In this document: in pieces, positions 1 through 64,000 of the stretch | How the letters are laid out: every line of letters starts with the position of its first letter | How positions within the stretch are numbered: the first letter of the stretch is position 1 | From: Pyrinomonadaceae bacterium | Lineage (GTDB): Bacteria; Acidobacteriota; Blastocatellia; Pyrinomonadales; Pyrinomonadaceae | DNA length: 64,000 nucleotides | Direction: 5' to 3' | Assembly (NCBI GenBank): GCA_963817025.1 | Contig: CAWFML010000001.1 | Coordinates: 285,332 to 349,331 of the forward strand | Notes under the pieces: generated by a model | Told to the model about the DNA's origin: nothing | The model's input: the letters and a program-made list of their open reading frames with translations, nothing else | The model's database searches: none | Made by a program: the position numbers and the translations under genes

Positions 1-1195
1 CGAGGTAGGGCAGAAATCTGGGAGTCACGCCGCCCTGAAAAAGTTTGTCCGCGCCGTCCGTGAAGGCCGAAGCATGACTCAGGCCAAGTGTCCGCATGAG
101 ATATTTCTTCACAAAGAGATGCAGGTTCTTCCAGCGATTCGGGACAGGGAGCGCGCTTTCCAGATACCAGAGAAACGGGTCTGGAAAGCCCAAATCTTCG
201 ATAAAAATTCTGTTCTTCTGTGTCGAGTAATCCAATCCGGCTGTGATGTCCGGGCCGGAACCCGGATCGACTTCGCGGTTGGCCTCGAAAGTTCCGGCGA
301 GCAGAAAATCGCCGTTGCCGGAAAACTTTTTGCCGAGCGCGGGACTGAGCCTCGTTAGCGTTCGATGCAGGTCGCGGCTGCGTAAAAGTATTTCGGTCGA
401 GCCGAGCGAGCCGGCAGAGATGATGACTTTGCGCCCTGTGACTGCGCCCAGCTCAAACTGCCCGCGCTTGATGGAATCGAAATGTTTGAAGTGGACGCGA
501 TAGCCGTTCTGCTCGACAGGCTCAAGCGGCTCTATCTTTTCGACCATGTGAAGCGGGTAAACTTCTGCTCCGTTCTGCTCCGCCAGCGGAATGTAGTTGA
601 GGTCTAAAGTGTTTTTGGCGTGGACGTGACAGCCGAGCATGCAGTTGCCGCAATAGACGCAGCCTTCCTGTCGTTGGCCCTGGCGATTGATCTTCTCCGG
701 GCCTGTGTAGACGCAGATGTCTACCAATTCCGCCTTGCGGCCCACGCCCTCTGCCGCAGCCATGAATGCCTGTGTGCGGTTCGGCATATCGAGGTCTACA
801 GGGGGCGTGAGCGGTTTGGCTTCGAGCACGTCTTTGGCGATGTCATAAAACGGATTGAGCACATCACGCTTGACGCCTGCGGGCCAGCGCGCGTCTTCAA
901 AGATTTCTTTGGGCGTTCTGATATGCACATTGAAATAGACGAGCGAGCCGCCGCCGACGCCGCTCGCCTGTATGACATCAATCTTATTGAAGGCGCGATA
1001 ATCCAGCAGGCCGTAGTCCGTATAGTTCCAGAAGGCGCGTGCGACCTGTCCCGTCGTTCTCGGAAAATCCTTGCGCCCCCAACGCTTTCCCCTTTCAAGA
1101 ATGCAGACAGAGCGGCCCGCCTGCGCCAGACGACACGCGTTAATCGCGCCGCCAAACCCCGAGCCGATGACAACCACGTCGTAGATTTCTTTCAT
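1..1195 (-). CDS. GMC-family FAD oxidoreductase (cholesterol/choline oxidase-like), partial: N-terminus in window, 3' end runs off the window start
   Basis: Reverse-strand translation from the ATG at 1195-1193 reads MKEIYDVVVIGSGFGGAINACRLAQAGRSVCILERGKRW... This has the GxGxxG FAD fold and is paralogous to the 8879-10669 product (MDNEHFDAVIIGSGFGGAVMAYRLAEAGLRVCLLERGKAY). The ORF track lacks it because it has no stop inside the window. Confidence 0.8.
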   Translation of the reverse strand, partial: MKEIYDVVVIGSGFGGAINACRLAQAGRSVCILERGKRWGRKDFPRTTGQVARAFWNYTDYGLLDYRAFNKIDVIQASGVGGGSLVYFNVHIRTPKEIFEDARWPAGVKRDVLNPFYDIAKDVLEAKPLTPPVDLDMPNRTQAFMAAAEGVGRKAELVDICVYTGPEKINRQGQRQEGCVYCGNCMLGCHVHAKNTLDLNYIPLAEQNGAEVYPLHMVEKIEPLEPVEQNGYRVHFKHFDSIKRGQFELGAVTGRKVIISAGSLGSTEILLRSRDLHRTLTRLSPALGKKFSGNGDFLLAGTFEANREVDPGSGPDITAGLDYSTQKNRIFIEDLGFPDPFLWYLESALPVPNRWKNLHLFVKKYLMRTLGLSHASAFTDGADKLFQGGVTPRFLPYL

Positions 1196-1265
1196 GCTAT
1201 GTGCCTCGACACTACTGGTGTGAAGTAAGAGGTCTATTCAGTCAGATGAAAGTAGAGCGGCGGTT

Positions 1266-1733
1266 TCAAGCTGCCGTCGCGCCGTATCTGTCTCTCATGA
1301 TTTTTTTGTAAGCCCAGATGAGAAACCAGCCGAAGACCAGATTGCCCGGAGGCGCGATAAACAGCCCGATGCGTCCAATGGTCGTCATGCTCTGGGCCAC
1401 ATACATATAAGTCCAGTCGGAGAACAGCTCAGTCAGGCGCACGCCCGCAATCAGGATCAGCCACCACGGTTCTTTCTCCCACTTAAAGACGGCGATAGCC
1501 TGCAAGAGCGTGAAGGCCACCCACACCGCGCCCGTGCGCTTGAGCAATCCCATCGCGTCAAGGTTGTCGTAATGCACGCCATGAAACGTCATAAACCATT
1601 TGTCTGGATAGAGCAGGCAGGTGGTGGAAAGGACTATGTCCAGAATGACCAGAAAGACGAGCAGGACATAGATAGAAGTTCTCAGTCGTGAGCTAATCAT
1701 CGCAAGAATCCTCCTGACGAAGGTGACGAACAA
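1266..1733 (-). CDS. small polytopic membrane protein (hypothetical), paired with the downstream di-heme cytochrome
   Basis: 155 aa with several hydrophobic helices and no recognisable catalytic motif. Same size, position and orientation as the 3245-3661 ORF, so a likely paralog. Confidence 0.55.
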   Translation of the reverse strand: MFVTFVRRILAMISSRLRTSIYVLLVFLVILDIVLSTTCLLYPDKWFMTFHGVHYDNLDAMGLLKRTGAVWVAFTLLQAIAVFKWEKEPWWLILIAGVRLTELFSDWTYMYVAQSMTTIGRIGLFIAPPGNLVFGWFLIWAYKKIMRDRYGATAA

Positions 1734-1779
1734 AAAGACTTGAACTGTAGCTCTCTTCTCAAAAGGGCTGAAAAGGCCG

Positions 1780-3210
1780 CTATAGTGTTTTCAGAAATTC
1801 GATCAGCGCCTTCTTTTCATCGGGCGCGAGATCAGTGCCCCACAAGTGTCCCTGATTGGAATTGCCCGGAAGGCTCGTGTCATAGAGAGAGCCTCGCGTT
1901 TGGGCTTCTTCTCCGGTGGAAATGAAACCGACTCTCTCCTGATCGTAAACATCATAGCCGCGCCAGAAGAGCTTTGGCCGTTTGTCCTCAGTCTCAAAGA
2001 GATCGAAGAGCGTCGGCACAGAGCCGTTGTGCAGGAAAGGAGCGCGCAGCCATAGACCGTCGAGCGGCACGGAGACATAGCCGTTGGTCTTGCGGAAATT
2101 TTTAAAGCCCCACGCATACTCCGGCTGGTAATTGTTGTAAGCCTTCGCGGCTGCGTCAGTCCACATGTCAACGCGGTGGCGGTCTGTGCCGACAGTCTCA
2201 ACCGCAATCACTTTGCCAGTGCTCTCGCCGCCCGGCGCATGACATGAGGCGCATTGGCGCGCAAAAGTTTCGCTGCCGCGCTTCGCCAGTTCCTGATCGA
2301 GGGCAAAGGGATATTTCGGCGGCTGTAGCTCTGTTATCCAATCCTGCATGCGCTTCAGGTTTTCGCGCTCGATATATTTGTGCGTCGAGCCGTCGCCGAT
2401 GGCCGAACTCAAAACCACTTCATCCACAGAAGTGTTCAGGCCGTCCCAGTGAAAAGACATTCCATTCTGCTGCCGCAGCTTCTGATTCCAGAGCGGAACC
2501 ATATCGGAATTGCCGATGGTGTTATCCATTGGCTGTTTGAGAATGCCGAACTTGATCGGATTGAAAGGGTCTATGCGGCCATGTCCCCAGTTGGGGCGCG
2601 AGTCCATCCACGCGAACTGCGCTTTCTGTTTGAGCAACGTCTTCTGCGTCTGCGGGATGAGCACGTAACGATAGAGCAGCCGCTCGACAGCCGAGAGCTT
2701 ATAGACGTTATCTATCTCGGCCATGATGTTGTCCGCGTTAAAGCGCGGGTCGCTGGCGCACGCATAGAGAAAGCGCACATAGCCCTGCGGGTCGAACTGG
2801 TGCGACGGGCCAGCGGGCACGATGGTCGGTTTATCTCCGGGCTTCATGCGATAGGTCGCCGTGTGACAGAAGGCGCAGTTAAGGGCCACGCGGTCAAAGC
2901 CGATGGTCTTTTTGGAAAAGCCCACGGGCAGCTCAACGCCTTCTTCCCAGACGAGGCCGAGCGAGGCATAGCCGCCGAGGCCCGGCAGCTTTTCGGGAAA
3001 CATGCGCGGCAGGACGAGCCAAATCCAGTACGGGATGCCGTCAGTGTTTTCGTTTCCGAGCGAGCCGTACTTGAAATTATTTTCCGCAGAGGCTTGATGC
3101 GTCTCGACCGTGCGGAACAGGTAGTACCAAGCCATCAAGCCGACGACGCCTGCGAGCAAGACCACGACGACCAACAGCTTTAGAAGAAATCTGCGCGTTG
3201 CTCTTCTCAT
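1780..3210 (-). CDS. membrane-anchored di-heme c-type cytochrome, cytochrome c peroxidase/MauG-like (quinol-peroxidase-like)
   Basis: 476 aa with an N-terminal TM helix and two CXXCH motifs (CAFCH, CASCH). It has the C-terminal motif RAPFLHNGSVPTLFDLF, which resembles the conserved APYFHNGSVxTLEE of bacterial di-heme CCP/MauG. It is a strong paralog of 3697-5163. Confidence 0.65.
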   Translation of the reverse strand: MRRATRRFLLKLLVVVVLLAGVVGLMAWYYLFRTVETHQASAENNFKYGSLGNENTDGIPYWIWLVLPRMFPEKLPGLGGYASLGLVWEEGVELPVGFSKKTIGFDRVALNCAFCHTATYRMKPGDKPTIVPAGPSHQFDPQGYVRFLYACASDPRFNADNIMAEIDNVYKLSAVERLLYRYVLIPQTQKTLLKQKAQFAWMDSRPNWGHGRIDPFNPIKFGILKQPMDNTIGNSDMVPLWNQKLRQQNGMSFHWDGLNTSVDEVVLSSAIGDGSTHKYIERENLKRMQDWITELQPPKYPFALDQELAKRGSETFARQCASCHAPGGESTGKVIAVETVGTDRHRVDMWTDAAAKAYNNYQPEYAWGFKNFRKTNGYVSVPLDGLWLRAPFLHNGSVPTLFDLFETEDKRPKLFWRGYDVYDQERVGFISTGEEAQTRGSLYDTSLPGNSNQGHLWGTDLAPDEKKALIEFLKTL

Positions 3211-3244
3211 AAACTTTGAAACCTACCTTTCGGCTTCTCAAACC

Positions 3245-3661
3245 CTAGCTCCACTTTTCGGTCTTAAAGGCAAGGTACAAAAGAATCGCTTCCGGGATGG
3301 CGAATGCGAGGTCAACGATGCCGAAGGGCATGATGTACGTTCGCGGGAAACCGAAAAAGAGGTAAGCCGACCAGAAAAAGATTGTGCCCGCCAGACGCGA
3401 GAAGATCGCCAGATAAGCGTTCGCGCGGTAGTGATACGGATTCATCGCCGCAGGGATATAAAAGAGCGTGAGCTGGCCCAGCAGGAAGACCGAGCAACGT
3501 ACCCAGATGGGCGTGTTGGTCGGGTCCAGATTGAGAAAGGCCAGCACGCGATGCGGCACAATCATCGTCGGGAGGATGAACATGAAATTAGCGATGATGC
3601 CCAGCCACACTACGCGGCCAAACCAGATCGCATACTTGTTCGTCGGTCGCTCAATCTTCAT
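3245..3661 (-). CDS. small polytopic membrane protein (hypothetical), paralog of 1266-1733
   Basis: 138 aa and hydrophobic. It occupies the same slot upstream of a di-heme cytochrome paralog. Confidence 0.55.
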   Translation of the reverse strand: MKIERPTNKYAIWFGRVVWLGIIANFMFILPTMIVPHRVLAFLNLDPTNTPIWVRCSVFLLGQLTLFYIPAAMNPYHYRANAYLAIFSRLAGTIFFWSAYLFFGFPRTYIMPFGIVDLAFAIPEAILLYLAFKTEKWS

Positions 3662-3696
3662 CGGTCGTGTCTCCTCGAAAAGTCGGGAATCACCCT

Positions 3697-5163
3697 TTAG
3701 AGCTTCTTGATATATTCGACCAGCGCGTCCTTTTCTTCCGGCGTCAGCTTTGTGCCGTAGAGATGGCCCGTGTTGCTGTTTCCCTGCAACGCCGTATCGA
3801 ACTTGAAGAACCTGTGGCCGTTTTCTTCCGCGACGTTTGTCACAAAGCCGAGCTTGATCTGATCGAAAACGTCATAGCCGCGATAAAATTCTTTGGGACG
3901 GTTCTCAGGAGGCTCAAGCAAATCTCTCAGGGTCGGCACAGAGCCGTTATGCAGAAACGGAGCGCGCAGCCACACGCCGTCAAGCGGCATGTTGGCGTAG
4001 CCGTTCGTCTTCCTAAAATGTGAGAAACGCCACTCGTAACCCGCATACAGCGTGTTCTGATTCTCAAGCAATTCATACGTGTATGAATCAAGACGATGGC
4101 GGTCTGTTTGAATCTCTTCAATCGGCGTCACCTTGCCGACCTGCGCGCCGTCAAAGGCATGACAGCCCGCGCAGTTCTGTTGCCAGACCGTTTGTCCCTT
4201 TGCCGCCAACGCTTCATTGACCGGATACGGGTAAGGCGGCGCGGGCAAATCCCAGAGCCATGTTTCGATACGTTTCAAGCGATCAAGGTCAATCGTCGTC
4301 GGCGTCACGCCCGCGCCTAAGGAGGCGGATTTGTTGCGCTCGACCACGGAAGTGTTGTTGCCGTCCCAGTGAAGCTGCATCCCTTCGCGCGGTCTCTGAT
4401 GCCAGATGACCGGCAGGTCAACCGTGCCGATGGTGTGGTCTTTCTCCATCGGAAAATTGAATTGCAGAGCTTTGTATGGATTAAAAGTGTCCACGCGGCC
4501 CGGCCCCCAATCGGGGCGCACATTCATAAAAGAAGTGCGCCGCGCCTGTTCCGTCAAAACCTCGCGCGTGCGCCAGACGGCCTCTCGATACATCAGCTTT
4601 TCAATCGGGTTGAGGCTGGTGCGCTGCGCTATGGCCTGCATCACATTGTCCACTGTGAAGCGCGGGTCTTGCGCCGCTCCATAAAGAAAACGCGCGTAGC
4701 CCTGTAAATCGAAATTGTTGGCGGGCATGCCGAGGATGATGCGCGGCTTGCTCTGCGCGGTGTCGCGCACGGTTCCCGTATGACAGAGCGCGCAGTTCAT
4801 CCCGACGCGGTCAACCAGCACGCGCCGGATTGAAAAGCCTATCGGCGTATCCTTGCCCGGCTCTTCCAACAAGCCGAAACCGGCATAGCCTTTTCCGGCG
4901 ACAGGCAACTTGTCTGGAAACATGTCCGGCATCACTTTCCAAATCCAGTAGGGAATGCCGTTGGCCGGTTCGCTGCCGATAGAGCCGTACTTGAAATGCT
5001 CGTTGATGTCAGGGTAGTCAACCGCCGCGCTCCCGACCGGAATAAGCTTCCAGAAGAGATAGGTGACGATCATCGCCAGCACGAAGAGGACGATGAGCGT
5101 CCATTTGCCGAATCTCTTGCGTTCGGCAAGCTCGACGGGTGTTAGTGGGTCTTGATCTTTCAT
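3697..5163 (-). CDS. membrane-anchored di-heme c-type cytochrome, CCP/MauG-like, paralog of 1780-3210
   Basis: 488 aa with an N-terminal TM helix, CALCH and CAGCH motifs, and RAPFLHNGSVPTLRDLL. A GGAGG ribosome-binding site precedes the ATG. The N-terminal region HFKYGSIGSEPANGIPYWIWKVMPDMFPDKLP aligns with NFKYGSLGNENTDGIPYWIWLVLPRMFPEKLP in the paralog. Confidence 0.65.
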   Translation of the reverse strand: MKDQDPLTPVELAERKRFGKWTLIVLFVLAMIVTYLFWKLIPVGSAAVDYPDINEHFKYGSIGSEPANGIPYWIWKVMPDMFPDKLPVAGKGYAGFGLLEEPGKDTPIGFSIRRVLVDRVGMNCALCHTGTVRDTAQSKPRIILGMPANNFDLQGYARFLYGAAQDPRFTVDNVMQAIAQRTSLNPIEKLMYREAVWRTREVLTEQARRTSFMNVRPDWGPGRVDTFNPYKALQFNFPMEKDHTIGTVDLPVIWHQRPREGMQLHWDGNNTSVVERNKSASLGAGVTPTTIDLDRLKRIETWLWDLPAPPYPYPVNEALAAKGQTVWQQNCAGCHAFDGAQVGKVTPIEEIQTDRHRLDSYTYELLENQNTLYAGYEWRFSHFRKTNGYANMPLDGVWLRAPFLHNGSVPTLRDLLEPPENRPKEFYRGYDVFDQIKLGFVTNVAEENGHRFFKFDTALQGNSNTGHLYGTKLTPEEKDALVEYIKKL

Positions 5164-5204
5164 AAAGGAGAAGCCTCCCTGTAGATAAGCTTTCCGGCCT
5201 GCCT

Positions 5205-5339
5205 GTCAGAACCGCGAGCGAGAGCAAGGATGAAGGATGAAGGCGGAAGGATGAAAGGCAGGCCGTTCAAACATGAACCACTCAACTTTAAATAGCATGC
5301 TCTTCATCCTTCATCCTTGCTCTCGCTCGCGGTTCTGAC
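5205..5339. repeat. palindromic intergenic repeat, GGATGAAGG family (copy 1)
   Basis: Inverted arms gtcagaaccgcgagcgagagcaaggatgaaggatgaagg and ccttcatccttcatccttgctctcgctcgcggttctgac. A second copy lies at 58629-58743. Confidence 0.8.
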
Positions 5340-6667
5340 TTAGTGATAAGCGGGCGTGCCTTCAAAGACGGTCATGATCTCCTTAATCATCCGGTCATAG
5401 TCGCCGTCATAACGCGACAGCTCGTAACAGCCGAGCGGGTCAGAAATCGCGTGTACCAGACACTTGTTGCAATAGGTGCAGGGTTTATCAGGCAAGTCTT
5501 TGCCGGAAGCGTAGATGTGTGCCAGGTCGTTATTCGCCACCAGCGGGCGCGCGATGGCGACGCCGTCACAGTAGCCCTCTTTAATCACCTTGCGTATATA
5601 CGAGGCCGTCTGAAAACCGCCTGTGCAAAGCACAGGGACTTTGACGTGCTTCTTGATCTCGCGCGCATCGCCGACGCTGATGCCTTCGATGATGTCCGGC
5701 TTGGTGCGGTTCCAGAGGAAATTAAAGAAGGGACGGAGCAGCCTGTAGCGAAACAACAGGAAATTGCGAAAGCCGTACACGCCGCTCGGAATCATGCCGC
5801 CGTAGGTGCGCGCGGCGTGCTCAAGCGGAAACGGGCCGGGCGGGTTCAAGGGATGCGGAAAAGTGCTGCCGCTCGAAACATGTATGGCATCGGCTCCGGC
5901 CTCTTCGACCATTTTGGCAATCGGAATCGTGTCGTCCAGCGTGTTGCCCTTCTTCTCCCAGAAGGCGAGCGCGTTGTTGTGATCCACTGCGCTGAGCTTG
6001 ACCTGAAAGTGGAAATCATCGCCGACCGCGCTTCTGACCGCGCGCATGATTTCGAGCAGGAAGCGCGCACGATTTTCCAGCGAGCCGCCGTATTCGTCTT
6101 TGCGGTTGTTGATGCCCGAGCTTAAGAATTGATTTATCAGATAGCCGTTGCAGGCGTGTAGTTCTACGCCATCCAATCCGGCAGCTTGTGCGCGGCGCGC
6201 GGCGTCGCCAAACTGCCCGACGACCATCTTGATTTCATCGCGCGTCATCGCCTGACACAAGAGGCCGTGAAAAGAGTCTGTCGTGTCGGTCGAGCTTAAG
6301 GCTCTGTTGAAAGAGTTCTCGACGCCGCCGACATCTCGCTGGCGGCCTCCGTGGCTGAGTTGCATGATGTACTTGCAACCGTACTCATGCACCTTCTCTC
6401 CAACCCTGCGCCAGAAAGGAATCTTGTCGTCGTGGTCTATGAAGGCGTAGTTCGGCAGGATACGCCCGCGCGCACTGATGGGCACATGCGAAGAGATAAT
6501 CGCGCCGACGCCGCCGCGCGCAAATTTCTCTTCCCAGTTGATGCGCGCCTGCGTGCCGATGCCGTTGTAGTAATCGAACCTGCCGGAGATATTCGAGCGG
6601 AAGATACGATTTTTCACCGTGAGGTTGCGAAACTGTAAAGGCTCGAAAATGACATCCTGCTCTGCCA
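5340..6667 (-). CDS. Old Yellow Enzyme family NAD(P)H:flavin oxidoreductase (2,4-dienoyl-CoA reductase-like FMN domain)
   Basis: TIM-barrel OYE hallmarks (e.g. HACNGYLINQFLSSGINNRKDEYGGSLENRARFLLEIMRAVRSAVGDDF). The likely true start is MAEQDV at 6667, preceded by a GGAGGA ribosome-binding site; the longer ORF-track start at 6824 runs into a repeat element. Confidence 0.8.
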
Positions 6668-6727
6668 TGACTCCGTTCCTCCTACTCGTCTGAAAATTTC
6701 CGCCTGCGGGCCAAACAAGAGCGTTGA

Positions 6728-6832
6728 ACCAGATGTTCTTTGCGGCGCTTTGCGTCTGTTCTTCTTTGCGGTTAAGAGTTTTTTTTAACGCAAAGGGCGC
6801 GAAGTATTTTCGCAAAGAGCGCAAAGATTATT
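6728..6832. repeat. palindromic repeat, GCGCAAAG family (degenerate copy)
   Basis: ctttgcggcgctttgcgtctg...cgcaaagggcgcgaag...cgcaaagagcgcaaag, imperfect inverted CTTTGCG/CGCAAAG units. Confidence 0.6.
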
Positions 6833-6878
6833 TTCTGTCGTGACTGCTTCCATCTCCATTATGTGAGTCGCCTGCGCT

Positions 6879-7775
6879 CTAGTGACGCTCCGCCTTCAAC
6901 TGCGCGTCCACAGCCGCGCGGTCTGGCGGCGTGAGCCAGACTTCGCCGAGGCCGAGGTTGACGACGCTCTCCAAGCCTTCGGGCGCGTGTTGCGGGGCCT
7001 GTTCGTAAGTGACGAACCAGCTCTCGCAGTAATCGTCGAGCGTGCCGTTGGTGCTTGGGAGAAATGCTGTAAAGACAGGGTCTTTGCTGATCTCAAGCTC
7101 TTTCAAGGGCTGCATCAAAGGGTGGCCGCCAAGAGTCAGTGTGGCCGCGCCTTTTTTGAATAAAGAGAACCCCACCTTGCTTTTGAAATAAATGCGCGAG
7201 CGCATCAGCATCCCGCGAAACTCGCAATAGTTAATCGCGCCGATGTTGAGCGGCATCCATGCTTTGCTTGGTCGCTCGATGTCAATCCGCATGGCAAACT
7301 GCCCGTCCTTGTCATACTGGCTGCTGACGATTTTGTCTGTGATGACGAAATCCAAGTTGGCCTGATGCTTGGGCATGCCCCAGATGCCTTTGCCGCCTTT
7401 GACGGAAATCTCCGTGCTGACGGGCAGGTCTATGACGTACTGGCCCAGACCGTAGTGCGTCCAGAAGAGCGCGGGAACGAAACGCGGCGCAGCCTTGCGC
7501 CCGTGCGTGCAGGCGATGGCGATGCTGAACTCTATGTATTTGCCGATGACCGTGTTGACGTAGTTGATGACGGTGATGACGAGCAAGCCTTCGTTCCACA
7601 GGCGATAGGGATAGACCTCGTTGCCCGGCATCAATTTTTTGGCTTTGTCTGCATTGATCTTAAAGACAGCGAAGAGCGCAGGCGTCTCGTGACACGCAAT
7701 CGGCAGGTGATACGGGATGTGATCCACCAGCGAATAACGGCCCGACTGTCTCTTTAAACGTCCAGGCATTCCCAT
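6879..7775 (-). CDS. hypothetical protein (possibly acetoacetate-decarboxylase-like fold; unverified)
   Basis: 298-aa ORF in operon context with good coding potential. I recognise no unambiguous motif. Confidence 0.45.
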   Translation of the reverse strand: MGMPGRLKRQSGRYSLVDHIPYHLPIACHETPALFAVFKINADKAKKLMPGNEVYPYRLWNEGLLVITVINYVNTVIGKYIEFSIAIACTHGRKAAPRFVPALFWTHYGLGQYVIDLPVSTEISVKGGKGIWGMPKHQANLDFVITDKIVSSQYDKDGQFAMRIDIERPSKAWMPLNIGAINYCEFRGMLMRSRIYFKSKVGFSLFKKGAATLTLGGHPLMQPLKELEISKDPVFTAFLPSTNGTLDDYCESWFVTYEQAPQHAPEGLESVVNLGLGEVWLTPPDRAAVDAQLKAERH

Positions 7776-7787
7776 AAGAAATTTCCT

Positions 7788-8882
7788 TTAGTTGTCTTTA
7801 TCCAGTTCCGCCACCAGTCGCGGGAAGGTGTCTTGAGCCGCGTTGCGGCCCATAAAAACATCCAGATGGCCGTAGGTCTCAAAGACATGATGCGAGTGAT
7901 AATTCTTGCGCTGTTTGTCGAAATACTCGAAAGTCCTCGCCTGACTTTCCGGCAGAAAGCAGAGATTCTTTGCGCCCGCGAAAAAAGCAAAGCGCGCATC
8001 CGTCTGCGGCGGCTGGGCCGTAAAATCCGCTGGCAGTTCTTTCTTGCCCTCGACGGAAATCAAGTTGCCCTTGCTGACACAACGCGCCATCTGCTTAAAG
8101 AATGTGATGGGAACTTTGGCAAACTCGTGCTTGAGCCATTCGTGCGTCTCGTCGTTCAGATTCTCGTGTCGCCACAAGGCCGGAAAGCCGCTCCCGTAAG
8201 TAAAACTCACCTGCTTGCAGACGGCGTTATCGCACTCGTGATGCGTCAGCTTGACGAGCAGGGAAATCATCTTGGCCGCGAAGGTCGGAGCGTTCAAGCC
8301 CCATTGCGGGTCGAGATAATCCGTCATCAGGCCAATCATCGGGACGGCGAGTTTGAGCTTTGTCGCAGACAGGCCGGGGACGACCGTGTGCAGAGAGACT
8401 GCGTTGGTGACGATGGTCTTGACCTGCGGCACGAGGCCCGCCATCGCAGACATCATAAAGCTGGTCGAACCCTGGCAATGAATGACAGCTTTAACTTCAT
8501 CCGCGCCGGTCTCTTTGACAATCGTCCTGATTGCTTCGGGATGGTCATAGATGGCTGCCTGATCCAGCGTCCAGTGGTTCGGCTTGAGATCAATGCTCGC
8601 GCGCCAGTTTTCCATCCACACGTCATAGCCGTGCTCGATCAGGTAATCAACAAAAGTGGTTTCAACCGGAGCGCGGAACAGGTTGGCGCGCACGCCCGCG
8701 CCGTGCACGAGCATCACAGGGCCTCTGGTCGGAGGCTTTTCTCCCTGCACATGTATCAGGTTGCACTGGAATCCGTCACCGGCTGTGAACGGAACTGTGC
8801 GCTCCGTGTAATTCCTCTTGCCCTGTAGGTCTTGAGATACTGCTTGTGACATTACTTCTCCTTGCAAAACTTCTCTTCTCAT
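7788..8882 (-). CDS. alpha/beta-fold hydrolase (esterase/lipase-like)
   Basis: HGAGVRANLF oxyanion-hole region and an HCQGS (GxSxG-type) nucleophile elbow. Its start overlaps the upstream gene's stop (ATGA), implying translational coupling. Confidence 0.7.
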   Translation of the reverse strand: MRREVLQGEVMSQAVSQDLQGKRNYTERTVPFTAGDGFQCNLIHVQGEKPPTRGPVMLVHGAGVRANLFRAPVETTFVDYLIEHGYDVWMENWRASIDLKPNHWTLDQAAIYDHPEAIRTIVKETGADEVKAVIHCQGSTSFMMSAMAGLVPQVKTIVTNAVSLHTVVPGLSATKLKLAVPMIGLMTDYLDPQWGLNAPTFAAKMISLLVKLTHHECDNAVCKQVSFTYGSGFPALWRHENLNDETHEWLKHEFAKVPITFFKQMARCVSKGNLISVEGKKELPADFTAQPPQTDARFAFFAGAKNLCFLPESQARTFEYFDKQRKNYHSHHVFETYGHLDVFMGRNAAQDTFPRLVAELDKDN

Positions 8883-10669
8883 GCTCCCTTGCGCTGTGCG
8901 ATGAGATGGTCTGCACAGCGGTCAGAGAATGCGCCGATGGTCAATGAAGGATTTGGCCCGACCGGGCCGGGCATGGCAGAGCCGTCAACGACATATAGAC
9001 CCGGATAGCCGAAGACCTCTCCGTATTGATCCACCACGCCTTGCTCCGGCCCTGCGCCCATCGGCGCGCCGCCGAGAGGGTGAGCCGTCAGGACTTGACG
9101 AAAGAGCGTGTAAGCGGGGTTGTCCAGATATTCCGCGTTCAAGGCTCTGGCGATGGCTTTGCCGACACGCCTCACGCGGTCGAAATAGTCCTTCGAGATC
9201 TTGATCGCCCAATCGCATTCGAGCAGGCCGTCCTCAGAGAGATACAGCTTGCCGTTCGGAATATCACGTCCCATCGTGAGCACCGGGAATGAGCTGACGG
9301 AACTGCTGGCCGGGCCGATCAAATCGGAAATCTCCGCGCTCAGGTCTGCATCATTGCTGAATCCCAAACGATACTTGGCGGCAATCTTGAGAAACTTCAG
9401 AGACCGTTTCAAAAAAGCCGGAAGCCCGGACAATTCCGAAAACCAGCTCAGCAGATAAGGATTGCCTCCATCTTCAGCATAGAAGCCGCGTCCCTGCGGG
9501 CCATCTCCGTCCAGCGTGTCGCCGACACGAATCGCGCTGGTGATGACCGGCCCGAAGCTGGGGTCTAGACGGCGCGGCACGCTCTGGCCGTGCTTTTCCT
9601 CCATGCTCTTGACGATGAACGAGAGCAGGTCGCCGTTGACGCAGAAGCGCGAGCCGAGCGTCTGCATGTTCAGGCGCGGGAAATGTTGAGCCTGATTTTT
9701 TAATAACAGGTGTGGCGTGCCAAACGTCCCGGCGGCGAGTATCAAGCGGTCGCAGGTAATCGTCCCTTCCGGCGGCGGCGGGCACTGGCCTGTCTGCGGG
9801 TCAACCTGTTTCGGGTCGTGCCTGAGAAAGACGACCTTGTATCCTTTGCCGTCGAGTGGCGCGATGGTCTTGACCTCGCACAAAGTTTCCACCTTCGCGG
9901 GGTTCGGCTTTTGATGTATGGCCGCCGTCACGTAAGTGTAGTCGAGCGTGTTCTTGCTGCCGTAGTTACATCCGATGTCACACTCGCCGCAGAGGCGACA
10001 GGTCTGGCGCGGCATCTCGCGGCCAGCCATTACCGCATGATAATTCGGATAAGGCTCGTCAAGCTCTGCGCCGACGATGGGCGGGTTGGCAGGGTCATCT
10101 TCGTCAGGGTTGCTGACATGCTTGCGTTTGAAGCTGACGGCCAGATTGAGCGGCAGCCACCTGTGCGTAGAGTTATCGTCGAGCTGCATCTTCCGGTCTG
10201 CTTCGCGCATTGCCAGAGTCTTTGGCGTCGCGTCATAGGGCGGATGACTCAGCGGGTACTTCTGCACGTTCATCATTTTCTCGACACGCCCGTAGTGCGG
10301 TTCGAGGTTATCGTAAGTGATGGGCCATGATTCGGTGACGCCGCCCTCTGTCTCGTCCTTGACGAACCACTTCGGGTCTTTGCGAATCAGAATATTCGCG
10401 TAGATGAGCGAGCCGCCGCCGAGACCGCTGGAGATGAGCGCGCCAGACCCCTTAAACGACCAGACATCGAACATGCCGTAGAGGCCAGAGGAAGGGTCCC
10501 AGAAATTTTTTCCTAAATCATAAGGAGCACGCGCAAAGGAATTTGGCGGATAGGCTTTGCCGCGCTCAAGCAGGCAGACTCTCAGGCCAGCTTCCGCCAG
10601 GCGGTAGGCCATCACCGCGCCGCCAAAGCCCGAGCCGATGATGACCGCATCGAAATGTTCGTTGTCCAT
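8879..10669 (-). CDS. GMC-family FAD oxidoreductase (cholesterol oxidase-like), full length
   Basis: 596 aa. N-terminal DAVIIGSGFGGAVMAYRLAEAG Rossmann FAD motif and overall GMC architecture. Paralog of the partial gene at 1-1195. Confidence 0.8.
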   Translation of the reverse strand: MDNEHFDAVIIGSGFGGAVMAYRLAEAGLRVCLLERGKAYPPNSFARAPYDLGKNFWDPSSGLYGMFDVWSFKGSGALISSGLGGGSLIYANILIRKDPKWFVKDETEGGVTESWPITYDNLEPHYGRVEKMMNVQKYPLSHPPYDATPKTLAMREADRKMQLDDNSTHRWLPLNLAVSFKRKHVSNPDEDDPANPPIVGAELDEPYPNYHAVMAGREMPRQTCRLCGECDIGCNYGSKNTLDYTYVTAAIHQKPNPAKVETLCEVKTIAPLDGKGYKVVFLRHDPKQVDPQTGQCPPPPEGTITCDRLILAAGTFGTPHLLLKNQAQHFPRLNMQTLGSRFCVNGDLLSFIVKSMEEKHGQSVPRRLDPSFGPVITSAIRVGDTLDGDGPQGRGFYAEDGGNPYLLSWFSELSGLPAFLKRSLKFLKIAAKYRLGFSNDADLSAEISDLIGPASSSVSSFPVLTMGRDIPNGKLYLSEDGLLECDWAIKISKDYFDRVRRVGKAIARALNAEYLDNPAYTLFRQVLTAHPLGGAPMGAGPEQGVVDQYGEVFGYPGLYVVDGSAMPGPVGPNPSLTIGAFSDRCADHLIAQRKGA

Positions 10670-10727
10670 GATGAAGCAAGCCTTTCTCTCTCACCACTAA
10701 GAATTTGATTCGCGTGCTGGCTGACCA

Positions 10728-12719
10728 TCAAGCTTCGTGCAGGTGCGAGACGCTCTCGACGCCTGTGTGCGTGCCCGCTTTCTTTAAAATGACAGGAGGC
10801 TCTATCAGTTCCGGCTCGGTGGCGCGCGGGTCGTCGGAGACAAGAGCAGGGCGTTTGTCGTCTGCATCCGGGCGCGGCTTCCACTTGCGCGGCACGCGCC
10901 TGATGCCAATCGGATAGATGGTCAGGCTTCCGTCTTTATCTATGTGCAGCCTGAGCGTGTTCTTCCAGTCTTCGACGGCAATCGAAGAGAAGGCTTCGTT
11001 TGAATGTCTCCCGAAGAAGTTCATGGACAAGAGCAGATAAAGCCCCATCACGAGCGAGCCGAAGACAAAGCCGCCGAGCAGAATCAGCACAGAGACCAGC
11101 AGCATGCGCCAATCAAGATGAAACTCATAGTTTGCCAGAGACACCTGCGAGACCCATGCGAGCGATGAAATCTTCGACACAAAGGAGACGGCAACGATGG
11201 CGACCCCGAACGCAGCCAGAATGTGCGCCACCCCGTGCAAAGAACCCATGATGCCCCTGTAAAGTCTGGAGCGGGTGTCCGTGAAAAAGACGAAGGCGGC
11301 GAGCGTCAGCACGACCAGAAAAGAGGTCACGGAGCTATCGAGCACGCTGTAGAGAGCGGTGCTGGCAATCGTTCCTAGATCGTAATTGAGATGGCTGAAA
11401 CGCCAGTAGCTATCATCTATCCGGGCGACGACAGAGAGCGTCATAACCAGATACAGCACAGCCGTCACCAGCCCGAAAGTCCAGCTCGCATTCCCTTTCA
11501 GATAAGGAAATATCAGATTGCGCCAGCACAATCGCCGCGACTCTTTTCTTGGCGGGTAGCAGGCTCTGAGCGCGAAGACGCGGTCGTTCATCATCCCGTC
11601 AAGGCTCTTCTCGACAATGACATCAAGCTTTCTTCCCAAATATCCTTCGTGCGTCGGATGCAGGAATGCGCCGCCGCCGCCCGCCGTAATCTTCTGTGTT
11701 GATTGGTCCAGAGATTCATGACGGCGATAATGATGCAGGTCTCCGGCGATAAAGACGGCCACGCCTTTGCCAAGTCTTTTTTCGAGCAGTCTCAGATTGC
11801 TCTCGTTGTAATTGGGTTCGTCCAGTCCTTCAAATTGCGCGGCGCGAATCCAGTGCGGCTCGGCATGACAGAGGATGACGCTCGCGTGCTCATTGGTTCT
11901 AGCCGTCTCCGCCTCCATCTCTGCGGCGAGGCTTCTAAAATATTCGACCTGCGGCCCGTCTATATCCGAGCCGAGTTGCACGTCCGTTCCCAGCAGCCAC
12001 CAGTTGTGCGGGAGTTTTAAAGCAAAGTAACTGCGCGCTTGCTGCGTGCGCCAGCCGGCGAACCAGCGGTGAGAGGTGAAGAGGCGTGTAAAAGCCACCA
12101 GACTGTCATACCAGTCATGGTTGCCGGGAACGGCGAAGACGTGCGGGTGATTGCTGTCCGTGTAACGGAGCGCGGTCTCGTATGGCGCGATCAATCGCTC
12201 GTTGTAAACATCGCGGCTGGCCGTCGGGTAAACCTCGTCGCCGCCAAAGATGAGTATGTCTCCCCTGTGCGTCTCCTCCTGTCGCTGCTCTTTGGTCTGA
12301 GGGTCTGTGTAGGTAAAGGTGCGACCCGTTTCGGCCAGATGATGCGCTATCGCATAGGTCGAGTTCCAGCCGTCACCGACATCGCCGACGTAATCTATCC
12401 AGATTGAATCTCGCGGTCGCGTCGTGTCAGGCGCACAGTCATCCTTTCCATCGTCCCTGTAATGAAAGCTATAGTCATAGAACTTTTCCTGCTCGCCCGC
12501 GCCCATCGCTTCCACCAATCTTCTATCGGAGTGATGACCGAAGATGGTCGAGATGGCGACCTCGATTCCGGTCTTGGCAAGCTGGCGCGGGTCATACCAA
12601 CCAACCATCGGCAGTTGTTTGGGCTTCGGGTGCGGCGTGACTCCCTGAGAGACCGCAGCAGGCGCTGTCGTTATCGACTGACTCACGCTCTCGAATGTTT
12701 GCCCGTTCTGCGTAGCCAT
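10728..12719 (-). CDS. calcineurin-like metallophosphoesterase fused to a C-terminal polytopic membrane domain
   Basis: Metallophosphoesterase motifs GDVGDG, GGDEVY, GNHDWY and HHY in the N-terminal ~380 aa. The C-terminal ~250 aa is strongly hydrophobic with multiple TM helices. It is the first gene of the 12.7-kb minus-strand array. Confidence 0.75.
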   Translation of the reverse strand: MATQNGQTFESVSQSITTAPAAVSQGVTPHPKPKQLPMVGWYDPRQLAKTGIEVAISTIFGHHSDRRLVEAMGAGEQEKFYDYSFHYRDDGKDDCAPDTTRPRDSIWIDYVGDVGDGWNSTYAIAHHLAETGRTFTYTDPQTKEQRQEETHRGDILIFGGDEVYPTASRDVYNERLIAPYETALRYTDSNHPHVFAVPGNHDWYDSLVAFTRLFTSHRWFAGWRTQQARSYFALKLPHNWWLLGTDVQLGSDIDGPQVEYFRSLAAEMEAETARTNEHASVILCHAEPHWIRAAQFEGLDEPNYNESNLRLLEKRLGKGVAVFIAGDLHHYRRHESLDQSTQKITAGGGGAFLHPTHEGYLGRKLDVIVEKSLDGMMNDRVFALRACYPPRKESRRLCWRNLIFPYLKGNASWTFGLVTAVLYLVMTLSVVARIDDSYWRFSHLNYDLGTIASTALYSVLDSSVTSFLVVLTLAAFVFFTDTRSRLYRGIMGSLHGVAHILAAFGVAIVAVSFVSKISSLAWVSQVSLANYEFHLDWRMLLVSVLILLGGFVFGSLVMGLYLLLSMNFFGRHSNEAFSSIAVEDWKNTLRLHIDKDGSLTIYPIGIRRVPRKWKPRPDADDKRPALVSDDPRATEPELIEPPVILKKAGTHTGVESVSHLHEA

Positions 12720-13299
12720 GATTCGTTCCTTCTTAAACGAAGCAAGAAAAAGGTAAGACGCCGCAATGGAAGGAGAAGGATTTCAAAGAGAGAAACCCAC
12801 AAGTAGCTTGACGCTTTTCAGGCTCAAACGGACAGCGAGCGATGCTATCAAAAGAGGCGCTGCGAGGAGATACAAGGCGTGACATACCACGTCTCCCTAA
12901 AGGGTGGATACGTTTCGCTCTCAACCGTTCCCTGAGTACGTTGCCGGTGGCTTGGTATTTTCAATTTCAGCAACAGAGGCTCGATAAACCGACCGGCAAC
13001 CATTGCCACGTTTAAGACGGGAAAGCTTGATTGTTATCTGCCAGCATGTTCATTACCTTGAAACTAAACATTAGAAGGAAGTCTGACCAACATGAGGTCG
13101 TGTTGCGTCCAGTGCGAGAAGACTTCGGCAGATGCGCGTGAATTATAGCTCCGGGCCAAGCTAAGTCAACAATAATTTTGGCGGGAACCCGCAAGAAGAG
13201 TGTTTTACAGTTCCACCGGGATGTCCGTCGCAAGAAATCCGAATTTGGTCTGGCCCGGAACAGCAGATTTCCGGGCCGGACATGTTTATGCGACAGCTC

Positions 13300-14292
13300 T
13301 CAGTTCGTGCCGACCGAACAAGCTTTCCGGGCCGCAGAGATAACTTCCGCGCGCGTCTTCTCTGCGCTGACCCCGGTTGAGAGCGACTCTCTTTTCTCCG
13401 CACGCTTGGGCGATGTCTTGACCAGCGCGACGCCGCACAGGATGATCAACATCGCTGTCACCACACGCCAGCCCAGAGATTCCGAGAGCACAGCCCAGCC
13501 AAGCAGGACTGCGATAATGGGATTGATGTACGAGTACATAGAGACCAGCGAGAGCGGCAGTTTCTGAATCGCATACGTGTAAGAGCCATAGGCCACGATT
13601 GAGCCGAAGACGATCAAGTAAGCGATGGCCGACAGCGACCTGCCGCTGAAATGCATCACACGCCATTCGCCCAAAGTAGTGCCGAGCATCGTCAGCGCCA
13701 CGCCTGCAATGAGCATCTGCACGGCGGCAGCCATCAGCGGCGGCAAATCCGTCTGGTGATGTTTCGAGTACACGGAACCGGCAGACCATGAAGCGCAGCC
13801 AACCTGTATGGCGACCGCGCCCAGCAGGTAATAACTATTGAGCGTCGTCCCAAACAGGTTCGGCGCGATAAGCAGGGCCAGACCGCAGAAACCAATCAAC
13901 AGGCCAACCACTGCGCGGCCACTGACGCGCTCGCCATCGCGCAGGAATCTCTCAAGCCCCACAACCCAGAAAGGAGAAGTTGCGACCAGCAGTGCGGCAG
14001 GGCCGCTCGGAACCCACTGCTCCGCCATCACCACAGCCCCGTTGCCGACGCCCAGAAGCATCAGGCCGATGATGCTCTGATTTAACCACTCTCTGCCCTG
14101 CGGCAGACGCGCCCCCCGCCAGAAATAGACAAACGAAAAGAGCAATGCGCCCGCAATGAGAAAACGCATCCCCGCAAGGAGCATCGGCGGCAGGGTCTCT
14201 AACCCGACGCGAATCGCCAGATAGGTCGTGCCCCAGAAAAAACAGACGGCAGCCCACGCGCCGTATGCTGCAAACTGTTCCCTTCTCGTCAT
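13300..14292 (-). CDS. EamA/DMT-superfamily transporter (putative amino-acid/metabolite exporter)
   Basis: 330 aa, ~10 TM helices, duplicated EamA-like halves. Confidence 0.8.
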   Translation of the reverse strand: MTRREQFAAYGAWAAVCFFWGTTYLAIRVGLETLPPMLLAGMRFLIAGALLFSFVYFWRGARLPQGREWLNQSIIGLMLLGVGNGAVVMAEQWVPSGPAALLVATSPFWVVGLERFLRDGERVSGRAVVGLLIGFCGLALLIAPNLFGTTLNSYYLLGAVAIQVGCASWSAGSVYSKHHQTDLPPLMAAAVQMLIAGVALTMLGTTLGEWRVMHFSGRSLSAIAYLIVFGSIVAYGSYTYAIQKLPLSLVSMYSYINPIIAVLLGWAVLSESLGWRVVTAMLIILCGVALVKTSPKRAEKRESLSTGVSAEKTRAEVISAARKACSVGTN

Positions 14293-14771
14293 AAGCTTGA
14301 CCCCTCCCGCTTGACGGACAAACGCTGAGACTCCTTGACCGTCTTGAGCACGATTGTCGTGCGCGTCGAGCGTATGTACTTAAACTGACCGAACTCCTCT
14401 TTCAGAATCCTGTATAAGTCATCCGTGTCGCGCGCACGCACCTTGACCAGAAAACAATCCTCGCCCGCCAGATGATGCAATTCCAGCACGCTCGGCAACG
14501 CCGCCATCAGTTCGGCTGTCTTGTCGGCTTCCTCTACGACATCGTGTTGCTCATCCACACGCACAAAGATAAAAGCCACCAGCCCCAACCCCAGCGCATG
14601 CGGGTCAACCAGAGCCATGTAGCCCTTGATAAAGCCGCGCTCCTCTAGCTTCTTGACCCGCTCAAGAGTCGCAGAGGGCGTCAGTTCCACGGCCCTAGCC
14701 AGTTCGACATTGGTCATCCGACCATCTCGCTGAAGCAATTCGAGAATTAAAGCGTCTTTTTCATCCATCAT
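14289..14771 (-). CDS. Lrp/AsnC-family transcriptional regulator
   Basis: N-terminal HTH (ILELLQRDGRMTNVELARAVELTPSATLERVKKLEERGFI) plus a C-terminal RAM domain. Its stop overlaps the EamA start (ATGA), a classic Lrp-exporter pair. Confidence 0.9.
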   Translation of the reverse strand: MMDEKDALILELLQRDGRMTNVELARAVELTPSATLERVKKLEERGFIKGYMALVDPHALGLGLVAFIFVRVDEQHDVVEEADKTAELMAALPSVLELHHLAGEDCFLVKVRARDTDDLYRILKEEFGQFKYIRSTRTTIVLKTVKESQRLSVKREGSSL

Positions 14772-14922
14772 CTGTCAATCTCTATCATTATCGGTGATTT
14801 GCCGAATAAGATACACTCAATACGCCATATTGTCAAATATTGTTCCCCATTTGGACGTAATGGCAGAATTTTAGCTACCCCGCTTGAATACACCGCGCCG
14901 ACCGGATGAGACTTGACAAAGA

Positions 14923-14951
14923 TGGACTCAAGATTTATTATCTGCTCATGC
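14923..14951 (+). promoter_or_regulatory. putative sigma70-type promoter upstream of hsp20-clpB-hsp20 (TTGACA-17nt-TATTAT)
   Basis: TTGACA at 14923-14928 and TATTAT at 14946-14951 with a 17-nt spacer, ~90 nt upstream of the hsp20 ATG. Confidence 0.45.
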
Positions 14952-15042
14952 TCAGGAGCCGAAAGAACATCGAATTTTCCAGTTTTTCTTTTGGCTGGCG
15001 GTAAATTTTGATTTTTCTAAGAATTTTGAGGAGGAAGTTGAA

Positions 15043-15582
15043 ATGAGCATCGTTCGTTACGATCCATTCCGCGACTTACGTAGTCTTCAGGACGAGGTTA
15101 ATCGTCTCTTTTCCACTAATTTGACGCGCGCCTACGACGGCGACGAGGGCATCGCGCGCGGGGCCTGGAATCCGAGCGTGGATATTTACGAGAACAAAGA
15201 CCAGATCGTGCTCGAAGCGGAACTGCCGGGCATGAAGCGCGAGGATTTCGACCTTTCGATTGAAAACAACGTCATTACTCTGCGCGGCGAGCGCCGCTTT
15301 GAGAAAAAAGACGAGAGCGACAATTATCACAGGGTCGAGAGGGCTTATGGCTCTTTCACGCGCTCGTTTACGCTGCCGCAAACAGTGCAGGCCGAGAGCG
15401 TGACGGCTGAATATCGCAATGGCGTCCTGCGCGTCACCATGCCCAAGCGCGAAGAAGTCAAAGCGCGCCGCATAGAGATCGCTGGCGAAGCCAACGAAGC
15501 GAAGGGCGCGCGCACCATCGAAGCGAAAGCTGAAAACGCTGCCACCAAAGGCGAACAGTCAAGCTCTGCTACTGCTCGCTAA
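15043..15582 (+). CDS. Hsp20/alpha-crystallin family small heat-shock protein
   Basis: Alpha-crystallin domain (VDIYENKDQIVLEAELPGMKREDFDLSIENNVITLRGER...AEYRNGVLRVTMPK). A GGAGG ribosome-binding site precedes the ATG. Confidence 0.95.
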   Translation: MSIVRYDPFRDLRSLQDEVNRLFSTNLTRAYDGDEGIARGAWNPSVDIYENKDQIVLEAELPGMKREDFDLSIENNVITLRGERRFEKKDESDNYHRVERAYGSFTRSFTLPQTVQAESVTAEYRNGVLRVTMPKREEVKARRIEIAGEANEAKGARTIEAKAENAATKGEQSSSATAR

Positions 15583-15592
15583 TAGTCATTCA

Positions 15593-15640
15593 GACAAGTG
15601 ACGGGTAATCCGGGCCATCGCTCAATATCCGTCACTTGTC
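15593..15640 (+). promoter_or_regulatory. stem-loop between hsp20 and clpB (12-bp perfect stem gacaagtgacgg/ccgtcacttgtc, ~24-nt loop)
   Basis: Seen directly. It lies in the 74-nt hsp20-clpB spacer and could be an attenuator or processing site. Confidence 0.35.
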
Positions 15641-15656
15641 GCAGATCATTGCTTTT

Positions 15657-18251
15657 ATGCGTTTAGATAAATTCACCTTGCGCGGCCAGGAGGCCATACA
15701 GTCTGCCATAGAGGCAGCCGAGCGCAATCAGAATCAACAGGTCGAGCCGGAGCACTTGCTTCTTGCCATGCTTGAGCAAGCGGAAGGGACTGTGCGTCCT
15801 ATCCTCGGCAAGCTCGGGGCAAATGTGCAGGTCGTTCTCAACGACGTGCAGGCGGCCATCGCGCGCTTTCCAAAAGTGCAGGGCGGGCAGCAGTATTTCA
15901 GCCCGCGTCTCAGCCAGATATTTACTGCCGCCGAAAAGCTGGCGCAGGGGATGCAGGACGAGTACGTCTCCACGGAGCATCTGCTGCTCGCCATCGCTGA
16001 TGAGAAGGACGGGGGCGCAGGCAAAATCCTCAGACAGCACGGGGTCACGCGCGACGACCTGCTCAAAGTGATCGAGCAGATGCGCGGCGGCGTGCGTATC
16101 ACGGATCAGAACGCGGAAGCGAACTATCAGGCTCTCTCAAAGTATGCGAAAGACCTGACCGATCTGGCGCGGCAAGGCAAGCTAGACCCGGTCATCGGGC
16201 GCGACGACGAGATACGCCGCACGATTCAGGTGCTCTCGCGCCGCACGAAAAATAATCCTGTGCTGATTGGCGAACCCGGCGTCGGCAAGACTGCCATCGT
16301 CGAAGGCTTGGCCCAGAGAATCATTTCCGGCGACGTGCCCGAAACTTTGCGTAACAAGCGGCTGGTCGGGCTTGATTTGGGTTCGATGCTGGCGGGCGCG
16401 AAATATCGCGGCGAGTTTGAAGACCGTCTCAAAGCCGTCCTCAAAGAGATTGAGAACGCGCAGGGGCAAATCATTCTTTTCATAGACGAGCTGCACACAA
16501 TCATCGGCGCGGGCGCGGCAGAGGGCGCGATTGATGCTTCAAACATGCTCAAGCCCGCGCTGGCTCGCGGCGAGCTGCGCTGCGTCGGCGCGACCACGCT
16601 CAACGAATACAAAAAATATATCGAGAAGGATGCCGCGCTTGAGCGTCGCTTTCAACAGGTCTACGTCGGTGAGCCAACGGTTGAAGACACCATCGCTATC
16701 CTGCGCGGACTCAAAGAGCGTTACGAAGTGCATCACGGCGTGCGTATCAAAGACTCTGCGATTGTCGCCGCCGCAACCCTCTCGAATCGTTACATCACAG
16801 ACCGTTTCCTGCCTGACAAGGCGATTGACCTGATTGACGAAGCCGCCTCGCGCTTACGCATCGAGATTGATTCGCTGCCGCAGGAGATAGACCAGTTAGA
16901 GCGCGAGATACTTCAACTCGAAATCGAGCGGCAGGCTCTGGGGCGCGAAGAGGATGAGAAATCTAAGTCGCGTTTGAGAGACATAGAGCAGCGCATCGCA
17001 GACCTCAAGGAAAAATCTTCCGGGATGAAAGCCAAGTGGCAATCCGAGAAGGAAGAGATCGAGCGCATGCGCGAGGCCAAGAACGAGCTTGAACAACTGC
17101 GCCTGCAATTGGATCAGGCGCGCAACGCAGGCGATTTGACGCGCGCGGCGGAAATCCAGTACGGCAAGATTCCAGAGCTTGAGCAAAAGCTGATTCAGGA
17201 GCAACAGAAGCTTGTCGAGTTGCAAAGCGACGGCGTGATGCTCAAGGAAGAAGTTGACGAAGAGGACGTGGCCGAAGTCGTAGCCAAGTGGACTGGCGTG
17301 CCCGTCTCGAAAATGCTCGAAGGCGAGATGCAGAAGCTGGTCACGATGGAAGAGCGTCTGCGCAAGCGTGTCATCGGTCAGGACGAAGCTCTGACAGCCG
17401 TCGCCAATGCTGTGCGCCGCGCGCGTGCAGGCTTGCAAGACCCTAATCGCCCGGTCGGCTCGTTTATCTTTCTTGGTCCAACAGGCGTCGGCAAGACGGA
17501 GACCGCACGCGCTCTGGCAGAGTTTCTCTTTGACGACGAGCGCGCGATGATTCGTCTGGACATGTCCGAATACATGGAGAAGCACGCGGTCGCGCGCATG
17601 ATCGGCGCGCCGCCGGGATACATCGGTTATGAAGAGGGCGGGCAGTTGACGGAAGCCGTGCGTCGTCGTCCGTATTCCGTGATTCTCTTTGACGAGATCG
17701 AGAAGGCGCACCCGGATGTGTTCAACGTCCTGTTGCAAATCCTTGACGACGGGCGATTGACGGATTCAAAGGGACGCACGGTGAGCTTCAAAAACACTGT
17801 GCTGATTATGACTTCTAACTTAGGCTCGCGCGACATACAGGACTTGGGCGACGACGACAAGCAAATGCGCGAAGCAGTCCTACAGGTCTTGCGCGATCAT
17901 TTCAAGCCGGAGTTTTTGAATCGCATAGACGACATAGTTATCTTCCACCAGCTCTCGCGCGAACAGATCGTCGAGATCATAGACGTGCAGCTTGAGAAGC
18001 TTCGCCAGATGCTGGCAGAGCGCAACATCACGCTTGAGCTGGATGATTCTGCGAGAGAGCTTTTGTCGCGCGAAGGCTATGACCCGAACTATGGCGCGCG
18101 TCCTTTGAAGCGTGCGATTCAAACTCTGATTCAGAACCCTTTGGCAATCAGGCTGCTGCGCGGCGAGATGGCTGCGGGTGAAACAATTCGCGTTTCTGCC
18201 GATGGCGACGAGATGAAGTTCGAGCCTGTCACGGCAAACGCGACAGCATAA
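15657..18251 (+). CDS. clpB: ClpB disaggregase (AAA+ Hsp100 with M-domain)
   Basis: Two Clp_N repeats, D1 Walker [16 protein letters not shown], a long coiled-coil M-domain (residues ~410-520), D2 Walker [13 protein letters not shown] and a C-terminal SSD. The likely start is MRLDKFT at 15657 rather than the ORF-track 15636. Confidence 0.95.
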
Positions 18252-18265
18252 AAGAGGAAGGCGAG

Positions 18266-18712
18266 ATGGCACAGCATTGGGACCCGATACGGGATTTAGT
18301 CACGCTTCAGGAACGCATGAATCGTCTGTTTGAAGACGCCACAGACCGCCGTGCGCGCACGGATGATGAAACCAATGATATAGAGCGCGCGGACTGGACT
18401 CCGGCGGCGGATGTTTATAATCGTGAGACGGAGTATGTCATCACGGTTGACCTGCCGGGCATTGACCGCGAGACGCTGGACATCAGCATTGACGATAATC
18501 GTCTCTGGATTCGCGGCACGCGCTCCATCGAACACGAGGCGCAGCAGAGAGTCGAGCGGCCTCATGGAAATTTCCTGAGAAGGTTTGGCCCGCTGCCGCC
18601 GACGATTGAGCAGCAGGGCGTCAAGGCGGATTACAAAGACGGCGTGCTGAACATCACGTTGCCCAAACGCGCGGAGAAGAAATCCCGCCGCGTGGAAATC
18701 AAAGTTCAGTGA
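18266..18712 (+). CDS. Hsp20/alpha-crystallin family small heat-shock protein (second copy)
   Basis: ADVYNRETEYVITVDLPGIDRETLDISIDDNRLWIRGTR...ADYKDGVLNITLPK. It starts 14 nt after the clpB stop, so it is co-transcribed. Confidence 0.9.
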   Translation: MAQHWDPIRDLVTLQERMNRLFEDATDRRARTDDETNDIERADWTPAADVYNRETEYVITVDLPGIDRETLDISIDDNRLWIRGTRSIEHEAQQRVERPHGNFLRRFGPLPPTIEQQGVKADYKDGVLNITLPKRAEKKSRRVEIKVQ

Positions 18713-18818
18713 CGTATGACAGGCAAGAACCTGTTTTATCTTATCACTCGTCACCTGTCACACGTCACACATCACTATTGTTATGGTATCTTTTCGCAGG
18801 GGGAAAAAGAGAAGCAAT

Positions 18819-19481
18819 ATGCAGGAGCACAAGGCGGCTGAAGATTTGCAGGCAGAGGCCAGCGAAGATTCTTCGGCTGAAGAAATTCGTGTCACAGACA
18901 GGCGGCGGGTCAATCTCGAAGGCGAGGCGACGGATGGCAGGGATGCTGCCGGTGATGCGCCGCGCTCGAAGCCCACGTATGTCGAACAGCTTGAGCAGAG
19001 CAAGCAGGCTGCGGAGCAGAAGCTCGTAGAGGTGCAGGCTCGCTTTGAACAACTTCGTTCGCAGTTGCAGCGCGAGACTGACGAAACCAGACAACGACTC
19101 AATCGCGCGGCAGAAGAACGCGCGCGGCGCGAGAAGGCAGAGTTTGTCGCCGCGCTTTTGCCCGTGATGGATAATCTCAAGCGTGCGCTTGAACTGGCGG
19201 ACACGAGTTCTGTCGAGGCTCTGCTGGAAGGCGTGCGCGGCACGGCCAGCGGCTTTGAGAGCGCGCTCACGGGGGCTGGCGTCGAGCCGGTCGAGTCCGT
19301 CGGCGCGCAGTTCGACCCTGAGCTTCACGAAGCGGTTGATACAATCGAAGTCGAACCCGAACGCGACGGCACGGTGACGGCTGAATACAGTCGCGGCTAT
19401 CGCATGGGCGAGAGGCTCTTGCGGCCCGCGCGCGTGCAGGTCGGCAGAGCGCGTGGCGAAGTTCAGAAGGCTGCGGAATGA
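18819..19481 (+). CDS. grpE: GrpE nucleotide-exchange factor (no adjacent dnaK/dnaJ)
   Basis: Long paired-helix region (QLEQSKQAAEQKLVEVQARFEQLRSQLQRETDETRQRLNRAAEERARREKAEFVAALLPVMDNLKRAL) and a C-terminal beta domain (GTVTAEYSRGYRMGERLLRPARVQV). The start is probably MQEHK at 18819. Confidence 0.8.
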   Translation: MQEHKAAEDLQAEASEDSSAEEIRVTDRRRVNLEGEATDGRDAAGDAPRSKPTYVEQLEQSKQAAEQKLVEVQARFEQLRSQLQRETDETRQRLNRAAEERARREKAEFVAALLPVMDNLKRALELADTSSVEALLEGVRGTASGFESALTGAGVEPVESVGAQFDPELHEAVDTIEVEPERDGTVTAEYSRGYRMGERLLRPARVQVGRARGEVQKAAE

Positions 19482-19482
19482 A

Positions 19483-21253
<1,771 letters not shown>

Positions 21254-21350
21254 AAGGCAAAAGTAAAAAGGTAAAGGGCAAAAGTGAAGATATAAGGACT
21301 TATCAAGGCTGTTCTTCACTTTTGCCTTTTACCTTTTGCCTTCTTACTTA
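21254..21350. repeat. palindromic repeat, GGCAAAAG/GTAAAAG family (copy a), abutting the groEL stop
   Basis: ggcaaaagtaaaaaggtaaagggcaaaagtgaaga ...loop... tcttcacttttgccttttaccttttgcc. Confidence 0.85.
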
Positions 21351-21586
21351 TTTTGTTGGCAAGGCAGTTGCAGGTAAGCGATAATGCCTGTGGGTCATTG
21401 CATGGAAACGCAACGGCCCATGTGCCCCTCGCATCTAAACCTGGACTGTGGGACGTACAGCAAATTAGAAGCGAAAGCAATAGGGAGAAGGTCGAAACTA
21501 AAAGGTCAAACATTTGGCACACGCTTGACGCTTTGCTTGGCCCTTCATCGCTTCCGGGTAGACTCTAGCAAGTTGAGAAAAAAAGA

Positions 21587-23881
<2,295 letters not shown>

Positions 23882-23905
23882 TTTCCGCTTCGGGCGCATC
23901 TGAAG

Positions 23906-23950
23906 AAAAGGGTTTCAGTGAGACTTTCATTGAAGCCCTTTTCCTTTTCC
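23906..23950 (+). terminator. putative rho-independent terminator after the clpA-like gene
   Basis: Stem aaaagggtttca / tgaagccctttt (11 of 12 bp) followed by ccttttcc. Confidence 0.5.
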
Positions 23951-23984
23951 GGTAAGCTTTGAATTTGAAAGAGAACGTCTCATG

Positions 23985-24086
23985 CAAAGGCGCAAAAGGA
24001 AGGTAAAAGTGAAGAGTGATTGAATGCTTTCCTGCCTTTTACCTTTTACCTTTTTACTTTTACCTTCCTTTTGCGCCTTTGCGAGA
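23985..24086. repeat. palindromic repeat, GTAAAAG family (copy b) with GCGCAAAG-type outer arms
   Basis: caaaggcgcaaaaggaaggtaaaagtgaagag ... cctgccttttaccttttacctttttacttttaccttccttttgcgcctttgcg. Confidence 0.8.
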
Positions 24087-24120
24087 AAATTCTTCGCCAC
24101 TTAGCATCACTCTTAAACTT

Positions 24121-24963
24121 ATGAACTACAAAATCATTTTTCACACGAAATGGCCGCTCGCCATGCTTTCCCTGCTGCTTCTTCTCTGCCTGACGACTTT
24201 GAACATTCAGGCGCAGAGCGAAAAGGCCGCGCCTGCCGCGAAGCCCGCGCCCGCCGGCGAAGAGAAGGCCGAGCAGATTTTGCAGCAAGCCGCAGCCGCG
24301 CTTGGCGGCAACAGCTATCTGAGTGTCAGCACCGTCGTCGGGCGCGGCATGTACACGCTTTACAAGGAAGGCCAGCCGGAATTGCCTCTCACCTTTACAG
24401 ACCACCTCGTCTACCCGGACAAAGAGCGGACGGAGTTTCGCAGCGAGGGAATTAAAACCATTCAGGTCAACACGGGCGACACGGGCTGGATTTTTGACGG
24501 CGGGGCCAGAAGCTTGAAAGACCTGAAGCCCGATCAGATCAACAACTTCAAACTGGCAATGCGTATCAATATAGATAACCTGCTGCGCGGCGCGTGGCGC
24601 AAAGAGGGCGCGAAGATCAGCTATGCCGGAAGGCGCGAGGCGGGCCTTGCCAAACGCAATGAGACTGTACGCGTCTCCTATCCTGACGGCTTCACAGTCG
24701 AGTTCGAGTTTGGCGCGCAGGATCATCTCCCGGCCAAAATCATCTATCTCAAAAAGCATCCTGAGAACGATGACGAGTTTATCAAGGAAGAAGACCGCAT
24801 GGCGCAGTATCTCAACCTCAACGGCATCCTTGCTCCCTTCGTCATAGACCACTACAGCGCGGGAGTGCAGACCAGCCGCACCAACTATCAATCCATAGAG
24901 TTCAACGCGCCCGTCCCCGACAGCCTCTTTACGCGTCCGGCGAATGCGAAGGCCGTCAAGTAA
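24121..24963 (+). CDS. secreted hypothetical protein (signal peptide)
   Basis: MNYKIIFHTKWPLAMLSLLLLLCLTTLNIQAQS signal peptide. The ORF-track start at 24016 lies inside the repeat element and is rejected. Confidence 0.6.
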   Translation: MNYKIIFHTKWPLAMLSLLLLLCLTTLNIQAQSEKAAPAAKPAPAGEEKAEQILQQAAAALGGNSYLSVSTVVGRGMYTLYKEGQPELPLTFTDHLVYPDKERTEFRSEGIKTIQVNTGDTGWIFDGGARSLKDLKPDQINNFKLAMRINIDNLLRGAWRKEGAKISYAGRREAGLAKRNETVRVSYPDGFTVEFEFGAQDHLPAKIIYLKKHPENDDEFIKEEDRMAQYLNLNGILAPFVIDHYSAGVQTSRTNYQSIEFNAPVPDSLFTRPANAKAVK

Positions 24964-25053
24964 AAAAAGGAAAAAGGTAAAAGGTAAAAGGTAAAAGTGA
25001 AGATGAAAGCAATGCCGTTCTGACTTTTACCTTTTACCTTTTTCCTTTTTCCT
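24964..25053. repeat. palindromic repeat, GTAAAAG family (copy c)
   Basis: aaaaaaggaaaaaggtaaaaggtaaaaggtaaaagtgaagatgaaagcaatgccgttctgacttttaccttttacctttttcctttttcc. It abuts the stop of the 24121-24963 gene and is followed by a half-site of the GCCACAGAGGAC family. Confidence 0.8.
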
Positions 25054-25073
25054 TTCTCTTGTGTCCTCTGTGG

Positions 25074-25622
25074 CTAACTCCCACGCTTTGCTGCGCGCAC
25101 AAGCTTTGTGAACGCCTGCATCTCTGCTTCCGGAAATTCACGCCGCCAGTTTTTATCGAACTCGTCAACTTCTATGTCGCGGTGCAATTCGCGCAGAGCT
25201 GTCCAGAATGGGAGGCAGAGGTCGAGCGGGGTCGCCGTGTGTGAAAAGACAACCTCGCGTTTGCTCTTGAGCCTGCGGTGATCCGGGAAACGCACGACCG
25301 TGAGTTCCGCCCCCGCCTGATTTTGCAGCCACTCGAAATCATATTCTTCAGGCTCTCTGTTCCATTTGACGGTCAAGTTTTTTTCGCCGCCGAGAAGCGC
25401 GGAGAGAGCCTGGATTAAATCGCGCAGCGAATCATAGGGCGCGTGTGAGACGGCTGTCACAAAGCTTTCCTGACCGGCCTTGAGACCGATGGACATCCAG
25501 CCGCTCTGCGGGCTGTTAAAGCTGACTTTTAGTTTCTGGTTCATGTAATAATGTTGAGACAAAACTTGACAAGGCTGTTCAATCTTAGTTATCTGGACTT
25601 GCTCTTCGGTTTTAGAATACAA
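25074..25622 (-). CDS. hypothetical protein, divergent from thyA
   Basis: 182-aa ORF with no recognisable motif. The true start may be the internal MNQKLKV. Confidence 0.45.
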
Positions 25623-25660
25623 GACTTTTATCCTTCATTAAAGACCGGCTGCGCTTCGCT

Positions 25661-26455
25661 ATGAAACAGTATCAGGACTATCTCTCATATATTCTGGAAC
25701 ACGGCGTTAAAAAAGAAGACCGCACAGGCACTGGCACGTTAAGCATCTTCGGTTATCAAATGCGCTTTGACTTGCAGCAGGGCTTTCCGGTGCTGACGAC
25801 CAAGCGGCTGCACCTGCGCTCGATCATCCACGAGCTGTTATGGTTTCTGAGCGGCGAGACCAACATCAAATATCTGACGGAAAACGGCGTCAGCATCTGG
25901 GACGAGTGGAGCGATGCGGAGGGCAATCTAGGCCCCGTCTATGGCAAGCAATGGCGCAGGTGGGAAACGCCCGACGGGCGTGTGATTGACCAGATCAGCG
26001 AGGTCGTCAATCAGATTAAGAACAAGCCGGATTCACGACGCTTGATCGTTTCCGCGTGGAACGTGGGCGAGCTTGAGCAGATGGCGCTGCCGCCGTGTCA
26101 TCTACTGTTTCAATTTTACGTGGCGGAAAACAAACTCTCCTGCCAGCTCTATCAGAGGTCTGCCGACAGCTTTCTCGGAGTGCCTTTCAACATCGCGTCC
26201 TATGCTCTCTTGACGCATATGATGGCGCGGCAATGCGGACTCTCCACCGGAGACTTTATCTGGACGGGCGGCGACTGTCATATCTATCTCAATCATCTGG
26301 AGCAAGTGAGGCTGCAACTCGCGCGCGAGCCGCACCCGTTGCCGCAACTCATCATCAAGCGACAGCCCGGCTCGATTTTCGATTACGAGTTTGCGGACTT
26401 TGAGTTGACAGGCTACACCTCGCACCCGAGCATCACCGCGCCCGTGGCTGTTTGA
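25661..26455 (+). CDS. thyA: thymidylate synthase
   Basis: [38 protein letters not shown]...PPCH (active-site Cys)...; highly conserved ThyA. Confidence 0.97.
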
Positions 26456-26467
26456 AGTATCTAAGAA

Positions 26468-27721
26468 TTATCCGTAAGCCTTTTCGTAACTCACACCGAG
26501 CCGTTTGAGAATCGCCCCGGCAAAGCTCCATGTGCCGAGCGCGAGAATGCGTTTCCCTTTCAAGTGACGCTCAATCTCCTGAAATGAAATCAAAGGTGTT
26601 CCCCACTCTTCATCGTCAAAGCTCAAGTGCTCTGTCTCTAAACTGACGGGCACGTAAAAGCGCACGCCCAAAGCCTCGCGTGCGCCCGTCACATCTTTTC
26701 CCGTCGGCAGAGAAATCAGGACGGTATCAATCTCGCCAAACTGTGCTGTGGCCCATTCGAGCGCGGTTGCGATTCCGCGTCCGTTAATCGCCGCGTCAAC
26801 AATCCAACTGCGACCGTCTTTGTCCTGATGCATAGACAGGCGGCCCGGCGTTTTGACGGTCGAGAGAACTTGCCTGAGCTGGGACGAATTCGGAGCAGTG
26901 ATTCCGAGCAGCTTCAAAAACCTTTGACCGGCTTCTATCCCAAGCGCGGCATTGTATAAGGAAAGACCCGCCGGCAATCGTCTCTCATGAGAAACATCTG
27001 TTGCCTGCGGCTCGATAACAGTTAAGTTGCAGTCATATTTCTTTATTTCATCGAGCAACACTTCTGTTACATCGGATGTCTGTGGAAGAGTCAGGACAGT
27101 TTTTGTGGAATCCTTAACGACGCCGATTTTATCCCGCGCCACGAGCGCAACGTCCGGGCCAAGCACGTTCAAATGCTCGCCAAAGATGCTCGTGACGGCG
27201 ACCAGCGTGGGAGGGAAAATTGAGACTTCATCGGAGCTTCCTCCCATTCCGGCTTCCAGCACTGCGACATCACAGCTCTGGTCCAGAAAATGGCGCAGCC
27301 CCGACAGAGTGTAAAGCCCAGACGGAGACAGATAGCCAATCTCTTGTGCCTGAGCGGGTATCTCGTCAAGCAATCTCGACAGCCGCTTTGAAATATTCAG
27401 ATAACTTTCCGGCGAGACGCCTTGCCCGTCAAGGCGTATGCGTTCGCGGTTGCTCAGGATTGGCGGGCTGGTGATCGCGCCGACACGCAGGCCCGCCGCA
27501 GTCAAAGCGGCGGAAGCATAAACGGCAGTCGTGGCTTTTCCTTTAGAGCCGACGACGGTCAGAACCGGGAGACTGATTTGATCGAGTCCGAGAGCGGCGG
27601 CTATCCTCTCTGCGCGCGGCAAGCTTCGCGTTGCGCCCGCCGTTCTTCTTTTCCATTCGCGGAAAAACGGCTCGTCGGTGGAATCGCGCGCTCCGGCAAA
27701 TTTTGATTTATCATCCGGCAT
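26468..27721 (-). CDS. folC: folylpolyglutamate synthase / dihydrofolate synthase (Mur-ligase family)
   Basis: P-loop VLTVVGSKGKATTAVYASAAL plus the central and C-terminal Mur ligase domains. It sits between thyA and folA. Confidence 0.8.
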   Translation of the reverse strand: MPDDKSKFAGARDSTDEPFFREWKRRTAGATRSLPRAERIAAALGLDQISLPVLTVVGSKGKATTAVYASAALTAAGLRVGAITSPPILSNRERIRLDGQGVSPESYLNISKRLSRLLDEIPAQAQEIGYLSPSGLYTLSGLRHFLDQSCDVAVLEAGMGGSSDEVSIFPPTLVAVTSIFGEHLNVLGPDVALVARDKIGVVKDSTKTVLTLPQTSDVTEVLLDEIKKYDCNLTVIEPQATDVSHERRLPAGLSLYNAALGIEAGQRFLKLLGITAPNSSQLRQVLSTVKTPGRLSMHQDKDGRSWIVDAAINGRGIATALEWATAQFGEIDTVLISLPTGKDVTGAREALGVRFYVPVSLETEHLSFDDEEWGTPLISFQEIERHLKGKRILALGTWSFAGAILKRLGVSYEKAYG

Positions 27722-27777
27722 CTGCTTAACTCACTTTCCAGCTATGTTAATGTAGCATTTCAGCGAGCATCAATTTT

Positions 27778-28254
27778 ATGTCTATCATCGGTATCGTCGC
27801 AGTTGATCGAAACAACGCCATCGGCAAGAGCGGGCGGCTGCCGTGGCATTACTCTGCGGACTTGAAATTTTTCAAGCAGCAGACAATGGGACACGCCTGC
27901 GTGATGGGCCATCGCACGTGGCTCTCGCTGGCGAGACCTCTGCCGCAGAGACTCAATATCATCCTCAGCCGCGCAAGCGAAGTCTCGCCGCAACCCTCCG
28001 TCATCCTGCTCAGAGACAGGCTCCCGGTGCTCTCGCTCGAATCATATCTCTCTTGCGACCTCTATATCATCGGCGGCGCGCAGGTTTACAGCGCGTTTCT
28101 CGGAGACATAGACCGCTGGATTGTGACCGAAGTCCCGCTCGTAATTGAAGGCGCGGAGGCTGTGATGCCGGAAGGTTTTCTCAATGGCTTCAGAGCTACG
28201 GAGACGAGGCAGTTGGAAGATAATCTCAAGGTGACTTTTTATGAGCGAAGCTGA
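27778..28254 (+). CDS. folA: dihydrofolate reductase
   Basis: MSIIGIVAVDRNNAIGKSGRLPWHYSADLKFFKQQTMGHACVMGHRTWLSL...; the DHFR signature. Confidence 0.9.
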   Translation: MSIIGIVAVDRNNAIGKSGRLPWHYSADLKFFKQQTMGHACVMGHRTWLSLARPLPQRLNIILSRASEVSPQPSVILLRDRLPVLSLESYLSCDLYIIGGAQVYSAFLGDIDRWIVTEVPLVIEGAEAVMPEGFLNGFRATETRQLEDNLKVTFYERS

Positions 28255-28399
28255 AATACAATATTGACTTTCAAAAGCGAAGAGCTTATGTTGCCCGCGT
28301 TTGAGGAGTTATGAGCTGTTGCTCAAAGCCTTACCGCTTCACCTTCGCGCATTCTAAAACTTTAGCTCTCTATGATGTTCTCGTTCGAATGATATACCT

Positions 28400-28645
28400 A
28401 TGATCGTGCGGATTCTGCTGTGGGGAGGCGGGCTGATGACGCTGGCCTTCACATATTTTTTCGGCGTCAAGAGCATCCGCTCTCAAGCCTTGATGACAGC
28501 CGGACTGGCGAGCGTGCTCTCCTTCGTCCTCTTCCTCATCGTCGCGCTCGACAATCCCTTTCACGGCAGCGTGCATGTCTCGCCCGACCCGCTCAGGCAG
28601 GCTTTGATCCTCATAGAGCAGAACCGGCAAGCCGCCAAGCCTTGA
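28400..28645 (+). CDS. possible small membrane protein (81 aa, two hydrophobic helices)
   Basis: ORF only. Hydrophobicity is consistent with a membrane peptide. No other support. Confidence 0.3.
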   Translation: MIVRILLWGGGLMTLAFTYFFGVKSIRSQALMTAGLASVLSFVLFLIVALDNPFHGSVHVSPDPLRQALILIEQNRQAAKP

Positions 28646-28650
28646 CGGCA

Positions 28651-28760
28651 ACTTTGATTTTAATTAGCCACAGAGGACTCAGAGAGATTTCAAATCAATA
28701 ATCTCAAATTTGAAATCTTTAAAATCTCTGTGTCCTCTGTGGCTAATCTTCTCTGTCTGA
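28651..28760. repeat. palindromic repeat, GCCACAGAGGAC family
   Basis: attagccacagaggactcagagagatttcaaatcaataatctcaaatttgaaatctttaaaatctctgtgtcctctgtggctaat. Related copies at 25060-25080 (half) and 61921-61990. Confidence 0.75.
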
Positions 28761-28779
28761 GATTTATTTGAGAGCGATG

Positions 28780-30162
28780 CTAACCGCGCGAATTGGTCGC
28801 CGGCGCGTCAAGCACATCGTGGCGCGTGATGATGCCTGTGATGCGCCCGTACTCTTCGACCAGCACGGCGGGGCTGGATTGCAGCTCGCGCGTGACCTCG
28901 CTCAGGCTCGCGTCCACATCGAGAACCGGGAAACTCTCTTCCATCACTTCGCTGGCGGGCGATTCGAGCAGGTCACGGTTGCCGAGCACTTTCGACAGGA
29001 TACGATGCTCGCGCAGAGAGCCAACCGAATGTCCATCCTCCACGACAGGCACTTGTGTGACACCGGCTTCGTTCATCTTTGCCAGCACATCCACGATGCG
29101 CTCATGCGGCGCGACGGTGATGAGCGTCTCCGGCCCGGTCTTGGTCTTCGTCTCGCTGATGAGTCCCGCAGTAATCTTCTGCGGCTCAAGCAGCCGCTTC
29201 TCTTTCATCCATTCATCCGAATGATGCTTTGACAGGTAATGCTCGCCCGTGTCGCAGACGATGAAGACGATGAGCGCGTTCTCATCCAGATTGCGCGCCA
29301 CTTGCAGAGCCGCTGCCAGATTCGTCCCGGTCGAACCGCCGCAGAAGATGCCTTCCAGTCTCCCAAGCTGCCGCGACAATTCAAAAGAGTCGCGGTCAGA
29401 GATGTTCATCACTTCGTCTACATATTCGGCATGAAAATTTTTCGGCAACGTCGCCTGCCCGATGCCTTCGACCAGATAGGGCGTGGCCTCTACAATCTCG
29501 CCCGTTTCTTTATAAGTTTTATAGATCGAGCCGAACGGGTCTGCGCCGATGATGCGTATGTCAGGGTTCTTCTCTTTGAGGTAGCGCGCAGTGCCGGAGA
29601 TGGTTCCGCCCGTGCCGATGCCCGCGACGAAGTGCGTCAGTTTGCCTTCGGTCTGTTCCCAGAGTTCCGGCCCCGTCGTCTTGTAATGCGCTTCCGGGTT
29701 GGCCGGATGAGAATACTGATCCGGATAAAAAGAGTTGGGCGTCTCTTTGGCAATGCGTTGCGCCGTCGAGATATAGTGATCGGGCGAGCCGGGTTTGGCC
29801 GCCGCCGGAGTGACCACGACATCTGCGCCGAGAGCTTTGAGGTAACGCACCTTCTCCGTAGAAGCTTTGTCGGTCATGACAAAGATGCATTTGTAGCCTT
29901 TGACCGAGGCGGCGAGCGCGAGGCCCACGCCCGTGTTGCCCGAAGTCGCCTCGACCACAGTCCCGCCCGGCTTAATCTTCCCTTCCATCTCAGCCGCCTC
30001 GATCATCGCCATGCCAATGCGGTCTTTGACCGAATAGCCCGGATTGAGATTCTCCATCTTGGCGAGCACCGTTGCCTTCAAATCTTTTGTGATGCGATTC
30101 AGCTTAACTAAGGGCGTGTGGCCCACAAGTCCTAAAATATTTTCGTAATAGCTCATTAACAA
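28780..30162 (-). CDS. cystathionine beta-synthase (PLP cysteine-synthase fold + tandem CBS domains)
   Basis: PLP-lysine region [39 protein letters not shown] and a C-terminal CBS pair ([16 protein letters not shown]...GIITRHDVL). Confidence 0.85.
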
Positions 30163-30490
30163 CTGCCTCCGTGCGGGTTATCCGAAGAGACTTTCAAAAT
30201 ATAACTGCTGCAAAGTTCGTCCCAGAGATAAAATAGGAAGAATCCGTTTCATCAATAAATAACACTCAAGTCGCACAGATTTCAAACTCAGAGTGAGTTT
30301 TGTTGTTTTTATAGCCATTAGCGATTGGATATAGCCGCTTGAGCAGGGCATCTTGTCAGAACCGCCTGCGGCAAGCGTGCGGGTTCTTAGCATTGAAGAC
30401 CCGCACGCTTGCCGCAGGCGGTTCTGACCTGTGTCTACACTCAATCGCAAATTGCTATAGTAGTTGCCCGCAGGAATTTGGTTAGATTAA

Positions 30491-30745
30491 CGTGAGTTCG
30501 ACGGAAGAACGGTGCGGTGTTAGTTAGCCCCGGAGGGGCGGCATATATTAGCCCACGGCTTCAGCCGTGGGGACAGCACCCACATCAATGGTCTAAGCCC
30601 CGGAGGGGCGGCATAATCTATACCGCCCCTCCGGGGCTTAGACCTTGTAGGGCGTCTTGTCCCAGCACTGACGTGCTGGGCTAATATATGTCGCCCCTCC
30701 GGGGCTGTCATGGAGCAATCCTCTTCCGCTTATATCGAACTCACG
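30491..30745. mobile_element. MITE-like non-autonomous element, copy A (255 bp, 11-bp terminal inverted repeats, 9-bp target-site duplication TTAGATTAA)
   Basis: Ends are cgtgagttcga...tcgaactcacg. It is flanked on both sides by ttagattaa. The interior carries four copies of the palindromic 14-mer GCCCCGGAGGGGCG and its reverse complement. Copy B at 51512-51789 is the reverse complement. Confidence 0.8.
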
Positions 30746-30892
30746 TTAGATTAAATAGAGCAGGTGAATTGTGCTACGGATATATCTGGAAACCGTGCCT
30801 AAATACCCGCCACGCGGTTTTCAAATTAGAAAACAGAATTGGCTGCTCAATTTCGAGCAGCCAATTCTGTTTTCAGCGACCTGAAAGCCGGA

Positions 30893-33121
30893 TTACTTCG
30901 TGAGCGGCTTAGGCCCGTTCTCCGCCGCCTTGGTTCCGTTCTCCGACGGAGCTTTCATCTGATCGCGGAACAGGTTAAGCAAAAGCAGAGTTCCGAGATT
31001 GCCCGCGCCGCTGTCGCCATTGCCGCCGGAGGCCATGACATCCGGCGTGATGCGGACGTTCTTCTCGCCGATGACCCTGAGAGTTTCGACGAGGGCGACG
31101 CCCTGCGCGCCCAGCGCATCAACCTGTTCATGATAGGCCACGCCCTGAGCTTCGCCCATCAGGCGCACCTTCTCCGCTTCGGCCTTACCCGTCGAGAGAA
31201 TGTAGTGCGCTTCGCCATCCGCTTCGGCCTTGCGCTGTTCGGCGCGCTTGCCTGCAATCTCGACGCCGACGATTTCCGCCATCAGCGACTTCTGATTGTC
31301 CGCGTGCGCGCTCGTCTTCTCAAGCTGGATACGCTGCACTTCGGCTTCGCGCTGCGCGTTGTACATGTTCTGCCGCTGCTCTGCGAGAATCTTCTCGGTC
31401 TGCGTCTTCATCAGCTCTTCCGGCAGATGGATGTGGCAGATGAGCACGTTGACGACATCAACGTGGTATTTCAAGAGATGCATGCGGACGCGTGCCTCTG
31501 CGCGCTCCTGTTCCTCGTGGCGATTTTGCAGGTACGCCATCGCGCTTGATTCGGATGCCTGATTGCGGAAGATAGAGTCGATCAAAGGATGCATCACGTT
31601 CTGGACCAGCTTTTCGGTGCTGCCGATCTTGGCGACCATGAAGGGCGCGTCCTCTGGCTTGACGCGAAAGACGACGCGCACTTCCAGTTTCATCGTGAAA
31701 CCGTCTTTCGAGATGACTTCAAACGGGTCGAAGGTATTGTCCAGTTCTTCGGCAGTCCATTCGACCGTCATGTTTGTCGTCGGGATGACGATGGGCGAGA
31801 CGGCCAGCGTATTGATGTAGTAGCGACCCGGCCCCATCACCGTTTCCTGTATGCCGCGAAAACCTTCCGGCACGACGTAGGCTTCGTGCGCGCCCTGATC
31901 CAAACGCTGGTCTGCGGGATCGCTGGCGAGCAGTTCTGCTTCGAGGTCTTCGACCATCTTCTGCTCGCCCTCTAATTTGTCGAGGCGCGCGACGGCCTTG
32001 CTCACCTGCTCCTTCTCTTCGCGCTCCATACGCTCTCTGACCTTCGTCGCCATCACGCGGCGCACTTCTTCGCCGGGGTCTTTGCCGATGTTCGAGACGA
32101 TGACCGCGACCTCGCCGGGCTTGATCTCTTTCGCCGACTCAGGAATCACTTTGAAGACGAGCGGGTTGATGTAGTAAGTGCCGGGCAGCAAGATGTCTTT
32201 CTGCGGGCCGCGCTGTCCGCCGCGCGTGATGAACTCGTTACAGTCCTGAAAGTTGTCGTGGCCTTCGACCGGAGTGGCGACGTAATCGCGCGGGTCTAAG
32301 GGCGCGCCGTCGAGGGCTTCGACCAGTCCGATAGCATTCTCCGTAATCACTGTCGCGTCATAGAGCCGCACGAAAAAGAGGCCGGGCTTCGTTTCGTTGC
32401 CGCCGTCGAGCGGAACCGATTGCGTCAGGATGCGGTAAGTTCCGGGCGTCAGGATTTCGACCTGCGGGCCTTTTTGACCGCCACTGGCGATAAACTGTTC
32501 CGCGTCCTGAAAATTGCGATGGTCTTGGATGGCTTTGCCGTGCAGACGTCCGGCGTCGAGTTGCGCGCCGTCCGCAACCGTCACCACTCCAACCTTGCCC
32601 GGCGGGATGACCGTCATCTTCGAGACTGAGACGCGGAAGAGATACGGGTGAATGGGCCACAATCCCGGCGGCAGGGTTCTGAGCTGTATGCCTTTGACGC
32701 CGCCCTGCTTGATAAAAGCAATCGGGTCTTGAAAGTTGTTGTGCGCGTTCTGTGCTCTATCGGGCGCGAAGATGCGGCCCGCAGGCATCGGGTCGCCGTC
32801 AACCGCTTCGATAATGCCGATCTCATCCGGCCCGATCTCGATCAGGGGGACTTTGCGGACGACGCTCTCAAAGGGGTATTTAATCAGGTGGAGGCCCGGT
32901 TTGAGCACGTCCGCCTGTATGCCGACTTCGCCTTCGGTGGCGACGACGCGGCCCGGAGGCATCTTTGAGCCGAAGTAACGCCGCTCCTTAATCGCAATCT
33001 CCGTCGCACCGACATTGACGAAGATGCGACGCAAGACAAGGACGAGCACGATCAGCGCGATAAACGCGACGATCAGAAAAGGGACGAAAGACATGATGTC
33101 TATGTTCATTAGAAACCTCAC
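30893..33121 (-). CDS. flotillin/SPFH (band-7) family membrane protein with five tandem SPFH-like N-terminal modules
   Basis: N-terminal TM helix. Five ~60-aa repeats each have NFQD-x3-FI-x2-GG-x-G-Q/I-x3-L-x-PG-x-Y/H-x-I-x-P-x-x-F/V, followed by a flotillin-like region (FMVAKIGSTEKLVQNVMHPLIDSIFRNQ...) and a long Ala/Glu/Lys/Gln-rich coiled coil. Confidence 0.7.
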   Translation of the reverse strand: MRFLMNIDIMSFVPFLIVAFIALIVLVLVLRRIFVNVGATEIAIKERRYFGSKMPPGRVVATEGEVGIQADVLKPGLHLIKYPFESVVRKVPLIEIGPDEIGIIEAVDGDPMPAGRIFAPDRAQNAHNNFQDPIAFIKQGGVKGIQLRTLPPGLWPIHPYLFRVSVSKMTVIPPGKVGVVTVADGAQLDAGRLHGKAIQDHRNFQDAEQFIASGGQKGPQVEILTPGTYRILTQSVPLDGGNETKPGLFFVRLYDATVITENAIGLVEALDGAPLDPRDYVATPVEGHDNFQDCNEFITRGGQRGPQKDILLPGTYYINPLVFKVIPESAKEIKPGEVAVIVSNIGKDPGEEVRRVMATKVRERMEREEKEQVSKAVARLDKLEGEQKMVEDLEAELLASDPADQRLDQGAHEAYVVPEGFRGIQETVMGPGRYYINTLAVSPIVIPTTNMTVEWTAEELDNTFDPFEVISKDGFTMKLEVRVVFRVKPEDAPFMVAKIGSTEKLVQNVMHPLIDSIFRNQASESSAMAYLQNRHEEQERAEARVRMHLLKYHVDVVNVLICHIHLPEELMKTQTEKILAEQRQNMYNAQREAEVQRIQLEKTSAHADNQKSLMAEIVGVEIAGKRAEQRKAEADGEAHYILSTGKAEAEKVRLMGEAQGVAYHEQVDALGAQGVALVETLRVIGEKNVRITPDVMASGGNGDSGAGNLGTLLLLNLFRDQMKAPSENGTKAAENGPKPLTK

Positions 33122-33182
33122 TCAAGAAGTGACAAGTAGCAAGTGACGAGTGACGAGTTATAAACTTCCTGCTCGTCGCTTG

Positions 33183-33887
33183 TCACTCATCGCTCGTCAC
33201 TGTTTTATGTGCCGCGAGTTCGCGGCGGATGCGGGCAAGCTCCTGTTTCAAGAGAAAGCCCGCGCCTGAATTTCTGGCCTCAGACGGAAGAATCCAGAAC
33301 TCACTTTCGGCTAACTGGACTAATTCGGCGGCAGCCATGCCCGGCAGCTTTTCTTCACGCCAGTATCCGAGCATGGCTTCAATCGCCTGTTGATAAAGGC
33401 TTGCATCTCCGGCGAGCGCGGTCAGATGCAGCATCTGCGGGGTCGTGCGCCGGTTCGGGGACAGTTTCCATGATTCAAGGAAAGCTCCGGCCAGTTCTCC
33501 GTTGACCTGCAAGCTTTCGTTTCGCGTGATATAGGAAGCGAGCGCGAGAAGCTGTTTGTCGTTTTCCGCACGCCCGACGAGCGTGTTTAAAATCTCTTCG
33601 TATAAACTTTTGTCGCCAAATGTGTGCGCGTCCAGCAAGGCTGCTTTCTCGCCCGCAGCGGCGCGTGCGAGCAGGGCTTGTCGCTTCTCTGTACGCTCTT
33701 TTTCCAGTTGCAGGGCTTCGAGCCGCGCGTGCTCGCCGTCCGTCTCAAACAAACCTTTGAAATTCGGCGGCGGCGGTGGCAGAGCCTTGTTCGCGTCGTC
33801 GTCTGGCAGAGCGTTTTGCCGGGAACGATAAATAGCGAAAGAGATGGCAGCCAGTAGGATAAATGAAGCGATGAGAGCGGTGACCAT
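33183..33887 (-). CDS. hypothetical membrane-anchored protein (N-terminal TM, Pro-rich linker, helical domain)
   Basis: ORF upstream of the flotillin-like gene on the same strand. No motif recognised. Confidence 0.45.
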   Translation of the reverse strand: MVTALIASFILLAAISFAIYRSRQNALPDDDANKALPPPPPNFKGLFETDGEHARLEALQLEKERTEKRQALLARAAAGEKAALLDAHTFGDKSLYEEILNTLVGRAENDKQLLALASYITRNESLQVNGELAGAFLESWKLSPNRRTTPQMLHLTALAGDASLYQQAIEAMLGYWREEKLPGMAAAELVQLAESEFWILPSEARNSGAGFLLKQELARIRRELAAHKTVTSDE

Positions 33888-34097
33888 TCGTGGCCTGAAG
33901 ACGCCCTGCGCGATGGCTTTCCAAGGGGTTCCGCGCTTCTGCCGGGGCGTCCTGTTGCAGGGACATTATACGACAGTTCGGGCTGCGAAGTTTAGTTTTT
34001 CCAGAGCCACGAAAGTTAACTCGTTTTCCTTTGCGCCCCCGCGCCTGTGCGCGAGATTAAAAGCTCCCGCACAGGCGCAAAGCAGGCACGCTATGTT

Positions 34098-36476
34098 TCA
34101 TTTACGCAATGCATTGAAAAGCAGCGGGTAAGTTGCAGAGGACTGCGCGCGATACTGCGGGCGAAAGCCGAAGAGAATGACGCGCCCCTTGCCTATCATG
34201 ACTTCGACGAGCGCGGCACGCCCGCGCATCCGCTCGCCGCCCAACAGCCAGCCCGAAAGGAGCGGGTCACGCTCCGGTGGATAACGCGCGATGACCTTCA
34301 CACGCCCCGCAGCTTCCTTCTCATCGCTGATTTCAAAGACCGGAGAATTCTCAACCCACGCGATGGATTCTCGCGGCATCCCTTTGGCAAGCGGATGCGT
34401 GGTATCAAGTTCAATCCGCAGGATAGAGCCGGGCGCGTAAAACTCCGTCCGCTTCAAGCCTTCTGTAACATCGCGCACGGGCAGCTTGAATTGTTCGATG
34501 GCAAAATCCGACGCGCGGTTCAAGAAGATGAGCGTCCCGCCCTCTGAAATAAAATCGCGCAAAGCTCTGACGCCTTCCGGCCCAAGCCCGCCAGTGTATT
34601 CATCCGGCATAGAGCCTTTGCGATGGCCTTCGAGAATTGCGCGCGGCGATTGGTCTGGAATGATAATCGTATCGAATCGCGCGCGTAAGTTGCCCGTTCT
34701 GATGGCTGCGTCTTGTAAGGTCAAAAAATCGAAACAGCTACCGGCTTGCTCAAGCATCCATCTGGTCCATCCCTCGTCCATTGAAGGAACGTGAGATTTA
34801 TAGACCGCACGGCGCGGCGGCCCCGAACCTCGACACAATTCTATTCCACCTGTTCCGCCGGCAAGCTTCTCCCGGTATTTAAAGGATTTGTAGACGGGCT
34901 TGGCGTCAACATTCATCAGCAGCGGCAGAGTATGCGCTGTCACATCATAGGGCGATATTGGATGGTTTGCTGCATCCCTTAAATCCGGGTAGCGCTGCGC
35001 CTCAAGCAGAGTTTTGGCAAAACCTGCGTAAGGCTGCGCCATAGGAATCAGGGTCGAGCCTGCCGTGTAAGTAACTCCGTCAAGATTAATCTTATCTATC
35101 TCGATGGTTTCGACGCCGCCCTTCTCCAAAGTTAAAATGAGTTCGCGTGTATTATCATCATTCTCGGACTTCGGAATAATCCAAGCGTATAACTCACCAT
35201 CTTTACGCGGCCTGACAGCTTCTTTTCCAATCTCATAAAACCTTTTCAGCCAACGCTCGCGGTTCTCCGCCGCGTGCGTCATCAGCGAGAAGGCGGCGGC
35301 GGTCATGTAATTTGTGATGTCTCTCAAATGCCACTCGCCGCCCGTCCAGAGCGGTGAGAATTTGTCCGTCTCTTTCTTCGCGTCATAGCCGACCGAGCCG
35401 CGCAACTCTTCAAACTTAATCGTCACCGGCGTGGCGATGCGCGCCGATGCCGTTTCCGAGAGAATGCGTACGCCGCCGTGATAATGCGAGTAGGCGCGTG
35501 CGGGCGTCCATGCGTCGTAGGTCGTATTGGTCGTGATGCCTTTAAAATCTGCCGCGCGCAGCTCTGCGGCCATCGCGTTTCCGAGTTCGGTGTAGCCTTC
35601 GACGATTTGCTCCGGCACATTCGGCTCGACAGGCTCCATGTAGGGCGGCAGGAAGAGACGCGCGCCGTTCGCTCCCTGCTGGTGTATGTCGTGGACGATC
35701 TGCGGATGCCAGAGGTTATGAATCTTGTCTACGGTCAACCGGGTCTCGACCTGTGTGAAGGCGTACCAGTCGCGGTTGTTATCGTGGCCCGTGTATTTGT
35801 GATAAAGCTCCGGCGGTTCTGTTCCCTCGTAAGGAGTGCCGAGGGTTTTGTCGTACCAATCTTTGACGATGTCCACGCCGTCAGGATTGAGCGAAGGGAC
35901 TAGCAGCACGATTGTCTCGCTTAAAATCTTACGCACCTGCGGGTCATCCGATGAGGCGAGGCGATGCGCGATGAGCATGCTTGAAAGAGTCGAGCCGACT
36001 TCGGTTGAATGTATGCCGCAGGTGATGAGGACGACGGTTTTTCCTCCGGCGATAAGGCGTTCGGCTTTGCGGTCTGCGCCGCTTCCGAGCCTGCGCGGGT
36101 CTGCCAGTTGCTTCTGAATCTTTTTGTATTCCTGAAGTCGCGCCAGATTTTCCGGCGCGCTGATGGTTGCCAGCACAAACGGCCTGCCCATCGTTGACTG
36201 GCCCAAAGTCTCAAACTTGACGCGGTCTGAGGCCGCATCGAGCCGTGTAAAATAATCCACGATGCTGCGCCAGCTTGCGAGTTTGCGGTCATCGCCGGGA
36301 CGAAAGCCGAGCACGGTTTCAGGCGCGGGAATATTCGGCGGGCTGGTTGCGGCAGCGGCGCGCGGCGTCTGTCGCCCTCTGGAATTTCGCTGCGCTAAAG
36401 ACGGCGCGGCGCACGAAATCACGATCAGCAGCATCAAGATAAAAGAGACGGGCAGCCGTAGGCGTATATGCATCAA
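34098..36476 (-). CDS. secreted M14-family zinc carboxypeptidase-like protein (large, multi-domain)
   Basis: Signal peptide. Putative zinc-binding residues in ITCGIHSTEVGS and YTGHDNNRDWY resemble the M14 zinc ligands, followed by a long C-terminal extension. Confidence 0.7.
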   Translation of the reverse strand: MMHIRLRLPVSFILMLLIVISCAAPSLAQRNSRGRQTPRAAAATSPPNIPAPETVLGFRPGDDRKLASWRSIVDYFTRLDAASDRVKFETLGQSTMGRPFVLATISAPENLARLQEYKKIQKQLADPRRLGSGADRKAERLIAGGKTVVLITCGIHSTEVGSTLSSMLIAHRLASSDDPQVRKILSETIVLLVPSLNPDGVDIVKDWYDKTLGTPYEGTEPPELYHKYTGHDNNRDWYAFTQVETRLTVDKIHNLWHPQIVHDIHQQGANGARLFLPPYMEPVEPNVPEQIVEGYTELGNAMAAELRAADFKGITTNTTYDAWTPARAYSHYHGGVRILSETASARIATPVTIKFEELRGSVGYDAKKETDKFSPLWTGGEWHLRDITNYMTAAAFSLMTHAAENRERWLKRFYEIGKEAVRPRKDGELYAWIIPKSENDDNTRELILTLEKGGVETIEIDKINLDGVTYTAGSTLIPMAQPYAGFAKTLLEAQRYPDLRDAANHPISPYDVTAHTLPLLMNVDAKPVYKSFKYREKLAGGTGGIELCRGSGPPRRAVYKSHVPSMDEGWTRWMLEQAGSCFDFLTLQDAAIRTGNLRARFDTIIIPDQSPRAILEGHRKGSMPDEYTGGLGPEGVRALRDFISEGGTLIFLNRASDFAIEQFKLPVRDVTEGLKRTEFYAPGSILRIELDTTHPLAKGMPRESIAWVENSPVFEISDEKEAAGRVKVIARYPPERDPLLSGWLLGGERMRGRAALVEVMIGKGRVILFGFRPQYRAQSSATYPLLFNALRK

Positions 36477-36742
36477 GACTCCAATGCTTTAATGTTGGTC
36501 GAAGTTGGATAAAGATTGCTGTGCGCCGCAGAGTGTAACCTGAAAGCGCAGCGGATTTGAAGAGGCAGACTGCTTCTCTTGAGAGGCAACGTGTTTAAGC
36601 GTCACAGATTTTTTACATTTGCCTTTCTATCTTCGGGCTTTATTCTGCTTGCTCTGTTTATGCCGGGCGCGGTAAAGTAGCGCGCGAATAAGTCCCCGCA
36701 CGCTCTCCCTTTTTCGGAAAATAAAGTCGGAGGTCATTTCTG

Positions 36743-39337
36743 ATGTCAACCGAGACCGTTGATACTGTCAAGCCGGATGTCGCCAAGACTAACGAGTTCC
36801 CGGATATTGTCGGGGCCAAGCCGGAGAATCCGCTAGCCGCTGCGTTTAGTCCGTATATTCCAGCCGGAACGAACATGCGCGAGTTGACGCCGCGCGCCGT
36901 CATCGTCGGCACCTTGCTCGGCATGATTTTCGGCGCGTCATCGCTCTATCTGGTGCTGAAGGTGGGACTCACCGTCAGCGCTTCGATTCCGGTGGCCGTC
37001 ATCTCGATCACGCTCTTTCGTCTCTTCTCGACCTTCGGCGCGAAGAACGCGACCATCCTTGAGAACAACATCGTTCAGACGGCAGGCTCTGCGGGCGAAT
37101 CAATCGCGTTCGGCGTCGGCGTGACGATGCCCGCGATTATGATCTTAGGCTTTGACCTAGACCTCTCGCGCGCCCTGCTCGTCTCAATCCTCGGCGGGCT
37201 GCTCGGCATTCTGATGATGATTCCGCTCAGGCGCGCTCTGATCGTGCAGCAGCACGGGATTTTGAAATATCCGGAAGGGACTGCGTGCGCCGAAGTGCTC
37301 AAGGCCGGAGCATCAGAGGAATCCAAAGCAGCGGCTTCATCGCAAGCTAAAGCGGAGATGGCCGCTGCGGGTGAGAACAACATCGGCGCGAAGACCATTT
37401 TCACGGGCTTCGGCGTAGGCTTTCTTTACTACGTCATCAACAAGGCTCTCTACGGCTGGAAGGAAGTGCCGGAGAAAGTTTTCGGCTCGCCGCTCAAAGC
37501 AGGCTCTGTCGGCATGGAGATCAACCCTGCGCTCCTGGGCGTCGGCTACATCATCGGCCCGCGCATCGCTTCCATCATGGCGGCGGGCGGCGTGCTCGCC
37601 TATCTCGTTTTGATTCCGGCAATCAAGTTTTTCGGCGAAGGGATGACGACTGTCCTGCCGCCGGGAGACAAGCTGATTTCCGACATGGGGCCAAACGATA
37701 TACGCGGCGCATACGTGCTCTACATAGGCGCGGGCGCGGTGGCGGCGGGCGGCATCATCAGCCTCTTCCGCAGCTTGCCGACCATCTGGCACGGCCTCAA
37801 AGGCGGCATTGCGGATTTGCGCGGCGGACAAGCGCAGGCGGCCTCTGCCCCGCGCACGGATCAAGACCTTTCGATGAAGTTCGTGCTGGGCGGCATCATC
37901 GTGATGATTGCGGCCATCATGCTCTTCAAGGATTTGGGCCTCTATCTTCTAACGAGTCCGATTGTCGCCATCCTCGGCTCTTTGATGATTATCGCTTTCG
38001 GCTTTCTCTTCGTCACAGTCTCTTCGCGCCTGACGGGTGAGATTGGTTCGTCATCGAATCCGATTTCCGGCATGACGGTCGCCACGCTGCTGTTGACCTG
38101 TTTGATTTTTCTGGTCGTCGGCTGGACAGGCCCGAACTATTTCGTGACGGCCCTCTCTATCGGAGCTATCGTTTGCATCGCTGCCTCGAACGGCGGCACG
38201 ACTTCGCAGGACTTGAAGACCGGATTCCTGGTCGGCGGCACGCCGAAGTACCAGCAGATTGCGATTCTCTTCGGCGCGGGCGCGTCGGCCCTGATTCTTG
38301 GGCCAATCCTGATTAGCCTCAATAACGCCTCGACGGTTTATGTGCCGCGCGTGACATTTGAGCCGGTCAAGGAAGTTTCGCAGCCGCTGGATGCGGGTAC
38401 TGCGAGCGCGCTTCCGGCTTACACGGAAGAAGCAAAGCCTGCGGGCGCAACCGGCAGTTTCCGCACTTTGACCGTCGCCGCCGATGCGCCGCCGCCTGTC
38501 GCAGGACTCAAGACTGGCGAGTATCTGGTAGACGGTTCCGGCAAAGTCACACATAAAGTTTCGCGCAACTTCCCGCCTGACCTGCGCGCTCCCGTCGGGC
38601 AGTTGACAGAGCGGCACGGGCTGCAAGGCCCGCAGGCCGGAGCGGATAGCAAGCAATATCTTATCTGGCACAAAACGGATACGGCCAACGGCCCTCCCGG
38701 ACAATATCTGGTTGACGATACGGGCGCGCCGGTGTGGCTGGTTGACCCCGGCATCAACGGCACGCACAAGGTGCGGCCGGATGGCACGGAGGTCACGAAG
38801 TTTGACGCGCCGAAGGCGACGCTCATGTCCTATATCATCAAGGGCGTGCTCGATAGAAAGCTGCCGTGGGGACTCGTGCTCTTAGGCGTGATGATTGCCA
38901 TCGTGCTTGAGATGTCTGGGATTCCTTCGCTGGCTTTCGCGGTCGGCGTCTATCTGCCGCTCTCTTCTTCCAGCCCGATCTTTATCGGCGGTTGCGTGCG
39001 CTGGCTGGTGGACAAGCACTTGCGCAAGAAGCTGGCCCACAGAAATATGACGGAAGAAGAACTGGTCGCAGAAGGCGATAAGAGTCCGGGCGTGTTGATG
39101 GCTTCGGGTTACATCGCCGGGGGCGCGATTGCCGGAATCGTCATCGCCTTTATGGCAGGCGTTTTGACGGACACGACCAAAGGCATAGAGGAATGGTCCA
39201 AACACTCGAACCCGATGTTCGAGGGGCCGTGGGCAGATGTGCTGTCGCTGATTCCTTTTATCCTGCTGACCGCCCTGCTCTATCTGGTCGGGCGCGGGAT
39301 AGTGCTCGCAGATAAAACGCGCAGAGTCGAAAGATAA
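36743..39337 (+). CDS. OPT-family oligopeptide transporter with a large soluble insertion
   Basis: Many TM segments in the N-terminal 480 aa and C-terminal 150 aa match the OPT pattern (e.g. [42 protein letters not shown]). A ~250-aa hydrophilic insert (residues ~540-790) separates them. Confidence 0.75.
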
Positions 39338-39527
39338 GTGCGCGCGAAAAGCGAAGAGCGAAAGATAAGCCGGTTTTTAGAGCCGATTTATCTTTCGCTC
39401 TTCAACATTTTTCACTTGACCGGCAACGATTTTCGTTTTTCAATCCTCTATGAATGGGCGGCGCGCCAGCAAGCTAGACGGCGCGCCTTATATTTACTAT
39501 CAGTGTGAAACAAGGGAAGAACCTCAT

Positions 39528-39625
39528 GGCATCGCTTTGCGAGAAAAACTTTGCGTGCTTTGCGTTAAAGAGTCACTTGACCGCAAAGAGCGCGAAAGAG
39601 TAAGACGCAAAGAGACGCAAAGGAA
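39528..39625. repeat. palindromic repeat, GCGCAAAG family (degenerate copy)
   Basis: ctttgcgtgctttgcgttaaagag...cgcaaagagcgcgaaagagtaagacgcaaagagacgcaaagg. Confidence 0.6.
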
Positions 39626-39682
39626 ATGCTATTCCCGGTGAACGGTTTCTAATCTTGATTCGCATTATCAGAGGAAAAGCAA

Positions 39683-40483
39683 TTGATGTCTCAGCATGAA
39701 AGATTTGGCGGCGCACGTATCGCTGCTCTTTTTATTTCCGCCCTCCTGCTCGTGACGCTCTCGACTGTGGGCGTGCTCGCGCAAACGGCTTCAACGCCCG
39801 CGCGCACTCCCGGCGAAACCGTCCGCGAATTCTACAAGGCTTTACACGAAAAGAGATTCCGCGACGCTCTCAGCATCAGCATCTACAAGTCTGCCATAGA
39901 GGGCATGAGCCAGAAGGAGTTTGACGAGTTGCGCCCGGACTTCGAGGCCATGTCTCTCGGAGCCAATAAGCTTGAGGTGGCCGGAGAACAGATCAGCGGC
40001 GAGACCGCAACCGTGTTCGTCAAAGTGCCGGATGATAACGGAGAGGTGCAGACCTCAAAGGTCGAGCTGATTCGCTCAGGCGGCATCTGGATCGTCGGCA
40101 ACGGTGATGACGAGAAAGCTATCAAACAGGCCGGTAAAGACTATTTTCTGAGAATCCGCATCCAAACGCATGAAGAAGAAGTCAAAGTGATGATGGAGCG
40201 CATCATCAAAGCGCAGCTTGTCTACAGTTCGCAGAACAACGGGCTGTACGCGGAGATTCCGGTGCTCGTCAAAGCCGGACTGCTGCCGCCGGACATCGAG
40301 AGCACGGCCTCGACCGGCTATCGTTACCGCCTGACGCTTGCGAGCGACAAGAAAACTTATTTTGCACAGGCAGAGCCGGCACAGTACGGGCGCACGGGTC
40401 GCCTCTCTTTTCATCTGGATTCGACCGGAGTGTTTCAGAAAAAGGATGCCGGCGGCAAGCCGCTTACACCAGATAAGAAATAA
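39683..40483 (+). CDS. secreted hypothetical protein
   Basis: Signal peptide (ARIAALFISALLLVTLSTVGVLAQTAS). No motif recognised. Confidence 0.5.
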   Translation: MMSQHERFGGARIAALFISALLLVTLSTVGVLAQTASTPARTPGETVREFYKALHEKRFRDALSISIYKSAIEGMSQKEFDELRPDFEAMSLGANKLEVAGEQISGETATVFVKVPDDNGEVQTSKVELIRSGGIWIVGNGDDEKAIKQAGKDYFLRIRIQTHEEEVKVMMERIIKAQLVYSSQNNGLYAEIPVLVKAGLLPPDIESTASTGYRYRLTLASDKKTYFAQAEPAQYGRTGRLSFHLDSTGVFQKKDAGGKPLTPDKK

Positions 40484-40554
40484 GCGGAAGCAAGTTTTTT
40501 CAATAGCGGGTCAGTTTGAAATTCCGGTGAATATTCATCAGGACGAAAGAGATT

Positions 40555-40680
40555 CGCGCAAAGGCGCAAAAGCAAGGCAAAAGTAAAAAGGTAAAAGGCA
40601 AAAGTGAAGACGAGTTGACTGCCTTTCTTACTTTTACCTTTTACCTTTTGCCTTTTTACTTCTGTCGCGCCTTTGCGCGA
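40555..40680. repeat. composite palindromic repeat: GCGCAAAG outer arms enclosing a GGCAAAAG/GTAAAAG core
   Basis: gcgcaaaggcgcaaaagcaaggcaaaagtaaaaaggtaaaaggcaaaagtgaagacgagttgactgcctttcttacttttaccttttaccttttgcctttttacttctgtcgcgcctttgcgcg. Confidence 0.85.
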
Positions 40681-40761
40681 ACATGTTTTTTCTTCGCTGC
40701 TATTGAAACTGAAGAGCTACCGTTTTTTTAGGTTACGTTCTCATTTCGGAAAGATTCTCCC

Positions 40762-42657
40762 ATGAAAAACTCAAACAGCCTTGCGTCTCCCTCTCAGGCA
40801 AACATCTTTTCGCGCATGGCGTTGCTCCTGAGCCTGCCGCTCATGCTCCTGCTTATCACGCACGCGCATGTCAACGCGCAGACGCAAACGCCCGTCGTCG
40901 TGCAGGAAGAGGCGACCACCACGACGAATGCCGTCGAGCGTGCGACAAAGGAAGCAGTCAAGGCCAAGTCCGTTGTCCGTGGCCGCGCCGTCTATGATGA
41001 TACGGATCGGCCCGTGCGCCGCGCTCGCGTCATGCTGCTGGATATGAACCAGCGCGGGCCGGAGCGCACGGGGATGACCAACGGCTCCGGCGAGTTTCAA
41101 ATCAAGGAAGTTCCGGCAGGCAACTACTTTGTGATGGTGGATATGACGGGAGTGATTACGCCTATCAGCTTCGTTGATTTTGAGGATGCCAGCGGCGAGA
41201 AATTCAATCTTGAAGAGGTGAAAAAGCATTTCACGGAAATCGCCGTGGACGGCACGAATGACCAGACCATCAAGGTGCGTGCGCGAAAGGGCGGAGCCAT
41301 CAGCGGCAAAGTGACATACGCGGATGGAGATGCGGCCATCAACGTGCGTGTCAACATCATGCGCAAGAAAGACGGAAAGCTGGCGCGCTTTATCACCAAT
41401 CTTAACCCGTCTGCGTTATTCGGGATTCAAACGGACGACCGTGGGATGTATCGCATCGCAGGGCTGCCGCCCGGCGAATACAACATCAGCGTAGCAGAGA
41501 CTGTGGATCACTCGGAGGGGCGCAGCGGTCGTGAAGAATACTATATGGGGATGAACATGTTCGGCGGCAACTCTCTGCTGGTCACATATTATCAGGGCGC
41601 GACCGATGAGAAAGAGGCGACTTCCCTACAGGTTGACGCCGGACAGGAATATAACGAGATCAACATCTCGCTGGTCGAGCGCGTGCTGCATAAACTCTCG
41701 GGAACAGTCGTCGCGCGGCGTGACAACAAGCCTCTTCCCAATACTCGCATCAGCATCAAAAGCAAAACCGACACCCTTCCAGACTTTGGTTTTATGTCTG
41801 TCGGGCCGGGCGCATCCACAGACGAGCAGGGCCGTTTCACGCTCAACGAGATACCCGACGGCGTTTACACCCTGACGGTCGAATCAACTTATTCAGGCCC
41901 GGAGGTAAGAACTGAAGTGGATGAAGAAGGGTCGCCGTCAACGGCACCCAACGAGTCGAGGCGCAAGCTGATACGCAAGCAGCAGGACGTAACCGTCAAC
42001 GGCAACGATGTGGCGGATTTGACGATCACTCTCATAGAGGGCGCAATCCTCAACGGCACTGTGATGGTTGACGGGGGCAAACCGCTCCCGCCGCTGACTT
42101 ATGTGACGATGGCGGATGCGAGCGGCGCGGTGGTCAGCGATGTCCCGGTGGAGGTGCAGCAAGACGGCAGTTTCACGATAGACGGTTTGCCTGCGGGAGC
42201 CGTTTACCCGAACGTCTCTGTCAGAGCCACGAGTGAAAACTATTACGTGAAATCAATGACGGCAGGCGGCGCGGACTTGATGCGTGACGCGCTCGCCGTC
42301 GGCGAGGGCGCGAACATCAATGGCGTGAAGATTGTCATCTCGCCTGATGCGGCGACGCTCACGGGCCGCGTGCTCGCACCGGACGCTACGCCTGTCAGCG
42401 GCGCGCGCTTTGTGCTTATCCCGGCAGACCTAACTCGTTGGCGCGCACGCATCTCTTATCTCTTCGGAGATTCTGCGGGCAACGGCAGCTACACCGTCAG
42501 CGGCGCGCCCGGAGAGTATCTCATCGTCTTCATGCGACCGGCAGACCAGCCGAACGCCATCAACGAGGCGTGGATTAGAGAACGCGCCGTAAACGCACAG
42601 CGCGTGACGCTGCTGCCGAAACAGAGCAAGAGCATGAACCTGACCATGCCTCAATAG
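40762..42657 (+). CDS. secreted protein with multiple carboxypeptidase-regulatory-like (CarboxypepD_reg / transthyretin-like) beta-sandwich domains
   Basis: Signal peptide. Repeated modules of the type VRGRAVYDDTDRPVRRARVMLLD...GEFQIKEVPAGNYFV, LSGTVVARRDNKPLPNTRISI...GRFTLNEIPDGVYTL and LTGRVLAPDATPVSGARFVLIP...GSYTVSGAPGEYLI. Confidence 0.6.
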   Translation: MKNSNSLASPSQANIFSRMALLLSLPLMLLLITHAHVNAQTQTPVVVQEEATTTTNAVERATKEAVKAKSVVRGRAVYDDTDRPVRRARVMLLDMNQRGPERTGMTNGSGEFQIKEVPAGNYFVMVDMTGVITPISFVDFEDASGEKFNLEEVKKHFTEIAVDGTNDQTIKVRARKGGAISGKVTYADGDAAINVRVNIMRKKDGKLARFITNLNPSALFGIQTDDRGMYRIAGLPPGEYNISVAETVDHSEGRSGREEYYMGMNMFGGNSLLVTYYQGATDEKEATSLQVDAGQEYNEINISLVERVLHKLSGTVVARRDNKPLPNTRISIKSKTDTLPDFGFMSVGPGASTDEQGRFTLNEIPDGVYTLTVESTYSGPEVRTEVDEEGSPSTAPNESRRKLIRKQQDVTVNGNDVADLTITLIEGAILNGTVMVDGGKPLPPLTYVTMADASGAVVSDVPVEVQQDGSFTIDGLPAGAVYPNVSVRATSENYYVKSMTAGGADLMRDALAVGEGANINGVKIVISPDAATLTGRVLAPDATPVSGARFVLIPADLTRWRARISYLFGDSAGNGSYTVSGAPGEYLIVFMRPADQPNAINEAWIRERAVNAQRVTLLPKQSKSMNLTMPQ

Positions 42658-42750
42658 AAGGCAAAAGTAAAAAGGTAAAAGGCAAAAGTCAGAGAAGCAT
42701 TCAACTGCTCTTCACTTTTGCCTTTTACCTTTTTACTTTTGCCTTCTTCC
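42658..42750. repeat. palindromic repeat, GGCAAAAG/GTAAAAG family (copy e), abutting a stop codon
   Basis: aggcaaaagtaaaaaggtaaaaggcaaaagtcagagaagcattcaactgctcttcacttttgccttttacctttttacttttgcc. Nearly identical to the copy at 57412-57505. Confidence 0.85.
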
Positions 42751-42898
42751 GGCTCTGCGGTAAAGTTTTTAGTCGCAACCGAACAAAACCCGCTATAATC
42801 AACCTCGCCCCATCCTGTACATTCAGACTCTCCCGTTGTCTCAGAAATGAAAGCCGCTTGAGGAAGGCAAGCGTTGCGCTCGAAGCTCATTTTTTGCG

Positions 42899-43327
42899 AT
42901 GCCGGAAGTGATGCGTCTTATTGCCGCCCGTTTGCGCCATTTTGTGGGCAATCGCCGGAGCGCGCCACGCTATGAAGCGCGACTCGTGTGCCGCGTCGCG
43001 CTTAAGGCGCGCAGGGCGGGCGCGAACGGCGCACGCAAAGCCCCCATGCTCGAAGGCCAGACGAGGGATTTAAGCGCGACCGGTATCAGTCTCCTGATGC
43101 CTGCGATTCGCCTCGGCGACCATTACCTGACGGGCGAAGGCAGCACGCTGCTGATTGAGCTTGAATTGCCAGATGAGGTGATTCAAGTGCAGGCCGTCGC
43201 CGTGCGTTACGAGCGGCTGGAAGAAGAGGGAGCAAGGAGCGAATACGTTATCGGCACGCGGATCACGGAGATGACCGAAGAGGCTCGCGCACGCTTTAAC
43301 GCTTACTTGCAAAGCCACAAGAGATAA
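42899..43327 (+). CDS. PilZ-domain (c-di-GMP-binding) protein
   Basis: RRSAPRYE (RxxxR motif) and DLSATGISL (D-x-S-x-x-G motif) at PilZ-typical spacing. Confidence 0.65.
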   Translation: MPEVMRLIAARLRHFVGNRRSAPRYEARLVCRVALKARRAGANGARKAPMLEGQTRDLSATGISLLMPAIRLGDHYLTGEGSTLLIELELPDEVIQVQAVAVRYERLEEEGARSEYVIGTRITEMTEEARARFNAYLQSHKR

Positions 43328-43342
43328 TCTTGAAGAACGACT

Positions 43343-43411
43343 CACGCTGGTGGCGCAAAGGCGCAAAGAAGGACTTAATCGTTTTCTTTGCGCCTTTGCG
43401 CCACCAGCGTG
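43343..43411. repeat. perfect 69-bp palindrome, GCGCAAAG family (copy c)
   Basis: cacgctggtggcgcaaaggcgcaaagaaggacttaatcgttttctttgcgcctttgcgccaccagcgtg. Confidence 0.9.
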
Positions 43412-43431
43412 CGCCGCTTGCGCGTGCCAGC

Positions 43432-44349
43432 TTATCGCGCTTGCAAACTGTAACCGGGAACGATGTCTCCTGTCGTTCCGAACGAGAAGCCTGTAAATCC
43501 CGTTGAGCTGCGATTGAGATAGAAAGCTGCGGGCGAGCCTGCGCGCCACACAGCTTGATCTGTCCGCCTGTCGCCGTCGTAATCTCCCGGCGCGGGGATG
43601 TCTCCGCTGATGCCGAACGAGACGTTGGCAAATGCTCCATCTGAGCTACGCAGCCAGTACCAGTTGCCAGCCCCGGCTCCTGTGAACCTGTAGACGGCGA
43701 AATCCGCCCTTCCATCCCCGTCAAAATCTGCCGGAAGAACGGAATCCGTCGTAGAGTTGCCGAAGTTTTGTGCGGCCACAGTCCCGTCAGAGCTTCTTAA
43801 GATAAAGAAGGCGCTGGCCGGACTACCTGCATCTGTTCGATAAACGCCGACATCAGCTTTACCATCGCCGTCAAAATCGCCGCGCACATTCACATCCGTC
43901 GCCGTGTTGCCAAAAACGACGCCTGTAAATCCCAAAGCGCTGCGCTGGATATACCAACTGAGCGTGCCGCCCACATTGCGCGTCACCGACGGGTCTGCTT
44001 TGCCGTCGCGAGGCAGTTCAATTTCCGAATCCATGACCGGCGATTCCTCGAAATGAAATCTGGCAAGGCTGCCATCCGGCATCGGCAAAGCCATCATCGC
44101 CTGAGAATGTCTCAAGCCCACAGCGCTTTGCATCGGAGCTTTGCCCAACGCTTGCCGGAGCGCATCATGATTTAATCTCAATGTGAGATAAGAGTTTGGC
44201 ATCGAAGCGCGCGGGCGGCGATTGGCAATCGCGCTGTCTTCGATTTTCTGCCAGATGCCATCAGTTGCCCTCTCGCCTGTCCCCGTGGTCACAGGCGACT
44301 GCGGCAAACGCTCCGGCGCAACGGATTCAGGAACGGTCTTATTAGCCAA
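43432..44349 (-). CDS. FG-GAP/VCBS repeat protein
   Basis: Repeats of the form GDFDGDGKADVGVYR, ADFDGDGRADFAVYR and GDYDGDRRTDQAVWR. Paralogous to the C-terminal third of the 51899-54763 product. Confidence 0.7.
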   Translation of the reverse strand: MANKTVPESVAPERLPQSPVTTGTGERATDGIWQKIEDSAIANRRPRASMPNSYLTLRLNHDALRQALGKAPMQSAVGLRHSQAMMALPMPDGSLARFHFEESPVMDSEIELPRDGKADPSVTRNVGGTLSWYIQRSALGFTGVVFGNTATDVNVRGDFDGDGKADVGVYRTDAGSPASAFFILRSSDGTVAAQNFGNSTTDSVLPADFDGDGRADFAVYRFTGAGAGNWYWLRSSDGAFANVSFGISGDIPAPGDYDGDRRTDQAVWRAGSPAAFYLNRSSTGFTGFSFGTTGDIVPGYSLQAR

Positions 44350-44365
44350 AGATTGGATTTTGTGC

Positions 44366-44395
44366 TTGACATGTTTGCGGGCAATCGCTTAGTAT
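44366..44395 (+). promoter_or_regulatory. sigma70-type promoter of cspA (TTGACA-18nt-TAGTAT) giving a ~290-nt 5'UTR
   Basis: TTGACA at 44366-44371 and TAGTAT at 44390-44395. The ATG is at 44687. Long structured 5'UTRs are typical of cold-shock genes. Confidence 0.5.
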
Positions 44396-44686
44396 GCGCC
44401 GTCGTTTGAGGCAAGTATTTCCTCTAACCCATCCCCGTGGTTAGATTTGCAAGCGTTACAGTAATGAGTTTTAGTTCTTCCCCGTTGAGTCTGTGTCTGA
44501 TGAAAAGAGTTGCGCTCCCGGCGCTCTCTTGATTCCGCACAGGCTTTTTCTTGTATTGTGCAGTTTCCGTGCGGTGCCCCATCAAAAGCGCCATCCGGCT
44601 CACAAGCATTAACCTGAGCGATGCCAAAGCCTTCAGAAAGCTTTTGCTCCCGCGTTTTACCGAATCGTTAGGAGGATTCGTTTGCT

Positions 44687-44893
44687 ATGTCTAGAATAAC
44701 CGGCAAGGTCAAGTGGTTCAACAATTCGAAGGGTTACGGCTTCATTGAGCAGCCCGGCTCCTCGGACATTTTCGTTCACTACAGCGCCATTCAGGGCGAC
44801 GGCTTCAAGACTCTCGAAGAGGGTCAGGAAGTCGAATTCGAAGTCACGCAAGGCCCGAAAGGCCCGCAGGCTGAGAAAGTGATCAAGATGTAA
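44687..44893 (+). CDS. cspA: cold-shock protein (CspA family)
   Basis: [53 protein letters not shown], with the RNP1/RNP2 motifs KGYGFI and DIFVHY. An AGGAGG ribosome-binding site is present. Confidence 0.97.
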
Positions 44894-45031
44894 GATACTC
44901 CCCGGCTTTCCTCACAAAGCAAAGCCACTGACCGCTTCCGGTCTTGAGTCCGGAAGGAGTTAAAAGAAGAAAGGCGATTTCCCGAATTCGAGAAATCGCC
45001 TTTTTTCTTTGCCAGCTCCGCCTTCAATATT

Positions 45032-45619
45032 TCAAGCCACATTCTTTCTCACAATCAAGGCCAGATGCCCGCGAGAAGTCGGGTCGTCCACCTCACACAG
45101 CTCGACCTCAAAACCCACGTCTCTTAACAGGCGTAATGTCTCGACAGGCTCATAGCCGCTGTAAAAGAACGTCTGGCCGAACATCTCGGAGGTAAAGCCT
45201 TCATGACCTGTGCCTCCGGCGGATAACAGAAACGGGCCGCCGGGCGACAGCCGCTCGTAAACTTTCCGAAAGACGCTCTGGTGGCATTCGCGCTCGACAT
45301 GAAAAATCGAATCCCACGCAATCGCCGCCGCAAAGCTTCCGGTCAACTCAACTTCGCACATGTCGCCCTCTATCAGTAAAGCCTCAGGCACAACCCCGCG
45401 CGCAATCTCAAGCATCGCTGCCGACTGATCCAGCCCGACGACTTGAAAGCCTTTCTGGACCAGATAATGTGCGACGGGCATCCCCGTCCCGCAACCGAGG
45501 TCGAGGATTTTCGCGCCCGGCTCAAGCCTATCGAGAACGAAGTCAACATATTTCTTCGCCCCGAAAAATTTGCGGCTCGCGTGCCAGTCTCCGGCAATCA
45601 AATCATAAGCATTTCGCAT
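45032..45619 (-). CDS. class I SAM-dependent methyltransferase
   Basis: ILDLGCGTGMPVAHYL (motif I) followed by VVGLDQSAAM. Confidence 0.8.
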   Translation of the reverse strand: MRNAYDLIAGDWHASRKFFGAKKYVDFVLDRLEPGAKILDLGCGTGMPVAHYLVQKGFQVVGLDQSAAMLEIARGVVPEALLIEGDMCEVELTGSFAAAIAWDSIFHVERECHQSVFRKVYERLSPGGPFLLSAGGTGHEGFTSEMFGQTFFYSGYEPVETLRLLRDVGFEVELCEVDDPTSRGHLALIVRKNVA

Positions 45620-45751
45620 CGCTCCGAATATCGAACCTTTCCTTTGTTTGCCACTCCTCTGATGCTCTACGCGCTTTCAATTTTTAGGAGTGGGTCAAGG
45701 TGAAGTTGATGAGTCGTTAATCATGAACTGAGTGCGGAAGAAAGCAAGATT

Positions 45752-45850
45752 CTCCCGCAAAGACGCAAAGGCGCAGAGGAAGACCGCAAAGGTGTTGAGT
45801 GCCACTCGCTCTTGGCGTGCTTTTCTTTAAGCCTTTGCGCCTTTGCGGGA
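45752..45850. repeat. palindromic repeat, GCGCAAAG family (copy d)
   Basis: cgcaaagacgcaaaggcgcagaggaagaccgcaaaggtgttgagtgccactcgctcttggcgtgcttttctttaagcctttgcgcctttgcg. Confidence 0.85.
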
Positions 45851-45893
45851 AACTGTCTTTTGGTCTCCGCGCTTGTCATCTGAAACTGACTCA

Positions 45894-46310
45894 CTACCCA
45901 ATTTTTGATTTACGCTTGCGCCGTTCTCCTGCATCCGTGAAGGCAAAGGCGAATCCGAAGACGAAGGTCGCAGGGAAGAAGATAAACATCGCTTTCTCCC
46001 AGAGCCGGAATTTCTCGAAGTCTTCCTCTGTGCGCGTCGTGCCGCCCTTGCCTGCGTAGCCGTTTCCGGTTTGCCTGATAGGCGCATCAGGAAAGTTGTA
46101 AGCCCCGTAGATCAAGGTGGCAGATGCCAGCACAGACGCAGTGATAGTGAGCAGGAGCAGGAGGCGCGTGAGTGGCCCACGATGCCGCGCCCTTTTCCGC
46201 TCAAGCCCGGCCTGTCTAGCCATCTGTGTATATAACGCCTGTGCCTCGCTCAGAGCATCGCGCCCTTGCTCCGGCGCGGGCTGTGAACTCCTGCGGTCAG
46301 CTTCTTTCAT
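45894..46310 (-). CDS. hypothetical membrane protein
   Basis: ORF with two predicted TM helices (LLLLTITASVLASATLIYGAY; IFFPATFVFGFAFAF). The start is uncertain; the internal MKEADRR at 46310 is preferred over the ORF-track 46418. Confidence 0.35.
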   Translation of the reverse strand: MKEADRRSSQPAPEQGRDALSEAQALYTQMARQAGLERKRARHRGPLTRLLLLLTITASVLASATLIYGAYNFPDAPIRQTGNGYAGKGGTTRTEEDFEKFRLWEKAMFIFFPATFVFGFAFAFTDAGERRKRKSKIG

Positions 46311-46356
46311 CGCGTGATTCTCCGCAAAAAGGTACGGCTCCCGCTTAAGAGTTATG

Positions 46357-47925
46357 TCATGGAACAACGGGCGCAGCCTGATAGTAGATGCCCGAACCCG
46401 GCCCAAGCGGGAGGCCAAACAGATACCAGACGATTAAGAGCAACGTCCACAGAATGAAGAAGGTCACAGAGTAGGGCAACATGGTCGCCATGACTGTGCC
46501 GATGCCTGCCTTCTTGTCGTATCGCTGCGCGAAGGCGACGACGAGCGGGAAGTATGACATCAAAGGCGTGATGATGTTTGCAACCGAGTCGCCGATGCGA
46601 TAGCCAGCCTGCGTCAACTCCGGCGAATATCCCAACAACATAAACATCGGCACGAAGACCGGAGCCATCACTGCCCACTTCGCAGACGCGCTGCCCAGAA
46701 CCAGATCGAGCAGCACAGTGATGCAGATAAAGCTGATGATAAGCGGGATGCCGCCGATGCCGGACGAGCGCAGAAGCTCGGCTCCCTTGACGGCGGTGAT
46801 AACGCCGAGGTGCGTCCAGTTAAAGAAGGCTACGAACTGGGCTGCGAAAAACGCGAGCACCAGATAGAGCGACATCGTAGACATAGCCTTCTCCATAGAT
46901 TTCATCACGTCGCTGTCGTTGCGAATCGTGCGCGCGGCGATGCCGTAAGCAAGACCAATCAGCGCCCCGCCGAAAAAGATGATCGCCACGATGCCCGACA
47001 GAAACGGCGACTGCAAAACGCCGCCCGTTTTCGGGTCGCGCAGGAAACCGCTCGCAGGCACGAGTCCCCATAAAATGATTCCGATGAGTATCAGCGCCAT
47101 CACCAGCGCGCACCACAGCCCGCGCTTTTCCGCTCCGCTCAACTGCTTCAATTCCTCAGGCTTCTCGTCTCCCGTGTATTCGCCAAAGCGCGGCACGACC
47201 ACTTTTTCCGTGATGTATGTCCCGGCCAGCGCGATCATCACCGCCGAAGTCGCCATAAAATAATAGTTCGCAGCAGGCGTCACGACATAAGCTTTATCAA
47301 GGATGCGCGCAGCTTCTTGCGTCAGCCCTGCGAGCAGCGGGTCTGTCGGCCCAAGCAGCAGGTTTGCGCTAAAGCCTCCCGACACTCCCGCGAACGCCGC
47401 CGCCAGTCCCGCCAGCGGATGACGCCCCACAGCCAGAAAAATCATCGCGCCCAAAGGGATGACCAGCACATAGCCGACATCTGAAGCCATGTGCGACATC
47501 ACGCCCGCGAAGACCACCACGAACGTCAACAGGCGACGCGGGGCCGAGAGCACTACGGCCCGCAGCACGGCAGAGATTAGCCCGCTGCCTTCGGCCACGG
47601 CGATGCCGAGCATAGCCACCAGCACCGTTCCCAGAGGCGCAAAGCCTGTAAAGTTTGTGACCAGCGAGGTCAGGATGCGATGCAGCCCCGCGACCGTCAG
47701 CAAGCTCTCTGCGCGCACCACTTCTTTTGTTCCAGGATGCACGACCGACACGCCGAGGCCCGCTGTGATGGCCGACAGGATAACGACGAAGAGCGCCAGA
47801 ATCACAAACAGCGTCGCCGGATGCGGCAGGATATTTCCGGCCTTTTCGATGACTCCGAGAAAACGATTCAGGAAAGAATCTTTGGCGCGTAATTCCGCTT
47901 CCGACTTGGGTTTGCCAGTCTCCAT
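46357..47925 (-). CDS. AbgT-family transporter (p-aminobenzoyl-glutamate / antimetabolite transporter family)
   Basis: 522 aa and polytopic, with characteristic AbgT regions ([32 protein letters not shown]; GPTDPLLAG; MLPYSVTFF). Confidence 0.8.
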
Positions 47926-48153
47926 GTTCCGCTCCTTAAGATATAGAGAGCCGCACCACGCGCGGCCAATTGAAAAAAAGGTTCGCTACTGTGCTGCCGG
48001 GGAAACTGGCAGGCTGCTGATGCGATGAATAATAACCGCATCGCAAACGCTCGCCTAGCCTGAAAACTCTTTCGCCTGCCGGAGAGGCTCGATCATATTA
48101 TCCTAGATAATGGCCGTCTCTTGGTGTAGATTCATCGCTTAGAGAATCCCGAA

Positions 48154-50094
48154 ATGATAAGAAAGATAATCTCAGCCGTGCTGCGTTATGGATTGGCGTT
48201 GGGATCGTTCGTGCTCATCCTGCTGATCTCTCTTGGCCTTCAGAGATTTTTTTCGCTCAGGCTCGACCTCACTGTGCTCATCATTGCGGCGATGATCGCC
48301 AGCGCGTGGTACTTGGGAAGAGGGCCGGGACTGCTGGTCGCATTCGTCCTTGAGATCGCGCTTTTTTATTTCTCGACTGCGCCCTACACATTCAAGTCTG
48401 GCGTCCTGAGCTTTAACCGGCTGGTGCTCTTTGTGAGTCTGGTGTTATTCGCCACCTCGCGCCGCAACGTCGAGAGGAAATTGCGCGAGCAGCGCGAGTG
48501 GCTGCATGTCACGCTCTACAGCATCGGCGACGCTGTGATTGCGACGGACATCAACGGCTCTATAAATTTTATCAATCCTGTGGCCGAAGCCATCACCGGC
48601 TGGAAGATGCCCCAAGCCTCCGGCAAGCCGCTCGACGAAGTTTTTCAAGTTATCAGCGAAGATACGCGCGAGCCGGTTGAGAATCCCTTCTCCGTCATCA
48701 AACGCGAAGGCAACGTGGTCGGCCTTGCCAATCACACGCTGCTGCTGACCAGAGACGGCAGAGAGCTTCCGATAGAAGACAGCGGCGCGCCGATCAGGGA
48801 TGCGGGCGGCAAAATCATCGGAGTGATAATAGTCTTTCATGATGTCAGCGAGCGCAGGCGCACCGAACAGGAGCGCGAGAGGTTGCTCAAGCTTGAGCAG
48901 TCCGCGCGCGGCGAAGCGGAGACTGCCAATCGCATGAAGGACGAATTTCTGGCAACCGTGTCACACGAGCTGCGCACGCCCCTGACCTCGATCATGGGCT
49001 GGGCCGGGATGCTTAATCAAGGTCATCTGGAAGCAGGGATGGCGCGCGATGCGCTTGAGATTATCGAACGCAATGCCAAAGCGCAGGCTGAAATCATAGA
49101 TGACATTCTGGATGTCTCGCGCATCATCACAGGCAAGTTTCACATTGATTCCGAGCCGGTTGACCTTGTCCCGATAATTCAATCCGCCGTTGACAATGTG
49201 CGCCCGGCGGCGGCAGCCAAATCCATTGCGATGACAGTCACGCTCGATAAAGCGGCTGGCCTCGTCGCAGGCGATCACGACCGTTTGCAGCAGATCATCT
49301 GGAATCTGGTCTCGAATGCCATCAAGTTTACGCCTCAGGATGGGCGCATAGAGATTCTCTTAGCGCAGGCGGATTCGCAACTCGAATTCAGGGTCAGCGA
49401 TAACGGTATCGGTATTGACTCACAGTTTTTGCCCTTTGTCTTTGAACGATTCCGGCAGGCCGATTCGTCTTCGACGCGCACGCACGGCGGGCTTGGATTG
49501 GGACTTGCGATTGTGCGCCATCTGGTCGAGCTACACGGCGGAACCGTTTCCGCCGAAAGCGCGGGCGCGGGTCTGGGCGCGGCCTTCACTGTGCGCTTGC
49601 CTCTGGCATCTTTGAGCCTGCCTGCGACAACGGCTGCGGGCGATTCGCCAGCGGAACGTCGTCAGGCGGAAGAGCCGGATGACGGCTTAACCGGCACACC
49701 GGATTTGACAGGCTTGCGCGTGCTGCTGGTAGACGATGACCCGGATACGCGCGAGATGGTCTGCCAGATGTTGAGCCAGTATGGCGCGAAGGTGTGCGTC
49801 GCTGCTTCCAGCGCAGAAGCGTTAAAGACTTTTCTTGAATGGCAACCGAACGTGCTGGTCTCCGATCTGGGGATGCCGGACGAAGACGGATTTGCGCTTA
49901 TCGGCAAGGTGCGCCACCTCACGCCGGAGCAGGGCGGCAATATTCCGGCAGCGGCGTTGACCGCTTATGTCAGAGACGAGGAACGCCTGCGCGCGCTCGA
50001 CGCAGGTTATCAAACACACATCCCGAAACCCGTGAATCCGAACACACTCGCGGCCATCGTCGCCGGACTGGCAAAGCGCGCCAATCGAACCTGA
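48154..50094 (+). CDS. hybrid sensor histidine kinase (TM-PAS-HisKA-HATPase_c-REC), orphan
   Basis: N-terminal TM helices, a PAS domain (LYSIGDAVIATDINGSINFINPVAEAITGW), H-box SHELRTPLTS, G1/G2 boxes (DNGIGI, GGLGLGLAIV) and a C-terminal receiver (VLLVDDDPDTREMV...SDLGMPDEDGF...K). Confidence 0.9.
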   Translation: MIRKIISAVLRYGLALGSFVLILLISLGLQRFFSLRLDLTVLIIAAMIASAWYLGRGPGLLVAFVLEIALFYFSTAPYTFKSGVLSFNRLVLFVSLVLFATSRRNVERKLREQREWLHVTLYSIGDAVIATDINGSINFINPVAEAITGWKMPQASGKPLDEVFQVISEDTREPVENPFSVIKREGNVVGLANHTLLLTRDGRELPIEDSGAPIRDAGGKIIGVIIVFHDVSERRRTEQERERLLKLEQSARGEAETANRMKDEFLATVSHELRTPLTSIMGWAGMLNQGHLEAGMARDALEIIERNAKAQAEIIDDILDVSRIITGKFHIDSEPVDLVPIIQSAVDNVRPAAAAKSIAMTVTLDKAAGLVAGDHDRLQQIIWNLVSNAIKFTPQDGRIEILLAQADSQLEFRVSDNGIGIDSQFLPFVFERFRQADSSSTRTHGGLGLGLAIVRHLVELHGGTVSAESAGAGLGAAFTVRLPLASLSLPATTAAGDSPAERRQAEEPDDGLTGTPDLTGLRVLLVDDDPDTREMVCQMLSQYGAKVCVAASSAEALKTFLEWQPNVLVSDLGMPDEDGFALIGKVRHLTPEQGGNIPAAALTAYVRDEERLRALDAGYQTHIPKPVNPNTLAAIVAGLAKRANRT

Positions 50095-50107
50095 CCACGT
50101 ATAATTT

Positions 50108-50213
50108 CCCGCAAAGGCGCAAAGGCGCAAAGCAAGACGCGAAGAAAGCGTTCAAGATAAATAGAGCTTCAACACCTTTGCGTGCTTTTCTTTGCGCCTT
50201 TGCGCCTTTGCGC
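50108..50213. repeat. palindromic repeat, GCGCAAAG family (copy e)
   Basis: cccgcaaaggcgcaaaggcgcaaagcaagacgcgaagaaagcg...cacctttgcgtgcttttctttgcgcctttgcgcctttgcg. Confidence 0.85.
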
Positions 50214-50234
50214 GAGTCGTTCTTTATGAGCTTG

Positions 50235-50666
50235 TCATCTCGGAATCAGATAAGTGAAGCGGCGTGCGATGCCCACCCGGAAGGCTCGATTATTTTCGCA
50301 GCCGACGACCTTCACAGTGCCGCACGACTGGTCATAAATAATGGTGTCGTTCCGTTTGACCTGAAAGATGTAGGTAATCGCGCCCGTCTTGTTTTTGACT
50401 TCAAAACGGATGCGGTTCCGGCTTCTCTTTAAATCTTCAGTGATGTCCAGCCAGTTGCTGTCCTCATCAAAACCCACATCCACCATCAAAACGCCGTTCA
50501 CAAAAGCTTTGCCCCCGTCATCACAATTGCGGACTCTGATGTAATATCTGTCTGCGGTTGATGACTTTGAGGTTACAGATGCCTGTTGCCCGTAGACGGC
50601 AGGCAGGCAGGCGCAGATGACCATTATTGAAAAGATAAGCCGCGCGGGCCGTAGTGGTGTCTTCAT
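50235..50666 (-). CDS. small secreted hypothetical protein (signal peptide, 4 Cys)
   Basis: MKTPLRPARLIFSIMVICACLPAVYGQQ signal peptide. No known motif. Confidence 0.45.
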   Translation of the reverse strand: MKTPLRPARLIFSIMVICACLPAVYGQQASVTSKSSTADRYYIRVRNCDDGGKAFVNGVLMVDVGFDEDSNWLDITEDLKRSRNRIRFEVKNKTGAITYIFQVKRNDTIIYDQSCGTVKVVGCENNRAFRVGIARRFTYLIPR

Positions 50667-50737
50667 GCGCTTTACACTAGGCGCAAACGGATTATCAGGT
50701 CAAGACGTATATATCTATCTGCGCGCACGAAAGTTTA

Positions 50738-51484
50738 TTGGCGGGATTCCTCATGAAAGATAAGCTCCAAAAAGCGATCCGAAATAACAACCGTCTCTAT
50801 GAGGCGATCTTCAGCAGTCACGGGATAAAATCTCACTTCACAGATGCTCTATGGTATTGCACGGCAGAGACTCCGCCGCTTTATTCCAACCTCGTCACTC
50901 TTTCCGCAGACTGGAAGCCTGAAGACATTTTCCGCAGCATTGATCTCAAATACGAGCAGGAAAGATGGAGCAAGTGGTCAATCAAAGATAGCTTTGGCGT
51001 GTTGGATTTGAGCCGCTATGGATTAACAAAACTTTTCGATGCGCGCTGGCTCTATCTTGAGCCGGATAATTTTAAACCAACAGCCGAAGGCCCGAAACTG
51101 CGTTATGAGATTCTGAAGACAGAAGCGGCTTTGTCCCTGTGGCGGCGCGCATGGGACGCGGAAGAGCAGCTCGGAAAAGAAATCTTCGATGCAAAATTAC
51201 TGGCTGACGAAAGCGTTTATTTCGTCGCCGGATACAGCGGAGATAAAATCTTGTGCGGGTGCTTCATCAACCGGACGGATGATGTTTTAGGCGTCTCAAA
51301 TTTCTTCTCGCCCGTCGAAGACATTGGCTACTGGTCTGAGATGATAGCTTTTATCTACGGCTCAATCGAACGCTCGGACATAGTGGGCTATGAGCGAATC
51401 GGGTTGGCGGACAAGCTTCGCGCGTCAGGGTTTGAGTCAATCGGAAATCTGGCCGTGTGGCTAAAGAAAAGAGAGCCGCTTTAA
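50738..51484 (+). CDS. hypothetical protein (possible acyl-CoA N-acyltransferase-like fold; unverified)
   Basis: 248-aa ORF whose stop directly abuts the host palindrome of MITE copy B. Confidence 0.4.
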   Translation: MAGFLMKDKLQKAIRNNNRLYEAIFSSHGIKSHFTDALWYCTAETPPLYSNLVTLSADWKPEDIFRSIDLKYEQERWSKWSIKDSFGVLDLSRYGLTKLFDARWLYLEPDNFKPTAEGPKLRYEILKTEAALSLWRRAWDAEEQLGKEIFDAKLLADESVYFVAGYSGDKILCGCFINRTDDVLGVSNFFSPVEDIGYWSEMIAFIYGSIERSDIVGYERIGLADKLRASGFESIGNLAVWLKKREPL

Positions 51485-51511
51485 CCACAAAGGCACAAAG
51501 GCACTAAGAAA

Positions 51512-51789
51512 CGTGAGTTCGATATAAGCAGAAGAGGATGCTGCATGACAGCCCCGGAGGGGCGACATAGCTTAGCCCGGCACGTCAGTGCCGGGACAAG
51601 ACGCCCTACAAGGACGAAGCCCCGGAGGGGCAACATATTATGCCGCCCCTCCGGGGCTTCGACTTTTGATGTGGCTGCTGTGTCCACGGCTGAAGCCGTG
51701 GGCTAATCTATGTCGCCCCTCCGGGGCTATCTAACATCTCGCCCCTCCGGGGCTAACTGACACCTCACCGTTCTTACGTCGTACTCACG
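51512..51789. mobile_element. MITE-like element, copy B (278 bp, inverted relative to copy A), nested inside a GCACAAAG-family palindrome
   Basis: Terminal inverted repeats cgtgagttcga...tcgtactcacg. Flanking duplication ctaagaaa / ttaagaaa. The interior has GCCCCGGAGGGGCG units. The host palindrome arms ttaaccacaaaggcacaaaggcactaagaaa (51481-51511) and ttcttagtgtctttgtgcctttgtggttaa (51809-51838) are split by the insertion. Confidence 0.8.
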
Positions 51790-51898
51790 TTAAGAAAATG
51801 ATTCCTCTTTCTTAGTGTCTTTGTGCCTTTGTGGTTAATCTGTCTTTATTCTTATCCGCGCCTATCCGCGTTCATCCGTGGCTGATTCGTCTCTTTTC

Positions 51899-54763
51899 TC
51901 ACGGCACAAAAGCAGCCGGGGCGGGTTTGTCTCCCGCCATGCCGAAGTTGACCGCGCGAAATAGCCCGTCTGACGATTGCTGTATGTACCATGTACCGTC
52001 GCGGAAGACGGAGATGTCAGCGCGACCATCGCCGTCATAATCGGCTGGCGTCGGAGTGTCGGAAGCGATGCCGAAATTCAGGGCCGTAAAGCCCTGCGTC
52101 GAGCGATTCAAATACCAGTCGCCGTTTCGATAAACAGCCATGTCTGCGCGCCCGTCACCATCGTAATCCGAAACCACAGGTCTATCTGTCGAAAGACCGA
52201 AGCTGATGGCTAGAAGCTGGTTGTTAGAGCTTTGCAGGACATACCAGCCTCCATTTGACGGGCGGAAGATGGCCGCATCCGTCTTGCCGTCGCCATCGTA
52301 ATCCGCCGCCACGGGCTTGTCGCCAAGAGCGCCCCACTCAATCGCGCGGAAATCAACTCCGGGCTGCGACGACGGGCGATAGAAAAAGTAGCTCTGCGGA
52401 TTGCCAGCAGTTCCGGCACGAAAGACAGCGACATCGGCGCGGCTATCGCCATCGAAATCGCCTGAGACTGGCACGTCGCCCGCCGCGCCGAATTGTTCAA
52501 AGCGATACGAGTTGGCAGCGCTTTGCCAGATATGGAAATAAGCTCTGTCGGGCGTGGTCTCGCGCCAGACGGCCATGTCCGTTCTGCCGTCGCCGTCGTA
52601 ATCTGCGGGCGCGATTTTGTCTCCATTCGTGCCGAACGGGGAGTAAGTGAACTGGCCGTCGCCGCTGTTCAAGCGATACCAGTAGCCGTCCGCCGGACGC
52701 CAGACAGCGACATCGGATTTGGTGTCGCCGTCAAAATCAAAAGCGGTCACGCGCGCTACGCGCAAAGGCTGCCATTTCGGCAAAGTATCCGATGGGTCTG
52801 CCGTCAGGCGCAAGCGTCCAGTGCCCTCCGCATTGACCGTGTAAATCCCTTTCAAAGACTGGACTACGAGACAGCAAGTGAGCACGACCTTCCTGCCGTC
52901 CGGCGAAAAAGAAGGATTGCCGTCACCGCCATTGGGCAACGTCATGCGATTCGAGCCGTCCGCGTTCATCACCCAGTTTGTCTGAGTCGTCACGTCCTGA
53001 CCGTAGACAAAGACAATCTTGCTGCCATCCGGCGAGTAAGACGCACGGCCATAGAATTGGGGGGTGTTGGTCAACAGCGTCTCGTTCGTCCCGTCTGCGT
53101 TCATGGTTCGGAGCGAGAAACCCGAACGATTCGCGGTAAAGAGGATTTTACTTCCATCCGGATGATATGACGGGAAATAATCTGTTCCAGCGACATTGGT
53201 TAATCTGGTCTGGTTCATCCCGTCTGCATCCATCCGGTAAATCTCGTAGTTGCCATCGCGGAAGCTACTAAAGACAATCTTGCTGCCGTCCGGCGAATAA
53301 GCAGGCACGCCGTCATCAGCCGTGTTATTGGTCAAACGAAGAGGACTGCTGCCGTCTGCATTCATCCGGTAAATCTCGTTGTTGCCATCGCGTGCACTGA
53401 CGAAGACGATTTTGCTGCCGTCCGGCGAGTAAGCAGGCGCGGTATCAAGCCCCGGATTGTTGCTCAGGTTGATCTGGTTCGAGCCGTCCGCGTTCATCGA
53501 ATAGATTTCCGAATTCCGCTCAAAAGCAATCCTGCCGTTGCGGGAGCAGTTTGTCCCGATACAGGTCTCGGTGGCCGTAAAGTCTACGAGCTGATTCGCG
53601 CTCAGGTTATTAAAAGCGCGGCTGGCCGGGGCGAAAAGGTTGTACGCCAAAAAAGGATGCACAGTATAGTTGCCGCCTGCCGGGACGTTATCAAAGCGAT
53701 AACTGCCGAAAGAATCTGTGACGGTCGTCGTCGTCCCGGAAGGGCCGATTAAGCTGACAGTCACGCTGCTCACGCCCGCGCCGACGCGCGTGACGCGCCC
53801 GTGAATCACAAAAGTATCGGGCGCTTGAGGCACTGGCTGCCACGCGGGTGAGTTGACTACGTTGCCTGTAGAGCCGGGCACGTCTTCGATGATTCGGCGC
53901 TGATTCGCGCCATTAACATCCATTACATACAGGCCGTTATCGATCCCGCTTTTCCGGGCGAAAGCGATTTTCGTCCCGTCACTGGACCAGGCAGGCTCTA
54001 TATCGACCGTGCCATGCGAAAGATTCGTTTCGTTTGACCCGTCAAGGTTGATGACATGAATGCTCCCATTCTTGGCGAAAACAATCTTCGAGCCATCTGG
54101 CGACCATGCGGGATTGCTGTCTGTCTGAGCATTATTGGTGACGGGCAGTTGATTCATCCCGTTCGCGTCAATGACGTAGATTCTCCCGCCGCTCGTGAAA
54201 GCGAGTTTCGTGCCGTCCGGCGACCATGCGGGAGCAGTGGGCGTCGGTTGAGTGATGCCCGCGAACTGCATCTGGTTCGAGCCGTCCTCGTTCATCACCC
54301 AAATCTGGTCAGAACGCTGATAAGCGATTTTGCCCGTCACAGACCACGACGGATTGGAGCCGGGTCCCAGCATAACGCCGCCCGTCCCGTTTGCGTTGAT
54401 AGAATGGATAACGTCGAAAGTGACAAAAGCAATCTTGCTGCCGTCCGGCGACCATGCCGGTTCTCTCGGAAAATAAGGCGGAAACTCCGTCACACACGTC
54501 CGACCTGAGCCGTCCGCGTTACTGGTGCACAGGGTAGCGCGCGGGCCGCTAAAAGTAGAAATCGTTACGGCATAGGCCAGTCTGCCGAGCGTGTCGGGCT
54601 GGGCCGCAGAATCGGCAAGAGCCTGTTTGTCTGCGCGCAAGCCGGGATGCATTTCGGCTGGTTTGGTAAGCAGCAGAAATCCGGCGCAACCGAGCAGCAT
54701 TAACCCGACGACCAACAACAGGCGGCGCGCGTGGGAGGCAGTTCTAGCGGGATTTTTTTTCAT
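51899..54763 (-). CDS. large secreted beta-propeller protein: tandem TolB-like PD40 repeats plus C-terminal FG-GAP/VCBS repeats
   Basis: 954 aa with a signal peptide. It has more than 10 PD40-like repeats (PAWSPDGSKIAF, PAYSPDGSKIVF, PSYHPDGSKILF...). The C-terminal ~280 aa has FG-GAP repeats (FDFDGDTKSDVAVWR, ADYDGDGRTDMAVWR, ...). Confidence 0.75.
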   Translation of the reverse strand: MKKNPARTASHARRLLLVVGLMLLGCAGFLLLTKPAEMHPGLRADKQALADSAAQPDTLGRLAYAVTISTFSGPRATLCTSNADGSGRTCVTEFPPYFPREPAWSPDGSKIAFVTFDVIHSINANGTGGVMLGPGSNPSWSVTGKIAYQRSDQIWVMNEDGSNQMQFAGITQPTPTAPAWSPDGTKLAFTSGGRIYVIDANGMNQLPVTNNAQTDSNPAWSPDGSKIVFAKNGSIHVINLDGSNETNLSHGTVDIEPAWSSDGTKIAFARKSGIDNGLYVMDVNGANQRRIIEDVPGSTGNVVNSPAWQPVPQAPDTFVIHGRVTRVGAGVSSVTVSLIGPSGTTTTVTDSFGSYRFDNVPAGGNYTVHPFLAYNLFAPASRAFNNLSANQLVDFTATETCIGTNCSRNGRIAFERNSEIYSMNADGSNQINLSNNPGLDTAPAYSPDGSKIVFVSARDGNNEIYRMNADGSSPLRLTNNTADDGVPAYSPDGSKIVFSSFRDGNYEIYRMDADGMNQTRLTNVAGTDYFPSYHPDGSKILFTANRSGFSLRTMNADGTNETLLTNTPQFYGRASYSPDGSKIVFVYGQDVTTQTNWVMNADGSNRMTLPNGGDGNPSFSPDGRKVVLTCCLVVQSLKGIYTVNAEGTGRLRLTADPSDTLPKWQPLRVARVTAFDFDGDTKSDVAVWRPADGYWYRLNSGDGQFTYSPFGTNGDKIAPADYDGDGRTDMAVWRETTPDRAYFHIWQSAANSYRFEQFGAAGDVPVSGDFDGDSRADVAVFRAGTAGNPQSYFFYRPSSQPGVDFRAIEWGALGDKPVAADYDGDGKTDAAIFRPSNGGWYVLQSSNNQLLAISFGLSTDRPVVSDYDGDGRADMAVYRNGDWYLNRSTQGFTALNFGIASDTPTPADYDGDGRADISVFRDGTWYIQQSSDGLFRAVNFGMAGDKPAPAAFVP

Positions 54764-55106
54764 AATTCTATTTTCCTATATTGGCGGCGAGGTTTTATCT
54801 CTTTCACATTTTCCGAAATTGAATTCATAAATACCCGTTAATGATTACAAAGACCGTATTATATTAGGAATATTTCAAGCTGATGCAGCATTCCGGGCAT
54901 TGACGAGATTGGTTCTAACAGTTGGGGCGACTCTGGAAATCAGTTCCGGCTGGCATCATTTGGCGAGAAGCGCGGATTTGTAATCTTCAAGAAGCTTTCT
55001 TAGGCCAGAAACATAGCCACCTTACACGTGATTGCGGTAAATCTTTCAATCTGAGGGAAATTCAGGTAGTGGGTCAGTTTCAGATGACAAGCCCGGAAAC
55101 CAAAAG

Positions 55107-55209
55107 CATGTTCGCGCAAGGGCGCTGGTGGCGCAAAGAAAGCACGCCAAGAGCGAGTGTCATTCAACACCTTTGCGGTCTTTCTTTGCGCCACCAGCGC
55201 CTTTGCGCG
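55107..55209. repeat. palindromic repeat, GCGCAAAG family (copy f, inverted relative to copy d)
   Basis: gcgctggtggcgcaaagaaagcacgccaagagcgagtgtcattcaacacctttgcggtctttctttgcgccaccagcgcctttgcg. Confidence 0.85.
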
Positions 55210-55379
55210 AATATGCTTTTCTTCGCTATTTGTGAAGCAGACTCACTACTCCCTGAAAAAGGGACTAGCCGGGATGAAGCGCTTCGTTATATAATGCTTT
55301 TGCCTGCGAGATTTTCTCTCTCGCTTAGCAATTGCCCATCTAAATATTTTTCCTCCTCAAGCTTGCAATCTCGAACATC

Positions 55380-57410
55380 TTGAAATATTCAACGACATCA
55401 TTCAAAACATTTGTGTTCTCGTTCCTGCTCTCGGTCTTGGCCGCGCTCTCGATTTGTGCGCTGTGGGAGGCGGGGCTGCTGGCTTCTATGCAGAAAGCCT
55501 TTCTGCTCAGGCATCCGGAGATCACGGCTGAAATAGTTGCGCCGCAGCTATGGATTGCGCTGCTGCTGATTTTTACGGCGGGCATCTTCGCGGGCCTCGC
55601 GGTGGAGCGCATGGGCGCAAGGCGCGCGTTGCCCTTTATCTCAGGCGCGCTGATAGCCGGTTGCGCGGCGAGCTTTCTCAGCTCCTACTTTTTGCAGGTA
55701 GATGTGGTCTTTGCGCCCGCCGCGCTCTCCACGCTGGCCGCTGCCGCTCTGGTGCAGACAGCGCGCCTCTGGCACGTTGATGTGATGCTGACGCGCAACA
55801 TGCGACAGGTGGCCGCGCAGACTCACGCGCTCGAAGGCGGAGCAGCCCACGCGCGGCTGATGAGCGGCCTACGGCTGCTGGACACAGTCCTCCCTCTGGA
55901 CGAGGCCGTGATTTTTCATCCGGACGAGAATAACCATCTCGCCCCGGCTGCTCGCTTGCGCGCCACTGCCGGAGAGAAGCCGGAAAGCAATCCGAACTCT
56001 GCATGGCGCGAGGGCGTGGAATTGTGCGAGCGCGCGGTCAAGACCGGCAAGATGATGATGATGATGGCCGAGACAGGAGACGGCCCTGCGAGCATCGCTC
56101 TGCCTTTGAGGCATGAAGGTCGTGCTGTCGGAGCTTTGCTGGTACGTCTCTATGAGGGATTTGACGAGAGCGACCGTCCGCTGCTGGCTGCGGTCAGCGC
56201 GCAGATGGCCCGGAATTTTCAGCGCGACGAAGCGCGCAATCAGATTCTCAAAAAAGATTTGTGGGACTACGTCTCCGTCCACGCGGCAGAGCGGCGGCTG
56301 GCCTCTTTCGGCGTCGTCAGCGGTTTGATGACGGAGCAGAGATTCGGCGCGCAGGCTCTGGCCGAAACCTCTGACGGCCATGCGGTCGCATATCTTGACG
56401 GCACGCTGGCGCACATCAACCCGGAGATGCTCAAGGCCGCGCGGCTGACGGAAGATTTGGCGCGCAAGCTGGACATCTTCGGCCTCTTAGACCTTTTTCG
56501 CACGGGCGTCTTTGACGAGCCTTCCATAGCCGTCCGGCGCGTCCTGCAAACAGGCGACCCCTACGAGCGCGAGCTGCATTACGTCGAGCGCAATCAGACG
56601 CTTGAGCTGCGGATAGCCCTCATCACAGAGGGCACGCGCGCCGCCGGAGAGAATGAAGAAAGCGCGGCGCAACCGCTCTGCCTGTCCGTCACCGTGCGCG
56701 ATGTGACGCGCATGAAGGAGTATGAAAAATTGAAGAGCGACATGATCTCGCTGATGTCGCACGAACTCAGAACTCCGATTACGAGCATCAACGGCTTTGC
56801 GGAATTGCTGGCGATGGACGAAAGCATTCCCGAAGAATCGCGCGAGTTTCTGACCATCATCTCCAATGAATCGCAACGCCTCTCGCGGATGATTAATACC
56901 TTCCTCGCCGTCACGCAGCTCGAAGCCGCAGACAAACAGGAGGTCTTGAAAATCCCGCTCAAGATGGACGATGTGGTGCGCGAAACTCTCGCCAGCCTGC
57001 TGCCCGTCGCCAAGAAAAAACGCATCCGTCTGATAGAACAACCGGCCTCGCGCATGCCGCCTGTGGCCGCAGACAAGAGCCTCATCACACAGGTCGTCGC
57101 CAATCTCGTCGGCAACGCCATCAAGTACAGCCCTGAGCGCACGACCGTCACGGTCTCGACAGTGCTCGAAGCAGATGCCGTGCGCGTGCAGGTGGAAGAC
57201 AAGGGTTACGGCATCCCGCCCGAATCAATTGATAAAGTATGGGAGAAATTTTATCGCGTGGCGCGCGACGGGCAGGAGAAGGATGAAGAGTCAACCGGAC
57301 TCGGACTCGCCTTCGTGCGCGAAGTCGTAGAGCAGCACGGCGGCGAGGTCGAAGTTGAATCCGAAGTCGGGCGCGGCTCGACCTTCAGCTTCACGCTGCC
57401 CAGACTCTAA
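55380..57410 (+). CDS. sensor histidine kinase (polytopic N-terminal domain, central GAF-like region, HisKA, HATPase_c), orphan
   Basis: H-box SHELRTPITS, N-box VVANLVGNAIKYS, G-boxes DKGYGI and GLGLAFV. The start codon is uncertain. Confidence 0.85.
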   Translation: MKYSTTSFKTFVFSFLLSVLAALSICALWEAGLLASMQKAFLLRHPEITAEIVAPQLWIALLLIFTAGIFAGLAVERMGARRALPFISGALIAGCAASFLSSYFLQVDVVFAPAALSTLAAAALVQTARLWHVDVMLTRNMRQVAAQTHALEGGAAHARLMSGLRLLDTVLPLDEAVIFHPDENNHLAPAARLRATAGEKPESNPNSAWREGVELCERAVKTGKMMMMMAETGDGPASIALPLRHEGRAVGALLVRLYEGFDESDRPLLAAVSAQMARNFQRDEARNQILKKDLWDYVSVHAAERRLASFGVVSGLMTEQRFGAQALAETSDGHAVAYLDGTLAHINPEMLKAARLTEDLARKLDIFGLLDLFRTGVFDEPSIAVRRVLQTGDPYERELHYVERNQTLELRIALITEGTRAAGENEESAAQPLCLSVTVRDVTRMKEYEKLKSDMISLMSHELRTPITSINGFAELLAMDESIPEESREFLTIISNESQRLSRMINTFLAVTQLEAADKQEVLKIPLKMDDVVRETLASLLPVAKKKRIRLIEQPASRMPPVAADKSLITQVVANLVGNAIKYSPERTTVTVSTVLEADAVRVQVEDKGYGIPPESIDKVWEKFYRVARDGQEKDEESTGLGLAFVREVVEQHGGEVEVESEVGRGSTFSFTLPRL

Positions 57411-57411
57411 A

Positions 57412-57505
57412 GAAGGCAAAAGTAAAAAGGTAAAAGGCAAAAGTCAGAAAGGCATTCAAGCCCTCTTCACTTTTGCCTTTTACCTTTTTACTTTTGCCTT
57501 TTATT
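57412..57505. repeat. palindromic repeat, GGCAAAAG/GTAAAAG family (copy f); overlaps the 3' end of the SET-domain gene
   Basis: aaggcaaaagtaaaaaggtaaaaggcaaaagtcagaaaggcattcaagccctcttcacttttgccttttacctttttacttttgcc. The right arm encodes the last four codons and the stop (K-R-Q-K-TAA) of the minus-strand SET-domain gene. Confidence 0.85.
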
Positions 57506-57904
57506 AATCGTGCCGCGACATTTCTGTGCGCCGCAGGTGCAACGCTTATCGTCGTCATGAAGGGTTGCAATGTAGTCCACTGTAATTTCTTCGCCGGGGT
57601 GTATGTCGCGTAGGGCGAAGAAGATCAGGTGGCCGCTCGTGCTCATCAGGAAGGCGTTGGGCTGGCAGGAGTGATTGATGTAATGCGTGCCGTTGCCGCC
57701 GCGCGAGCCGTCAAGGCTCCAGTTTTCGTCAATCGCGCAGATGCGCAATTTGCGCCGCCCGGCACGCCGCTGCACCTCTTCTTCGTTGATTCTCTCTCCG
57801 GTGTATTCTGCGATTTTCTTGCGGTAAGGAAAATGAATTGTGGCAAAACAGCCCTTGCCGTTAATCTGCGATTTTTCGATTGCCAGTCCAGGCGCGAGCT
57901 TCAT
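57488..57904 (-). CDS. SET-domain protein-lysine N-methyltransferase-like protein
   Basis: GKGCFAT...YINHSCQPNA (the NHSCxPN SET motif) ...EEITVDY... and a Cys-rich post-SET region RCTCGAQKCRG. Confidence 0.8.
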   Translation of the reverse strand: MKLAPGLAIEKSQINGKGCFATIHFPYRKKIAEYTGERINEEEVQRRAGRRKLRICAIDENWSLDGSRGGNGTHYINHSCQPNAFLMSTSGHLIFFALRDIHPGEEITVDYIATLHDDDKRCTCGAQKCRGTINKRQK

Positions 57905-57975
57905 AGGAGAGTTTGGAGAGTTTAGAGAGTTTGGAGAGTTCTGATTTTAGCTCTCCAAACTCTTTAACTCTAATC
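57905..57975. repeat. tandem 9-mer repeat (GGAGAGTTT x4) followed by an inverted half-site, forming a hairpin
   Basis: ggagagtttggagagtttagagagtttggagagttctgattttagctctccaaactcttt. Confidence 0.7.
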
Positions 57976-58494
57976 TTATTTGAGGGCAAAGCTGCGCGCA
58001 ATCAAGTCCGTCTGATTGCGTATCCGTGCAAGCTGGTCGCGGAGGCCGGTGAAATGCAGGACGTAAATCGTGCGTTTGTCCGCCTGTAGGTAATAGACGC
58101 GCCCGATCATAGGCTTGCCCGATTGTGTAAATTCGTAAGAGACGGTGACGCCCTCCAGGCGTCCGGGGAATCTGTCCTCTTTGCCGTCAACATAGCCGGG
58201 GCGAAAGCGTAGCTTCTCTTCCTTATCGCGGCTCGCAAGGTCTGAAGGAGTCACGCCCGCCTCAACCATCTCTTTGCGAACCTGCAAGTAGCCGTCGAGG
58301 CGGTCGCCATAGACGAACTCCGCCTGCTGGTGCATCCCGTCGGGCCGCGAGATGTTGCGCCATGTCTCAGACGGAAGCTCAAGCGTGTAATCAACCTTAT
58401 CATCGCTGAAAGTCTTCGACTGCGCTGCCGCCACCGACGATAAAGCGAGCGCGAAGAGGAGAGCGATAGCAAGAGAGGCTGTCAAGCGTCGCAT
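57976..58494 (-). CDS. secreted hypothetical protein
   Basis: Signal peptide MRRLTASLAIALLFALALSSVAAAQ. No known motif. Confidence 0.5.
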   Translation of the reverse strand: MRRLTASLAIALLFALALSSVAAAQSKTFSDDKVDYTLELPSETWRNISRPDGMHQQAEFVYGDRLDGYLQVRKEMVEAGVTPSDLASRDKEEKLRFRPGYVDGKEDRFPGRLEGVTVSYEFTQSGKPMIGRVYYLQADKRTIYVLHFTGLRDQLARIRNQTDLIARSFALK

Positions 58495-58628
58495 TTCTTA
58501 AAACAACTCCTTTGAGGTTTGGGGCCAAGAGATAACGTTTGCGTGTCTCCGCTGAAAGTCAAAATAATTAAAGGACGAATTGAATCAAACTCGCATATTT
58601 TGATGCCTGTCTCGCGCGGCGTCGTTGC

Positions 58629-58743
58629 CAGGAGCAAGGATGAAGGATGAAGGATGAAGGATGAAAAGCATGCTATTCAACCTTGAGTTGCTCATCTTCA
58701 ATAGCGCTCTGTTCATCCTTCCGCCTTCATCCTTGCTTTTCCA
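58629..58743. repeat. palindromic repeat, GGATGAAGG family (copy 2); overlaps the rph stop codon
   Basis: ggagcaaggatgaaggatgaaggatgaaggatgaaaagcatgc ... ctgttcatccttccgccttcatccttgcttttcc. On the minus strand its right arm reads ...GAA AAG CAA GGA TGA, giving the rph C-terminus E-K-Q-G-stop. Confidence 0.8.
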
Positions 58744-59461
58744 GCACGCTGCGTTGAATATCAACCAGTTGCTCGATGCCCACGCGCGCCAGCTCAAGCA
58801 GGTTATCCATCTCCGCGCGTGTGAACGGCTCGCGCTCGGCTGTGCCCTGCACCTCTATGAAGCGGCCATCGCCCGCGCAGATGACGTTCATGTCAACCTC
58901 TGCGCGCGAGTCCTCGACATAATTCAAGTCAAGCAGCGGCATCCGATCCAGCAGGCCGACGCTGATGGCTGCGACTTCGCTTCTGAGCGGCAGGCGATTG
59001 ATTTTTCGCAGCCGCATCAAGTGTTGACAGGCCAGCGCAAAGGCGACGTAAGCTCCTGTGATGGAAGCCGTGCGCGTGCCGCCGTCCGCCTGCAAGACAT
59101 CGCAGTCGAGCGTAATCGTGCGCTCGCCGATCAGAGACATGTCTGTCACAGCGCGCAGGGAACGGCCAATCAATCTTTGAATCTCATGCGTGCGCCCGGA
59201 AGGGCCGCCGCGTCCTGTCTCGCGCGGCGTGCGCTGCAAGGTGGCGCGCGGGAGCATGGCGTATTCCGCAGTCACCCAGCCCTGCCCGCGACCGCGCAGG
59301 AAAGGCGGCACGCGCTCTTCGATAGAGGCCGTGCAGATGACGCGCGTCTGGCCCACTTCGATCAGCGCAGAGCCTTCGGCATGCGGCTGGTATCCGGGCG
59401 TGATGCTTACCGGGCGCAGCTCGTCCGCGCGGCGTCCGTCACTTCGCACAAAGCTCATCAT
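58727..59461 (-). CDS. rph: ribonuclease PH
   Basis: [48 protein letters not shown]...[25 protein letters not shown]; highly conserved RNase PH. Confidence 0.95.
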
Positions 59462-60296
59462 GCCCCCAGACTTCGACGGCCTCTAAAACAGAAGGCACGC
59501 TCCCCAAGAATCTTTCCGCGACGCGCGCGAAACGCGCCGCCGCATCGGTAACATAAAAGTGGTCCAAGTCGTCGCACAACTCTCTTTCTCTCGCGCTCTC
59601 TTCAGCGCCCGCGCCGCAGGCTAATCCTTTCGACTCCAACAGCGCAGCCACATCCAGCGCAGCCGCTTCGCCGGAATCTATCAGGCGCACGCTCTGGCCC
59701 ATCGTCTCCTCAATCACGCCGCGCAGGATCGGGTAATGCGTGCAGCCCAAGACCAGCGTGTCCACTTCCGCGCGCTTGATGTCTTTCAGATACTTGGCGG
59801 CAATCGAGCGCGCCTCATCCGAATCGGCCCAGCCCTCTTCCGCCAGAGAGACGAAGAGCGGGCAAGGCTCTTCGATGACTTTCGCGGCGGGAGCGAGCCG
59901 CGCAATCGCTTTGCTGTAAGCTCCGCTCTGAACGGTCGCCTCGGTGGCGATGACGCCGATACGCAGACTTTGCGAAGCGGCGACTGCCTCGCGCGCTCCC
60001 GGCTCTATCACGCCGACGACATCCATACCGACGCTCTTGCGAATCGCGGGCAGGGCCAGCGCAGATGCTGTGTTACAGGCGACGACCAGCAGCTTGATGC
60101 CGTGCGCGTCCAGAAAGCGAGAGTTTTCGACAGCATACCTCTCAACCGTCGCTAAGGATTTCGTCCCGTAAGGGATGCGCGCCGTGTCTCCCAGATAAAC
60201 GAAGTGCTCGTCGGGCAGGGCCGCATGCAGCGCGCGATAGACGGTCAGGCCGCCGACGCCGCTGTCAAAGATTCCGATGGGAAGGTTTTGCTTCAA
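59439..60296 (-). CDS. murI: glutamate racemase
   Basis: [38 protein letters not shown]...VVACNTAS...GCTHYP; MurI signatures. Confidence 0.95.
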
Positions 60297-60370
60297 GATA
60301 TTTTTTTAGTATGAGAGCGATGCTATCCAAACCATGTCTCGCGCGAGTATCGCAAGAAATCACGCGTGTG

Positions 60371-61939
60371 TCACGCGCTTGGCTCAACGGCTTCTCGTCC
60401 ATAAAGCCAGCACATCCCGCTTAAATGCGCCGAGAGTTGTTCGGTCAAAGCTCCCGCGCGAAAACGCCAGCTCCAGTTGCCGTCCTTCGTGGCCGGAAGA
60501 TTCATACGCCCTTCTGCTCCGAGTCCGAGCACATCTTGCAAGGGAATGATCGCAGTGTCCGCCACAGACATCAGCGCGGCGCGCATCATGTCCCGGTGAA
60601 TCTCTCTGCCGTCCGAGTCGAGATACTTCAAACAATGCTCGCGCGTGCGCTTTTGATAATCGGCATCGCCGCTGAAGAGAGAAGCAAACCAGCCGACTGT
60701 AGTGTCATTGTCATGCGTGCCCGTGTAAACGACGGAATTGTTAATGTGCTTGTGCGGCAGATGCGTGCTATGCGCGTCGCCGCCAAAGGCGAATTGCAGG
60801 ACGCGCATGCCGGGAAAACCGAACTCGTCGCGCAGGGCTTCGACATCCGGCGTGATGACTCCCAAATCTTCCGCCATCACGGGCAACTCTCCGAAAGCCT
60901 GTTCGAGCGCCGCGAAAAGCTCGCGTCCCGGCGCGTTGACCCATTGCCCGTGCTCCGCAGTCTTGTCTTTGCCCGGCACTTCCCATGCCGCCGCAAATCC
61001 GCGAAAGTGGTCGAGCCGCACGATGTCAAACATCTCAAGCATCGCTCGCATGCGCTCGATCCACCAGCGAAAGCCGTCTGCGCGCATCCGCTCCCAATCG
61101 TAAAGCGGATTGCCCCAGAGCTGTCCTGTCTTGCTAAAATAATCCGGCGGCACGCCTGCGACTACGCGCGGGCTGCCCTTGTCGTCCAGTTTGAAAAGCT
61201 GCTGGTTGACCCACACGTCCGCCGAATCATGCGCGACGAAAATCGGCATGTCGCCCACCACCCTGATGCCGCGCTCATGGCAGAGCTTCTTGATCGCAGA
61301 CCACTGCGAGAAGAAAAGATACTGGTAAAATTTCTGCGCATTGACTTCATCGCTCAAGCTCTCGCGCGCATGCTTGAGCGCGCTCGCATCTCTGCTGACT
61401 AAATCGGCCTCCCAGGTGTTCCAGGCTCTTCCGTCATGCGCGTCCTTGAGCGCGCGAAACAGCGCGTAATCGTCTAGCCACGCCGCAGCCTTTTCCGTGA
61501 ACTCCTGAAAAGCCGCATGGAGTTTTCCGTCCATCGCCTGCCGGAAATTCTCGTAAGCTTTTTTGAGCAGCGCGGTCTTAAATTCATGCGCCAGCCCGTA
61601 CTGCACGCGCTCTGCCGCAAACTCCGGATGAGATTTCAAATCATCGGATGAGAGCAAAGCTGTCTGGACCAGACGCCGTGGGCTGATGAGCAGCGTGTTG
61701 CCCGCAAAGGCGGAGAAACACTGATACGGAGAATCGCCGTAGCCCGTCGGCCCCAGAGGCAAGACCTGCCACAATCCCTGTTTGCCCGCCGAGAGAAAAT
61801 CTATAAACCCTGCGGCCTCGTCGCCCAAATCCCCGATGCCGAACTCGCCCGGCAGCGAAGTCGGATGCAGCAGGATGCCGCTCGCTCTTGGAAAATTCAC
61901 AGTCGCTCCTCGAAAAGAAATGATTGCCACAGAGGACAA
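60371..61939 (-). CDS. malQ: 4-alpha-glucanotransferase (amylomaltase, GH77)
   Basis: RASGILLHPTSLPGEFGIGDLGDEA...WQVLPLGPTGYGDSPYQCFSAFAGN...RLDHFRGF...DLGVI; the GH77 pattern. Confidence 0.93.
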   Translation of the reverse strand: MSSVAIISFRGATVNFPRASGILLHPTSLPGEFGIGDLGDEAAGFIDFLSAGKQGLWQVLPLGPTGYGDSPYQCFSAFAGNTLLISPRRLVQTALLSSDDLKSHPEFAAERVQYGLAHEFKTALLKKAYENFRQAMDGKLHAAFQEFTEKAAAWLDDYALFRALKDAHDGRAWNTWEADLVSRDASALKHARESLSDEVNAQKFYQYLFFSQWSAIKKLCHERGIRVVGDMPIFVAHDSADVWVNQQLFKLDDKGSPRVVAGVPPDYFSKTGQLWGNPLYDWERMRADGFRWWIERMRAMLEMFDIVRLDHFRGFAAAWEVPGKDKTAEHGQWVNAPGRELFAALEQAFGELPVMAEDLGVITPDVEALRDEFGFPGMRVLQFAFGGDAHSTHLPHKHINNSVVYTGTHDNDTTVGWFASLFSGDADYQKRTREHCLKYLDSDGREIHRDMMRAALMSVADTAIIPLQDVLGLGAEGRMNLPATKDGNWSWRFRAGALTEQLSAHLSGMCWLYGREAVEPSA

Positions 61940-61990
61940 GGCAGAATTTCAAAATTGAAATCTCGAATTTGAATTTATGTTCTTTCTCTG
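61921..61990. repeat. repeat related to the GCCACAGAGGAC family
   Basis: gattgccacagaggacaaggcagaatttcaaaattgaaatctcgaatttgaatttatgttctttctctgtcccctcttg. The loop resembles the 28651-28760 copy (caaatttgaaatct). Confidence 0.55.
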
Positions 61991-62073
61991 TCCCCTCTTG
62001 CGGTTAATCTTTAGTTTAAAGACAAAGAGGCTGCGAAGGCAAAGAGTGATTTTTTTGAAGTGGAAAGAAAAGA

Positions 62074-62466
62074 TGGTGGAGGCGCCGAGAATTGAACTCG
62101 GATCCAAAAGTCGCCGCCGGTGCCGTCTACATGCTTAGTCGTTTCTCTTTTCGCAAAGACCCGAAGGCCGTTGCGGTTTTCGCCCTTTGCAGAGTCTGTG
62201 AAACGACAAGACCTCCGCAAGAGCTAGTCCGACTTTATCTCACGCACTGCCACGGACCGAAGCAGCGCGCCAGCTCAACTGAGTGACATCTCCTTCCGCG
62301 CGTATGAGCAACTTGCGGCGAGACGCTCGGTGCTTAATTAGGCAGCGAGAGCCAATTCTTGATTATTGGCAATTGTTTTTTCTCCACGCTTTTTAACGAG
62401 CTGCATGAAGTAGCCCGGCATGCATTCACTCGACGTACAAGACTCCTGTCGAAGCCTGTCGCCCCC
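62074..62466 (-). ncRNA. ssrA: tmRNA (SsrA), ~393 nt, one-piece, CCA encoded
   Basis: The minus strand reads 5'-GGGGGCGACAGGCUUCGAC...GCAUGCCGGG...GUUAAAAAGCG...[tag ORF GCC AAU AAU CAA GAA UUG GCU CUC GCU GCC UAA]...GACUAAGCAUGUAGACGGCACCGG...GGAUCCGAGUUCAAUUCUCGGCGCCUCCACCA-3'. The acceptor stem GGGGGCG/CGCCUCC has a G3-U70 wobble (Ala identity). It has a T-arm-like GAGUUCAAUUCUC and the discriminator A plus CCA. The tag peptide ANNQELALAA is encoded at 62338-62370. Confidence 0.92.
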
Positions 62467-62482
62467 CTTGAAAGCAATTTCA

Positions 62483-62512
62483 AGTATAGCTTTTGATGCC
62501 CGTGGCGGTCAA
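62483..62512 (-). promoter_or_regulatory. putative sigma70 promoter for the ssrA precursor (TTGACC-18nt-TATACT)
   Basis: The minus strand reads TTGACC (plus 62507-62512) ... TATACT (plus 62483-62488), ~16 nt upstream of the mature 5' end. This fits RNase P processing of a short leader. Confidence 0.4.
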
Positions 62513-62533
62513 AACGTGCGCCGCCCGGCGCGC

Positions 62534-62878
62534 CTATGATTTCCCGTTCCGCCTTTCACTGATATACCGCTCGACAATAGTAATCAGACTATTCAAACGC
62601 TCATCCGTCCTAGCCAGATTGGCGTCGGTTCTGGAAAGATTGGATTCCGTAGTAGCCTGTGCGACGGCTATCGCGCCCACCAGTCTATGCAGGCTCTCCT
62701 GTGATTCAGCTAATTTGTCCATCCTTTCGGCCAGCTTATCTACCTTTTCACTGAGCCGGTTGACCGTCTCTTCGAGACGCACGAAGTTCTCTTGCATAAG
62801 CTGTTGGTTGGCGGAGAACTGCGCCTGCTGTTCAAGAATGAATTGCATCGTGGATTGCATTTCTTCGTTAGTCATTTC
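62534..62878 (-). CDS. hypothetical coiled-coil protein
   Basis: MTNEEMQSTMQFILEQQAQFSANQQLMQENFVRLEETVNRLSEKVDKLAERMDKLAESQESLHRL... shows heptad periodicity. The longer ORF-track start (62989) is less likely. Confidence 0.45.
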   Translation of the reverse strand, partial: EMTNEEMQSTMQFILEQQAQFSANQQLMQENFVRLEETVNRLSEKVDKLAERMDKLAESQESLHRLVGAIAVAQATTESNLSRTDANLARTDERLNSLITIVERYISERRNGKS

Positions 62879-63045
62879 TTTATGCCCTCTGTCGAGGAAG
62901 GTCTGAAATCTCAAAGCAGAGGTGAGCTTGGAGTTTAGGAGCAGAATCGGGTTGAGGTCAAGAACTATTGATGTCTGGTGGTGGGTCAACTTGAAGTTGA
63001 TGATTCGTCAATCCTGAATTGAGTACGACAAGAGAGCAGAATTCT

Positions 63046-63143
63046 CACGCAAAGGCGCTGGTGGCGCAAAGCAAGACCGCAAAGCATTGAATGCCACTTG
63101 CTCTTTGCGTGCTTTTCTTTGCGCCACCAGCGCCTTTGCGTGA
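63046..63143. repeat. palindromic repeat, GCGCAAAG family (copy g)
   Basis: cacgcaaaggcgctggtggcgcaaagcaagaccgcaaagcattgaatgccacttgctctttgcgtgcttttctttgcgccaccagcgcctttgcgtg. Confidence 0.85.
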
Positions 63144-63371
63144 ACATTTCGTTTTCTTTGCTATCTTTGAAACTGAACCACTACCTGATGACCGCTTTTC
63201 TTCGGCCAGAGACAGGCAATCTCGTTTCTCTCATTCTTCACACTTGCGTTATAATTCTCAACGCGCCAGCGACACGAAAAAAGTCTCCAAAAGTCGCGCG
63301 TCCATAAAACTCAGGCTCGGGCAACGTGCATCTGAACGCTTGAGCTTACTTTTCAAAGAGGAATTGCTTTC

Positions 63372-64000
63372 ATGGCTGCAAAAGATTCGCGTAACCGTGC
63401 TGCTTCCGTGCAAACCCGCCCGGCGACCGCGCCGCCCGCGCGTCGCAAGTTTCTGCGCCGCTTCTGGTTTCCGGCGGTGCTGATGCTGGCGATTGCCGCA
63501 GGCGGATTGACCGGTATCGTCGCCGCATACCAGCTCAACTATTCGCAGGCCGCCGTAGAAGTCGCTTCGCTCGCCGCCTATCGTCCGAGCGTGGTGACGC
63601 GCGTTTACGCTGACGACGGCGAGACTGTGATCGGAGAGTTTGCGATTGAGAAACGCATCCCGCTCAAGTATGACGAGATTCCGACGGTGATGAAGAACGC
63701 CATTCTCGCCATCGAGGACGCGCGCTTTAACGAGCACATCGGCATTGACCCGATACGCATCGCCGGAGTCGTCTGGAAAAATCTGCTGACCGGCAGCCGC
63801 GAGGGCGGCTCGACCTTGACCCAGCAGCTTGCCAAAAATCTTTTCCTCTCCAGAGAGCAGACCCTCCAGCGCAAGATGAACGAATGGCTCGTCGCCTTGC
63901 AGATCGAACGCTACTATACCAAGCAGCAGATCATGGAGATGTATGCCAATCATATTTTCTTAGGCGCAGGAGCATACGGCGTAGAGGCAGGGGCGCAGAC
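63372..64000 (+). CDS. mrcA: class A penicillin-binding protein (PBP1A-type), N-terminal TM plus glycosyltransferase-51 domain, partial at window end
   Basis: MAAKDSRNRAAS...FPAVLMLAIAAGGLTGIVAAY (TM) ...IPTVMKNAILAIEDARFNEHIGIDPIRI...REGGSTLTQQLAKNLFL...; GT51 motifs ED-x2-F-x2-H-x-G and GxSTxTQQ. It is missing from the ORF track because no stop falls inside the window. Confidence 0.88.
   Translation, partial: MAAKDSRNRAASVQTRPATAPPARRKFLRRFWFPAVLMLAIAAGGLTGIVAAYQLNYSQAAVEVASLAAYRPSVVTRVYADDGETVIGEFAIEKRIPLKYDEIPTVMKNAILAIEDARFNEHIGIDPIRIAGVVWKNLLTGSREGGSTLTQQLAKNLFLSREQTLQRKMNEWLVALQIERYYTKQQIMEMYANHIFLGAGAYGVEAGAQ

Follow-up and report, generated by a model that had tools for sequence, protein, structure and literature searches.

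The characterised members of the clade of di-haem cytochromes to which RoxA belongs all oxygenate lipophilic chains bearing C=C bonds, polyisoprene in the case of RoxA and oleate in that of PA2077 and PA2078 (PMC4496055). RoxA of Xanthomonas sp. 35Y (PDB 4b2n, PF21419), a secreted protein of ~650-680 residues, cleaves poly(cis-1,4-isoprene) to keto-aldehydes, while in Pseudomonas aeruginosa PA2077 is an oleate 10S-dioxygenase and PA2078 a hydroperoxide isomerase/7,10-diol synthase (PMC4496055). The latter pair (FadCcp), which are ~630 residues long with cleavable signal peptides, have been reported only from P. aeruginosa (PMC4496055) and are without OYE, GMC or 4TM partners. The CLA-DH/DC/ER enzymes of Lactobacillus provide a precedent for an ADC-family enone isomerase and an enone reductase acting on oxo-fatty acids; in the CLA-HY/DH/DC/ER system of L. 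plantarum, alcohol oxidation is followed by double-bond conjugation by the ADC-family protein and then by a flavin enone reductase, on C18 oxo-fatty acids (PMC11719350).

The locus described here lies at the start of a 64-kb window (the whole stretch of DNA that was analysed), where the minus strand from 2 to 12719 is filled by ten co-directional ORFs, read from g10 to g1 (Table 1). This layout had been given in the initial annotation, and the ORF coordinates also agree with its ORF-free leader and with the ATGA overlap at 8879-8882, through which g8 is translationally coupled to g9. The junctions had been called short or overlapping, which is true of this overlap but not of the g6-g5 junction, at 176 bp, nor of the g7-g6 junction, at ~210 bp if the OYE is taken to begin at MAEQDV, like its orthologues. 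Pfam agrees with the GMC, OYE, alpha/beta hydrolase and Metallophos assignments, the hydrolase model falling just under its cut-off; g7, a member of the acetoacetate-decarboxylase (ADC) family, had not been named. The cluster runs off the window, g1 being cut by its edge, and in relatives with a cytA identity of 78-87% it extends beyond the second GMC gene.

Table 1. Features of the locus, in the order in which they are read.
Feature	Position	Strand	Remarks
Leader/intergenic region with likely cluster promoter	12720-13299	-	580 bp, after upstream EamA gene
g10, metallophosphoesterase domain and C-terminal multi-TM region, 663 aa	10728-12719	-	PF00149 26.5 bits, cut-off 21.5
g9, GMC flavoprotein, cholesterol-oxidase-like, 596 aa	8879-10669	-	PF05199 and PF00732
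g8, alpha/beta hydrolase, acid-lipase-like, 364 aa	7788-8882	-	PF00561 weak, just under cut-off
g7, ADC-family protein, 298 aa	6879-7775	-	PF06314 48.3 bits, cut-off 29.8
g6, OYE-family FMN enzyme, 442 aa	5340-6668 (ORF 5340-6824; likely true start 6668)	-	
g5 (cytA), membrane-anchored RoxA-like di-haem cytochrome c, 488 aa	3697-5163	-	
g4, small membrane protein, partner of cytochromes, 138 aa	3245-3661	-	~four hydrophobic segments by eye
g3 (cytB), membrane-anchored RoxA-like di-haem cytochrome c, 476 aa	1780-3210	-	
g2, small membrane protein, 155-aa ORF	1266-1733	-	probably 144 aa, start 1700
g1, second GMC flavoprotein, N-terminal 398 aa	2-1195	-	PF00732 at 3.5e-13

The gene set is a genuine, widely conserved and unstudied cluster. 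The same order of 10-11 genes is found again in relatives whose flanks differ and subsets recur in at least ten phyla, an arrangement well beyond chance. The genes form a coherent set, and the view of the initial annotation that it is undescribed is supported: literature searches found no paper on the cluster, and the Rhizobium orthologues are labelled 'hypothetical protein' or 'cytochrome c' in RefSeq. The locus is made up of two joined modules, each conserved across phyla. Module A comprises the membrane phosphoesterase (g10), the cholesterol-oxidase-like GMC protein (g9), the acid-lipase-like hydrolase (g8) and the ADC-like protein (g7), and module B the Fe-S OYE (g6), cytA (g5), the 4-TM protein (g4), cytB (g3), a small membrane protein (g2) and the second GMC protein (g1). 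The parts are tied together by fusions, which are observed between GMC and hydrolase, 4TM and cytochrome, and OYE and cytochrome.

The two cytochromes are 46% identical to one another. Each carries two CxxCH motifs, a RAPFLHNGSVPTL motif and a single N-terminal hydrophobic helix (residues 23-41 in cytA and 8-26 in cytB), and structure comparison places both within the CCP/MauG superfamily fold, all as first proposed; the motifs of cytB are CAFCH, CASCH and APFLHNGSVPTL. The profile test that had been suggested for them, PF03150, gave no match, and the RoxA model PF21419 was above cut-off instead (52.3 bits for cytB, cut-off 26.7). RoxA is the only solved relative found either by sequence profile search (E 1e-17) or by Foldseek (E 1e-13), and ~160 residues that are extra relative to the canonical di-haem peroxidases and MauG (PF03150, including YhjA/QPO) align with RoxA only. 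Trp302 and the distal His of RoxA correspond to W266 and H467, both 90-100% conserved, whereas Phe317 of RoxA is replaced by Leu. Bis-His coordination of the C-terminal haem is predicted (H335 and H467), as in RoxA, in contrast to the His/Met or His/Tyr second haem of canonical peroxidases and MauG. Such ligation implies a low potential, whereas in bCCPs electrons enter through a His/Met haem.

The differences from RoxA are nevertheless considerable. The proteins of the window have only 476-488 residues and, where RoxA is secreted, retain an uncleaved TM helix as an anchor. They fall far under the RoxA/B/C equivalog cut-offs (60-86 against 900-1000 bits), and their pairing as paralogues is conserved, in the company of flavoenzymes and a small membrane protein. 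They also pass the cut-off of NF040606, the 'di-heme-cytochrome C peroxidase' subfamily (182 for cytB and 201, cut-off 150). In other respects they resemble FadCcp, to which the relationship is drawn through RoxA and published motifs: both are tandem, diverged RoxA-like di-haem paralogues (43% identity in FadCcp) with the first haem motif at nearly the same position (H128 here, H130 there), a MauG-type motif, a C-terminal His, a periplasmic orientation and a fatty-acid context (PMC4496055). The inter-haem Trp is kept in both cytochromes of the window and lost in PA2078. In cyanobacterial and other loci the second cytochrome is an orthologue of cytB (55-63% identity).

Of the flavoenzymes, g6 matches PF00724 at 1e-61 and has YqjM-type ene-reductases and 2,4-dienoyl-CoA reductase as its nearest solved relatives. 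It carries a conserved CxxCxxCx11C motif of the 4Fe-4S type, with all four Cys at least 90% conserved in 24 orthologues, but the NAD(P)H/FAD domain is absent and the protein is without an obvious electron-input domain. In loci of many phyla its gene immediately precedes cytA (43 of 80 by tblastn), and in P0254 OYE, TM and cytochrome are fused. The closest solved relatives of g9 are the cholesterol oxidases 1coy (E 1e-27) and 1b4v (E 2e-24), although it is far under the cholesterol-oxidase equivalog cut-off (174 against 850). The second GMC protein, g1, is partially similar to the cholesterol-oxidase model NF058674, and an orthologue of it comes after cytB and the small protein in L001, L006, L084, L085, L089 and L090. 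No N-terminal Sec/Tat signal peptide is seen by eye in g9 or g1 and the FAD motif begins at residues 8-12, so both are presumably cytoplasmic.

Among solved structures g8 comes closest to gastric lipase and to lysosomal acid lipase/cholesteryl ester hydrolase (E 1e-5 to 4e-4), which, with the resemblance of g9 to cholesterol oxidase, makes the lipid substrate suggested at the outset the best reading. In seven loci (L068, L073, L076-L079 and L083) GMC and hydrolase form a single protein of ~1150 residues. The g7 family, more than 60% identical across phyla, always follows an alpha/beta hydrolase outside this locus, alongside GMC and patatin genes; by eye g7 has a GMPK motif, which we take to match the catalytic-Lys motif of ADC, and it is a candidate Schiff-base isomerase or decarboxylase. 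Hydrophobic segments of g10 lie at 414-569, and a full-length orthologue (35% identity) heads a GMC-hydrolase-ADC-patatin cluster in a Balneolota genome; other metallophosphoesterases flank the cytochrome in Pseudomonas, Ralstonia, L084 and L090. The small protein g4 sits between both cytochromes in ~40 loci, is fused to the cytochrome N-terminus in Pseudomonas, Ralstonia and many representatives of ~620 residues, and is duplicated in proteins of ~770 residues.

The OYE-cytA-(4TM)-cytB core is shared by loci of Cyanobacteria, Acidobacteriota, Chloroflexota, Planctomycetota, Myxococcota and Alphaproteobacteria, and the family counts 6310 representatives at the 50% clustering level. Module A is found again, independently and with patatin, in Nostoc, Balneolota and Betaproteobacteria. 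Although modules A and B are also found apart, the fused GMC-hydrolase of A adjoins the 4TM-cytochrome of B in Pseudomonas and Ralstonia, and in a relative at 82% a patatin takes the place of hydrolase and ADC protein beside the g9 orthologue. At least one fatty-acid enzyme is a neighbour in 26 of 85 related loci (An_peroxidase, the fatty-acid alpha-dioxygenase/COX-like haem enzymes, 16; lipoxygenase 5; P450 6; patatin phospholipase 6), a count that leaves out a Rhizobium patatin gene, annotated and partly cut, that fell under the length filter. In L085 the An_peroxidase aligns from end to end with plant fatty-acid alpha-dioxygenase (E 2e-115) and lies in a single same-strand run with OYE-cytA-cytB-small-GMC-P450. 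These 26 loci bring in the eukaryote-like oxylipin enzymes of bacteria (alpha-dioxygenase/COX-like 10S-DOX, lipoxygenase, DOX and P450 pairs), to which the di-haem proteins are unrelated by sequence. No lipoxygenase, haem dioxygenase or patatin gene was found in the 64-kb window, nor inside 10 kb in about two thirds of the related loci.

We put at about one half the probability that the locus encodes an uncharacterised oxylipin-type pathway, which would oxygenate unsaturated membrane lipids and then process the products, either for signal production or for turnover of oxidised lipids. What is shown are the families and folds, the conserved gene order, the fusions and the nature of the neighbours; the sequence of reactions and the role are inferred, and substrate and chemistry are drawn from the homology to RoxA (17-26% identity) and from gene context, and fatty-acyl chains are the most likely substrate. 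cytA and cytB would be paralogous RoxA/FadCcp-like enzymes, each with one TM helix, at the periplasmic face of the inner membrane and associated with g4. By analogy with PA2077 one of them may introduce O2 at a C=C bond or beside it, and the other, by analogy with PA2078, may convert the resulting hydroperoxide; in genomes with an alpha-dioxygenase/COX-like enzyme or a lipoxygenase both might instead convert the product of that enzyme. In the cytoplasm the cholesterol-oxidase-like GMC proteins would turn the (allylic) alcohol so formed into a ketone, g7 may act on the carbonyl through a Schiff base, either bringing the double bond into conjugation, like CLA-DC, or decarboxylating, and the Fe-S OYE would saturate the activated C=C. 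g8 and g10 would release or trim the lipid, with patatin replacing or joining them in other genomes. With periplasmic cytochromes and cytoplasmic flavoenzymes, such a pathway requires its intermediates to cross the membrane or flip within it. The GMC protein, g7 and the OYE are candidates for CLA-like steps, although two of the three would use other families (GMC for SDR, OYE for the CLA-ER family) and, with no hydratase here, oxygen would enter via the haem enzymes and not by hydration. The adjacency of A and B could mean related rather than sequential functions, since the modules also occur apart.

It would seem unlikely, though worth weighing, that the locus serves repair or detoxification, with the di-haem proteins acting as anchored peroxidases on lipid hydroperoxides (or H2O2) at the external face of the membrane. 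Quinols would supply the electrons, the Fe-S OYE possibly refilling their pool, while hydrolases and flavoenzymes would remove and catabolise damaged acyl chains. The NF040606 score, the hydroperoxide-forming LOX/DOX enzymes among the neighbours and the proposal that PA2078 controls hydroperoxide toxicity (PMC4496055) all favour this; so does the membrane anchor, the often-fused small partner could hold a quinol site, and the OYE-cytochrome fusion suggests a physical complex across the membrane. Against it, PF03150 gives no match; by far the best structural match is RoxA, an oxygenase, with which the predicted bis-His haem is shared; g4 has no conserved His or Cys, and no small cytochrome or cupredoxin donor is encoded. 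The likeness to quinol peroxidases seen in the initial annotation is not supported by the haem count, which is two here and three there, and its idea that the cytochromes detoxify H2O2 from the GMC enzymes is topologically awkward, the latter being presumably cytoplasmic and c-type haem domains periplasmic. More doubtful still is a RoxA-type dioxygenolysis of an isoprenoid or polyene (carotenoid, polyprenol, quinone or hopanoid side chain), the aldehyde or ketone fragments then passing to GMC, ADC and OYE. The activity of RoxA itself and the partial matches to the RoxA/B/C models point this way, OYE enzymes reduce enals and enones, cholesterol-oxidase-like GMC enzymes use polycyclic isoprenoid alcohols, and many of the host phyla make carotenoids or hopanoids. 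However, the equivalog cut-offs are missed widely, the proteins are ~190 residues shorter than RoxA and membrane-anchored, the 85 loci showed neither carotenoid nor terpenoid genes, and the informative neighbours, alpha-dioxygenase-like, LOX and patatin, favour fatty acids.

There are known systems in which a GMC enzyme is combined with a small subunit and a membrane cytochrome c, and 6a2u and 7w2j turn up weakly among the solved relatives. A respiratory-type dehydrogenase passing electrons from GMC to cytochromes on an alcohol or sugar, on the model of the FAD-glucose and fructose dehydrogenase complexes, is nevertheless very improbable, as is an unrelated juxtaposition of A and B. The GMC proteins have no Sec/Tat signal by eye and are nearest to cholesterol oxidase, not sugar dehydrogenases, while the cytochromes are two-haem RoxA-like enzymes and not three-haem electron carriers; GMC-to-cytochrome transfer found no support, and the electron-delivery route once suggested is therefore only a minority rival. 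Juxtaposition would fit the separate occurrence of the modules and the two wide internal gaps, but not the meeting of A and B in Pseudomonas and Ralstonia, nor the movement of the entire 11-gene block as a unit between differing flanks.

The other small membrane protein, g2, is unrelated to g4 and has no Pfam or NCBIfam match; it is 92% identical to a 144-aa gene of L084 and 60% identical to a 140-aa gene of L085, both in the equivalent position. The leader gave no Rfam match. It contains a sigma-70-like site, TTGACT-16-TATAAT, at 13169-13142 (11/12 match), and the promoter with ~150 nt downstream is near-identical in L084 but not in L090. A hairpin at 13248-13281 lies downstream of the EamA stop.

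Ten open reading frames on the minus strand follow one another head to tail from position 2 to position 12719 (ORF calls, with identities from Pfam and NCBIfam), as the initial annotation had described. The ATGA overlap between g9 and g8 and the 580-bp gap upstream of the cluster are also real. The description of the junctions as short does not hold for g6–g5 (176 bp) or g7–g6 (~210 bp, when the start of the Old Yellow Enzyme, OYE, is placed at MAEQDV as in its orthologues), and g7, previously left unnamed, belongs to the acetoacetate decarboxylase (ADC) family. The window truncates the cluster. Relatives in which the first cytochrome, cytA, is 78-87% identical carry the same order further, with an extra phosphoesterase, the complete second GMC gene and one or two small genes, and since one of them, L090, has different flanks, this block of ~11 genes behaves as a unit.

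Coordinates of the cluster genes and other features, in window positions
Feature	Position	Strand	Description
g1	2-1195	minus	GMC flavoprotein, interrupted by window edge
g2	1266-1733	minus	small membrane protein, without family
g3 (cytB)	1780-3210	minus	di-haem cytochrome, 476 aa
g4	3245-3661	minus	small membrane protein, 138 aa, without family
g5 (cytA)	3697-5163	minus	di-haem cytochrome, 488 aa
g6	5340-6668	minus	OYE
g7	6879-7775	minus	ADC family
g8	7788-8882	minus	alpha/beta hydrolase
g9	8879-10669	minus	GMC flavoprotein
g10	10728-12719	minus	metallophosphoesterase with C-terminal multi-TM region
Promoter-like site	13169-13142		sigma-70-like, 11/12 match
Leader block	13020-13169	minus	promoter-like site and ~150 nt downstream
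Upstream pair	13300-14771	minus	AsnC/Lrp-type regulator and EamA transporter
RNA motifs	30526-30706		inverted pair, Acido-Lenti-1 (Rfam RF01687, 55-66 bits)
RNA motifs	51550-51728		inverted pair, Acido-Lenti-1 (Rfam RF01687, 55-66 bits)
tmRNA gene	62074-62466	minus	tag peptide ANNQELALAA

The promoter-like site lies inside the 580-bp gap, in which no riboswitch was found by Rfam at E values up to 1, and the leader is kept only in the closest relative. The leader block is almost identical in the window and in that 87% relative, L084, and is better conserved than the surrounding intergenic DNA; it holds two very short ORFs, of 9 and 13 codons, has no Rfam match and is not conserved in L090 (78% relative). 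The regulator and transporter pair, on the same strand and immediately upstream, is kept in L084 and a JGI contig and is missing from L090; it is possibly a lineage-specific regulator or exporter of the cluster. Elsewhere in the window, the two inverted pairs of Acido-Lenti-1 motifs agree with an acidobacterial origin.

Both cytochromes carry two haem c motifs, CALCH128 and CAGCH335 in cytA and CAFCH and CASCH in cytB; across 70 sequences the Cys and His of CxxCH are invariant, apart from H335, which is at least 90% conserved. They are tandem paralogues, 46% identical, with g4 alone between them. Of the two Pfam families by which the initial annotation had proposed to classify them, PF03150 and PF06537, neither matches; instead both proteins match PF21419 'RoxA-like' (52.3 and 57.8 bits against a gathering cut-off of 26.7). 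For PF03150, the canonical bCCP/MauG family, there was no match in the cytochromes at E values up to 0.01, and the structural likeness is at superfamily level only. The P(Y/F)xHNGSVP motif is present as RAPFLHNGSVPTL in both. Each protein begins with one strongly hydrophobic helix that is preceded by basic residues and lacks an obvious cleavage site, so that the haem domains should face the periplasm.

Among solved structures RoxA (4b2n) was the sole sequence match (E 1e-17). In the profile alignment HW266DG falls on FW302DG, which holds the inter-haem W302 of RoxA, and GH467 on the RoxA GGH that contains H641, the distal His of the C-terminal haem, while the position of RoxA F317 is taken by L282. 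Conservation is at least 90% for W266 and complete for H467, and the alignment predicts haem roles for them equivalent to those of W302 and H641. A structural model from AF2 with an alignment of 70 diverse sequences reached a pLDDT of 95.8 and a pTM of 0.91 (one made with 12 sequences had a pLDDT of 54 and was discarded). RoxA was the only significant match to the model in Foldseek (E 1e-13), the fold being nearer to RoxA than to CCP or MauG. With the features that define the RoxA-like clade, cytA and cytB belong to the RoxA branch of the CCP/MauG superfamily, as compact members with a membrane anchor. No residue separates the cytA from the cytB group over all loci at 85% conservation, since the groups are heterogeneous.

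The RoxA-branch enzymes of known activity are oxygenases of lipophilic chains bearing C=C bonds; RoxA itself acts on polyisoprene, and in P. aeruginosa the tandem paralogues PA2077 and PA2078, modelled on RoxA, are an oleate 10S-dioxygenase and a 7,10-diol synthase (PMC4496055). On the motifs in Table 1 of that paper, cytA and cytB resemble this pair (FadCcp) in being likewise tandem, diverged di-haem paralogues with RoxA-type motifs in a fatty-acid context. In contrast, PA2077 and PA2078 are soluble periplasmic proteins of ~630 aa with a cleavable signal peptide, and their partner genes are unlike those of cytA and cytB.

Neighbourhoods were collected by scanning one genome per species; at least 598 relatives were confirmed, and 80 loci were retained from them. 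They span Acidobacteriota, Cyanobacteriota, Chloroflexota, Planctomycetota, Verrucomicrobiota, Nitrospirota, Myxococcota, Gemmatimonadota and Alpha-, Beta- and Gammaproteobacteria, and three layouts recur among them by tblastn and ORF clustering. The first is OYE-cytA-(4TM)-cytB, where 4TM is a small membrane protein of the g4 type, often with a GMC gene next. The second is that of Beta- and Gammaproteobacteria and Nitrospirota, in which two larger proteins, of ~800 and ~760 aa and each with two CxxCH motifs, precede the cytA-cytB pair; the C-terminal motifs of the 800-aa protein are of RoxA type. There are thus loci that code for four consecutive di-haem proteins. The third (Pseudomonas, Ralstonia and others) consists of a GMC+hydrolase fusion of ~1150 aa, a 4TM+cytochrome fusion of ~625 aa and a metallophosphoesterase. 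Fusions of a single or double 4TM to the cytochrome also occur in the representative set of the family search, as does one of OYE, TM helix and cytochrome (P0254, 1025 aa), which implies, from this one representative, a single membrane-spanning unit of cytoplasmic flavoenzyme and periplasmic cytochrome. The order in P0254 is Fe-S OYE, linker, TM helix and di-haem domain; it is the single such representative and could be a gene-calling artefact.

The ~800-aa family occurs with the cytochrome pair in 42 loci and the ~760-aa family in 20 (examples at L027 3988-6480, L065 7634-9859 and L082 12438-15227). One representative of each (L008, L065) had no Pfam family, and a 929-aa Rhizobium member gave cytochrome-c matches below threshold only. 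PF06934, which we take to be the fatty-acid cis-trans isomerase Cti, was considered as an identity for the 760-aa neighbours and rejected, there being no Pfam matches. On pRL11 of Rhizobium johnstonii 3841 the series runs OYE, cytochrome, small protein, cytochrome, 929-aa di-haem protein, GMC and patatin, and RefSeq labels the cytochromes and the small protein hypothetical.

Families of fatty-acid enzymes recur beside the cytochromes. Within 10 kb, in 85 loci, we counted An_peroxidase in 16, lipoxygenase in five, P450 in six and patatin in six (the Rhizobium patatin, annotated but partly cut, fell under the length filter and is excluded), with at least one of the four in 26/85. In L085 the An_peroxidase aligns along its entire length with plant fatty-acid alpha-dioxygenase (E 2e-115) and stands in the same-strand series OYE-cytA-cytB-small-GMC-dioxygenase-P450. 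As these four families are uncommon in bacteria, the association of cytochrome loci with fatty-acid enzymes would seem unlikely to be chance. None of the four is encoded within the 64-kb window. Downstream of cytB in five cyanobacterial loci (L002, L046, L050, L054, L069) are a lipoxygenase, a 100-aa ABM-family protein and a saccharopine-dehydrogenase-like reductase, a trio of fixed composition behind the cytochrome pair. A 307-aa cyanobacterial neighbour (c16) and the N-domain of the representative P0303 were considered as a catalase-related hydroperoxide lyase, a label dropped for want of Pfam, PDB or mutual similarity.

The nearest solved relative of g9 is cholesterol oxidase (E 1e-27), and those of g8 are gastric or lysosomal acid lipases (E 1e-5). 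The 442-aa g6 has an Oxidored_FMN barrel (209 bits), and four Cys in the pattern CxxCxxCx11C are at least 90% conserved in 24 orthologues; Fe-S flavoenzymes of the OYE/FadH kind combine such a barrel with a CxxCxxCx11-12C cluster motif, and those of the FadH type also have a C-terminal FAD/NADPH domain, whereas g6, from its length, has none and is thus of truncated architecture. The match of g7 to PF06314 (48.3 bits against 29.8) covers profile positions 20-131 of 238, and by eye its GKGIWGMPKH agrees with GxPK, presumably the catalytic-Lys motif of the ADC family. No solved relatives of g7 were found by phmmer; its family has 3044 matches, with more than 60% identity across phyla. The small membrane proteins g2 and g4 show no mutual similarity. 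A transmembrane electron wire through g4 was set aside, as no His or Cys is conserved in the g4 family and a haem-b carrier is therefore unlikely. Nor could g10 be equated with the Pseudomonas/Ralstonia phosphoesterase, to which its similarity is at superfamily level only (E about 1e-2 to 5e-5).

It would seem about as probable as not, at roughly 0.5, that the cluster encodes a pathway that oxygenates unsaturated acyl chains and processes the products, with a mechanism that we infer from homology and gene context. Working on the periplasmic side of the inner membrane, cytA and cytB would add oxygen to an unsaturated acyl chain and transform the hydroperoxide so formed, like PA2077 and PA2078; in genomes with a dioxygenase or lipoxygenase they may process the product of that enzyme instead. 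In the cytoplasm the GMC enzymes would oxidise an (allylic) alcohol to the ketone, g7 would engage the carbonyl through a Schiff base, either to bring the double bond into conjugation as CLA-DC does or for decarboxylation, and the Fe-S OYE g6 would reduce the enone. The Lactobacillus oxo-fatty-acid enzymes CLA-DH, CLA-DC and CLA-ER provide a precedent for the GMC, ADC and OYE steps (PMC11719350). The lipase-like g8, the membrane phosphoesterase g10 and, elsewhere, the patatin may connect the pathway to complex lipids.

The initial annotation had read the cluster as an undescribed and possibly lipid-directed system with CCP-superfamily cytochromes, which stands, and had linked it to quinol peroxidases and H2O2 detoxification, which is not favoured. 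Both cytochromes do exceed the curated cut-off of the NCBIfam 'di-heme-cytochrome C peroxidase' subfamily NF040606 (182.3 and 200.9 bits against 150), a naming model whose score is no demonstration of peroxidase activity. Quinol peroxidases of the QPO/YhjA type combine three c-type haems with an N-terminal TM anchor, a combination that cytA and cytB lack, and a system acting on lipid hydroperoxides or quinol is unlikely. Cleavage of an isoprenoid in the manner of RoxA would agree with the fold, but the scores of cytA and cytB against the RoxA, RoxB and RoxC rubber oxygenase models are only 60-86 bits, missing the equivalog cut-offs of 900-1000 (NF050033, NF050034, NF051462) by an order of magnitude; they are thus not rubber-oxygenase orthologues, and we consider this activity very unlikely.

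A respiratory dehydrogenase, or two operons adjoining by chance, is highly improbable. The pairing of GMC proteins with cytochromes recalls the FAD-GDH and fructose dehydrogenase complexes, but in these an exported GMC protein is joined to a three-haem cytochrome, while cytA and cytB are two-haem and RoxA-like, and the GMC proteins of the cluster begin directly at the FAD-binding GxGxxG, with no signal peptide apparent by eye. The cluster proteins do not have the defining features of flavoprotein-cytochrome dehydrogenases, of three-haem quinol peroxidases or of PF03150 peroxidases. As to adjoining operons, the genes g10-g7 (module A) do occur apart from g6-g1 (module B): Nostoc, a Balneolota genome and a betaproteobacterium have clusters of GMC, hydrolase, ADC, small membrane proteins and patatin without cytochromes, the Balneolota cluster opening with a full-length g10 orthologue (35% identity), so that the window joins two modules. 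Against chance, the third layout joins the module A GMC-hydrolase to the module B 4TM-cytochrome independently. In an 82% relative, a patatin and a third cytochrome replace the hydrolase and ADC genes after the g9 orthologue. In L089 (15616-21461), an 82% relative, the cluster is followed by a 1127-aa protein that combines caspase-like (Peptidase_C14) and Metallophos regions and by a CHAT/TPR protein. An anti-phage defence role was rejected, as PADLOC gave no hits.

It is possible, though doubtful, that the cluster represents a widespread membrane-spanning machine that converts unsaturated membrane lipids to new bacterial oxylipins or remodelled lipids. Periplasmic RoxA-like oxygenases would be coupled through the TM anchor and the g4-type partner to the cytoplasmic Fe-S OYE, and the GMC, ADC-like and lipase or phosphoesterase enzymes would complete the conversion; such a machine would be represented by over 6000 sequence clusters from ten or more phyla, with the cytochrome fused to the OYE in some genomes. 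If so, bacteria would have a general equivalent of the LOX/COX cascades of eukaryotes, and PA2077/78 would be only a specialised offshoot of this machine.

The cluster defines a very large, strongly conserved RoxA-like di-haem family with fixed partner enzymes and informative fusions: the cytochromes have more than 7950 matches, with ~60-65% identity between Acidobacteriota and Cyanobacteria, and a profile search gave 6310 representatives at the 50% clustering level. No description of the gene combination was found in the literature searched. To our knowledge bacterial oxylipin biology rests so far on a small number of examples (P. aeruginosa PA2077/78, some lipoxygenases and the cyanobacterial 10S-DOX). 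Neither this type of haem enzyme nor the notion of bacterial oxylipin pathways is new; what is undescribed is the membrane-anchored family, together with its partners and its breadth. Were the proposed chemistry true, it would provide a general enzymatic route to oxygenate and turn over bacterial membrane lipids, new haem-c oxygenase chemistry and candidate biocatalysts for hydroxy- and oxo-fatty acids. Tractable hosts include R. johnstonii 3841 (pRL11), Ralstonia pseudosolanacearum GMI1000, Nostoc, Sorangium and Pseudomonas, in which the orthologues are labelled 'hypothetical' or 'cytochrome c' or are unannotated (RefSeq labels being those of the Rhizobium plasmids only). On the megaplasmid of GMI1000, a model plant pathogen, there is a compact three-gene version (L083 4858-11614, about 1,466,358-1,473,114), unannotated in the PLSDB table, which encodes a 1166-aa GMC+hydrolase, a 628-aa 4TM+di-haem cytochrome and a 395-aa metallophosphoesterase.

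Follow-up and report, generated by a model that had tools for sequence, protein, structure and literature searches.

A 64,000-nucleotide stretch of DNA from a Pyrinomonadaceae bacterium (hereafter the window) contains a conserved core of four genes, OYE-CYT1-smB-CYT2, in which an OYE-type FMN oxidoreductase gene is the first gene of the module and a small membrane protein, smB, is encoded between two di-haem cytochromes. By analogy with characterised enzymes this uncharacterised operon probably oxidises an unsaturated membrane lipid, and we give the explanation as a whole, that of an ancient module serving lipid oxygenation, a slightly better than even chance of being right.

The region forms the distal end of a long minus-strand gene string. 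The string begins with a calcineurin-like metallophosphoesterase (10728..12719, 663 aa; PF00149), upstream of which lies a promoter-like site at 13169-13142 (11/12 match), and continues with a GMC oxidoreductase that resembles cholesterol oxidase (GMC oxidoreductase 1; 8879..10669, 596 aa; PF05199/PF00732), an alpha/beta-hydrolase (7788..8882, 364 aa) whose first 4 nt overlap the end of the GMC gene, an acetoacetate-decarboxylase-like (ADC-like) protein (6879..7775, 298 aa; PF06314, 48.3 bits) and the OYE-type oxidoreductase (5340..6824; PF00724, 209 bits). CYT1 (3697..5163, 488 aa), smB (3245..3661, 138 aa), CYT2 (1780..3210, 476 aa) and smA (1266..1700, 144 aa) follow in this order of transcription, smB and smA being four-helix membrane proteins of different families. 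A second GMC oxidoreductase, GMC2 (2..1195; PF00732, 50 bits, plus a phmmer match), starts 70 nt past the smA stop and is represented by its N-terminal 398 aa only, the gene being truncated at the window edge. A plus-strand ORF at 620-1228 was rejected as spurious. The preliminary description had placed four ORFs at 1266-1733, 1780-3210, 3245-3661 and 3697-5163, all of which exist; the first is a real gene but its start is probably the ATG at 1700, as in the public gene call, rather than the TTG at 1733, which would give 155 aa. The similar spacing it reported was also found: gaps of 35 nt and 34 nt separate smB from CYT1 and CYT2, respectively. Its order of small protein then cytochrome is reversed: with all four genes on the minus strand, transcription reaches each cytochrome before its small protein, and what it listed as the first and second cytochromes are CYT2 and CYT1, respectively.

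As had been proposed, the two cytochromes align over their full length (219/476 identical residues, 46%; E 3e-152) with both CXXCH motifs and the PFLHNGSVPTL motif in each, and by sequence they are true paralogs and RoxA-like di-haem c-type cytochromes. Both score above the cutoffs of PF21419 and NCBIfam NF040606 (for CYT1, 57.8 bits against 26.7 and 200.9 bits against 150), the RoxA/RoxB/RoxC equivalog models give 60-86 bits against cutoffs of 900-1000, and a Pfam scan found no CCP_MauG (PF03150) match in either. The key residues of CYT1 are CALCH128, HW266DG, CAGCH335, PFLH405NGSVP and GNSNTGH467; CYT2 retains the two haem-binding motifs, HWDG, PFLHNGSVP and the distal His. The ligand set of the second haem is of the His/His type, as in RoxA, not His/Met. 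HFKYGS and GIPYWIW are conserved N-terminal motifs of the family, and hydrophobic N-terminal anchors are predicted at residues 23-41 of CYT1 (hydropathy) and 8-26 of CYT2. A protein identical to CYT1 is present on a 990-kb public contig. In a neighbour-joining tree of 132 domains the first copies form one clade and the second copies the other, both spanning Cyanobacteria, Acidobacteriota, Proteobacteria, Chloroflexota, Verrucomicrobiota and Planctomycetota. The window CYT1 is placed in the CYT1 clade, and its CYT2 is in the CYT2 clade, as are the second copies from cyanobacterial and Blastocatellia loci; at least two cytochrome copies are found in 60 of the 80 genome loci, from many phyla. The phylogeny that the preliminary description had called for thus argues against a local duplication, and the CYT1/CYT2 split is ancient rather than recent. 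Every CYT1 sequence has the inter-haem Trp (74/74), against 30/50 for CYT2; the window CYT2 keeps it.

Homologs of smB comprise 48 clusters at 90% identity and 488 representatives at 50% identity, with invariant residues that include N25, W53, Y68, P70 and R89 and a nearly invariant D117. Its AF2 model (pLDDT 79.5) predicts helices at 9-34, 36-42, 51-73, 79-103 and 107-133. The protein is encoded between or after the cytochromes, or fused with them, in 40 of the 80 genome loci, 19 loci having the order CYT1-smB-CYT2. In-frame fusion to the cytochrome N-terminus occurs in 10 loci, giving 4+1 predicted membrane helices, and independent gene calls include smB~cytochrome fusions of 618-642 aa as well as 776/777-aa proteins made of two smB domains and a cytochrome. 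These arrangements point to smB as a genuine, conserved cytochrome partner whose association is probably physical. Half of the loci are of a BIG-CL4-CYT1-CYT2 type, carried by beta- and gammaproteobacteria, Nitrospiraceae and Verrucomicrobiota, and lack smB, OYE and lipid oxygenases, so smB is not a requirement everywhere. A Foldseek search with the small-protein models gave nothing significant.

The OYE gene probably starts at Met53 (position 6668) and encodes a protein that lacks a signal peptide and has a C-terminal CxxCxxC...C motif, conserved in 25/25 sequences, that resembles a 4Fe-4S site. Its family occurs in 36 of the 80 loci; in about 30 the gene immediately precedes CYT1 on the same strand, and the orthologs in this position are 45-83% identical. 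OYE and smB are found together in 30 loci (Fisher 1e-7; like the other co-occurrence statistics, this ignores phylogeny and is computed on loci picked through the cytochrome). Further upstream, the ADC-like protein has no homolog in the other loci surveyed. The alpha/beta-hydrolase is 31-34% identical to the C-terminal half of GMC~hydrolase fusions of about 1150 aa. In L069, L074 and L077-L080, from Pseudomonas and others, these are encoded directly upstream of the fused smB~cytochrome genes; the L069 protein, which sits at a contig edge, has 898 aa. GMC oxidoreductase 1 has no signal peptide, scores 174 bits with NF058674, far under the cutoff of 850, and has homologs in L109 (74%) and in these same fusion proteins.

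The smA family (267 clusters) is confined to Acidobacteria-like contigs and has invariant polar residues within its helices (D21, R55, Q67, R88, E91, D95 and N120); its AF2 model reaches a pLDDT of 89.4. Although its predicted helices at 52-73, 79-101 and 107-143 have almost the same boundaries as the last three of smB, BLASTP detects no homology between the two proteins (E 2.7), and hhalign of the family profiles gives a probability of 0.7-0.9%, even when the smB set spans many phyla (69 sequences). The helix boundaries, and an invariant third-helix Arg at equal depth (R89 in smB, R88 in smA), may reflect a very remote shared origin. Of the 45 loci with enough sequence, about 25, including the window, L002 and L007, have a GMC gene downstream of smA, either immediately next to it or no more than about 2 kb away; direct adjacency is seen in these three and in many metagenome loci. 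Distant members occur in metallophosphoesterase-smA-GMC clusters with no cytochrome nearby, where the proteins of about 745 aa directly upstream of smA match Pfam Metallophos; the window metallophosphoesterase gives no direct sequence match to them. In L104/L105 smA lies upstream of OYE, and in L109 it adjoins a patatin-like phospholipase. The primary association of smA is with the following GMC oxidoreductase and not with CYT2. Since it lies directly after CYT2 in 16 of 39 loci, a functional link to the cytochromes in this lineage is nevertheless possible. The conserved hydrophobic partner announced in the preliminary description is therefore borne out for smB, both in its co-occurrence with the cytochromes and in its fusions, but not for smA, which tracks GMC.

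Lipoxygenase genes are present in 5 of the 80 loci and animal-haem-peroxidase/COX-like genes in 15, 20 loci in total, of which 19 fall within the 46 smB/OYE-type loci and 1 within the other 34. As the BIG-CL4-CYT1-CYT2 loci have no lipid oxygenases, the lipid context belongs to one sub-type. No lipoxygenase or COX-like gene is present in the window; its alpha/beta-hydrolase and GMC oxidoreductases were counted toward the lipid context, as were the GMC~hydrolase fusions upstream of smB~cytochrome genes and the patatin-like phospholipase of L109.

Three other explanations were weighed. That the small ORFs are spurious intergenic ORFs between real cytochrome genes would agree with one annotated TTG start and with the finding that neither protein matches a Pfam or NCBIfam family. 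It is refuted by their hundreds of homologs with invariant residues, by divergence from orthologs that is mostly at third codon positions, by confident AF2 models and by the in-frame smB fusions, and has practically no chance of being correct. The preliminary description had instead proposed a two-gene unit duplicated in tandem, each cytochrome with its own homologous small partner and the pairs diverged in substrates or donors. The paralogy of the cytochromes fits this, as do the similar size and helix boundaries of smA and smB and the matching depths of the Arg and of a first-helix polar residue (N25 in smB, D21 in smA). Two smB copies per cytochrome pair occur in L017 and L027, and together with the double-smB fusions they make a 2:2 stoichiometry plausible. 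Against it, smA and smB show no sequence homology, so only the cytochrome and not the module is seen to be duplicated; the cytochrome split crosses phyla whereas smA is limited to one kind of contig; the widespread layout has a single small gene between two cytochromes; and smA occurs without cytochromes or upstream of OYE. The ancestral unit, CYT1-smB-CYT2, has one small protein, and we regard a tandem module duplication as very unlikely.

A membrane system for peroxide detoxification or respiration is unlikely too, if less strikingly so. On the periplasmic face its di-haem peroxidases would reduce H2O2 or lipid hydroperoxides, smB (with smA) would be a quinol-binding anchor supplying electrons, and OYE would detoxify enals in the cytoplasm. 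The NCBIfam model passed by both cytochromes is named 'di-heme cytochrome c peroxidase', so a simple peroxidase acting on H2O2 or lipid hydroperoxides fits the same motifs, among them the CCP/MauG-type PxxHNGSVP; the cytochromes are membrane-tethered, the lipoxygenase and haem peroxidase neighbours also fit hydroperoxide handling, and OYE enzymes reduce enals derived from lipid peroxidation. However, the smB alignment contains no conserved His or Met that could serve as a haem b ligand, nor can a quinone-site motif be recognised in it. The quinol-binding role first suggested, or one in electron transfer, finds no support for the small proteins. Quinol peroxidases have a third haem domain, whereas only two CXXCH motifs are present here; PF03150 is not matched, the closest relative in both structure and sequence is a dioxygenase, RoxA, and not a peroxidase, and the retention of two paralogs in most loci is left unexplained.

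Under the lipid-oxygenation explanation, CYT1 and CYT2 would each be tethered by the N-terminal helix to the outer face of the cytoplasmic membrane, with smB as a four-helix integral membrane subunit bound physically to them. The substrate class, the reaction order and the role of smB we infer as follows. The cytochromes would form an oxygenase/peroxidase pair acting on an unsaturated lipid from the membrane (a fatty acyl or isoprenoid chain), CYT1 being a di-haem-dependent oxygenase and CYT2 a more derived second-step enzyme, by analogy with RoxA and PA2077/PA2078. smB would hold the enzymes at the membrane, perhaps also presenting the lipid via a buried polar site (N25/R89/D117), and the cytoplasmic FMN/Fe-S OYE would then reduce the unsaturated carbonyl product.

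Among known proteins, EBP/EXPERA, tetraspanins and MS4A are 5-15% identical to smA and smB, and soluble four-helix bundles score equally, so the likeness to tetraspan lipid-binding proteins is one of general shape only and not of membership. Classical di-haem cytochrome c peroxidases, MauG and BthA have the di-haem c-type architecture and the xxHNG/HDG region in common with the window cytochromes, which match BthA 6v59 weakly and locally (E 0.12-0.4); they differ in Pfam family, in the ligands of the second haem, in size, in the HFKYGS and GIPYWIW motifs and in membrane anchoring. Of the characterised proteins, RoxA and the oleate-diol synthase pair PA2077/PA2078 of P. aeruginosa are the closest analogues. 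RoxA, the rubber oxygenase of Xanthomonas sp. 35Y (PDB 4b2n; PF21419, RoxA-like_Cyt-c), cleaves C=C bonds in an O2-dependent reaction and has two covalently bound c-haems, as here. The family profile matches it with E 2.7e-17, the sequence alignment covering only about the C-terminal half, from the inter-haem Trp onward. Within it W302, between the RoxA haems, aligns with W266 of the invariant HWDG, and the PYFHNGSVP 'MauG' motif aligns with the family. RoxA is a secreted soluble monomer of about 660 aa, unlike the proteins of about 480 aa found here as a paralog pair with N-terminal membrane helices and a dedicated four-helix membrane partner. The C-terminal His (GN.N.GH) aligns where the distal ligand of RoxA, His641 (PMC4496055), would lie. 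In the Pseudomonas pair, assigned to a 'FadCcp' subfamily, PA2077 is a 10S-dioxygenase and PA2078 a 7,10-diol synthase that converts the hydroperoxide; they are reported to be periplasmic proteins of 634 and 624 aa with cleaved signal peptides, and a TM helix is predicted for PA2077 only (PMC4496055). They are longer than CYT1 and CYT2 (488 and 476 aa), and they have no described membrane partner or OYE gene, unlike here. PA2077 has W251 and PA2078 S243 at the inter-haem position (PMC4496055); the second paralog is thus relaxed there as in the CYT2 clade, although the window CYT2 differs in keeping the Trp. Both pairs lie outside the cytoplasmic membrane and share the motif set of two CXXCH, PYFHNGSVP-type motif (PFLHNGSVP in the window) and distal His, and the lipid context is paralleled by the lipoxygenase and COX-like neighbours in loci related to the window. 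PA2077 and PA2078 are adjacent RoxA-like di-haem paralogs, with 43% identity against 46% here.

All four genes of the preliminary description, which had read positions 1266-5163 as a tandem duplication of a two-gene module (a small membrane protein followed by a di-heme cytochrome), were recovered in our ORF listing. They lie on the minus strand, so that the transcription order is cytochrome CYT1 (5163-3697, 488 aa), small protein smB (3661-3245, 138 aa), cytochrome CYT2 (3210-1780, 476 aa) and small protein smA (1700-1266, 144 aa from the ATG of a public gene call or 155 aa from a TTG at 1733), with intergenic gaps of 35, 34 and 79 nt. The GMC oxidoreductase gene GMC2 (2-1195, minus strand) begins 70 nt beyond smA and runs past the left window edge; an ORF overlapping it on the plus strand (620-1228) was rejected as spurious. 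Upstream of CYT1 the same strand carries the OYE-type FMN oxidoreductase OYE (5340-6824), which is annotated from a TTG but probably starts 52 codons later, at Met53 (6668), then an alpha/beta-hydrolase gene (7788-8882) overlapping a further GMC oxidoreductase gene (8879-10669) by 4 nt (8879-8882), and also a metallophosphoesterase gene. Promoter and terminator scans gave counts not above those of shuffled sequence, with the sole exception of one sigma-70-like site near consensus (11/12; 13169-13142, minus strand) in the gap of 580 nt that precedes the metallophosphoesterase gene. Past this site lie genes for an EamA-family transporter and an Lrp/AsnC-type regulator (13300-14771, minus strand). 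A protein identical to CYT1 is present on a public contig. For small proteins and cytochromes alike, most homologs that carry a name are from Pyrinomonadaceae MAGs, so that an acidobacterium of this family is the probable source of the window.

The two cytochromes align over their full length, as had been proposed, with 219/476 identical residues (46%, E 3e-152). Both pass the cutoffs of PF21419 (RoxA-like cytochrome c-like; 52.3 and 57.8 bits, cutoff 26.7) and of NCBIfam NF040606 'di-heme cytochrome c peroxidase' (182.3 and 200.9 bits, cutoff 150). The RoxA, RoxB and RoxC equivalogs of NCBIfam matched the C-terminal region only, with best scores of 60.9-86.1 bits against full-length cutoffs of 900-1000. 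Each cytochrome has two CXXCH motifs (CALCH128/CAGCH335 in CYT1, CAFCH/CASCH in CYT2), both invariant in 74/74 CYT1 and 50/50 CYT2 relatives. RoxA (4b2n) was the sole solved relative detected by sequence (E 1.5e-9 with the single sequence, 2.7e-17 with the family profile). HMM alignment to 4b2n places RoxA F301-W302 on an invariant HWDG motif, PYFHNGSVP on PFLHNGSVP and the C-terminal GNDNGGH on GNSNTGH; it is within this last region of RoxA that His641, the distal ligand of the C-terminal haem, is found (PMC4496055). Judged from this alignment, the RoxA-type haem-site residues (inter-heme Trp, PYFHNGSVP motif and distal His) appear to be present in CYT1 and CYT2. Near the N-terminus both proteins also have a single segment of strong hydrophobicity (residues 23-41 in CYT1, 8-26 in CYT2), and their haem domains must therefore be outside the cytoplasmic membrane and tethered to it. 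The family comprises at least 7,950 protein clusters from many phyla, annotated just as 'cytochrome c'.

Scanning one genome per species, we recovered 80 loci, which belong to Cyanobacteria, Acidobacteriota, Alpha-, Beta- and Gammaproteobacteria, Myxococcota, Chloroflexota, Verrucomicrobiota, Planctomycetota and Nitrospirota, and HMM mapping found at least two adjacent cytochrome copies in 60 of them. In a neighbour-joining tree of 132 full-length cytochrome domains the copies that stand first in tandem form one clade and the second copies the other, apart from a few exceptions such as L073, in which the order is reversed; CYT1 of the window clusters with CYT1 of Blastocatellia and cyanobacteria, and CYT2 with their CYT2. 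The tree rules out a recent local duplication, and by its topology the CYT1/CYT2 pair is ancient. The two CXXCH motifs are retained in both clades, as are the distal His and the His of the MauG motif. At the column of CYT1 W266 the inter-heme Trp is kept in 74/74 CYT1 sequences versus 30/50 CYT2 sequences and replaced in the other 20/50; CYT2 of the window retains it.

Could the small ORFs be spurious? This reading is excluded by the number of homologs and by the pattern of divergence. A word-indexed search found 48 homologous clusters for smB and an exhaustive profile search 488 representatives (E <= 1e-3), while smA has 267 homologous clusters, and both family alignments hold many invariant residues. 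Ortholog divergence of the small genes is weighted to third codon positions (smB differs from the L089 ortholog at 14/7/67 sites by codon position) and AlphaFold2 gave confident four-helix models for both proteins (pLDDT 79.5 for smB, 89.4 for smA). Homology between the two, which the duplicated module supposed, was not detected by BLASTP (no alignment, best E 2.7), by hhalign of the two family alignments (probability 0.7%) or by hhalign in global and local modes with a 69-sequence multi-phylum smB alignment (0.9%), and was rejected. The earlier observation is partly confirmed and its interpretation partly supported.

Searching metagenomes with the smA alignment yielded 59 loci. Near relatives (at least 64% identity) come after CYT2, either with smB present (L082, L089, L095, L098, L099) or with smB absent (L083, L084, L087); smA of L125/L126 (60% identity) also follows CYT2 with smB present, and in L104/L105 smA is upstream of OYE. 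Distant members (51-58% identity) belong to clusters of a metallophosphoesterase, smA, a GMC oxidoreductase and a 311-aa protein, with no cytochrome within 6 kb. Of the 45 loci with enough sequence, about 25 have a GMC gene no farther than about 2 kb downstream of smA, and the gene directly upstream encodes a cytochrome in 16/39 loci and a metallophosphoesterase in 9/39. With GMC2 directly after smA, and with a metallophosphoesterase gene and the other GMC gene farther up its strand, the window matches this pattern. smA goes with a GMC oxidoreductase module and not with the cytochrome, which corrects the annotation logic. The duplicated-module model has a low probability, as the smA family is distinct from that of smB and its distant clusters are without a cytochrome. 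The protein of about 311 aa that follows GMC in these clusters (L112:8184-9119 and L106, L111, L119, L124, L129, L132) has no Pfam family and no detectable similarity to the ADC-like or hydrolase genes of the window. In L109 a patatin-like phospholipase adjoins smA.

The conserved hydrophobic partner that had been postulated for the cytochromes does exist in smB. Domains of the smB family were found in 40/80 loci, in every case adjoining the cytochromes, with the order CYT1-smB-CYT2 in 19 loci and CYT1-CYT2-smB or CYT-smB alone in some of the rest. Ten loci carry an in-frame fusion that joins smB to the N-terminal end of a cytochrome, either to CYT2 (Bryobacterales-type loci L039, L042, L045, L073) or to a single cytochrome (L069, L074, L077-L080, from Pseudomonas and other genomes). 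For the fused proteins 4+1 membrane helices are predicted, which fixes smB as N-in/C-in with the cytochrome outside. An independent exhaustive search found smB fusions of 618-642 aa and of 776/777 aa, the latter with two smB domains, and all with a RoxA-like domain. A role of smB as a haem-b or quinol-type anchor was rejected, there being no conserved His in the family alignment; the polar residues N25, R89 and D117 are invariant or near-invariant and are modelled at mid-membrane. Tandem smB doublets also occur (L017:8955-12281, L027:9043-10943; P0326, P0434, P0291, P0297), as proteins of 281/283 aa, fused to a cytochrome (776/777 aa) or, in L017, sharing an open frame with a GMC oxidoreductase. 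They are a hint that the membrane unit may be a dimer and that smB, too, may be linked to GMC enzymes.

Clustering of the neighbour genes of the 80 loci revealed OYE homologs (45-83% identical to that of the window) in 36 loci, in about 30 of which they immediately precede CYT1. OYE and smB occur together in 30 loci (Fisher 1e-7, with loci counted regardless of kinship). A C-terminal CxxCxxC(x10)C motif of OYE (residues 449-466) is invariant in 25 orthologs and suggests a 4Fe-4S cluster as in the Fe-S-containing FadH/TMADH class, to which we presume by this motif that OYE belongs; the protein is without any NAD(P)H-binding domain. Lipid oxygenase genes are frequent neighbours. In five loci of cyanobacteria (L003, L047, L051, L055, L070) CYT2 is immediately followed by the gene of a mini-lipoxygenase of about 546 aa (at about 9.1-12.1 kb, for example L070:9115-10755, and at 6.5-8.1 kb in L047), and animal-haem-peroxidase (COX-like) genes are found in 15 other loci (for example L076:1947-3779, L024:1300-3060). 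Of these 20 loci 19 are of the smB/OYE type, making up 19/46 of that type. A GMC~alpha/beta-hydrolase fusion of about 1150 aa (898 aa in L069, at a contig edge), with homology to the two genes at 8879-10669 and 7788-8882 of the window, stands just before the smB~cytochrome fusion in L069, L074 and L077-L080 (Pseudomonas and others). A second type of system, seen at many proteobacterial, Nitrospiraceae and Verrucomicrobiota loci, has a RoxA-like c-cytochrome of about 800 aa and a protein of about 750 aa without Pfam family upstream of CYT1-CYT2 (for example L044:208-2850, L066:3634-5859); it was never seen with smB or with lipid oxygenases, and the large cytochrome occurs together with OYE in L017 alone.

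The best-supported reading of these associations, by analogy with characterised relatives, is a module for lipid oxygenation at the membrane face. CYT1 and CYT2 would be the catalytic pair, smB would dock it to the membrane or present the substrate and OYE would act on the product as a cytoplasmic ene-reductase. The anatomy and associations are direct observations, and the chemistry is inferred; for a putative fatty-acid dioxygenase/hydroperoxide isomerase activity of CYT1/CYT2 the evidence is contextual, from the lipoxygenase or COX-like neighbours in 19/46 smB/OYE-type loci. The cytochrome motifs and the NCBIfam name of the family would also fit a membrane-bound peroxidase or detoxification system, but this has no plausible electron-input subunit and leaves the retention of the cytochrome pair unexplained. 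To our knowledge two activities of RoxA-type di-heme oxygenases have been described, rubber cleavage and the dioxygenation of oleate in P. aeruginosa, the products of which serve as quorum signals. Extending the lipid-oxygenation reading, one may speculate, with the odds rather against it, that OYE-CYT1-smB-CYT2 represents a widespread undescribed oxylipin-type system of Cyanobacteria, Acidobacteriota, Alphaproteobacteria, Myxococcota, Planctomycetota and some Pseudomonas, in which RoxA/FadCcp-type di-heme dioxygenases and a lipid-delivering four-helix subunit form a membrane-integrated complex whose products would be signalling or remodelling lipids, akin to the oxylipin quorum-sensing system of P. 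aeruginosa.

The system is not new in kind, since Pfam and NCBIfam already model the cytochrome family and its nearest characterised relatives are known. In our literature search no paper on this cytochrome family or cluster turned up, and those on P. aeruginosa alone did. Within the literature covered, the ancient CYT1/CYT2 pairing, the dedicated four-helix partner and its repeated fusion to cytochromes, the coupling to OYE, the proximity of oxylipin enzymes and the separate smA-GMC association appear to be undescribed. Together the ancient paralog pair, the coupling to smB and an FMN/Fe-S ene-reductase in half of the sampled genomes (10 loci fused) and the frequent lipoxygenase or COX-like neighbours offer a testable handle on lipid oxidation or oxylipin formation by what may be a common bacterial route.

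In comparison with known systems, CYT1 and CYT2 differ from classical CCP/MauG proteins, whose domain PF03150 (CCP_MauG) matched neither of them at E <= 0.01. They resemble RoxA in their two CXXCH motifs and in what align as the inter-heme Trp (RoxA W302), a PYFHNGSVP-type motif and the distal His (RoxA H641). As an adjacent pair of RoxA-like paralogs they are similar to FadCcp (PA2077/PA2078), with 46% identity here against a published 43.4% (PMC4496055). By their published description PA2077 and PA2078 are periplasmic proteins of 634 and 624 aa with a signal peptide, whereas CYT1 and CYT2 (488 and 476 aa) carry a long N-terminal hydrophobic anchor. RoxA and PA2077/PA2078 are O2-dependent and act on unsaturated hydrocarbon chains; PA2077 is a 10S-dioxygenase that needs both haems and PA2078 a diol synthase in which the inter-heme Trp is replaced (PMC4496055). 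The loss of this Trp in 20/50 members of the CYT2 clade parallels, again by published description, W251 of PA2077 versus S243 of PA2078.

What the first reader, a model, noticed from the sequence alone, without database searches (positions are those of the whole stretch)
21254..21350. GGCAAAAG/GTAAAAG palindromic repeat family: six copies, each starting at or overlapping a stop codon
Copies are at 21254-21350, 23985-24086, 24964-25053, 40555-40680, 42658-42750 and 57412-57505. Each is a ~90-100-bp hairpin whose arms are tandem 7-8-nt units (GGCAAAAG-TAAAAAG-GTAAAAG-GCAAAAG). Each begins within 0-3 nt of a stop (groEL TAA; clpA-like; the 24121-24963 gene; the 39683-40483 gene; the 40762-42657 gene; the HK at 55380-57410). 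Copy f also supplies the last four codons and the TAA of the convergent SET-domain gene. This precise placement at stop codons suggests either insertion targeting of stop-codon contexts (TAA-rich A-tracts) or selection for a role as terminators or mRNA 3'-stabilising hairpins.
Basis: seen in the sequence. Interest (0 to 1): 0.6.

Follow-up and report, generated by a model that had tools for sequence, protein, structure and literature searches.

The report
Heptamer-armed hairpin repeats at stop codons
Six copies of a ~90-base hairpin built from 7-base repeats sit at gene ends in this soil acidobacterium, and they appear to be gene-less miniatures of a small cassette that elsewhere carries the 'four-helix-bundle' protein gene known from ribosomal-RNA intervening sequences, which links the old puzzle of bacterial heptamer repeats to a candidate selfish element.

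Summary
The six hairpins are real. The motif hits 39 times against 0.9 expected, and RNA folds are -43 to -62 kcal/mol. Four copies (a, c, e, f) start at or inside a stop codon. Copies b and d do not: they lie 101 and 69 nt downstream and are nested inside arms of another repeat family.

The window comes from a Pyrinomonadaceae-type acidobacterium. In relatives the same hairpin again abuts stop codons (median about 2 nt). It is one "flavour" of a lineage-wide class: about 3.6 long palindromes per 10 kb, arms of tandem 7-mers, the purine-rich arm almost always 5'. At orthologous gene ends the flavour differs between genomes while the flanking promoter blocks stay conserved. Copies b and d are absent in relatives.

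[quoted passage not shown] A second S23p subfamily carries GGGATGA/GGATGAA arms, also present as hairpins in the window.

Best reading: these are ORF-less derivatives of an IVS-like selfish cassette. They tolerate or target stop-codon junctions and probably give RNase III-cleavable, terminator-like RNA stems. Mobility and RNA function are inferred, not shown.

The parts
21254..21349 (.). Copy a. GGYAAAAG-armed hairpin directly after the groEL TAA (21251-21253). Arm/loop junction is AAAAGTGAAGA.
   Evidence: -42.9 kcal/mol, z -6.8. A hairpin of the same family sits at the orthologous groEL 3' end in L070 and L121. L117 has a CGTAAAT flavour there instead.
23984..24082 (.). Copy b. Composite: outer arms GCAAAGGCGCAAAAGG (GCGCAAAG family) enclosing GGTAAAA-type arms. 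It lies 101 nt after the Clp stop and about 40 nt before the next gene's ATG (24121).
   Evidence: -58.9 kcal/mol. Absent at the orthologous spacer in L070, L119 and L121. Other palindromes occupy that spacer in L117 and L122.
23908..23948 (+). Canonical short intrinsic terminator of the Clp ATPase gene (GAAAAGGGTTTCA..TGAAGCCCTTTTC, then CTTTTCC). Not part of the family; serves as a contrast.
   Evidence: Conserved with compensatory changes in more than 10 orthologous loci.
24964..25057 (.). Copy c. Hairpin (GGAAAAA/GGTAAAA units) directly after TAA 24961-24963, and 16 nt from the stop of the convergent gene 25074-25622. The loop begins GTGAAGATGAAAGCAATGCC.
   Evidence: -47.3 kcal/mol. At the orthologous stop in 20 metagenome loci and L070, most carry a hairpin of a different flavour. 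The loop start resembles the S23p ORF start of L041.
40553..40682 (.). Copy d. Composite: outer arms TTCGCGCAAAGGCGC / GCGCCTTTGCGCGAA enclosing the GGYAAAAG hairpin (40574-40661). It lies 69 nt after the stop at 40481-40483.
   Evidence: -62.4 kcal/mol. No hairpin at the orthologous spacer in L137 and L145.
42656..42747 (.). Copy e. 34-bp perfect arms AGAAGGCAAAAGTAAAAAGGTAAAAGGCAAAAGT. The foot overlaps the TAG (42655-42657) of the CarboxypepD_reg gene.
   Evidence: -58.5 kcal/mol, z -13. L137 has a GTAAATA/GTGAATA-flavour hairpin at the same stop, with the downstream block GCTATAATCAA conserved.
57411..57502 (.). Copy f. It fills the whole spacer between the convergent HK (TAA 57408-57410) and SET genes. 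The SET gene's last four codons and its TAA (57488-57502, minus strand) lie in the 3' arm.
   Evidence: At the orthologous site L137 has a GTGATAA/GTGATGA hairpin, L141 and L142 a canonical terminator, and L138, L140 and L143 no hairpin.
5205..5339 (.). Sister flavour: GGATGAA-armed hairpin (inner arms 5226-5255 and 5302-5318) inside outer arms GTCAGAACCGC. It abuts the stop of gene 5340-6824 (minus strand).
   Evidence: The unit order AAGGATGAAGGATGAAGGCGGAAGGATGAA equals the 5' arm of the S23p cassettes in L165-L167.
58633..58737 (.). Sister flavour: (GGATGAA)x4-armed hairpin overlapping the stop of the RNase PH gene (58727-59461, minus strand).

Best explanation
The six elements are ORF-less members of a class of heptamer-armed palindromic cassettes. 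The full-length form of the cassette carries a small PF05635 gene between the same inverted arms. PF05635 is the four-helix-bundle protein, also called S23p or 23S rRNA intervening-sequence protein, and it resembles Avd, the accessory protein of diversity-generating retroelements (DGRs). In other words, these are IVS-like selfish elements living at mRNA gene ends rather than in rRNA, much as MITEs relate to insertion sequences.

Shown here:
- The arms are tandem 7-mers (GGCAAAA, GGTAAAA, GTAAAAA, GGAAAAA) and form 25-45-bp stems.
- The purine-rich arm is 5' on either strand.
- The family is dispersed in many Pyrinomonadaceae genomes and abuts stop codons.
- Copies are gained, or replaced by other flavours, at orthologous sites.
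- The same arms, with the same AAAA|GTGAAGA junction, bracket S23p ORFs in Acidobacteria and cyanobacteria. A second S23p subfamily carries GGGATGA/GGATGAA arms.

Inferred:
- The hairpins arose from, or are propagated with, such cassettes by copy-and-paste.
- They persist at stop codons because three heptamers place TAA in all three frames on both strands, and because in full cassettes the arm also supplies a Shine-Dalgarno-like AAGG and the start codon. That would give translational coupling to the upstream gene.
- Once transcribed, the 30-45-bp perfect stem is an RNase III substrate, as shown experimentally for rRNA IVS stems. With its U-rich 3' arm it would also act as a bidirectional terminator-like 3'-end former.
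For: Family and significance.

Distribution:
- The exact 30-mer GGCAAAAGTAAAAAGGTAAAAGGCAAAAGT occurs in 22 sources.

Stop adjacency:
- Median about 2 nt, TAA 61% against 40% background, ORFs ending inside arrays.
- 31 of 36 nearer the stop than the start.

Class-wide features:
- 257 palindromes in 713 kb.
- In the set not chosen by motif, purine-first 58 against pyrimidine-first 6 (p = 9e-12).
- Convergent spacers 62% occupied.

Turnover and gain:
- b and d are absent in relatives.
- Flavours differ at the groEL, OPT (oligopeptide transporter gene 36743-39337), CarboxypepD_reg, HK and 24121-24963 gene ends, while neighbouring promoter blocks stay conserved.
- The family is 6 per 64 kb here against 1 per 307 kb in unbiased relatives.

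Link to the S23p cassette:
- In L041 the arms enclose a PF05635 ORF (E = 6e-22).
- Homologues picked by protein similarity alone are all bracketed by A-rich heptamer inverted arms. The arm starts at the upstream stop codon. This includes Nostoc copies at 73-77% amino-acid identity.
- Subfamily B carries GGGATGA/GGATGAA arms in Pyrinomonadaceae and Anaerolineae.
- All six window copies share the AAAA|GTGAAGA junction. The loop of copy c matches the first 13 nt of the L041 ORF.

Literature:
- The Coxiella 23S IVS has tandem heptamers upstream of its S23p ORF, with copy number varying between strains. RNase III cuts at the first repeat, and the IVS is regarded as selfish or possibly mobile (PMC4990558).
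- PF05635 resembles Avd (PMC10053308).
Against: - No transposase, target-site duplication or excision footprint was found. S23p has no known catalytic activity, so the mobility mechanism is unknown.
- The window holds no S23p ORF or remnant. The source genome could not be examined as a whole.
- Shared sequence beyond the arms is short (7-13 nt), so the direction of derivation (ORF loss or ORF capture in a hairpin loop) is not settled.
- Unit order often differs between the two arms and between loci. This points to slippage or in-situ evolution as well as copying.
- There is no RNA-level signature: sense G.U 73 against A.C 75. The simple terminator scan does not flag the hairpins.
- Family loci were ascertained with the motif itself. 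Gene calls are my own codon-model calls with uncertain starts.
Confidence: 0.55

Rival explanations
1. The hairpins are ordinary bidirectional intrinsic terminators or mRNA 3'-protecting hairpins. They evolved in place under selection, with A-tract and U-tract arms lengthened by slippage. Their similarity between loci would be convergence, and they would not be mobile.
For: - 3'-end bias and high occupancy of convergent spacers.
- Purine/A-rich arm first and U-rich arm last on both strands.
- A hairpin is present at the same gene end across genomes despite sequence turnover.
- A canonical terminator occupies the orthologous HK 3' end in L141 and L142.
- The tail of the conserved Clp terminator (CCCTTTTCCTTTTCC) looks like a seed for the units.
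Against: - Identical 30-nt arms with the same order of variant units occur in 22 sources.
- b and d sit downstream of, or away from, the real gene ends and are absent in relatives.
- Stems of 30-45 bp are far longer than termination needs.
- Conventional terminators in the same genomes are short and stable over long evolutionary distances.
- There is no excess of G.U over A.C mismatches.
- The same arms bracket a gene inside operons such as nuoA-nuoB, where a terminator would be harmful.
- Many sister flavours lack any U-tract.
Confidence: 0.12
2. The hairpins are a mutational by-product: polymerase slippage favours 7-nt units and palindromes are symmetrised by hairpin-templated repair. S23p genes would be unrelated small ORFs that tend to land in, or be retained inside, such hairpin loops.
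For: - Unit number and order vary, and often differ between the two arms of one hairpin.
- Dozens of flavours share one architecture.
- Over-representation of heptameric simple sequence repeats (SSRs) and a slippage hypothesis are in the literature (PMC4692102).
- Nested insertions in loops are common: Acido-Lenti-1 elements sit inside the 51486-51833 hairpin, and b and d are nested.
Against: - Arm flavour co-varies with S23p subfamily across phyla. GGYAAAA goes with subfamily A in Acidobacteria and cyanobacteria. GGRATGA goes with subfamily B in Pyrinomonadaceae and Anaerolineae.
- The ORF's start codon and its Shine-Dalgarno-like sequence lie in the last units of the arm.
- Family abundance is genome-specific.
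Confidence: 0.15
3. The hairpins are classical non-autonomous transposable elements (MITE or REPIN type). A transposase encoded elsewhere in the genome (for example a RAYT or IS200/IS605-type Y1 enzyme, or IS630) would mobilise them, with a target preference for TAA/A-rich stop contexts.
For: - Dispersed, near-identical copies; gain and loss at orthologous sites; nested copies; genome-specific abundance.
- REPINs are likewise hairpin doublets in extragenic space, tied to a flanking single-copy gene (PMC3116915).
Against: - No target-site duplication or terminal motif beyond the arrays was seen.
- No transposase was found among the 30 of the 48 called window genes that were scanned against Pfam.
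- The only gene found between such arms, in 10 of 10 independent loci, is PF05635.
Confidence: 0.08
4. The palindromes act at the DNA level, for example as cruciform or protein-binding sites, replication or segregation signals, or uptake sequences, rather than as RNA.
For: - Mismatch spectrum is symmetric between strands.
- ORF-less copies show no orientation bias (11 co-oriented, 9 anti).
Against: - No periodic genome-scale placement could be tested.
- The strong tie to stop codons and to transcription-unit ends is hard to explain at the DNA level.
- The rRNA IVS precedent is RNA processing.
Confidence: 0.05

Closest known systems
23S rRNA intervening sequences (IVS) carrying an S23p / PF05635 ORF (Coxiella, Leptospira, Salmonella-type IVS)
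   Same: - Inverted repeats form a long stem around an optional small four-helix-bundle ORF.
- Tandem heptamers lie directly upstream of the ORF start, and their copy number varies between strains.
- ORF-less versions exist.
- They are regarded as selfish and possibly mobile, and RNase III cleaves the stem (PMC4990558; bioRxiv 10.1101/2024.02.27.582315).
- Here the same protein family sits between the same arms as the window's hairpins.
   Different: - The window copies flank protein-coding genes at stop codons, not rRNA helices 25/45.
- They are ORF-less.
- Both arms consist entirely of heptamer arrays.
- They occur as an abundant dispersed family.
- RNase III cleavage has not been tested.
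Cyanobacterial STRR (short tandemly repeated repetitive) heptamer sequences and STRR hairpins
   Same: - 7-bp tandem units in intergenic DNA that can pair into hairpins, for example between hupS and hupL. Their function is unknown; stability, translational coupling or termination have been proposed (PMC2670836).
- The very same GGYAAAA hairpin, right after stop codons, occurs in Nostoc loci L034 and L035.
- Nostoc S23p genes carry these arms (L152 and L153).
   Different: - This lineage is Acidobacteria (Pyrinomonadaceae), not heterocystous cyanobacteria.
- The units differ from STRR1-3.
- No paper found in the searched library links STRRs to PF05635.
G-rich heptamer repeats GGGAATC (Xanthomonas) and GGGGA(C/T)T (Nostoc)
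   Same: - Heptamer arrays are often paired in convergent orientation (70-75 pairs per genome).
- They are rare between divergent genes.
- The purine-rich strand lies within 0-50 bp of, or overlaps, the stop codon.
- They vary between close species (PMC4692102).
- Xanthomonas also encodes a PF05635 protein (2GSC).
   Different: - Those repeats are interpreted as G-quadruplex formers.
- The present units have no G-tracts and cannot form G4.
- No link to an ORF-bearing cassette was drawn there.
REP / REPIN elements with their RAYT transposase
   Same: - Abundant extragenic palindromic doublets form hairpins, mostly at 3' ends.
- Several flavours occur per genome, each tied to a cognate protein gene flanked by that flavour.
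- Nested clusters occur (PMC3116915).
   Different: - The associated gene is a four-helix-bundle protein, not a Y1 transposase.
- The arms are tandem heptamers, not a conserved 20-40-nt REP with a GTAG head.
- No RAYT was seen.
Bidirectional intrinsic terminators
   Same: - A-rich arm, stem and U-rich arm on both strands.
- Enriched between convergent genes.
- A canonical terminator replaces the hairpin at one orthologous site.
   Different: - The stem is 3-4 times longer than a terminator stem.
- There is no discrete U-tract after the full stem.
- The simple scan does not call them.
- Copies are repeated and exchangeable.
- Related cassettes sit inside operons.

Membership tests
IVS-like S23p (PF05635) cassette | Long stem formed by inverted repeats at the element ends | tested here: met
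   Stems of 25-45 bp, -43 to -62 kcal/mol.
IVS-like S23p (PF05635) cassette | Tandem heptamer repeats adjoining the 5' side of the ORF or loop | tested here: met
   TRF finds period 7 in every copy. The same feature is described for the Coxiella IVS and seen in all S23p loci examined.
IVS-like S23p (PF05635) cassette | A PF05635 ORF between the arms | tested here: not met
   No ORF or remnant in the window, so the six copies are ORF-less. The feature is met in L041, L099, L147-L155 (same arms) and in L120, L161-L167 (GGGATGA arms). ORF-less IVSs are also known in rRNA.
IVS-like S23p (PF05635) cassette | Located in 23S rRNA helix 25 or 45 | tested here: not met
   Rfam finds no rRNA in the window. 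All copies flank protein-coding genes.
IVS-like S23p (PF05635) cassette | Excision or cleavage of the stem by RNase III | not testable with these tools
   Only inferred, from stem length and perfection and from the rRNA precedent.
Cyanobacterial STRR | Tandem heptanucleotide units, dispersed in intergenic DNA | tested here: met
Cyanobacterial STRR | Occurrence in (heterocystous) cyanobacteria with units STRR1-3 | tested here: not met
   The lineage is Pyrinomonadaceae-like and the unit is GGYAAAA. The same unit does occur as hairpins in Nostoc. The sequences of STRR1-3 come from my own knowledge, not from a tool result.
G4-forming heptamer repeats (Xanthomonas/Nostoc) | At least four G-tracts of at least 3 G able to fold a quadruplex | tested here: not met
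   Units carry at most GG.
G4-forming heptamer repeats (Xanthomonas/Nostoc) | Purine-rich array on the coding strand within 50 bp of, or overlapping, the stop codon; frequent inverted pairs | tested here: met
.
REPIN/RAYT | Inverted REP doublet forming a hairpin in extragenic space | tested here: met
   Architecture only.
REPIN/RAYT | A cognate RAYT (Y1 transposase) gene flanked by the same repeat | tested here: inconclusive
   None among the 30 of the 48 called window genes that were scanned against Pfam. The rest of the genome is unavailable. The gene found between the arms elsewhere is PF05635.
MITE | Terminal inverted repeats plus a target-site duplication; related autonomous IS with a transposase | tested here: not met
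   No duplication at the borders of a, c, e or f, or in the listing of 67 junctions. No transposase partner was found.
Intrinsic (Rho-independent) terminator | G+C-rich short stem-loop immediately followed by a U-tract | tested here: inconclusive
   Not called by the consensus scan. The 3' arm itself is a series of U4-5 tracts that follow a growing stem. Termination was not measurable here.

The most novel reading that the evidence does not exclude
Heptamer-armed hairpins in general would be the non-autonomous progeny of S23p / Avd-like four-helix-bundle cassettes. This would include these Pyrinomonadaceae families, cyanobacterial STRRs, and perhaps the Xanthomonas GGGAATC pairs and rRNA IVSs. 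The cassettes would form a previously unrecognised class of mobile element that inserts at stop codons and intercistronic junctions, and even splits genes and operons such as nuoA/nuoB. The heptamer array would provide stop, Shine-Dalgarno sequence and start. Each S23p lineage would recognise its own arm flavour, possibly working with a reverse transcriptase as Avd does in DGRs.
Probability: 0.22. Interest if true: 0.85.

Novelty: new variant of a known kind. Interest (0 to 1): 0.66.

Why it matters
Tandem heptamer repeats (STRRs) have been known in bacteria for decades (my own knowledge), and rRNA intervening sequences for more than 25 years (PMC4990558). Neither has an agreed origin or function.

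This work gives three new handles:
- In Pyrinomonadaceae and cyanobacteria the same heptamer arms occur both as abundant ORF-less hairpins at stop codons and as brackets of an S23p/Avd-like gene.
- Arm flavour tracks the protein subfamily across phyla.
- The cassettes sit precisely at stop/start junctions, including inside the nuo operon.

This turns a descriptive oddity into a testable hypothesis: a selfish cassette with a non-transposase partner protein.

There are also practical consequences.
- Genome annotation: C-terminal codons and stop codons can be donated by the repeat, and genes can be split.
- Assembly of soil MAGs: about one long palindrome per 3 kb.
- Reading 3'-UTR structure and operon processing in a major soil phylum.

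Tried and rejected
- **Rfam, gathering thresholds.** No family covers the hairpins. Only tmRNA and four Acido-Lenti-1 copies were found.
- **Consensus terminator scan.** It does not call the hairpins. Its limits on loop and stem make this uninformative.
- **Target-site duplications and terminal motifs.** Sought at the borders of a, c, e, f and in 67 stop-proximal junctions. None found.
- **Loop motif GCATTCAA/TTCAA.** It seemed shared between families. It is in only 28 of 168 loops and is not among the top enriched k-mers, so it was dropped as a general signal.
- **RNA-level selection test, sense G.U against A.C mismatches.** 73 against 75, no signal.
- **Orientation of ORF-less copies relative to flanking genes.** 11 against 9, no bias.
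- **Exact-protein look-up of the SET protein to find the source genome.** Not on record. The source genome was also absent from the 116 motif loci, so no genome-wide count for this organism was possible.
- **Viral contigs.** Five motif hits, one real hairpin, no S23p. There is no evidence for a phage vector.
- **Profile search of PDB.** It reaches 2RLD and, weakly, 2GSC, but not bAvd (the Bordetella-phage Avd). The Avd relationship therefore rests on the literature.
- **Alignment of the b and d spacers with relatives to define insertion junctions.** This failed because those spacers are too diverged.
Full report
**1. The observation**

All six elements are present at the stated places. Each is a near-perfect palindrome with arms made of 7-nt units: GGCAAAA, GGTAAAA, GTAAAAA, GGAAAAA (TRF period 7). 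The core motif occurs 39 times in the window against 0.9 expected. As RNA the elements fold at -43 to -62 kcal/mol, z -6.8 to -13, on either strand.

Pfam confirms the neighbouring genes: Cpn60, Clp ATPase, DUF4878, CarboxypepD_reg, PilZ, histidine kinase (HK) and SET. The ORF upstream of groEL is GrpE.

Copies a, c, e and f begin 0 to -2 nt from a stop codon. The last four codons and the TAA of the SET gene lie in the 3' arm of f.

Copies b and d do not abut stops. They start 101 and 69 nt downstream and are composites: a GGYAAAAG hairpin nested inside outer arms of a GCGCAAAG family. Between the Clp stop and b lies a short canonical terminator.

**2. Where the window comes from, and how general the family is**

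Rfam finds tmRNA and four Acido-Lenti-1 elements. Most are from Pyrinomonadaceae / Acidobacteria subdivision 4 (gp4) MAGs, with a few from Nostoc and others. The source genome itself is not among them.

I called genes with a codon-usage model trained on the window. About 60 family hairpins from about 45 other genomes then showed:
- 20 convergent, 31 tandem and 4 divergent contexts.
- Distance from hairpin foot to nearest stop has a median of about 2 nt, with 60 of 75 between -24 and +20.
- TAA is 61% of adjacent stops against 40% background.
- About a dozen ORFs end on a TAA inside the array.
- In tandem contexts 31 of 36 lie closer to the stop than to the next start (p = 1e-5). This holds even though my start calls bias against it.

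Three GGTAAAA units give TAA in all three frames, on both strands.

**3. One flavour of a large class**

The window contains 26 long palindromes, and almost every 3' intergenic spacer has one. Other unit types are GGATGAA, GCGCAAAG, CACAAAG and GTGACGA.

In 713 kb of Pyrinomonadaceae-type DNA there are 257 palindromes with stems of 16 bp or more, or 3.6 per 10 kb. About 100 have 7-periodic arms, in dozens of flavours including GTGATGA, GTGACGA, GGTGAAT/CGTAAAT, GGTTCAA and CAGTTTT.

In the 371 kb not selected by the motif:
- The 5' arm is purine-rich in 58 and pyrimidine-rich in 6 (p = 9e-12).
- 62% of convergent spacers are occupied, against 24-36% of the others.
- The GGYAAAAG family is 6 in this window against 1 in 307 kb of relatives.

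**4. Orthologous comparisons**

L070 (groEL and Clp 90% amino-acid identity) has the same family after groEL. It lacks b, and it has a GCAGAAT-type hairpin where the window has c.

Twenty metagenome loci encode the orthologue of gene 24121-24963. Most carry a long hairpin right after that stop, each with a different unit: GGTGATG, GGGCAGT, GGCAAAGA, ACGCAGA, CACAGAG and others.

The closest relative available is L137 (OY969475.1), with oligopeptide transporter (OPT) 90%, HK 82% and RNase PH 88% amino-acid identity.
- It has hairpins of other flavours at the OPT, CarboxypepD_reg and HK 3' ends.
- The promoter-like blocks just downstream are conserved (TTCACTTGACCGGCAACGATTTTCGTT; GCTATAATCAA).
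- It has no hairpin at the position of d.

At the HK/SET junction other genomes have a canonical terminator (L141, L142), another palindrome cluster (L146) or nothing.

After groEL, three of four genomes keep the GGYAAAAG flavour and one has CGTAAAT. The short Clp terminator is conserved, with compensatory changes, over much larger distances.

The SET protein is conserved up to ...CRGTINK. The residues after that, and the stop, come from the hairpin arm both here and in L137.

Overall, hairpin sequence turns over much faster than neighbouring non-coding DNA. Copies are gained. Each element reaches exactly as far as coding constraint allows.

**5. The link to a gene**

[quoted passage not shown] It matches the solved four-helix-bundle protein 2RLD (E = 4e-34 with a profile) and weakly matches Xanthomonas 2GSC.

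Among the motif-fetched loci, Leptolyngbya (L099, 70% identity), Stenomitos (L071) and a Pirellulaceae contig (L024) carry homologues next to the same arms.

I then chose homologues by protein similarity alone. The top hits are from Pyrinomonadaceae, other Acidobacteriota and Nostoc at 70-87% identity. I fetched their contigs. In every locus the ORF is bracketed by inverted A-rich heptamer arms, and the 5' arm starts at the stop codon of the upstream gene. For example:
- L147: TAA|GGCAAAAGTAAAAAGGTAAAAGGTAAAA|GTG...TAA...TTACTTTTACCTTTTACCTTTTTACTTTTGCCTT.
- L152 and L153 are the equivalent in Nostoc.

A divergent homologue (L120) has (GGGATGA)x4 arms. Its relatives sit between nuoA and nuoB in four Pyrinomonadaceae contigs, and between DAHP synthase and prephenate dehydrogenase in Anaerolineae. 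All have GGGATGA/GGATGAA arms, with the ATG inside the last unit. The Anaerolineae arm AGGATGAAGGATGAAGGCGGAAGGATGAAG has the same unit order as the window hairpin at 5226-5255.

Arm flavour therefore co-varies with protein subfamily across phyla.

All six window copies share the arm/loop junction AAAA|GTGAAGA, which in L041 and L147 is the start of the ORF. The loop of copy c (GTGAAGATGAAAGCAATGCC) matches the first 13 nt of the L041 ORF. The window itself has no such ORF or remnant.

**6. What is known**

- The Coxiella 23S rRNA IVS contains an S23p ORF preceded by tandem heptamers (GACAGAT). Their number varies between strains. RNase III cuts at the first repeat. The IVS is called selfish, and a mobility role for the ORF has been proposed (PMC4990558).
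- PF05635 resembles the DGR accessory protein Avd (PMC10053308). It is described as functionally uncharacterised.
- Cyanobacterial STRR heptamers can form hairpins of unknown function (PMC2670836).
- G-rich heptamers in Xanthomonas and Nostoc occur as inverted pairs and lie at or over stop codons (PMC4692102).
- REPINs pair with a flanking RAYT gene (PMC3116915).
- I found no paper in the searched library on such repeats in Acidobacteria, or on a link between heptamer hairpin repeats at gene ends and PF05635.

**7. Mechanism**

Shown: anatomy, distribution, stop adjacency, turnover and gain, shared arms with S23p cassettes, and flavour-subfamily pairing.

Inferred:
- The hairpins are ORF-less derivatives or trans-dependents of these cassettes.
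- The purine-first arm supplies stops in all frames. In full cassettes it also supplies a Shine-Dalgarno-like AAGG 6-8 nt before the start, so a ribosome terminating at the foot of the stem would open it (translational coupling).
- The 30-45-bp RNA stems are RNase III substrates. With the U-rich arm, they also form terminator-like 3' ends.

Against an RNA-selected structure: sense-strand G.U and A.C mismatches are equal (73 against 75), and ORF-less copies have no orientation bias.

Against simple copying alone: unit order often differs between the two arms. Slippage therefore also shapes them.

**8. Limits**

- Family loci were ascertained with the motif, and the scan was truncated.
- Gene calls are my own.
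- The source genome is unavailable.
- No mobility enzyme, footprint or transcript data exist.

**9. Verdict**

The finding is real and the positional claim is largely right (4 of 6 here, and strong elsewhere). The element is a new variant of known kinds, namely STRR-like heptamer hairpins and IVS-like S23p cassettes. The evidence connects those two kinds.

Noticed in passing
window 43338-43416, 45751-45852, 50107-50215, 55102-55220, 63030-63158 (and the outer arms of b and d): A second palindromic family has ends TTCNCGCAAAGGCGC...GCGCCTTTGCGNGAA and often an inner GCTGGTGGCGCAAAG. Two copies (55102, 63030) lie in apparently divergent or 5' regions, unlike the other families. The same unit occurs with the pyrimidine arm first in other genomes.
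   Followed up: partly
window 30526-30706 and 51547-51754: Four Rfam Acido-Lenti-1 (RF01687) hits occur as inverted pairs with extra AGCCCCGGAGGGGC palindromes. The second cluster is nested inside the loop of a CACAAAGG-armed hairpin (arms about 51486-51508 and 51811-51833). Hairpin loops therefore act as landing sites for other repeats.
   Followed up: partly
window 19483-19610: A rare pyrimidine-first palindrome (CTTTGTG / CACAAAG units, 62-nt loop) fills the spacer between grpE and groEL and ends 18-29 nt before the groEL GTG. It sits in a heat-shock cluster (Hsp20, ClpB, Hsp20, GrpE, GroEL, Clp). No CIRCE element was seen. It could be a 5'-UTR regulatory structure.
   Followed up: no
L148, L149, L154, L155 (about 970-1430 in the loci): The S23p cassette lies between a 305-aa DEAD/ResIII ORF and a 621-aa DSHCT ORF. 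This looks like a Ski2-like helicase split in two by the cassette. In L154 the upstream ORF reads through the A-rich arm and its stop overlaps the S23p start (TAATG).
   Followed up: partly
L161-L164 (570-1042) and L165-L167: S23p cassettes with GGGATGA arms are inserted between nuoA and nuoB, co-oriented with the operon, in four Pyrinomonadaceae contigs. In Anaerolineae they sit between DAHP synthase and prephenate dehydrogenase. All cassettes fetched by protein were co-oriented with both neighbours.
   Followed up: partly
P0049, P0084 (Nostoc) against L041 (Pyrinomonadaceae); L099, L071 (Leptolyngbya, Stenomitos): S23p proteins are 70-77% identical between Acidobacteria and cyanobacteria and carry the same flanking arms. 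This suggests horizontal transfer of the whole cassette between soil or biocrust phyla.
   Followed up: partly
window 5205-5242 / 5302-5339 and 30355-30428; L004 5035-5114, L122 2366-2435: Another conserved palindrome family starts GTCAGAACCGCCTGCGG... In the window it occurs once alone and once as the outer arms around a GGATGAA hairpin.
   Followed up: no
window 57906-57967: A 9-nt tandem repeat (GGAGAGTTT x3.9) forms part of a small hairpin between the SET gene and the next gene.
   Followed up: no
window 53209-53498: A 132-nt tandem repeat (2.2 copies, 73% match) lies inside the PD40/FG-GAP beta-propeller gene 51899-54763. It is presumably a coding domain repeat.
   Followed up: no
loops of family members in other genomes (e.g. 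L044 189-285, L060 2222-2329, L092 2384-2477): Many GGYAAAAG hairpins elsewhere carry a different conserved inner module: GGCGGAAACCAC-TTTTAATTAAAA-GTGGTTTCCGCC. This is itself a hairpin with an AT-rich loop. Its meaning is unknown.
   Followed up: no

Follow-up and report, generated by a model that had tools for sequence, protein, structure and literature searches.

The closest described system to the elements reported here is MITECca01/ISCca4, an IS982-derived MITE of the Cardinium endosymbiont of Oedothorax gibbosus (PMC9769881). MITECca01 resembles our element in being about 240 bp long, in lacking a transposase, in having inverted repeats that hardly differ from those of an IS982-family insertion sequence (IS), and in having many copies that are presumed to be mobilised in trans (PMC9769881). 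Compared by description only, it differs in that its host belongs to the Bacteroidota, its parent IS lies in the same genome, and no hairpin cassette or Rfam motif has been described in it. Members of the IS982 family have "AC" ends, are about 1 kb long, produce direct repeats of 2-10 bp (7 bp in IS1187), and share the inverted-repeat signature AC(N)6T(N)5TT (PMC7335449). Our element is like members of this family, for example IS1187 and IS195 (PMC7335449), in starting with AC at positions 1-2, in having T at position 9, in having inverted repeats of about 18-20 nt, and in being flanked by a 7-bp target-site duplication (TSD). The T at position 15 of the signature is also present; however, position 16 is A rather than the T of the family logo, the element is only about 255-280 bp long, it has no transposase gene, and its interior is unrelated.

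The interior leads to a second described system, the Acido-Lenti-1 motif (RF01687), known from 89 sequences, mostly of Lentisphaera araneosa and Koribacter versatilis, and described as a probable trans-acting RNA, the only remark on its context being an occasional proximity to group II introns (Weinberg et al. 2010, PMC2864571). Each half of our element has the two hairpins and the CUA linker of this motif, with compensatory changes in an 8-bp stem. Unlike the probable small RNA published for Acidobacteria and Lentisphaerae, the motif here always occurs as an inverted pair and is the cargo of an element bounded by terminal inverted repeats (TIRs) and TSDs.

REP, BIME and REPIN elements, which are mobilised by RAYT (IS200/IS605-like) transposases, are also short G+C-rich palindromes arranged as inverted pairs in intergenic DNA near gene 3′ ends. 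They have neither IS-type TIRs nor TSDs, and the 13-mers of our element are without the GTAG or CGTC tag. Correia elements of Neisseria, ERIC and RUP are likewise long imperfect palindromes that fold as one hairpin, lie between genes and have TA-rich targets; they differ from our element in their transposase families, TIRs and TSD lengths (TA for Correia).

The window analysed here is a 64,000-nucleotide stretch of DNA from a member of the Pyrinomonadaceae (Acidobacteriota), and it contains two copies of a repeat, A and B. We conclude, with a probability of roughly 0.87, that both are copies of an IS982-type MITE with Acido-Lenti-1 hairpin cargo.

Two inverted copies of a non-coding element

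An earlier note on this DNA, made from its letters alone, had described a MITE-like element at 30491-30745 with an inverted second copy at 51512-51789, 11-bp TIRs, and flanking duplications of 9 bp at copy A and 8 bp at copy B. Both copies, their inverted orientation and their flanking duplications were confirmed. Copy A lies in the sequence ...GG TTAGATTAA/CGTGAGTTCGA...TCGAACTCACG/TTAGATTAA ATAG..., the slashes marking the ends at 30491 and 30745, and copy B, inverted relative to A, in ...CAC TAAGAAA CGTGAGTTCGA...GTACTCACG T TAAGAAA ATG..., with flanks CTAAGAAA and TTAAGAAA. The boundaries had to be revised. The termini lie one base further out on each side, so that the repeat starts with AC, is perfect over at least 12 nt and is conserved over about 18 nt; by family-wide boundaries the duplications become 7 bp (TAGATTA) at copy A and 6 bp (TAAGAA) at copy B. 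A 9-mer is seen at copy A because a flank base and a TIR base, its outer T and A, agree by chance. The revised features and the genes on either side of copy A are as follows.

30490-30746 (+): MITE copy A, 257 bp counting the terminal A and T, ends ACGTGAGTTCGA...TCGAACTCACGT (ACGT...ACGT)
30490-30507 (+): left TIR of copy A, ACGTGAGTTCGACGGAAG
30729-30746 (-): right TIR of copy A, ACGTGAGTTCGATATAAG, read on the minus strand
30483-30489: left TSD of copy A, TAGATTA
30747-30753: right TSD of copy A, TAGATTA
51511-51790 (-): MITE copy B, 280 bp
51505-51510: left TSD of copy B, TAAGAA (alternatively the 7-bp TAAGAAA, if the first A of the element is assigned to the TSD)
51791-51796: right TSD of copy B, TAAGAA
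28780-30162 (-): CBS-domain PLP enzyme gene, on one side of copy A
30893-33121 (-): Band_7 gene, on the other side of copy A

When copy B is reverse complemented, the two copies are identical at 88% of columns, and their flanks are unrelated outside the termini. Copy B is longer by one 26-nt module with a further 13-mer, near 51729-51754. The TIR ACGTGAGTTCGA...TCGAACTCACGT is perfect in copy A and matches at 11/12 positions in copy B. Chance does not account for the repeated structure: the 18-nt pattern of the TIR has 4 matches in the 64-kb window against 0.36 expected, all four of them copy ends, and the 13-mer GCCCCGGAGGGGC has 9 matches against 0.13 expected, all nine within copies A and B. 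Copy A folds as one long hairpin of -100.6 kcal/mol (z = -15.8 versus shuffles).

Both copies are intergenic, and copy B lies between two convergent genes. The sole open reading frames (ORFs) inside them (53-68 aa) overlap the hairpins and are out of frame between A and B; we therefore rejected a protein-coding role for these ORFs and regard the element as non-coding. At 257 and 280 bp, below about 600 bp and without a transposase gene, the copies have the size of a MITE, and they have further MITE hallmarks: TIRs, TSDs of consistent length and multiple dispersed copies.

Related copies in other genomes

The earlier note held that its reading would fail if the genome had no further copies and the flanking 9-mers were not duplicated at other copies. 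Relatives contain about 19 further copies, and TSDs occur at other elements (see below). We scanned species-representative genomes by exact match for the 13-mer and the TIR separated by 15-45 nt, so that copy counts are lower bounds. The scan returned 21 loci with these 19 or so true copies; the Acidobacteriota/Pyrinomonadaceae MAGs that hold them number at least five, besides the window, and account for nearly all of the loci; one of the 21 loci is in a "Sphingobacteriaceae" MAG, and one in Bryobacterales looks like a chance match. Acidobacterial copies are 70-78% identical to copy A and have a common architecture, and the similarity ends exactly at the termini. In most copies an A precedes CGTGAG and a T follows CTCACG. 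Shorter derivatives of about 110 bp (L020) and about 170 bp (L015) are also found, plus solo ends.

The locus on the contig labelled Sphingobacteriaceae, which is low in G+C, is a 210-bp element (L002, 1853-2062) with the same termini, 13-mer-like hairpins (GCCCCAGAGGGGC) and the TSD TAATTTA/TAAGTTA. It could reflect either spread across phyla or a binning artefact.

Copies from the same genome group together, at 80-91% identity to one another; this suggests lineage-specific amplification that is not recent, whereas the IS copies of the MAG GCA_037719565.1, described below, are identical. Judged from this identity of only 80-91%, copies A and B are probably old, immobile relics.

Target-site duplications

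Flanks could be used for 87 TIR-bounded elements, of which 59 have the size of a MITE and 28 that of an IS; we compared them with a control in which flanks of different elements were paired. A perfect 7-bp TSD is present in 17 of the 87 elements (about 20%) versus 0.3% of the mismatched controls, and at least 6 of 7 flank positions match in 28% of elements versus 3% of controls. All 17 perfect TSDs start with TA, and their consensus is TAnnTTA. The duplications at IS copies (TAAAACA, TAAGTTA, TATTACA, TAGGTTA, TATGTTT, TAGAATA and TAACTTA) and those at MITEs (TAGATTA, TATTCAA and, at L018, TAATCTT, with AAGATTA in an alternative reading of L015 and L018) have length and target motif in common. 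We adopted the 7-bp register because the IS copies and the 17 perfect TSDs set it. A 9-bp duplication as a general rule was considered and rejected: the 9-bp reading matches at 8/9 and 7/9 positions at L163 and L165, and 7 bp is perfect or better in the three Pyrinomonadaceae IS copies described below, one of which reads 8 bp.

An uninterrupted paralogous site can be seen in one case. The L015 and L018 insertions share flanks, and an uninterrupted paralogue of their host repeat (28/32 identical) has a single AAGATTA. At copy A, the window CBS protein has its nearest named relatives, with 89-92% identity, in Pyrinomonadaceae, which puts the source genome within or close to that family. The element is absent between the Band_7 and CBS genes of the nearest syntenic relatives, L022 and L024 (92% aa identity). 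The spacer can no longer be aligned, so there is no base-precise empty site, and an exact-match scan of metagenomes for the empty site predicted at copy A returned none. Where the window has the MITE, the Band_7-CBS spacer of the closest syntenic relative contains a gene call of 66 aa in opposite orientation (L022, 4529-4729).

An IS982-family partner

The earlier note had also suggested searching for an IS with matching inverted repeats, and had named IS5/IS1182-like or IS630/Tc1-like elements as those that a TSD of 8-9 bp would suggest. The search succeeded, with another family as its result. Viral contigs scanned with AACGTGAGTTCGANATAAG had 18 matching loci, and at several of these lie elements of 1029-1070 bp bounded by ACGTGAGTTCGA...TCGAACTCACGT. 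Each of the three ~1-kb elements scanned has a single ORF of 300-303 aa that scores 246-277 bits against NF033520 ("IS982 family transposase", cutoff 130) and also matches PF13612. These ~1-kb IS982 elements have the identical 12-nt termini and a 7-bp TSD. Both the termini and the transposase model scores thus identify the partner family as IS982. An IS5/IS1182 partner was rejected: the transposases score 18-41 bits on the IS5, IS1182, IS4 and ISNCY models versus 246-277 on IS982. IS630 makes a 2-bp TA duplication. An IS630 partner was rejected as well: the matches listed included none to IS630, and duplications of 6-7 bp are unlike 2-bp TA.

Scanning metagenomes with AACGTGAGTTCGASRTAAG yielded at least 120 loci, on contigs of 27-66% G+C; among the matches listed are many full-length IS (998-1071 bp) and many MITE-sized pairs of termini (94-460 bp). 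We used the transposase of L106, from a contig of 55% G+C, as a query, and two of its matches are named "IS982 family transposase [Pyrinomonadaceae bacterium]". The gene of one of these, P0169, lies in three identical 1000-bp IS copies on three contigs of the MAG GCA_037719565.1, with termini ACGTGAGTTCGACGTAAG and the TSDs TAAAACA, TAAATTT(A) and TAAGTTA. The left end of copy A, ACGTGAGTTCGACGGAAGAA, matches the left end of this Pyrinomonadaceae IS at 17/18 positions (19/20 when extended), and the right end of copy A, ACGTGAGTTCGATATAAGCG, matches at 16/18 (18/20 when extended).

No IS982 transposase or remnant was found by tblastn with both Bacteroidota-type and Pyrinomonadaceae-type queries, either in the 64-kb window (best E = 0.69) or in 24 acidobacterial loci. 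The earlier statement that the window holds no transposase stands in this respect, that is, for the IS982 type, the only type looked for.

On metagenome contigs of varied G+C, the same IS982-type termini also enclose various other cargoes of MITE size (94-391 bp), which include tandem hairpin arrays, tandem repeats and single palindromes:

L098, 594-984: other-cargo element
L118, 2305-2588: other-cargo element
L121, 2070-2354: other-cargo element
L123, 6316-6618: other-cargo element
L157, 148-364: other-cargo element
L146, 6242-6397: other-cargo element
L046, 323-517: other-cargo element
L107, 5327-5420: other-cargo element

That so many unrelated cargoes lie between the same termini argues that the termini are the mobile part. 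Among the full-length elements, two diverged IS982 copies at L057 (3577-4618 and 4626-5666) form a direct tandem with only TAGGTTA between them; TAGGTTA is also found to the left of the pair, and one of the two copies has a shortened ORF.

The interior is a paired Acido-Lenti-1 cassette

At the gathering threshold, an Rfam scan of the window returned five matches, one to tmRNA and four to RF01687. The tmRNA gene lies at 62074-62466 (-) and matches the full-length model with 169.8 bits. The four RF01687 matches, at 55-66 bits versus a gathering score of 37, form two modules per copy on opposite strands:

30526-30571 (-): Acido-Lenti-1 module, left half of copy A, 62.0 bits; hairpin 2, linker and 13-mer hairpin
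30661-30706 (+): Acido-Lenti-1 module, right half of copy A, 65.7 bits
30597-30637: central palindrome of copy A, two inverted GCCCCGGAGGGGC 13-mers with a short loop
51550-51595 (-): Acido-Lenti-1 module, copy B, 61.2 bits
51683-51728 (+): Acido-Lenti-1 module, copy B, 55.0 bits

Followed from the centre outwards, a half-element begins with a 13-mer that belongs to the central inverted pair. After a spacer come a hairpin with an 8-bp stem (CCCnnnnC-loop-GnnnnGGG) and, joined to it by the linker CTAnnnnnTnnC, a hairpin of the form GCCCC-loop-GGGGC; some 25 variable bases separate this second hairpin from the terminus. The interior is a near-palindromic cassette, each half of which is what Rfam names Acido-Lenti-1. 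The same arrangement extends to the relatives, where 28 further RF01687 matches in 18 related loci form minus-strand/plus-strand pairs within elements.

An alignment of 32 half-elements shows that the last ~18 bases and the hairpin stems are conserved and that the spacers are variable. Standard pairs make up 99.3% of 563 pair cells, with one G-U pair only, and compensatory changes occur at four pairs of the 8-bp stem of hairpin 2 (A-U to C-G, and G-C to C-G or A-U). Neither shuffling nor sliding the register gave values close to these. The near-absence of G-U fits a DNA palindrome, which pairs on both strands or is self-copied, at least as well as it fits a single-stranded RNA.

These data bear on whether the loci are instead paralogous genes for an Acido-Lenti-1 small RNA, with terminal repeats that are incidental. 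The four matches above the gathering score speak for such genes, as do the rating of the motif as a probable RNA on the basis of covariation (Weinberg et al. 2010, PMC2864571) and a sigma-70-like sequence inside copy A (ATGACA-17 nt-TATATT, 30683-30711, minus strand). This sequence is directed at the CBS gene, which begins about 520 nt downstream of it; copy B has a poorer match, and the family does not conserve it. Promoter supply by IS982 elements is on record (PMC7335449). Against the small-RNA reading, no terminator-like site was found. The modules are always inverted pairs on opposite strands inside an element with transposon ends and TSDs, copy B is itself enclosed by a second hairpin, with convergent genes on either side, and a single G-U in 563 cells is expected for a two-strand DNA palindrome rather than for a one-strand RNA. 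We consider the small-RNA reading very unlikely. Its disagreement with the MITE reading is mostly about what the primary unit is, and the status of MITE cargo is compatible with transcription.

The cassette is not confined to IS982 ends. Three Acido-Lenti-1 cassettes of the same architecture have no recognisable IS982 termini:

L010, 1265-1500: cassette
L003, 5069-5142: cassette
L009, about 2790-3040: cassette with ends that resemble degenerate IS982 termini (ATGTGAG) and with compensatory GCCCC-to-GTCCC changes in the 13-mer stems

One of the three adjoins a complete MITE. Additionally, no exact IS982 TIR (11-mer) was found in the flanks of the published Acido-Lenti-1 seed sequences of Lentisphaera and Koribacter, which are often in tandem arrays; the association of cassette and IS982 is therefore lineage-specific rather than universal. 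Taken with the cassettes that lack IS982 ends, it indicates that the cassette does not depend on those ends. The hairpin cassette is older or more widespread than its link with them.

These same observations, together with stems maintained by compensatory changes, are what would be expected if the hairpin cassette were the true unit, REP/BIME- or REPIN-like and spread or maintained by a RAYT-type enzyme, template switching or gene conversion, with IS982 ends that are secondary or accidental in one lineage. In the window and in most related copies, however, similarity ends at IS982-type termini followed by 6-7-bp TSDs that match those of full-length IS in length and motif, and TSDs are not produced by REP-type elements. 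The 13-mers of copies A and B are without an adjacent GTAG or CGTC tag, and the unrelated cargoes between identical termini again mark the termini as the mobile part. A REP-like origin is thus improbable.

We also considered that the cassette is a functional, selectable structured DNA or RNA module, native to several phyla and captured between IS982 ends in Pyrinomonadaceae, and that this IS982 subgroup habitually spreads structured non-coding cargo. The second part is prompted by the varied hairpin and tandem-repeat cargoes between identical termini in metagenomes. Candidate roles could be a bidirectional terminator or insulator, or a protein-binding site. If this were true, the stem compensation in copies that are 70-90% identical would be due to selection and not to palindrome-templated repair. 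We regard it as unlikely.

Copy B interrupts a host palindrome

The earlier note had placed copy B inside the arm of another palindrome, and excision in silico bears this out. The host palindrome is of the CACAAAGG type:

51481-51510: left arm of the host palindrome, overlapping the stop codon of the 50738-51484 (+) gene
51808-51838: right arm of the host palindrome

Once 51511-51796, comprising copy B and one TAAGAA, is deleted, the two arms again form a hairpin, whose stem has 31 bp (-54.2 kcal/mol), and the duplicated TAAGAA bases have a single complementary partner in the opposite arm.

This precise interruption is hard to reconcile with the idea that the two copies arose without transposition, by segmental duplication or recombination of palindromic intergenic sequence. 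Only two copies that are 88% identical are present in the window, and palindromic repeats are abundant in the genome, as that idea would have it. Yet the flanking sequences show no relationship past the termini, A and B each have a separate TSD, and dozens of copies with the same end bases lie at unrelated loci in other genomes, which makes a simple duplication extremely improbable.

Long palindromes with arms of 30-50 nt that are 84-100% complementary, and with short tandem units, are common in the window:

5205-5339: long palindrome
21246-21354: long palindrome
24000-24096: long palindrome
24959-25061: long palindrome
30349-30430: long palindrome
40544-40705: long palindrome
42650-42757: long palindrome
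45770-45905: long palindrome
50110-50225: long palindrome
55102-55220: long palindrome
57401-57511: long palindrome
63030-63158: long palindrome

By tandem unit they fall into three types, AAGGCAAAAGTAAAAAGG, GCGCAAAGG and GTCAGAACCGC...(GGATGAA)n. Most lie directly 3′ of gene ends or between convergent genes, and they look like a lineage-typical, terminator-like repeat class. MITE copies are often inserted in such palindromes, as seen for copy B and for L015, L018 and L021.

Two further repeated features of the window were noted. Copy B is adjoined by a 954-aa ORF (51899-54763, minus strand) with internal repeats of a period of about 129-150 nt; in translation these resemble TolB/beta-propeller repeats and, after them, FG-GAP/VCBS-like repeats. 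Two paralogous AAA+ genes (16261-18251 and 22218-23881), about 6 kb apart, have P-loop-encoding segments that are 70-96% identical, and their ORFs of 871 and 764 aa look ClpB-like by their repeated Walker-type motifs.

Discussion

The earlier proposal of a non-autonomous TIR element that makes TSDs and is mobilised in trans by a DDE transposase is supported by the additional copies in relatives, the TSDs above controls, the IS with identical termini and the reconstitution of the host palindrome. We propose that an IS982-family DDE transposase encoded elsewhere would bind the ~18-nt termini ACGTGAGTTCGAnnTAAG and move the element, inserting it at TA-rich sites (consensus TAnnTTA) by a staggered cut whose repair would duplicate 7 bp, sometimes 6 or 8 bp. 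By this scheme the source genome would have an active transposase now or would have had one earlier; the partner that we located lies in a different Pyrinomonadaceae MAG. Any role of the hairpin cassette for the element or for the host is something that we only infer.

No new mechanism is involved, and this is a fairly ordinary kind of mobile element, one that explains the Acido-Lenti-1 motif in this lineage. In the literature searched, we found no report linking Acido-Lenti-1 to a MITE or IS982 to Acidobacteria. What is new here is the host phylum, a terminal signature that retrieves relatives with unrelated structured cargo, and the finding of Acido-Lenti-1 as paired MITE cargo in Pyrinomonadaceae.

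IS982-derived MITEs are hereby extended to Acidobacteriota; among the 70 ISfinder members of the IS982 family reviewed in 2020, none came from Acidobacteria (PMC7335449). In this lineage RF01687 proves to be paired transposon cargo, and automatic annotation of its matches in Pyrinomonadaceae as small-RNA genes is therefore probably misleading. The covariation that defines Acido-Lenti-1 may itself be a product of DNA-palindrome maintenance. For practical use, ACGTGAGTTCGAnnTAAG termini together with a 7-bp TAnnTTA duplication form a signature that retrieves both autonomous and miniature members from metagenomes. Finally, the repeated landing of these elements in terminator-like palindromes at gene 3′ ends makes them relevant to operon boundaries in these soil bacteria.
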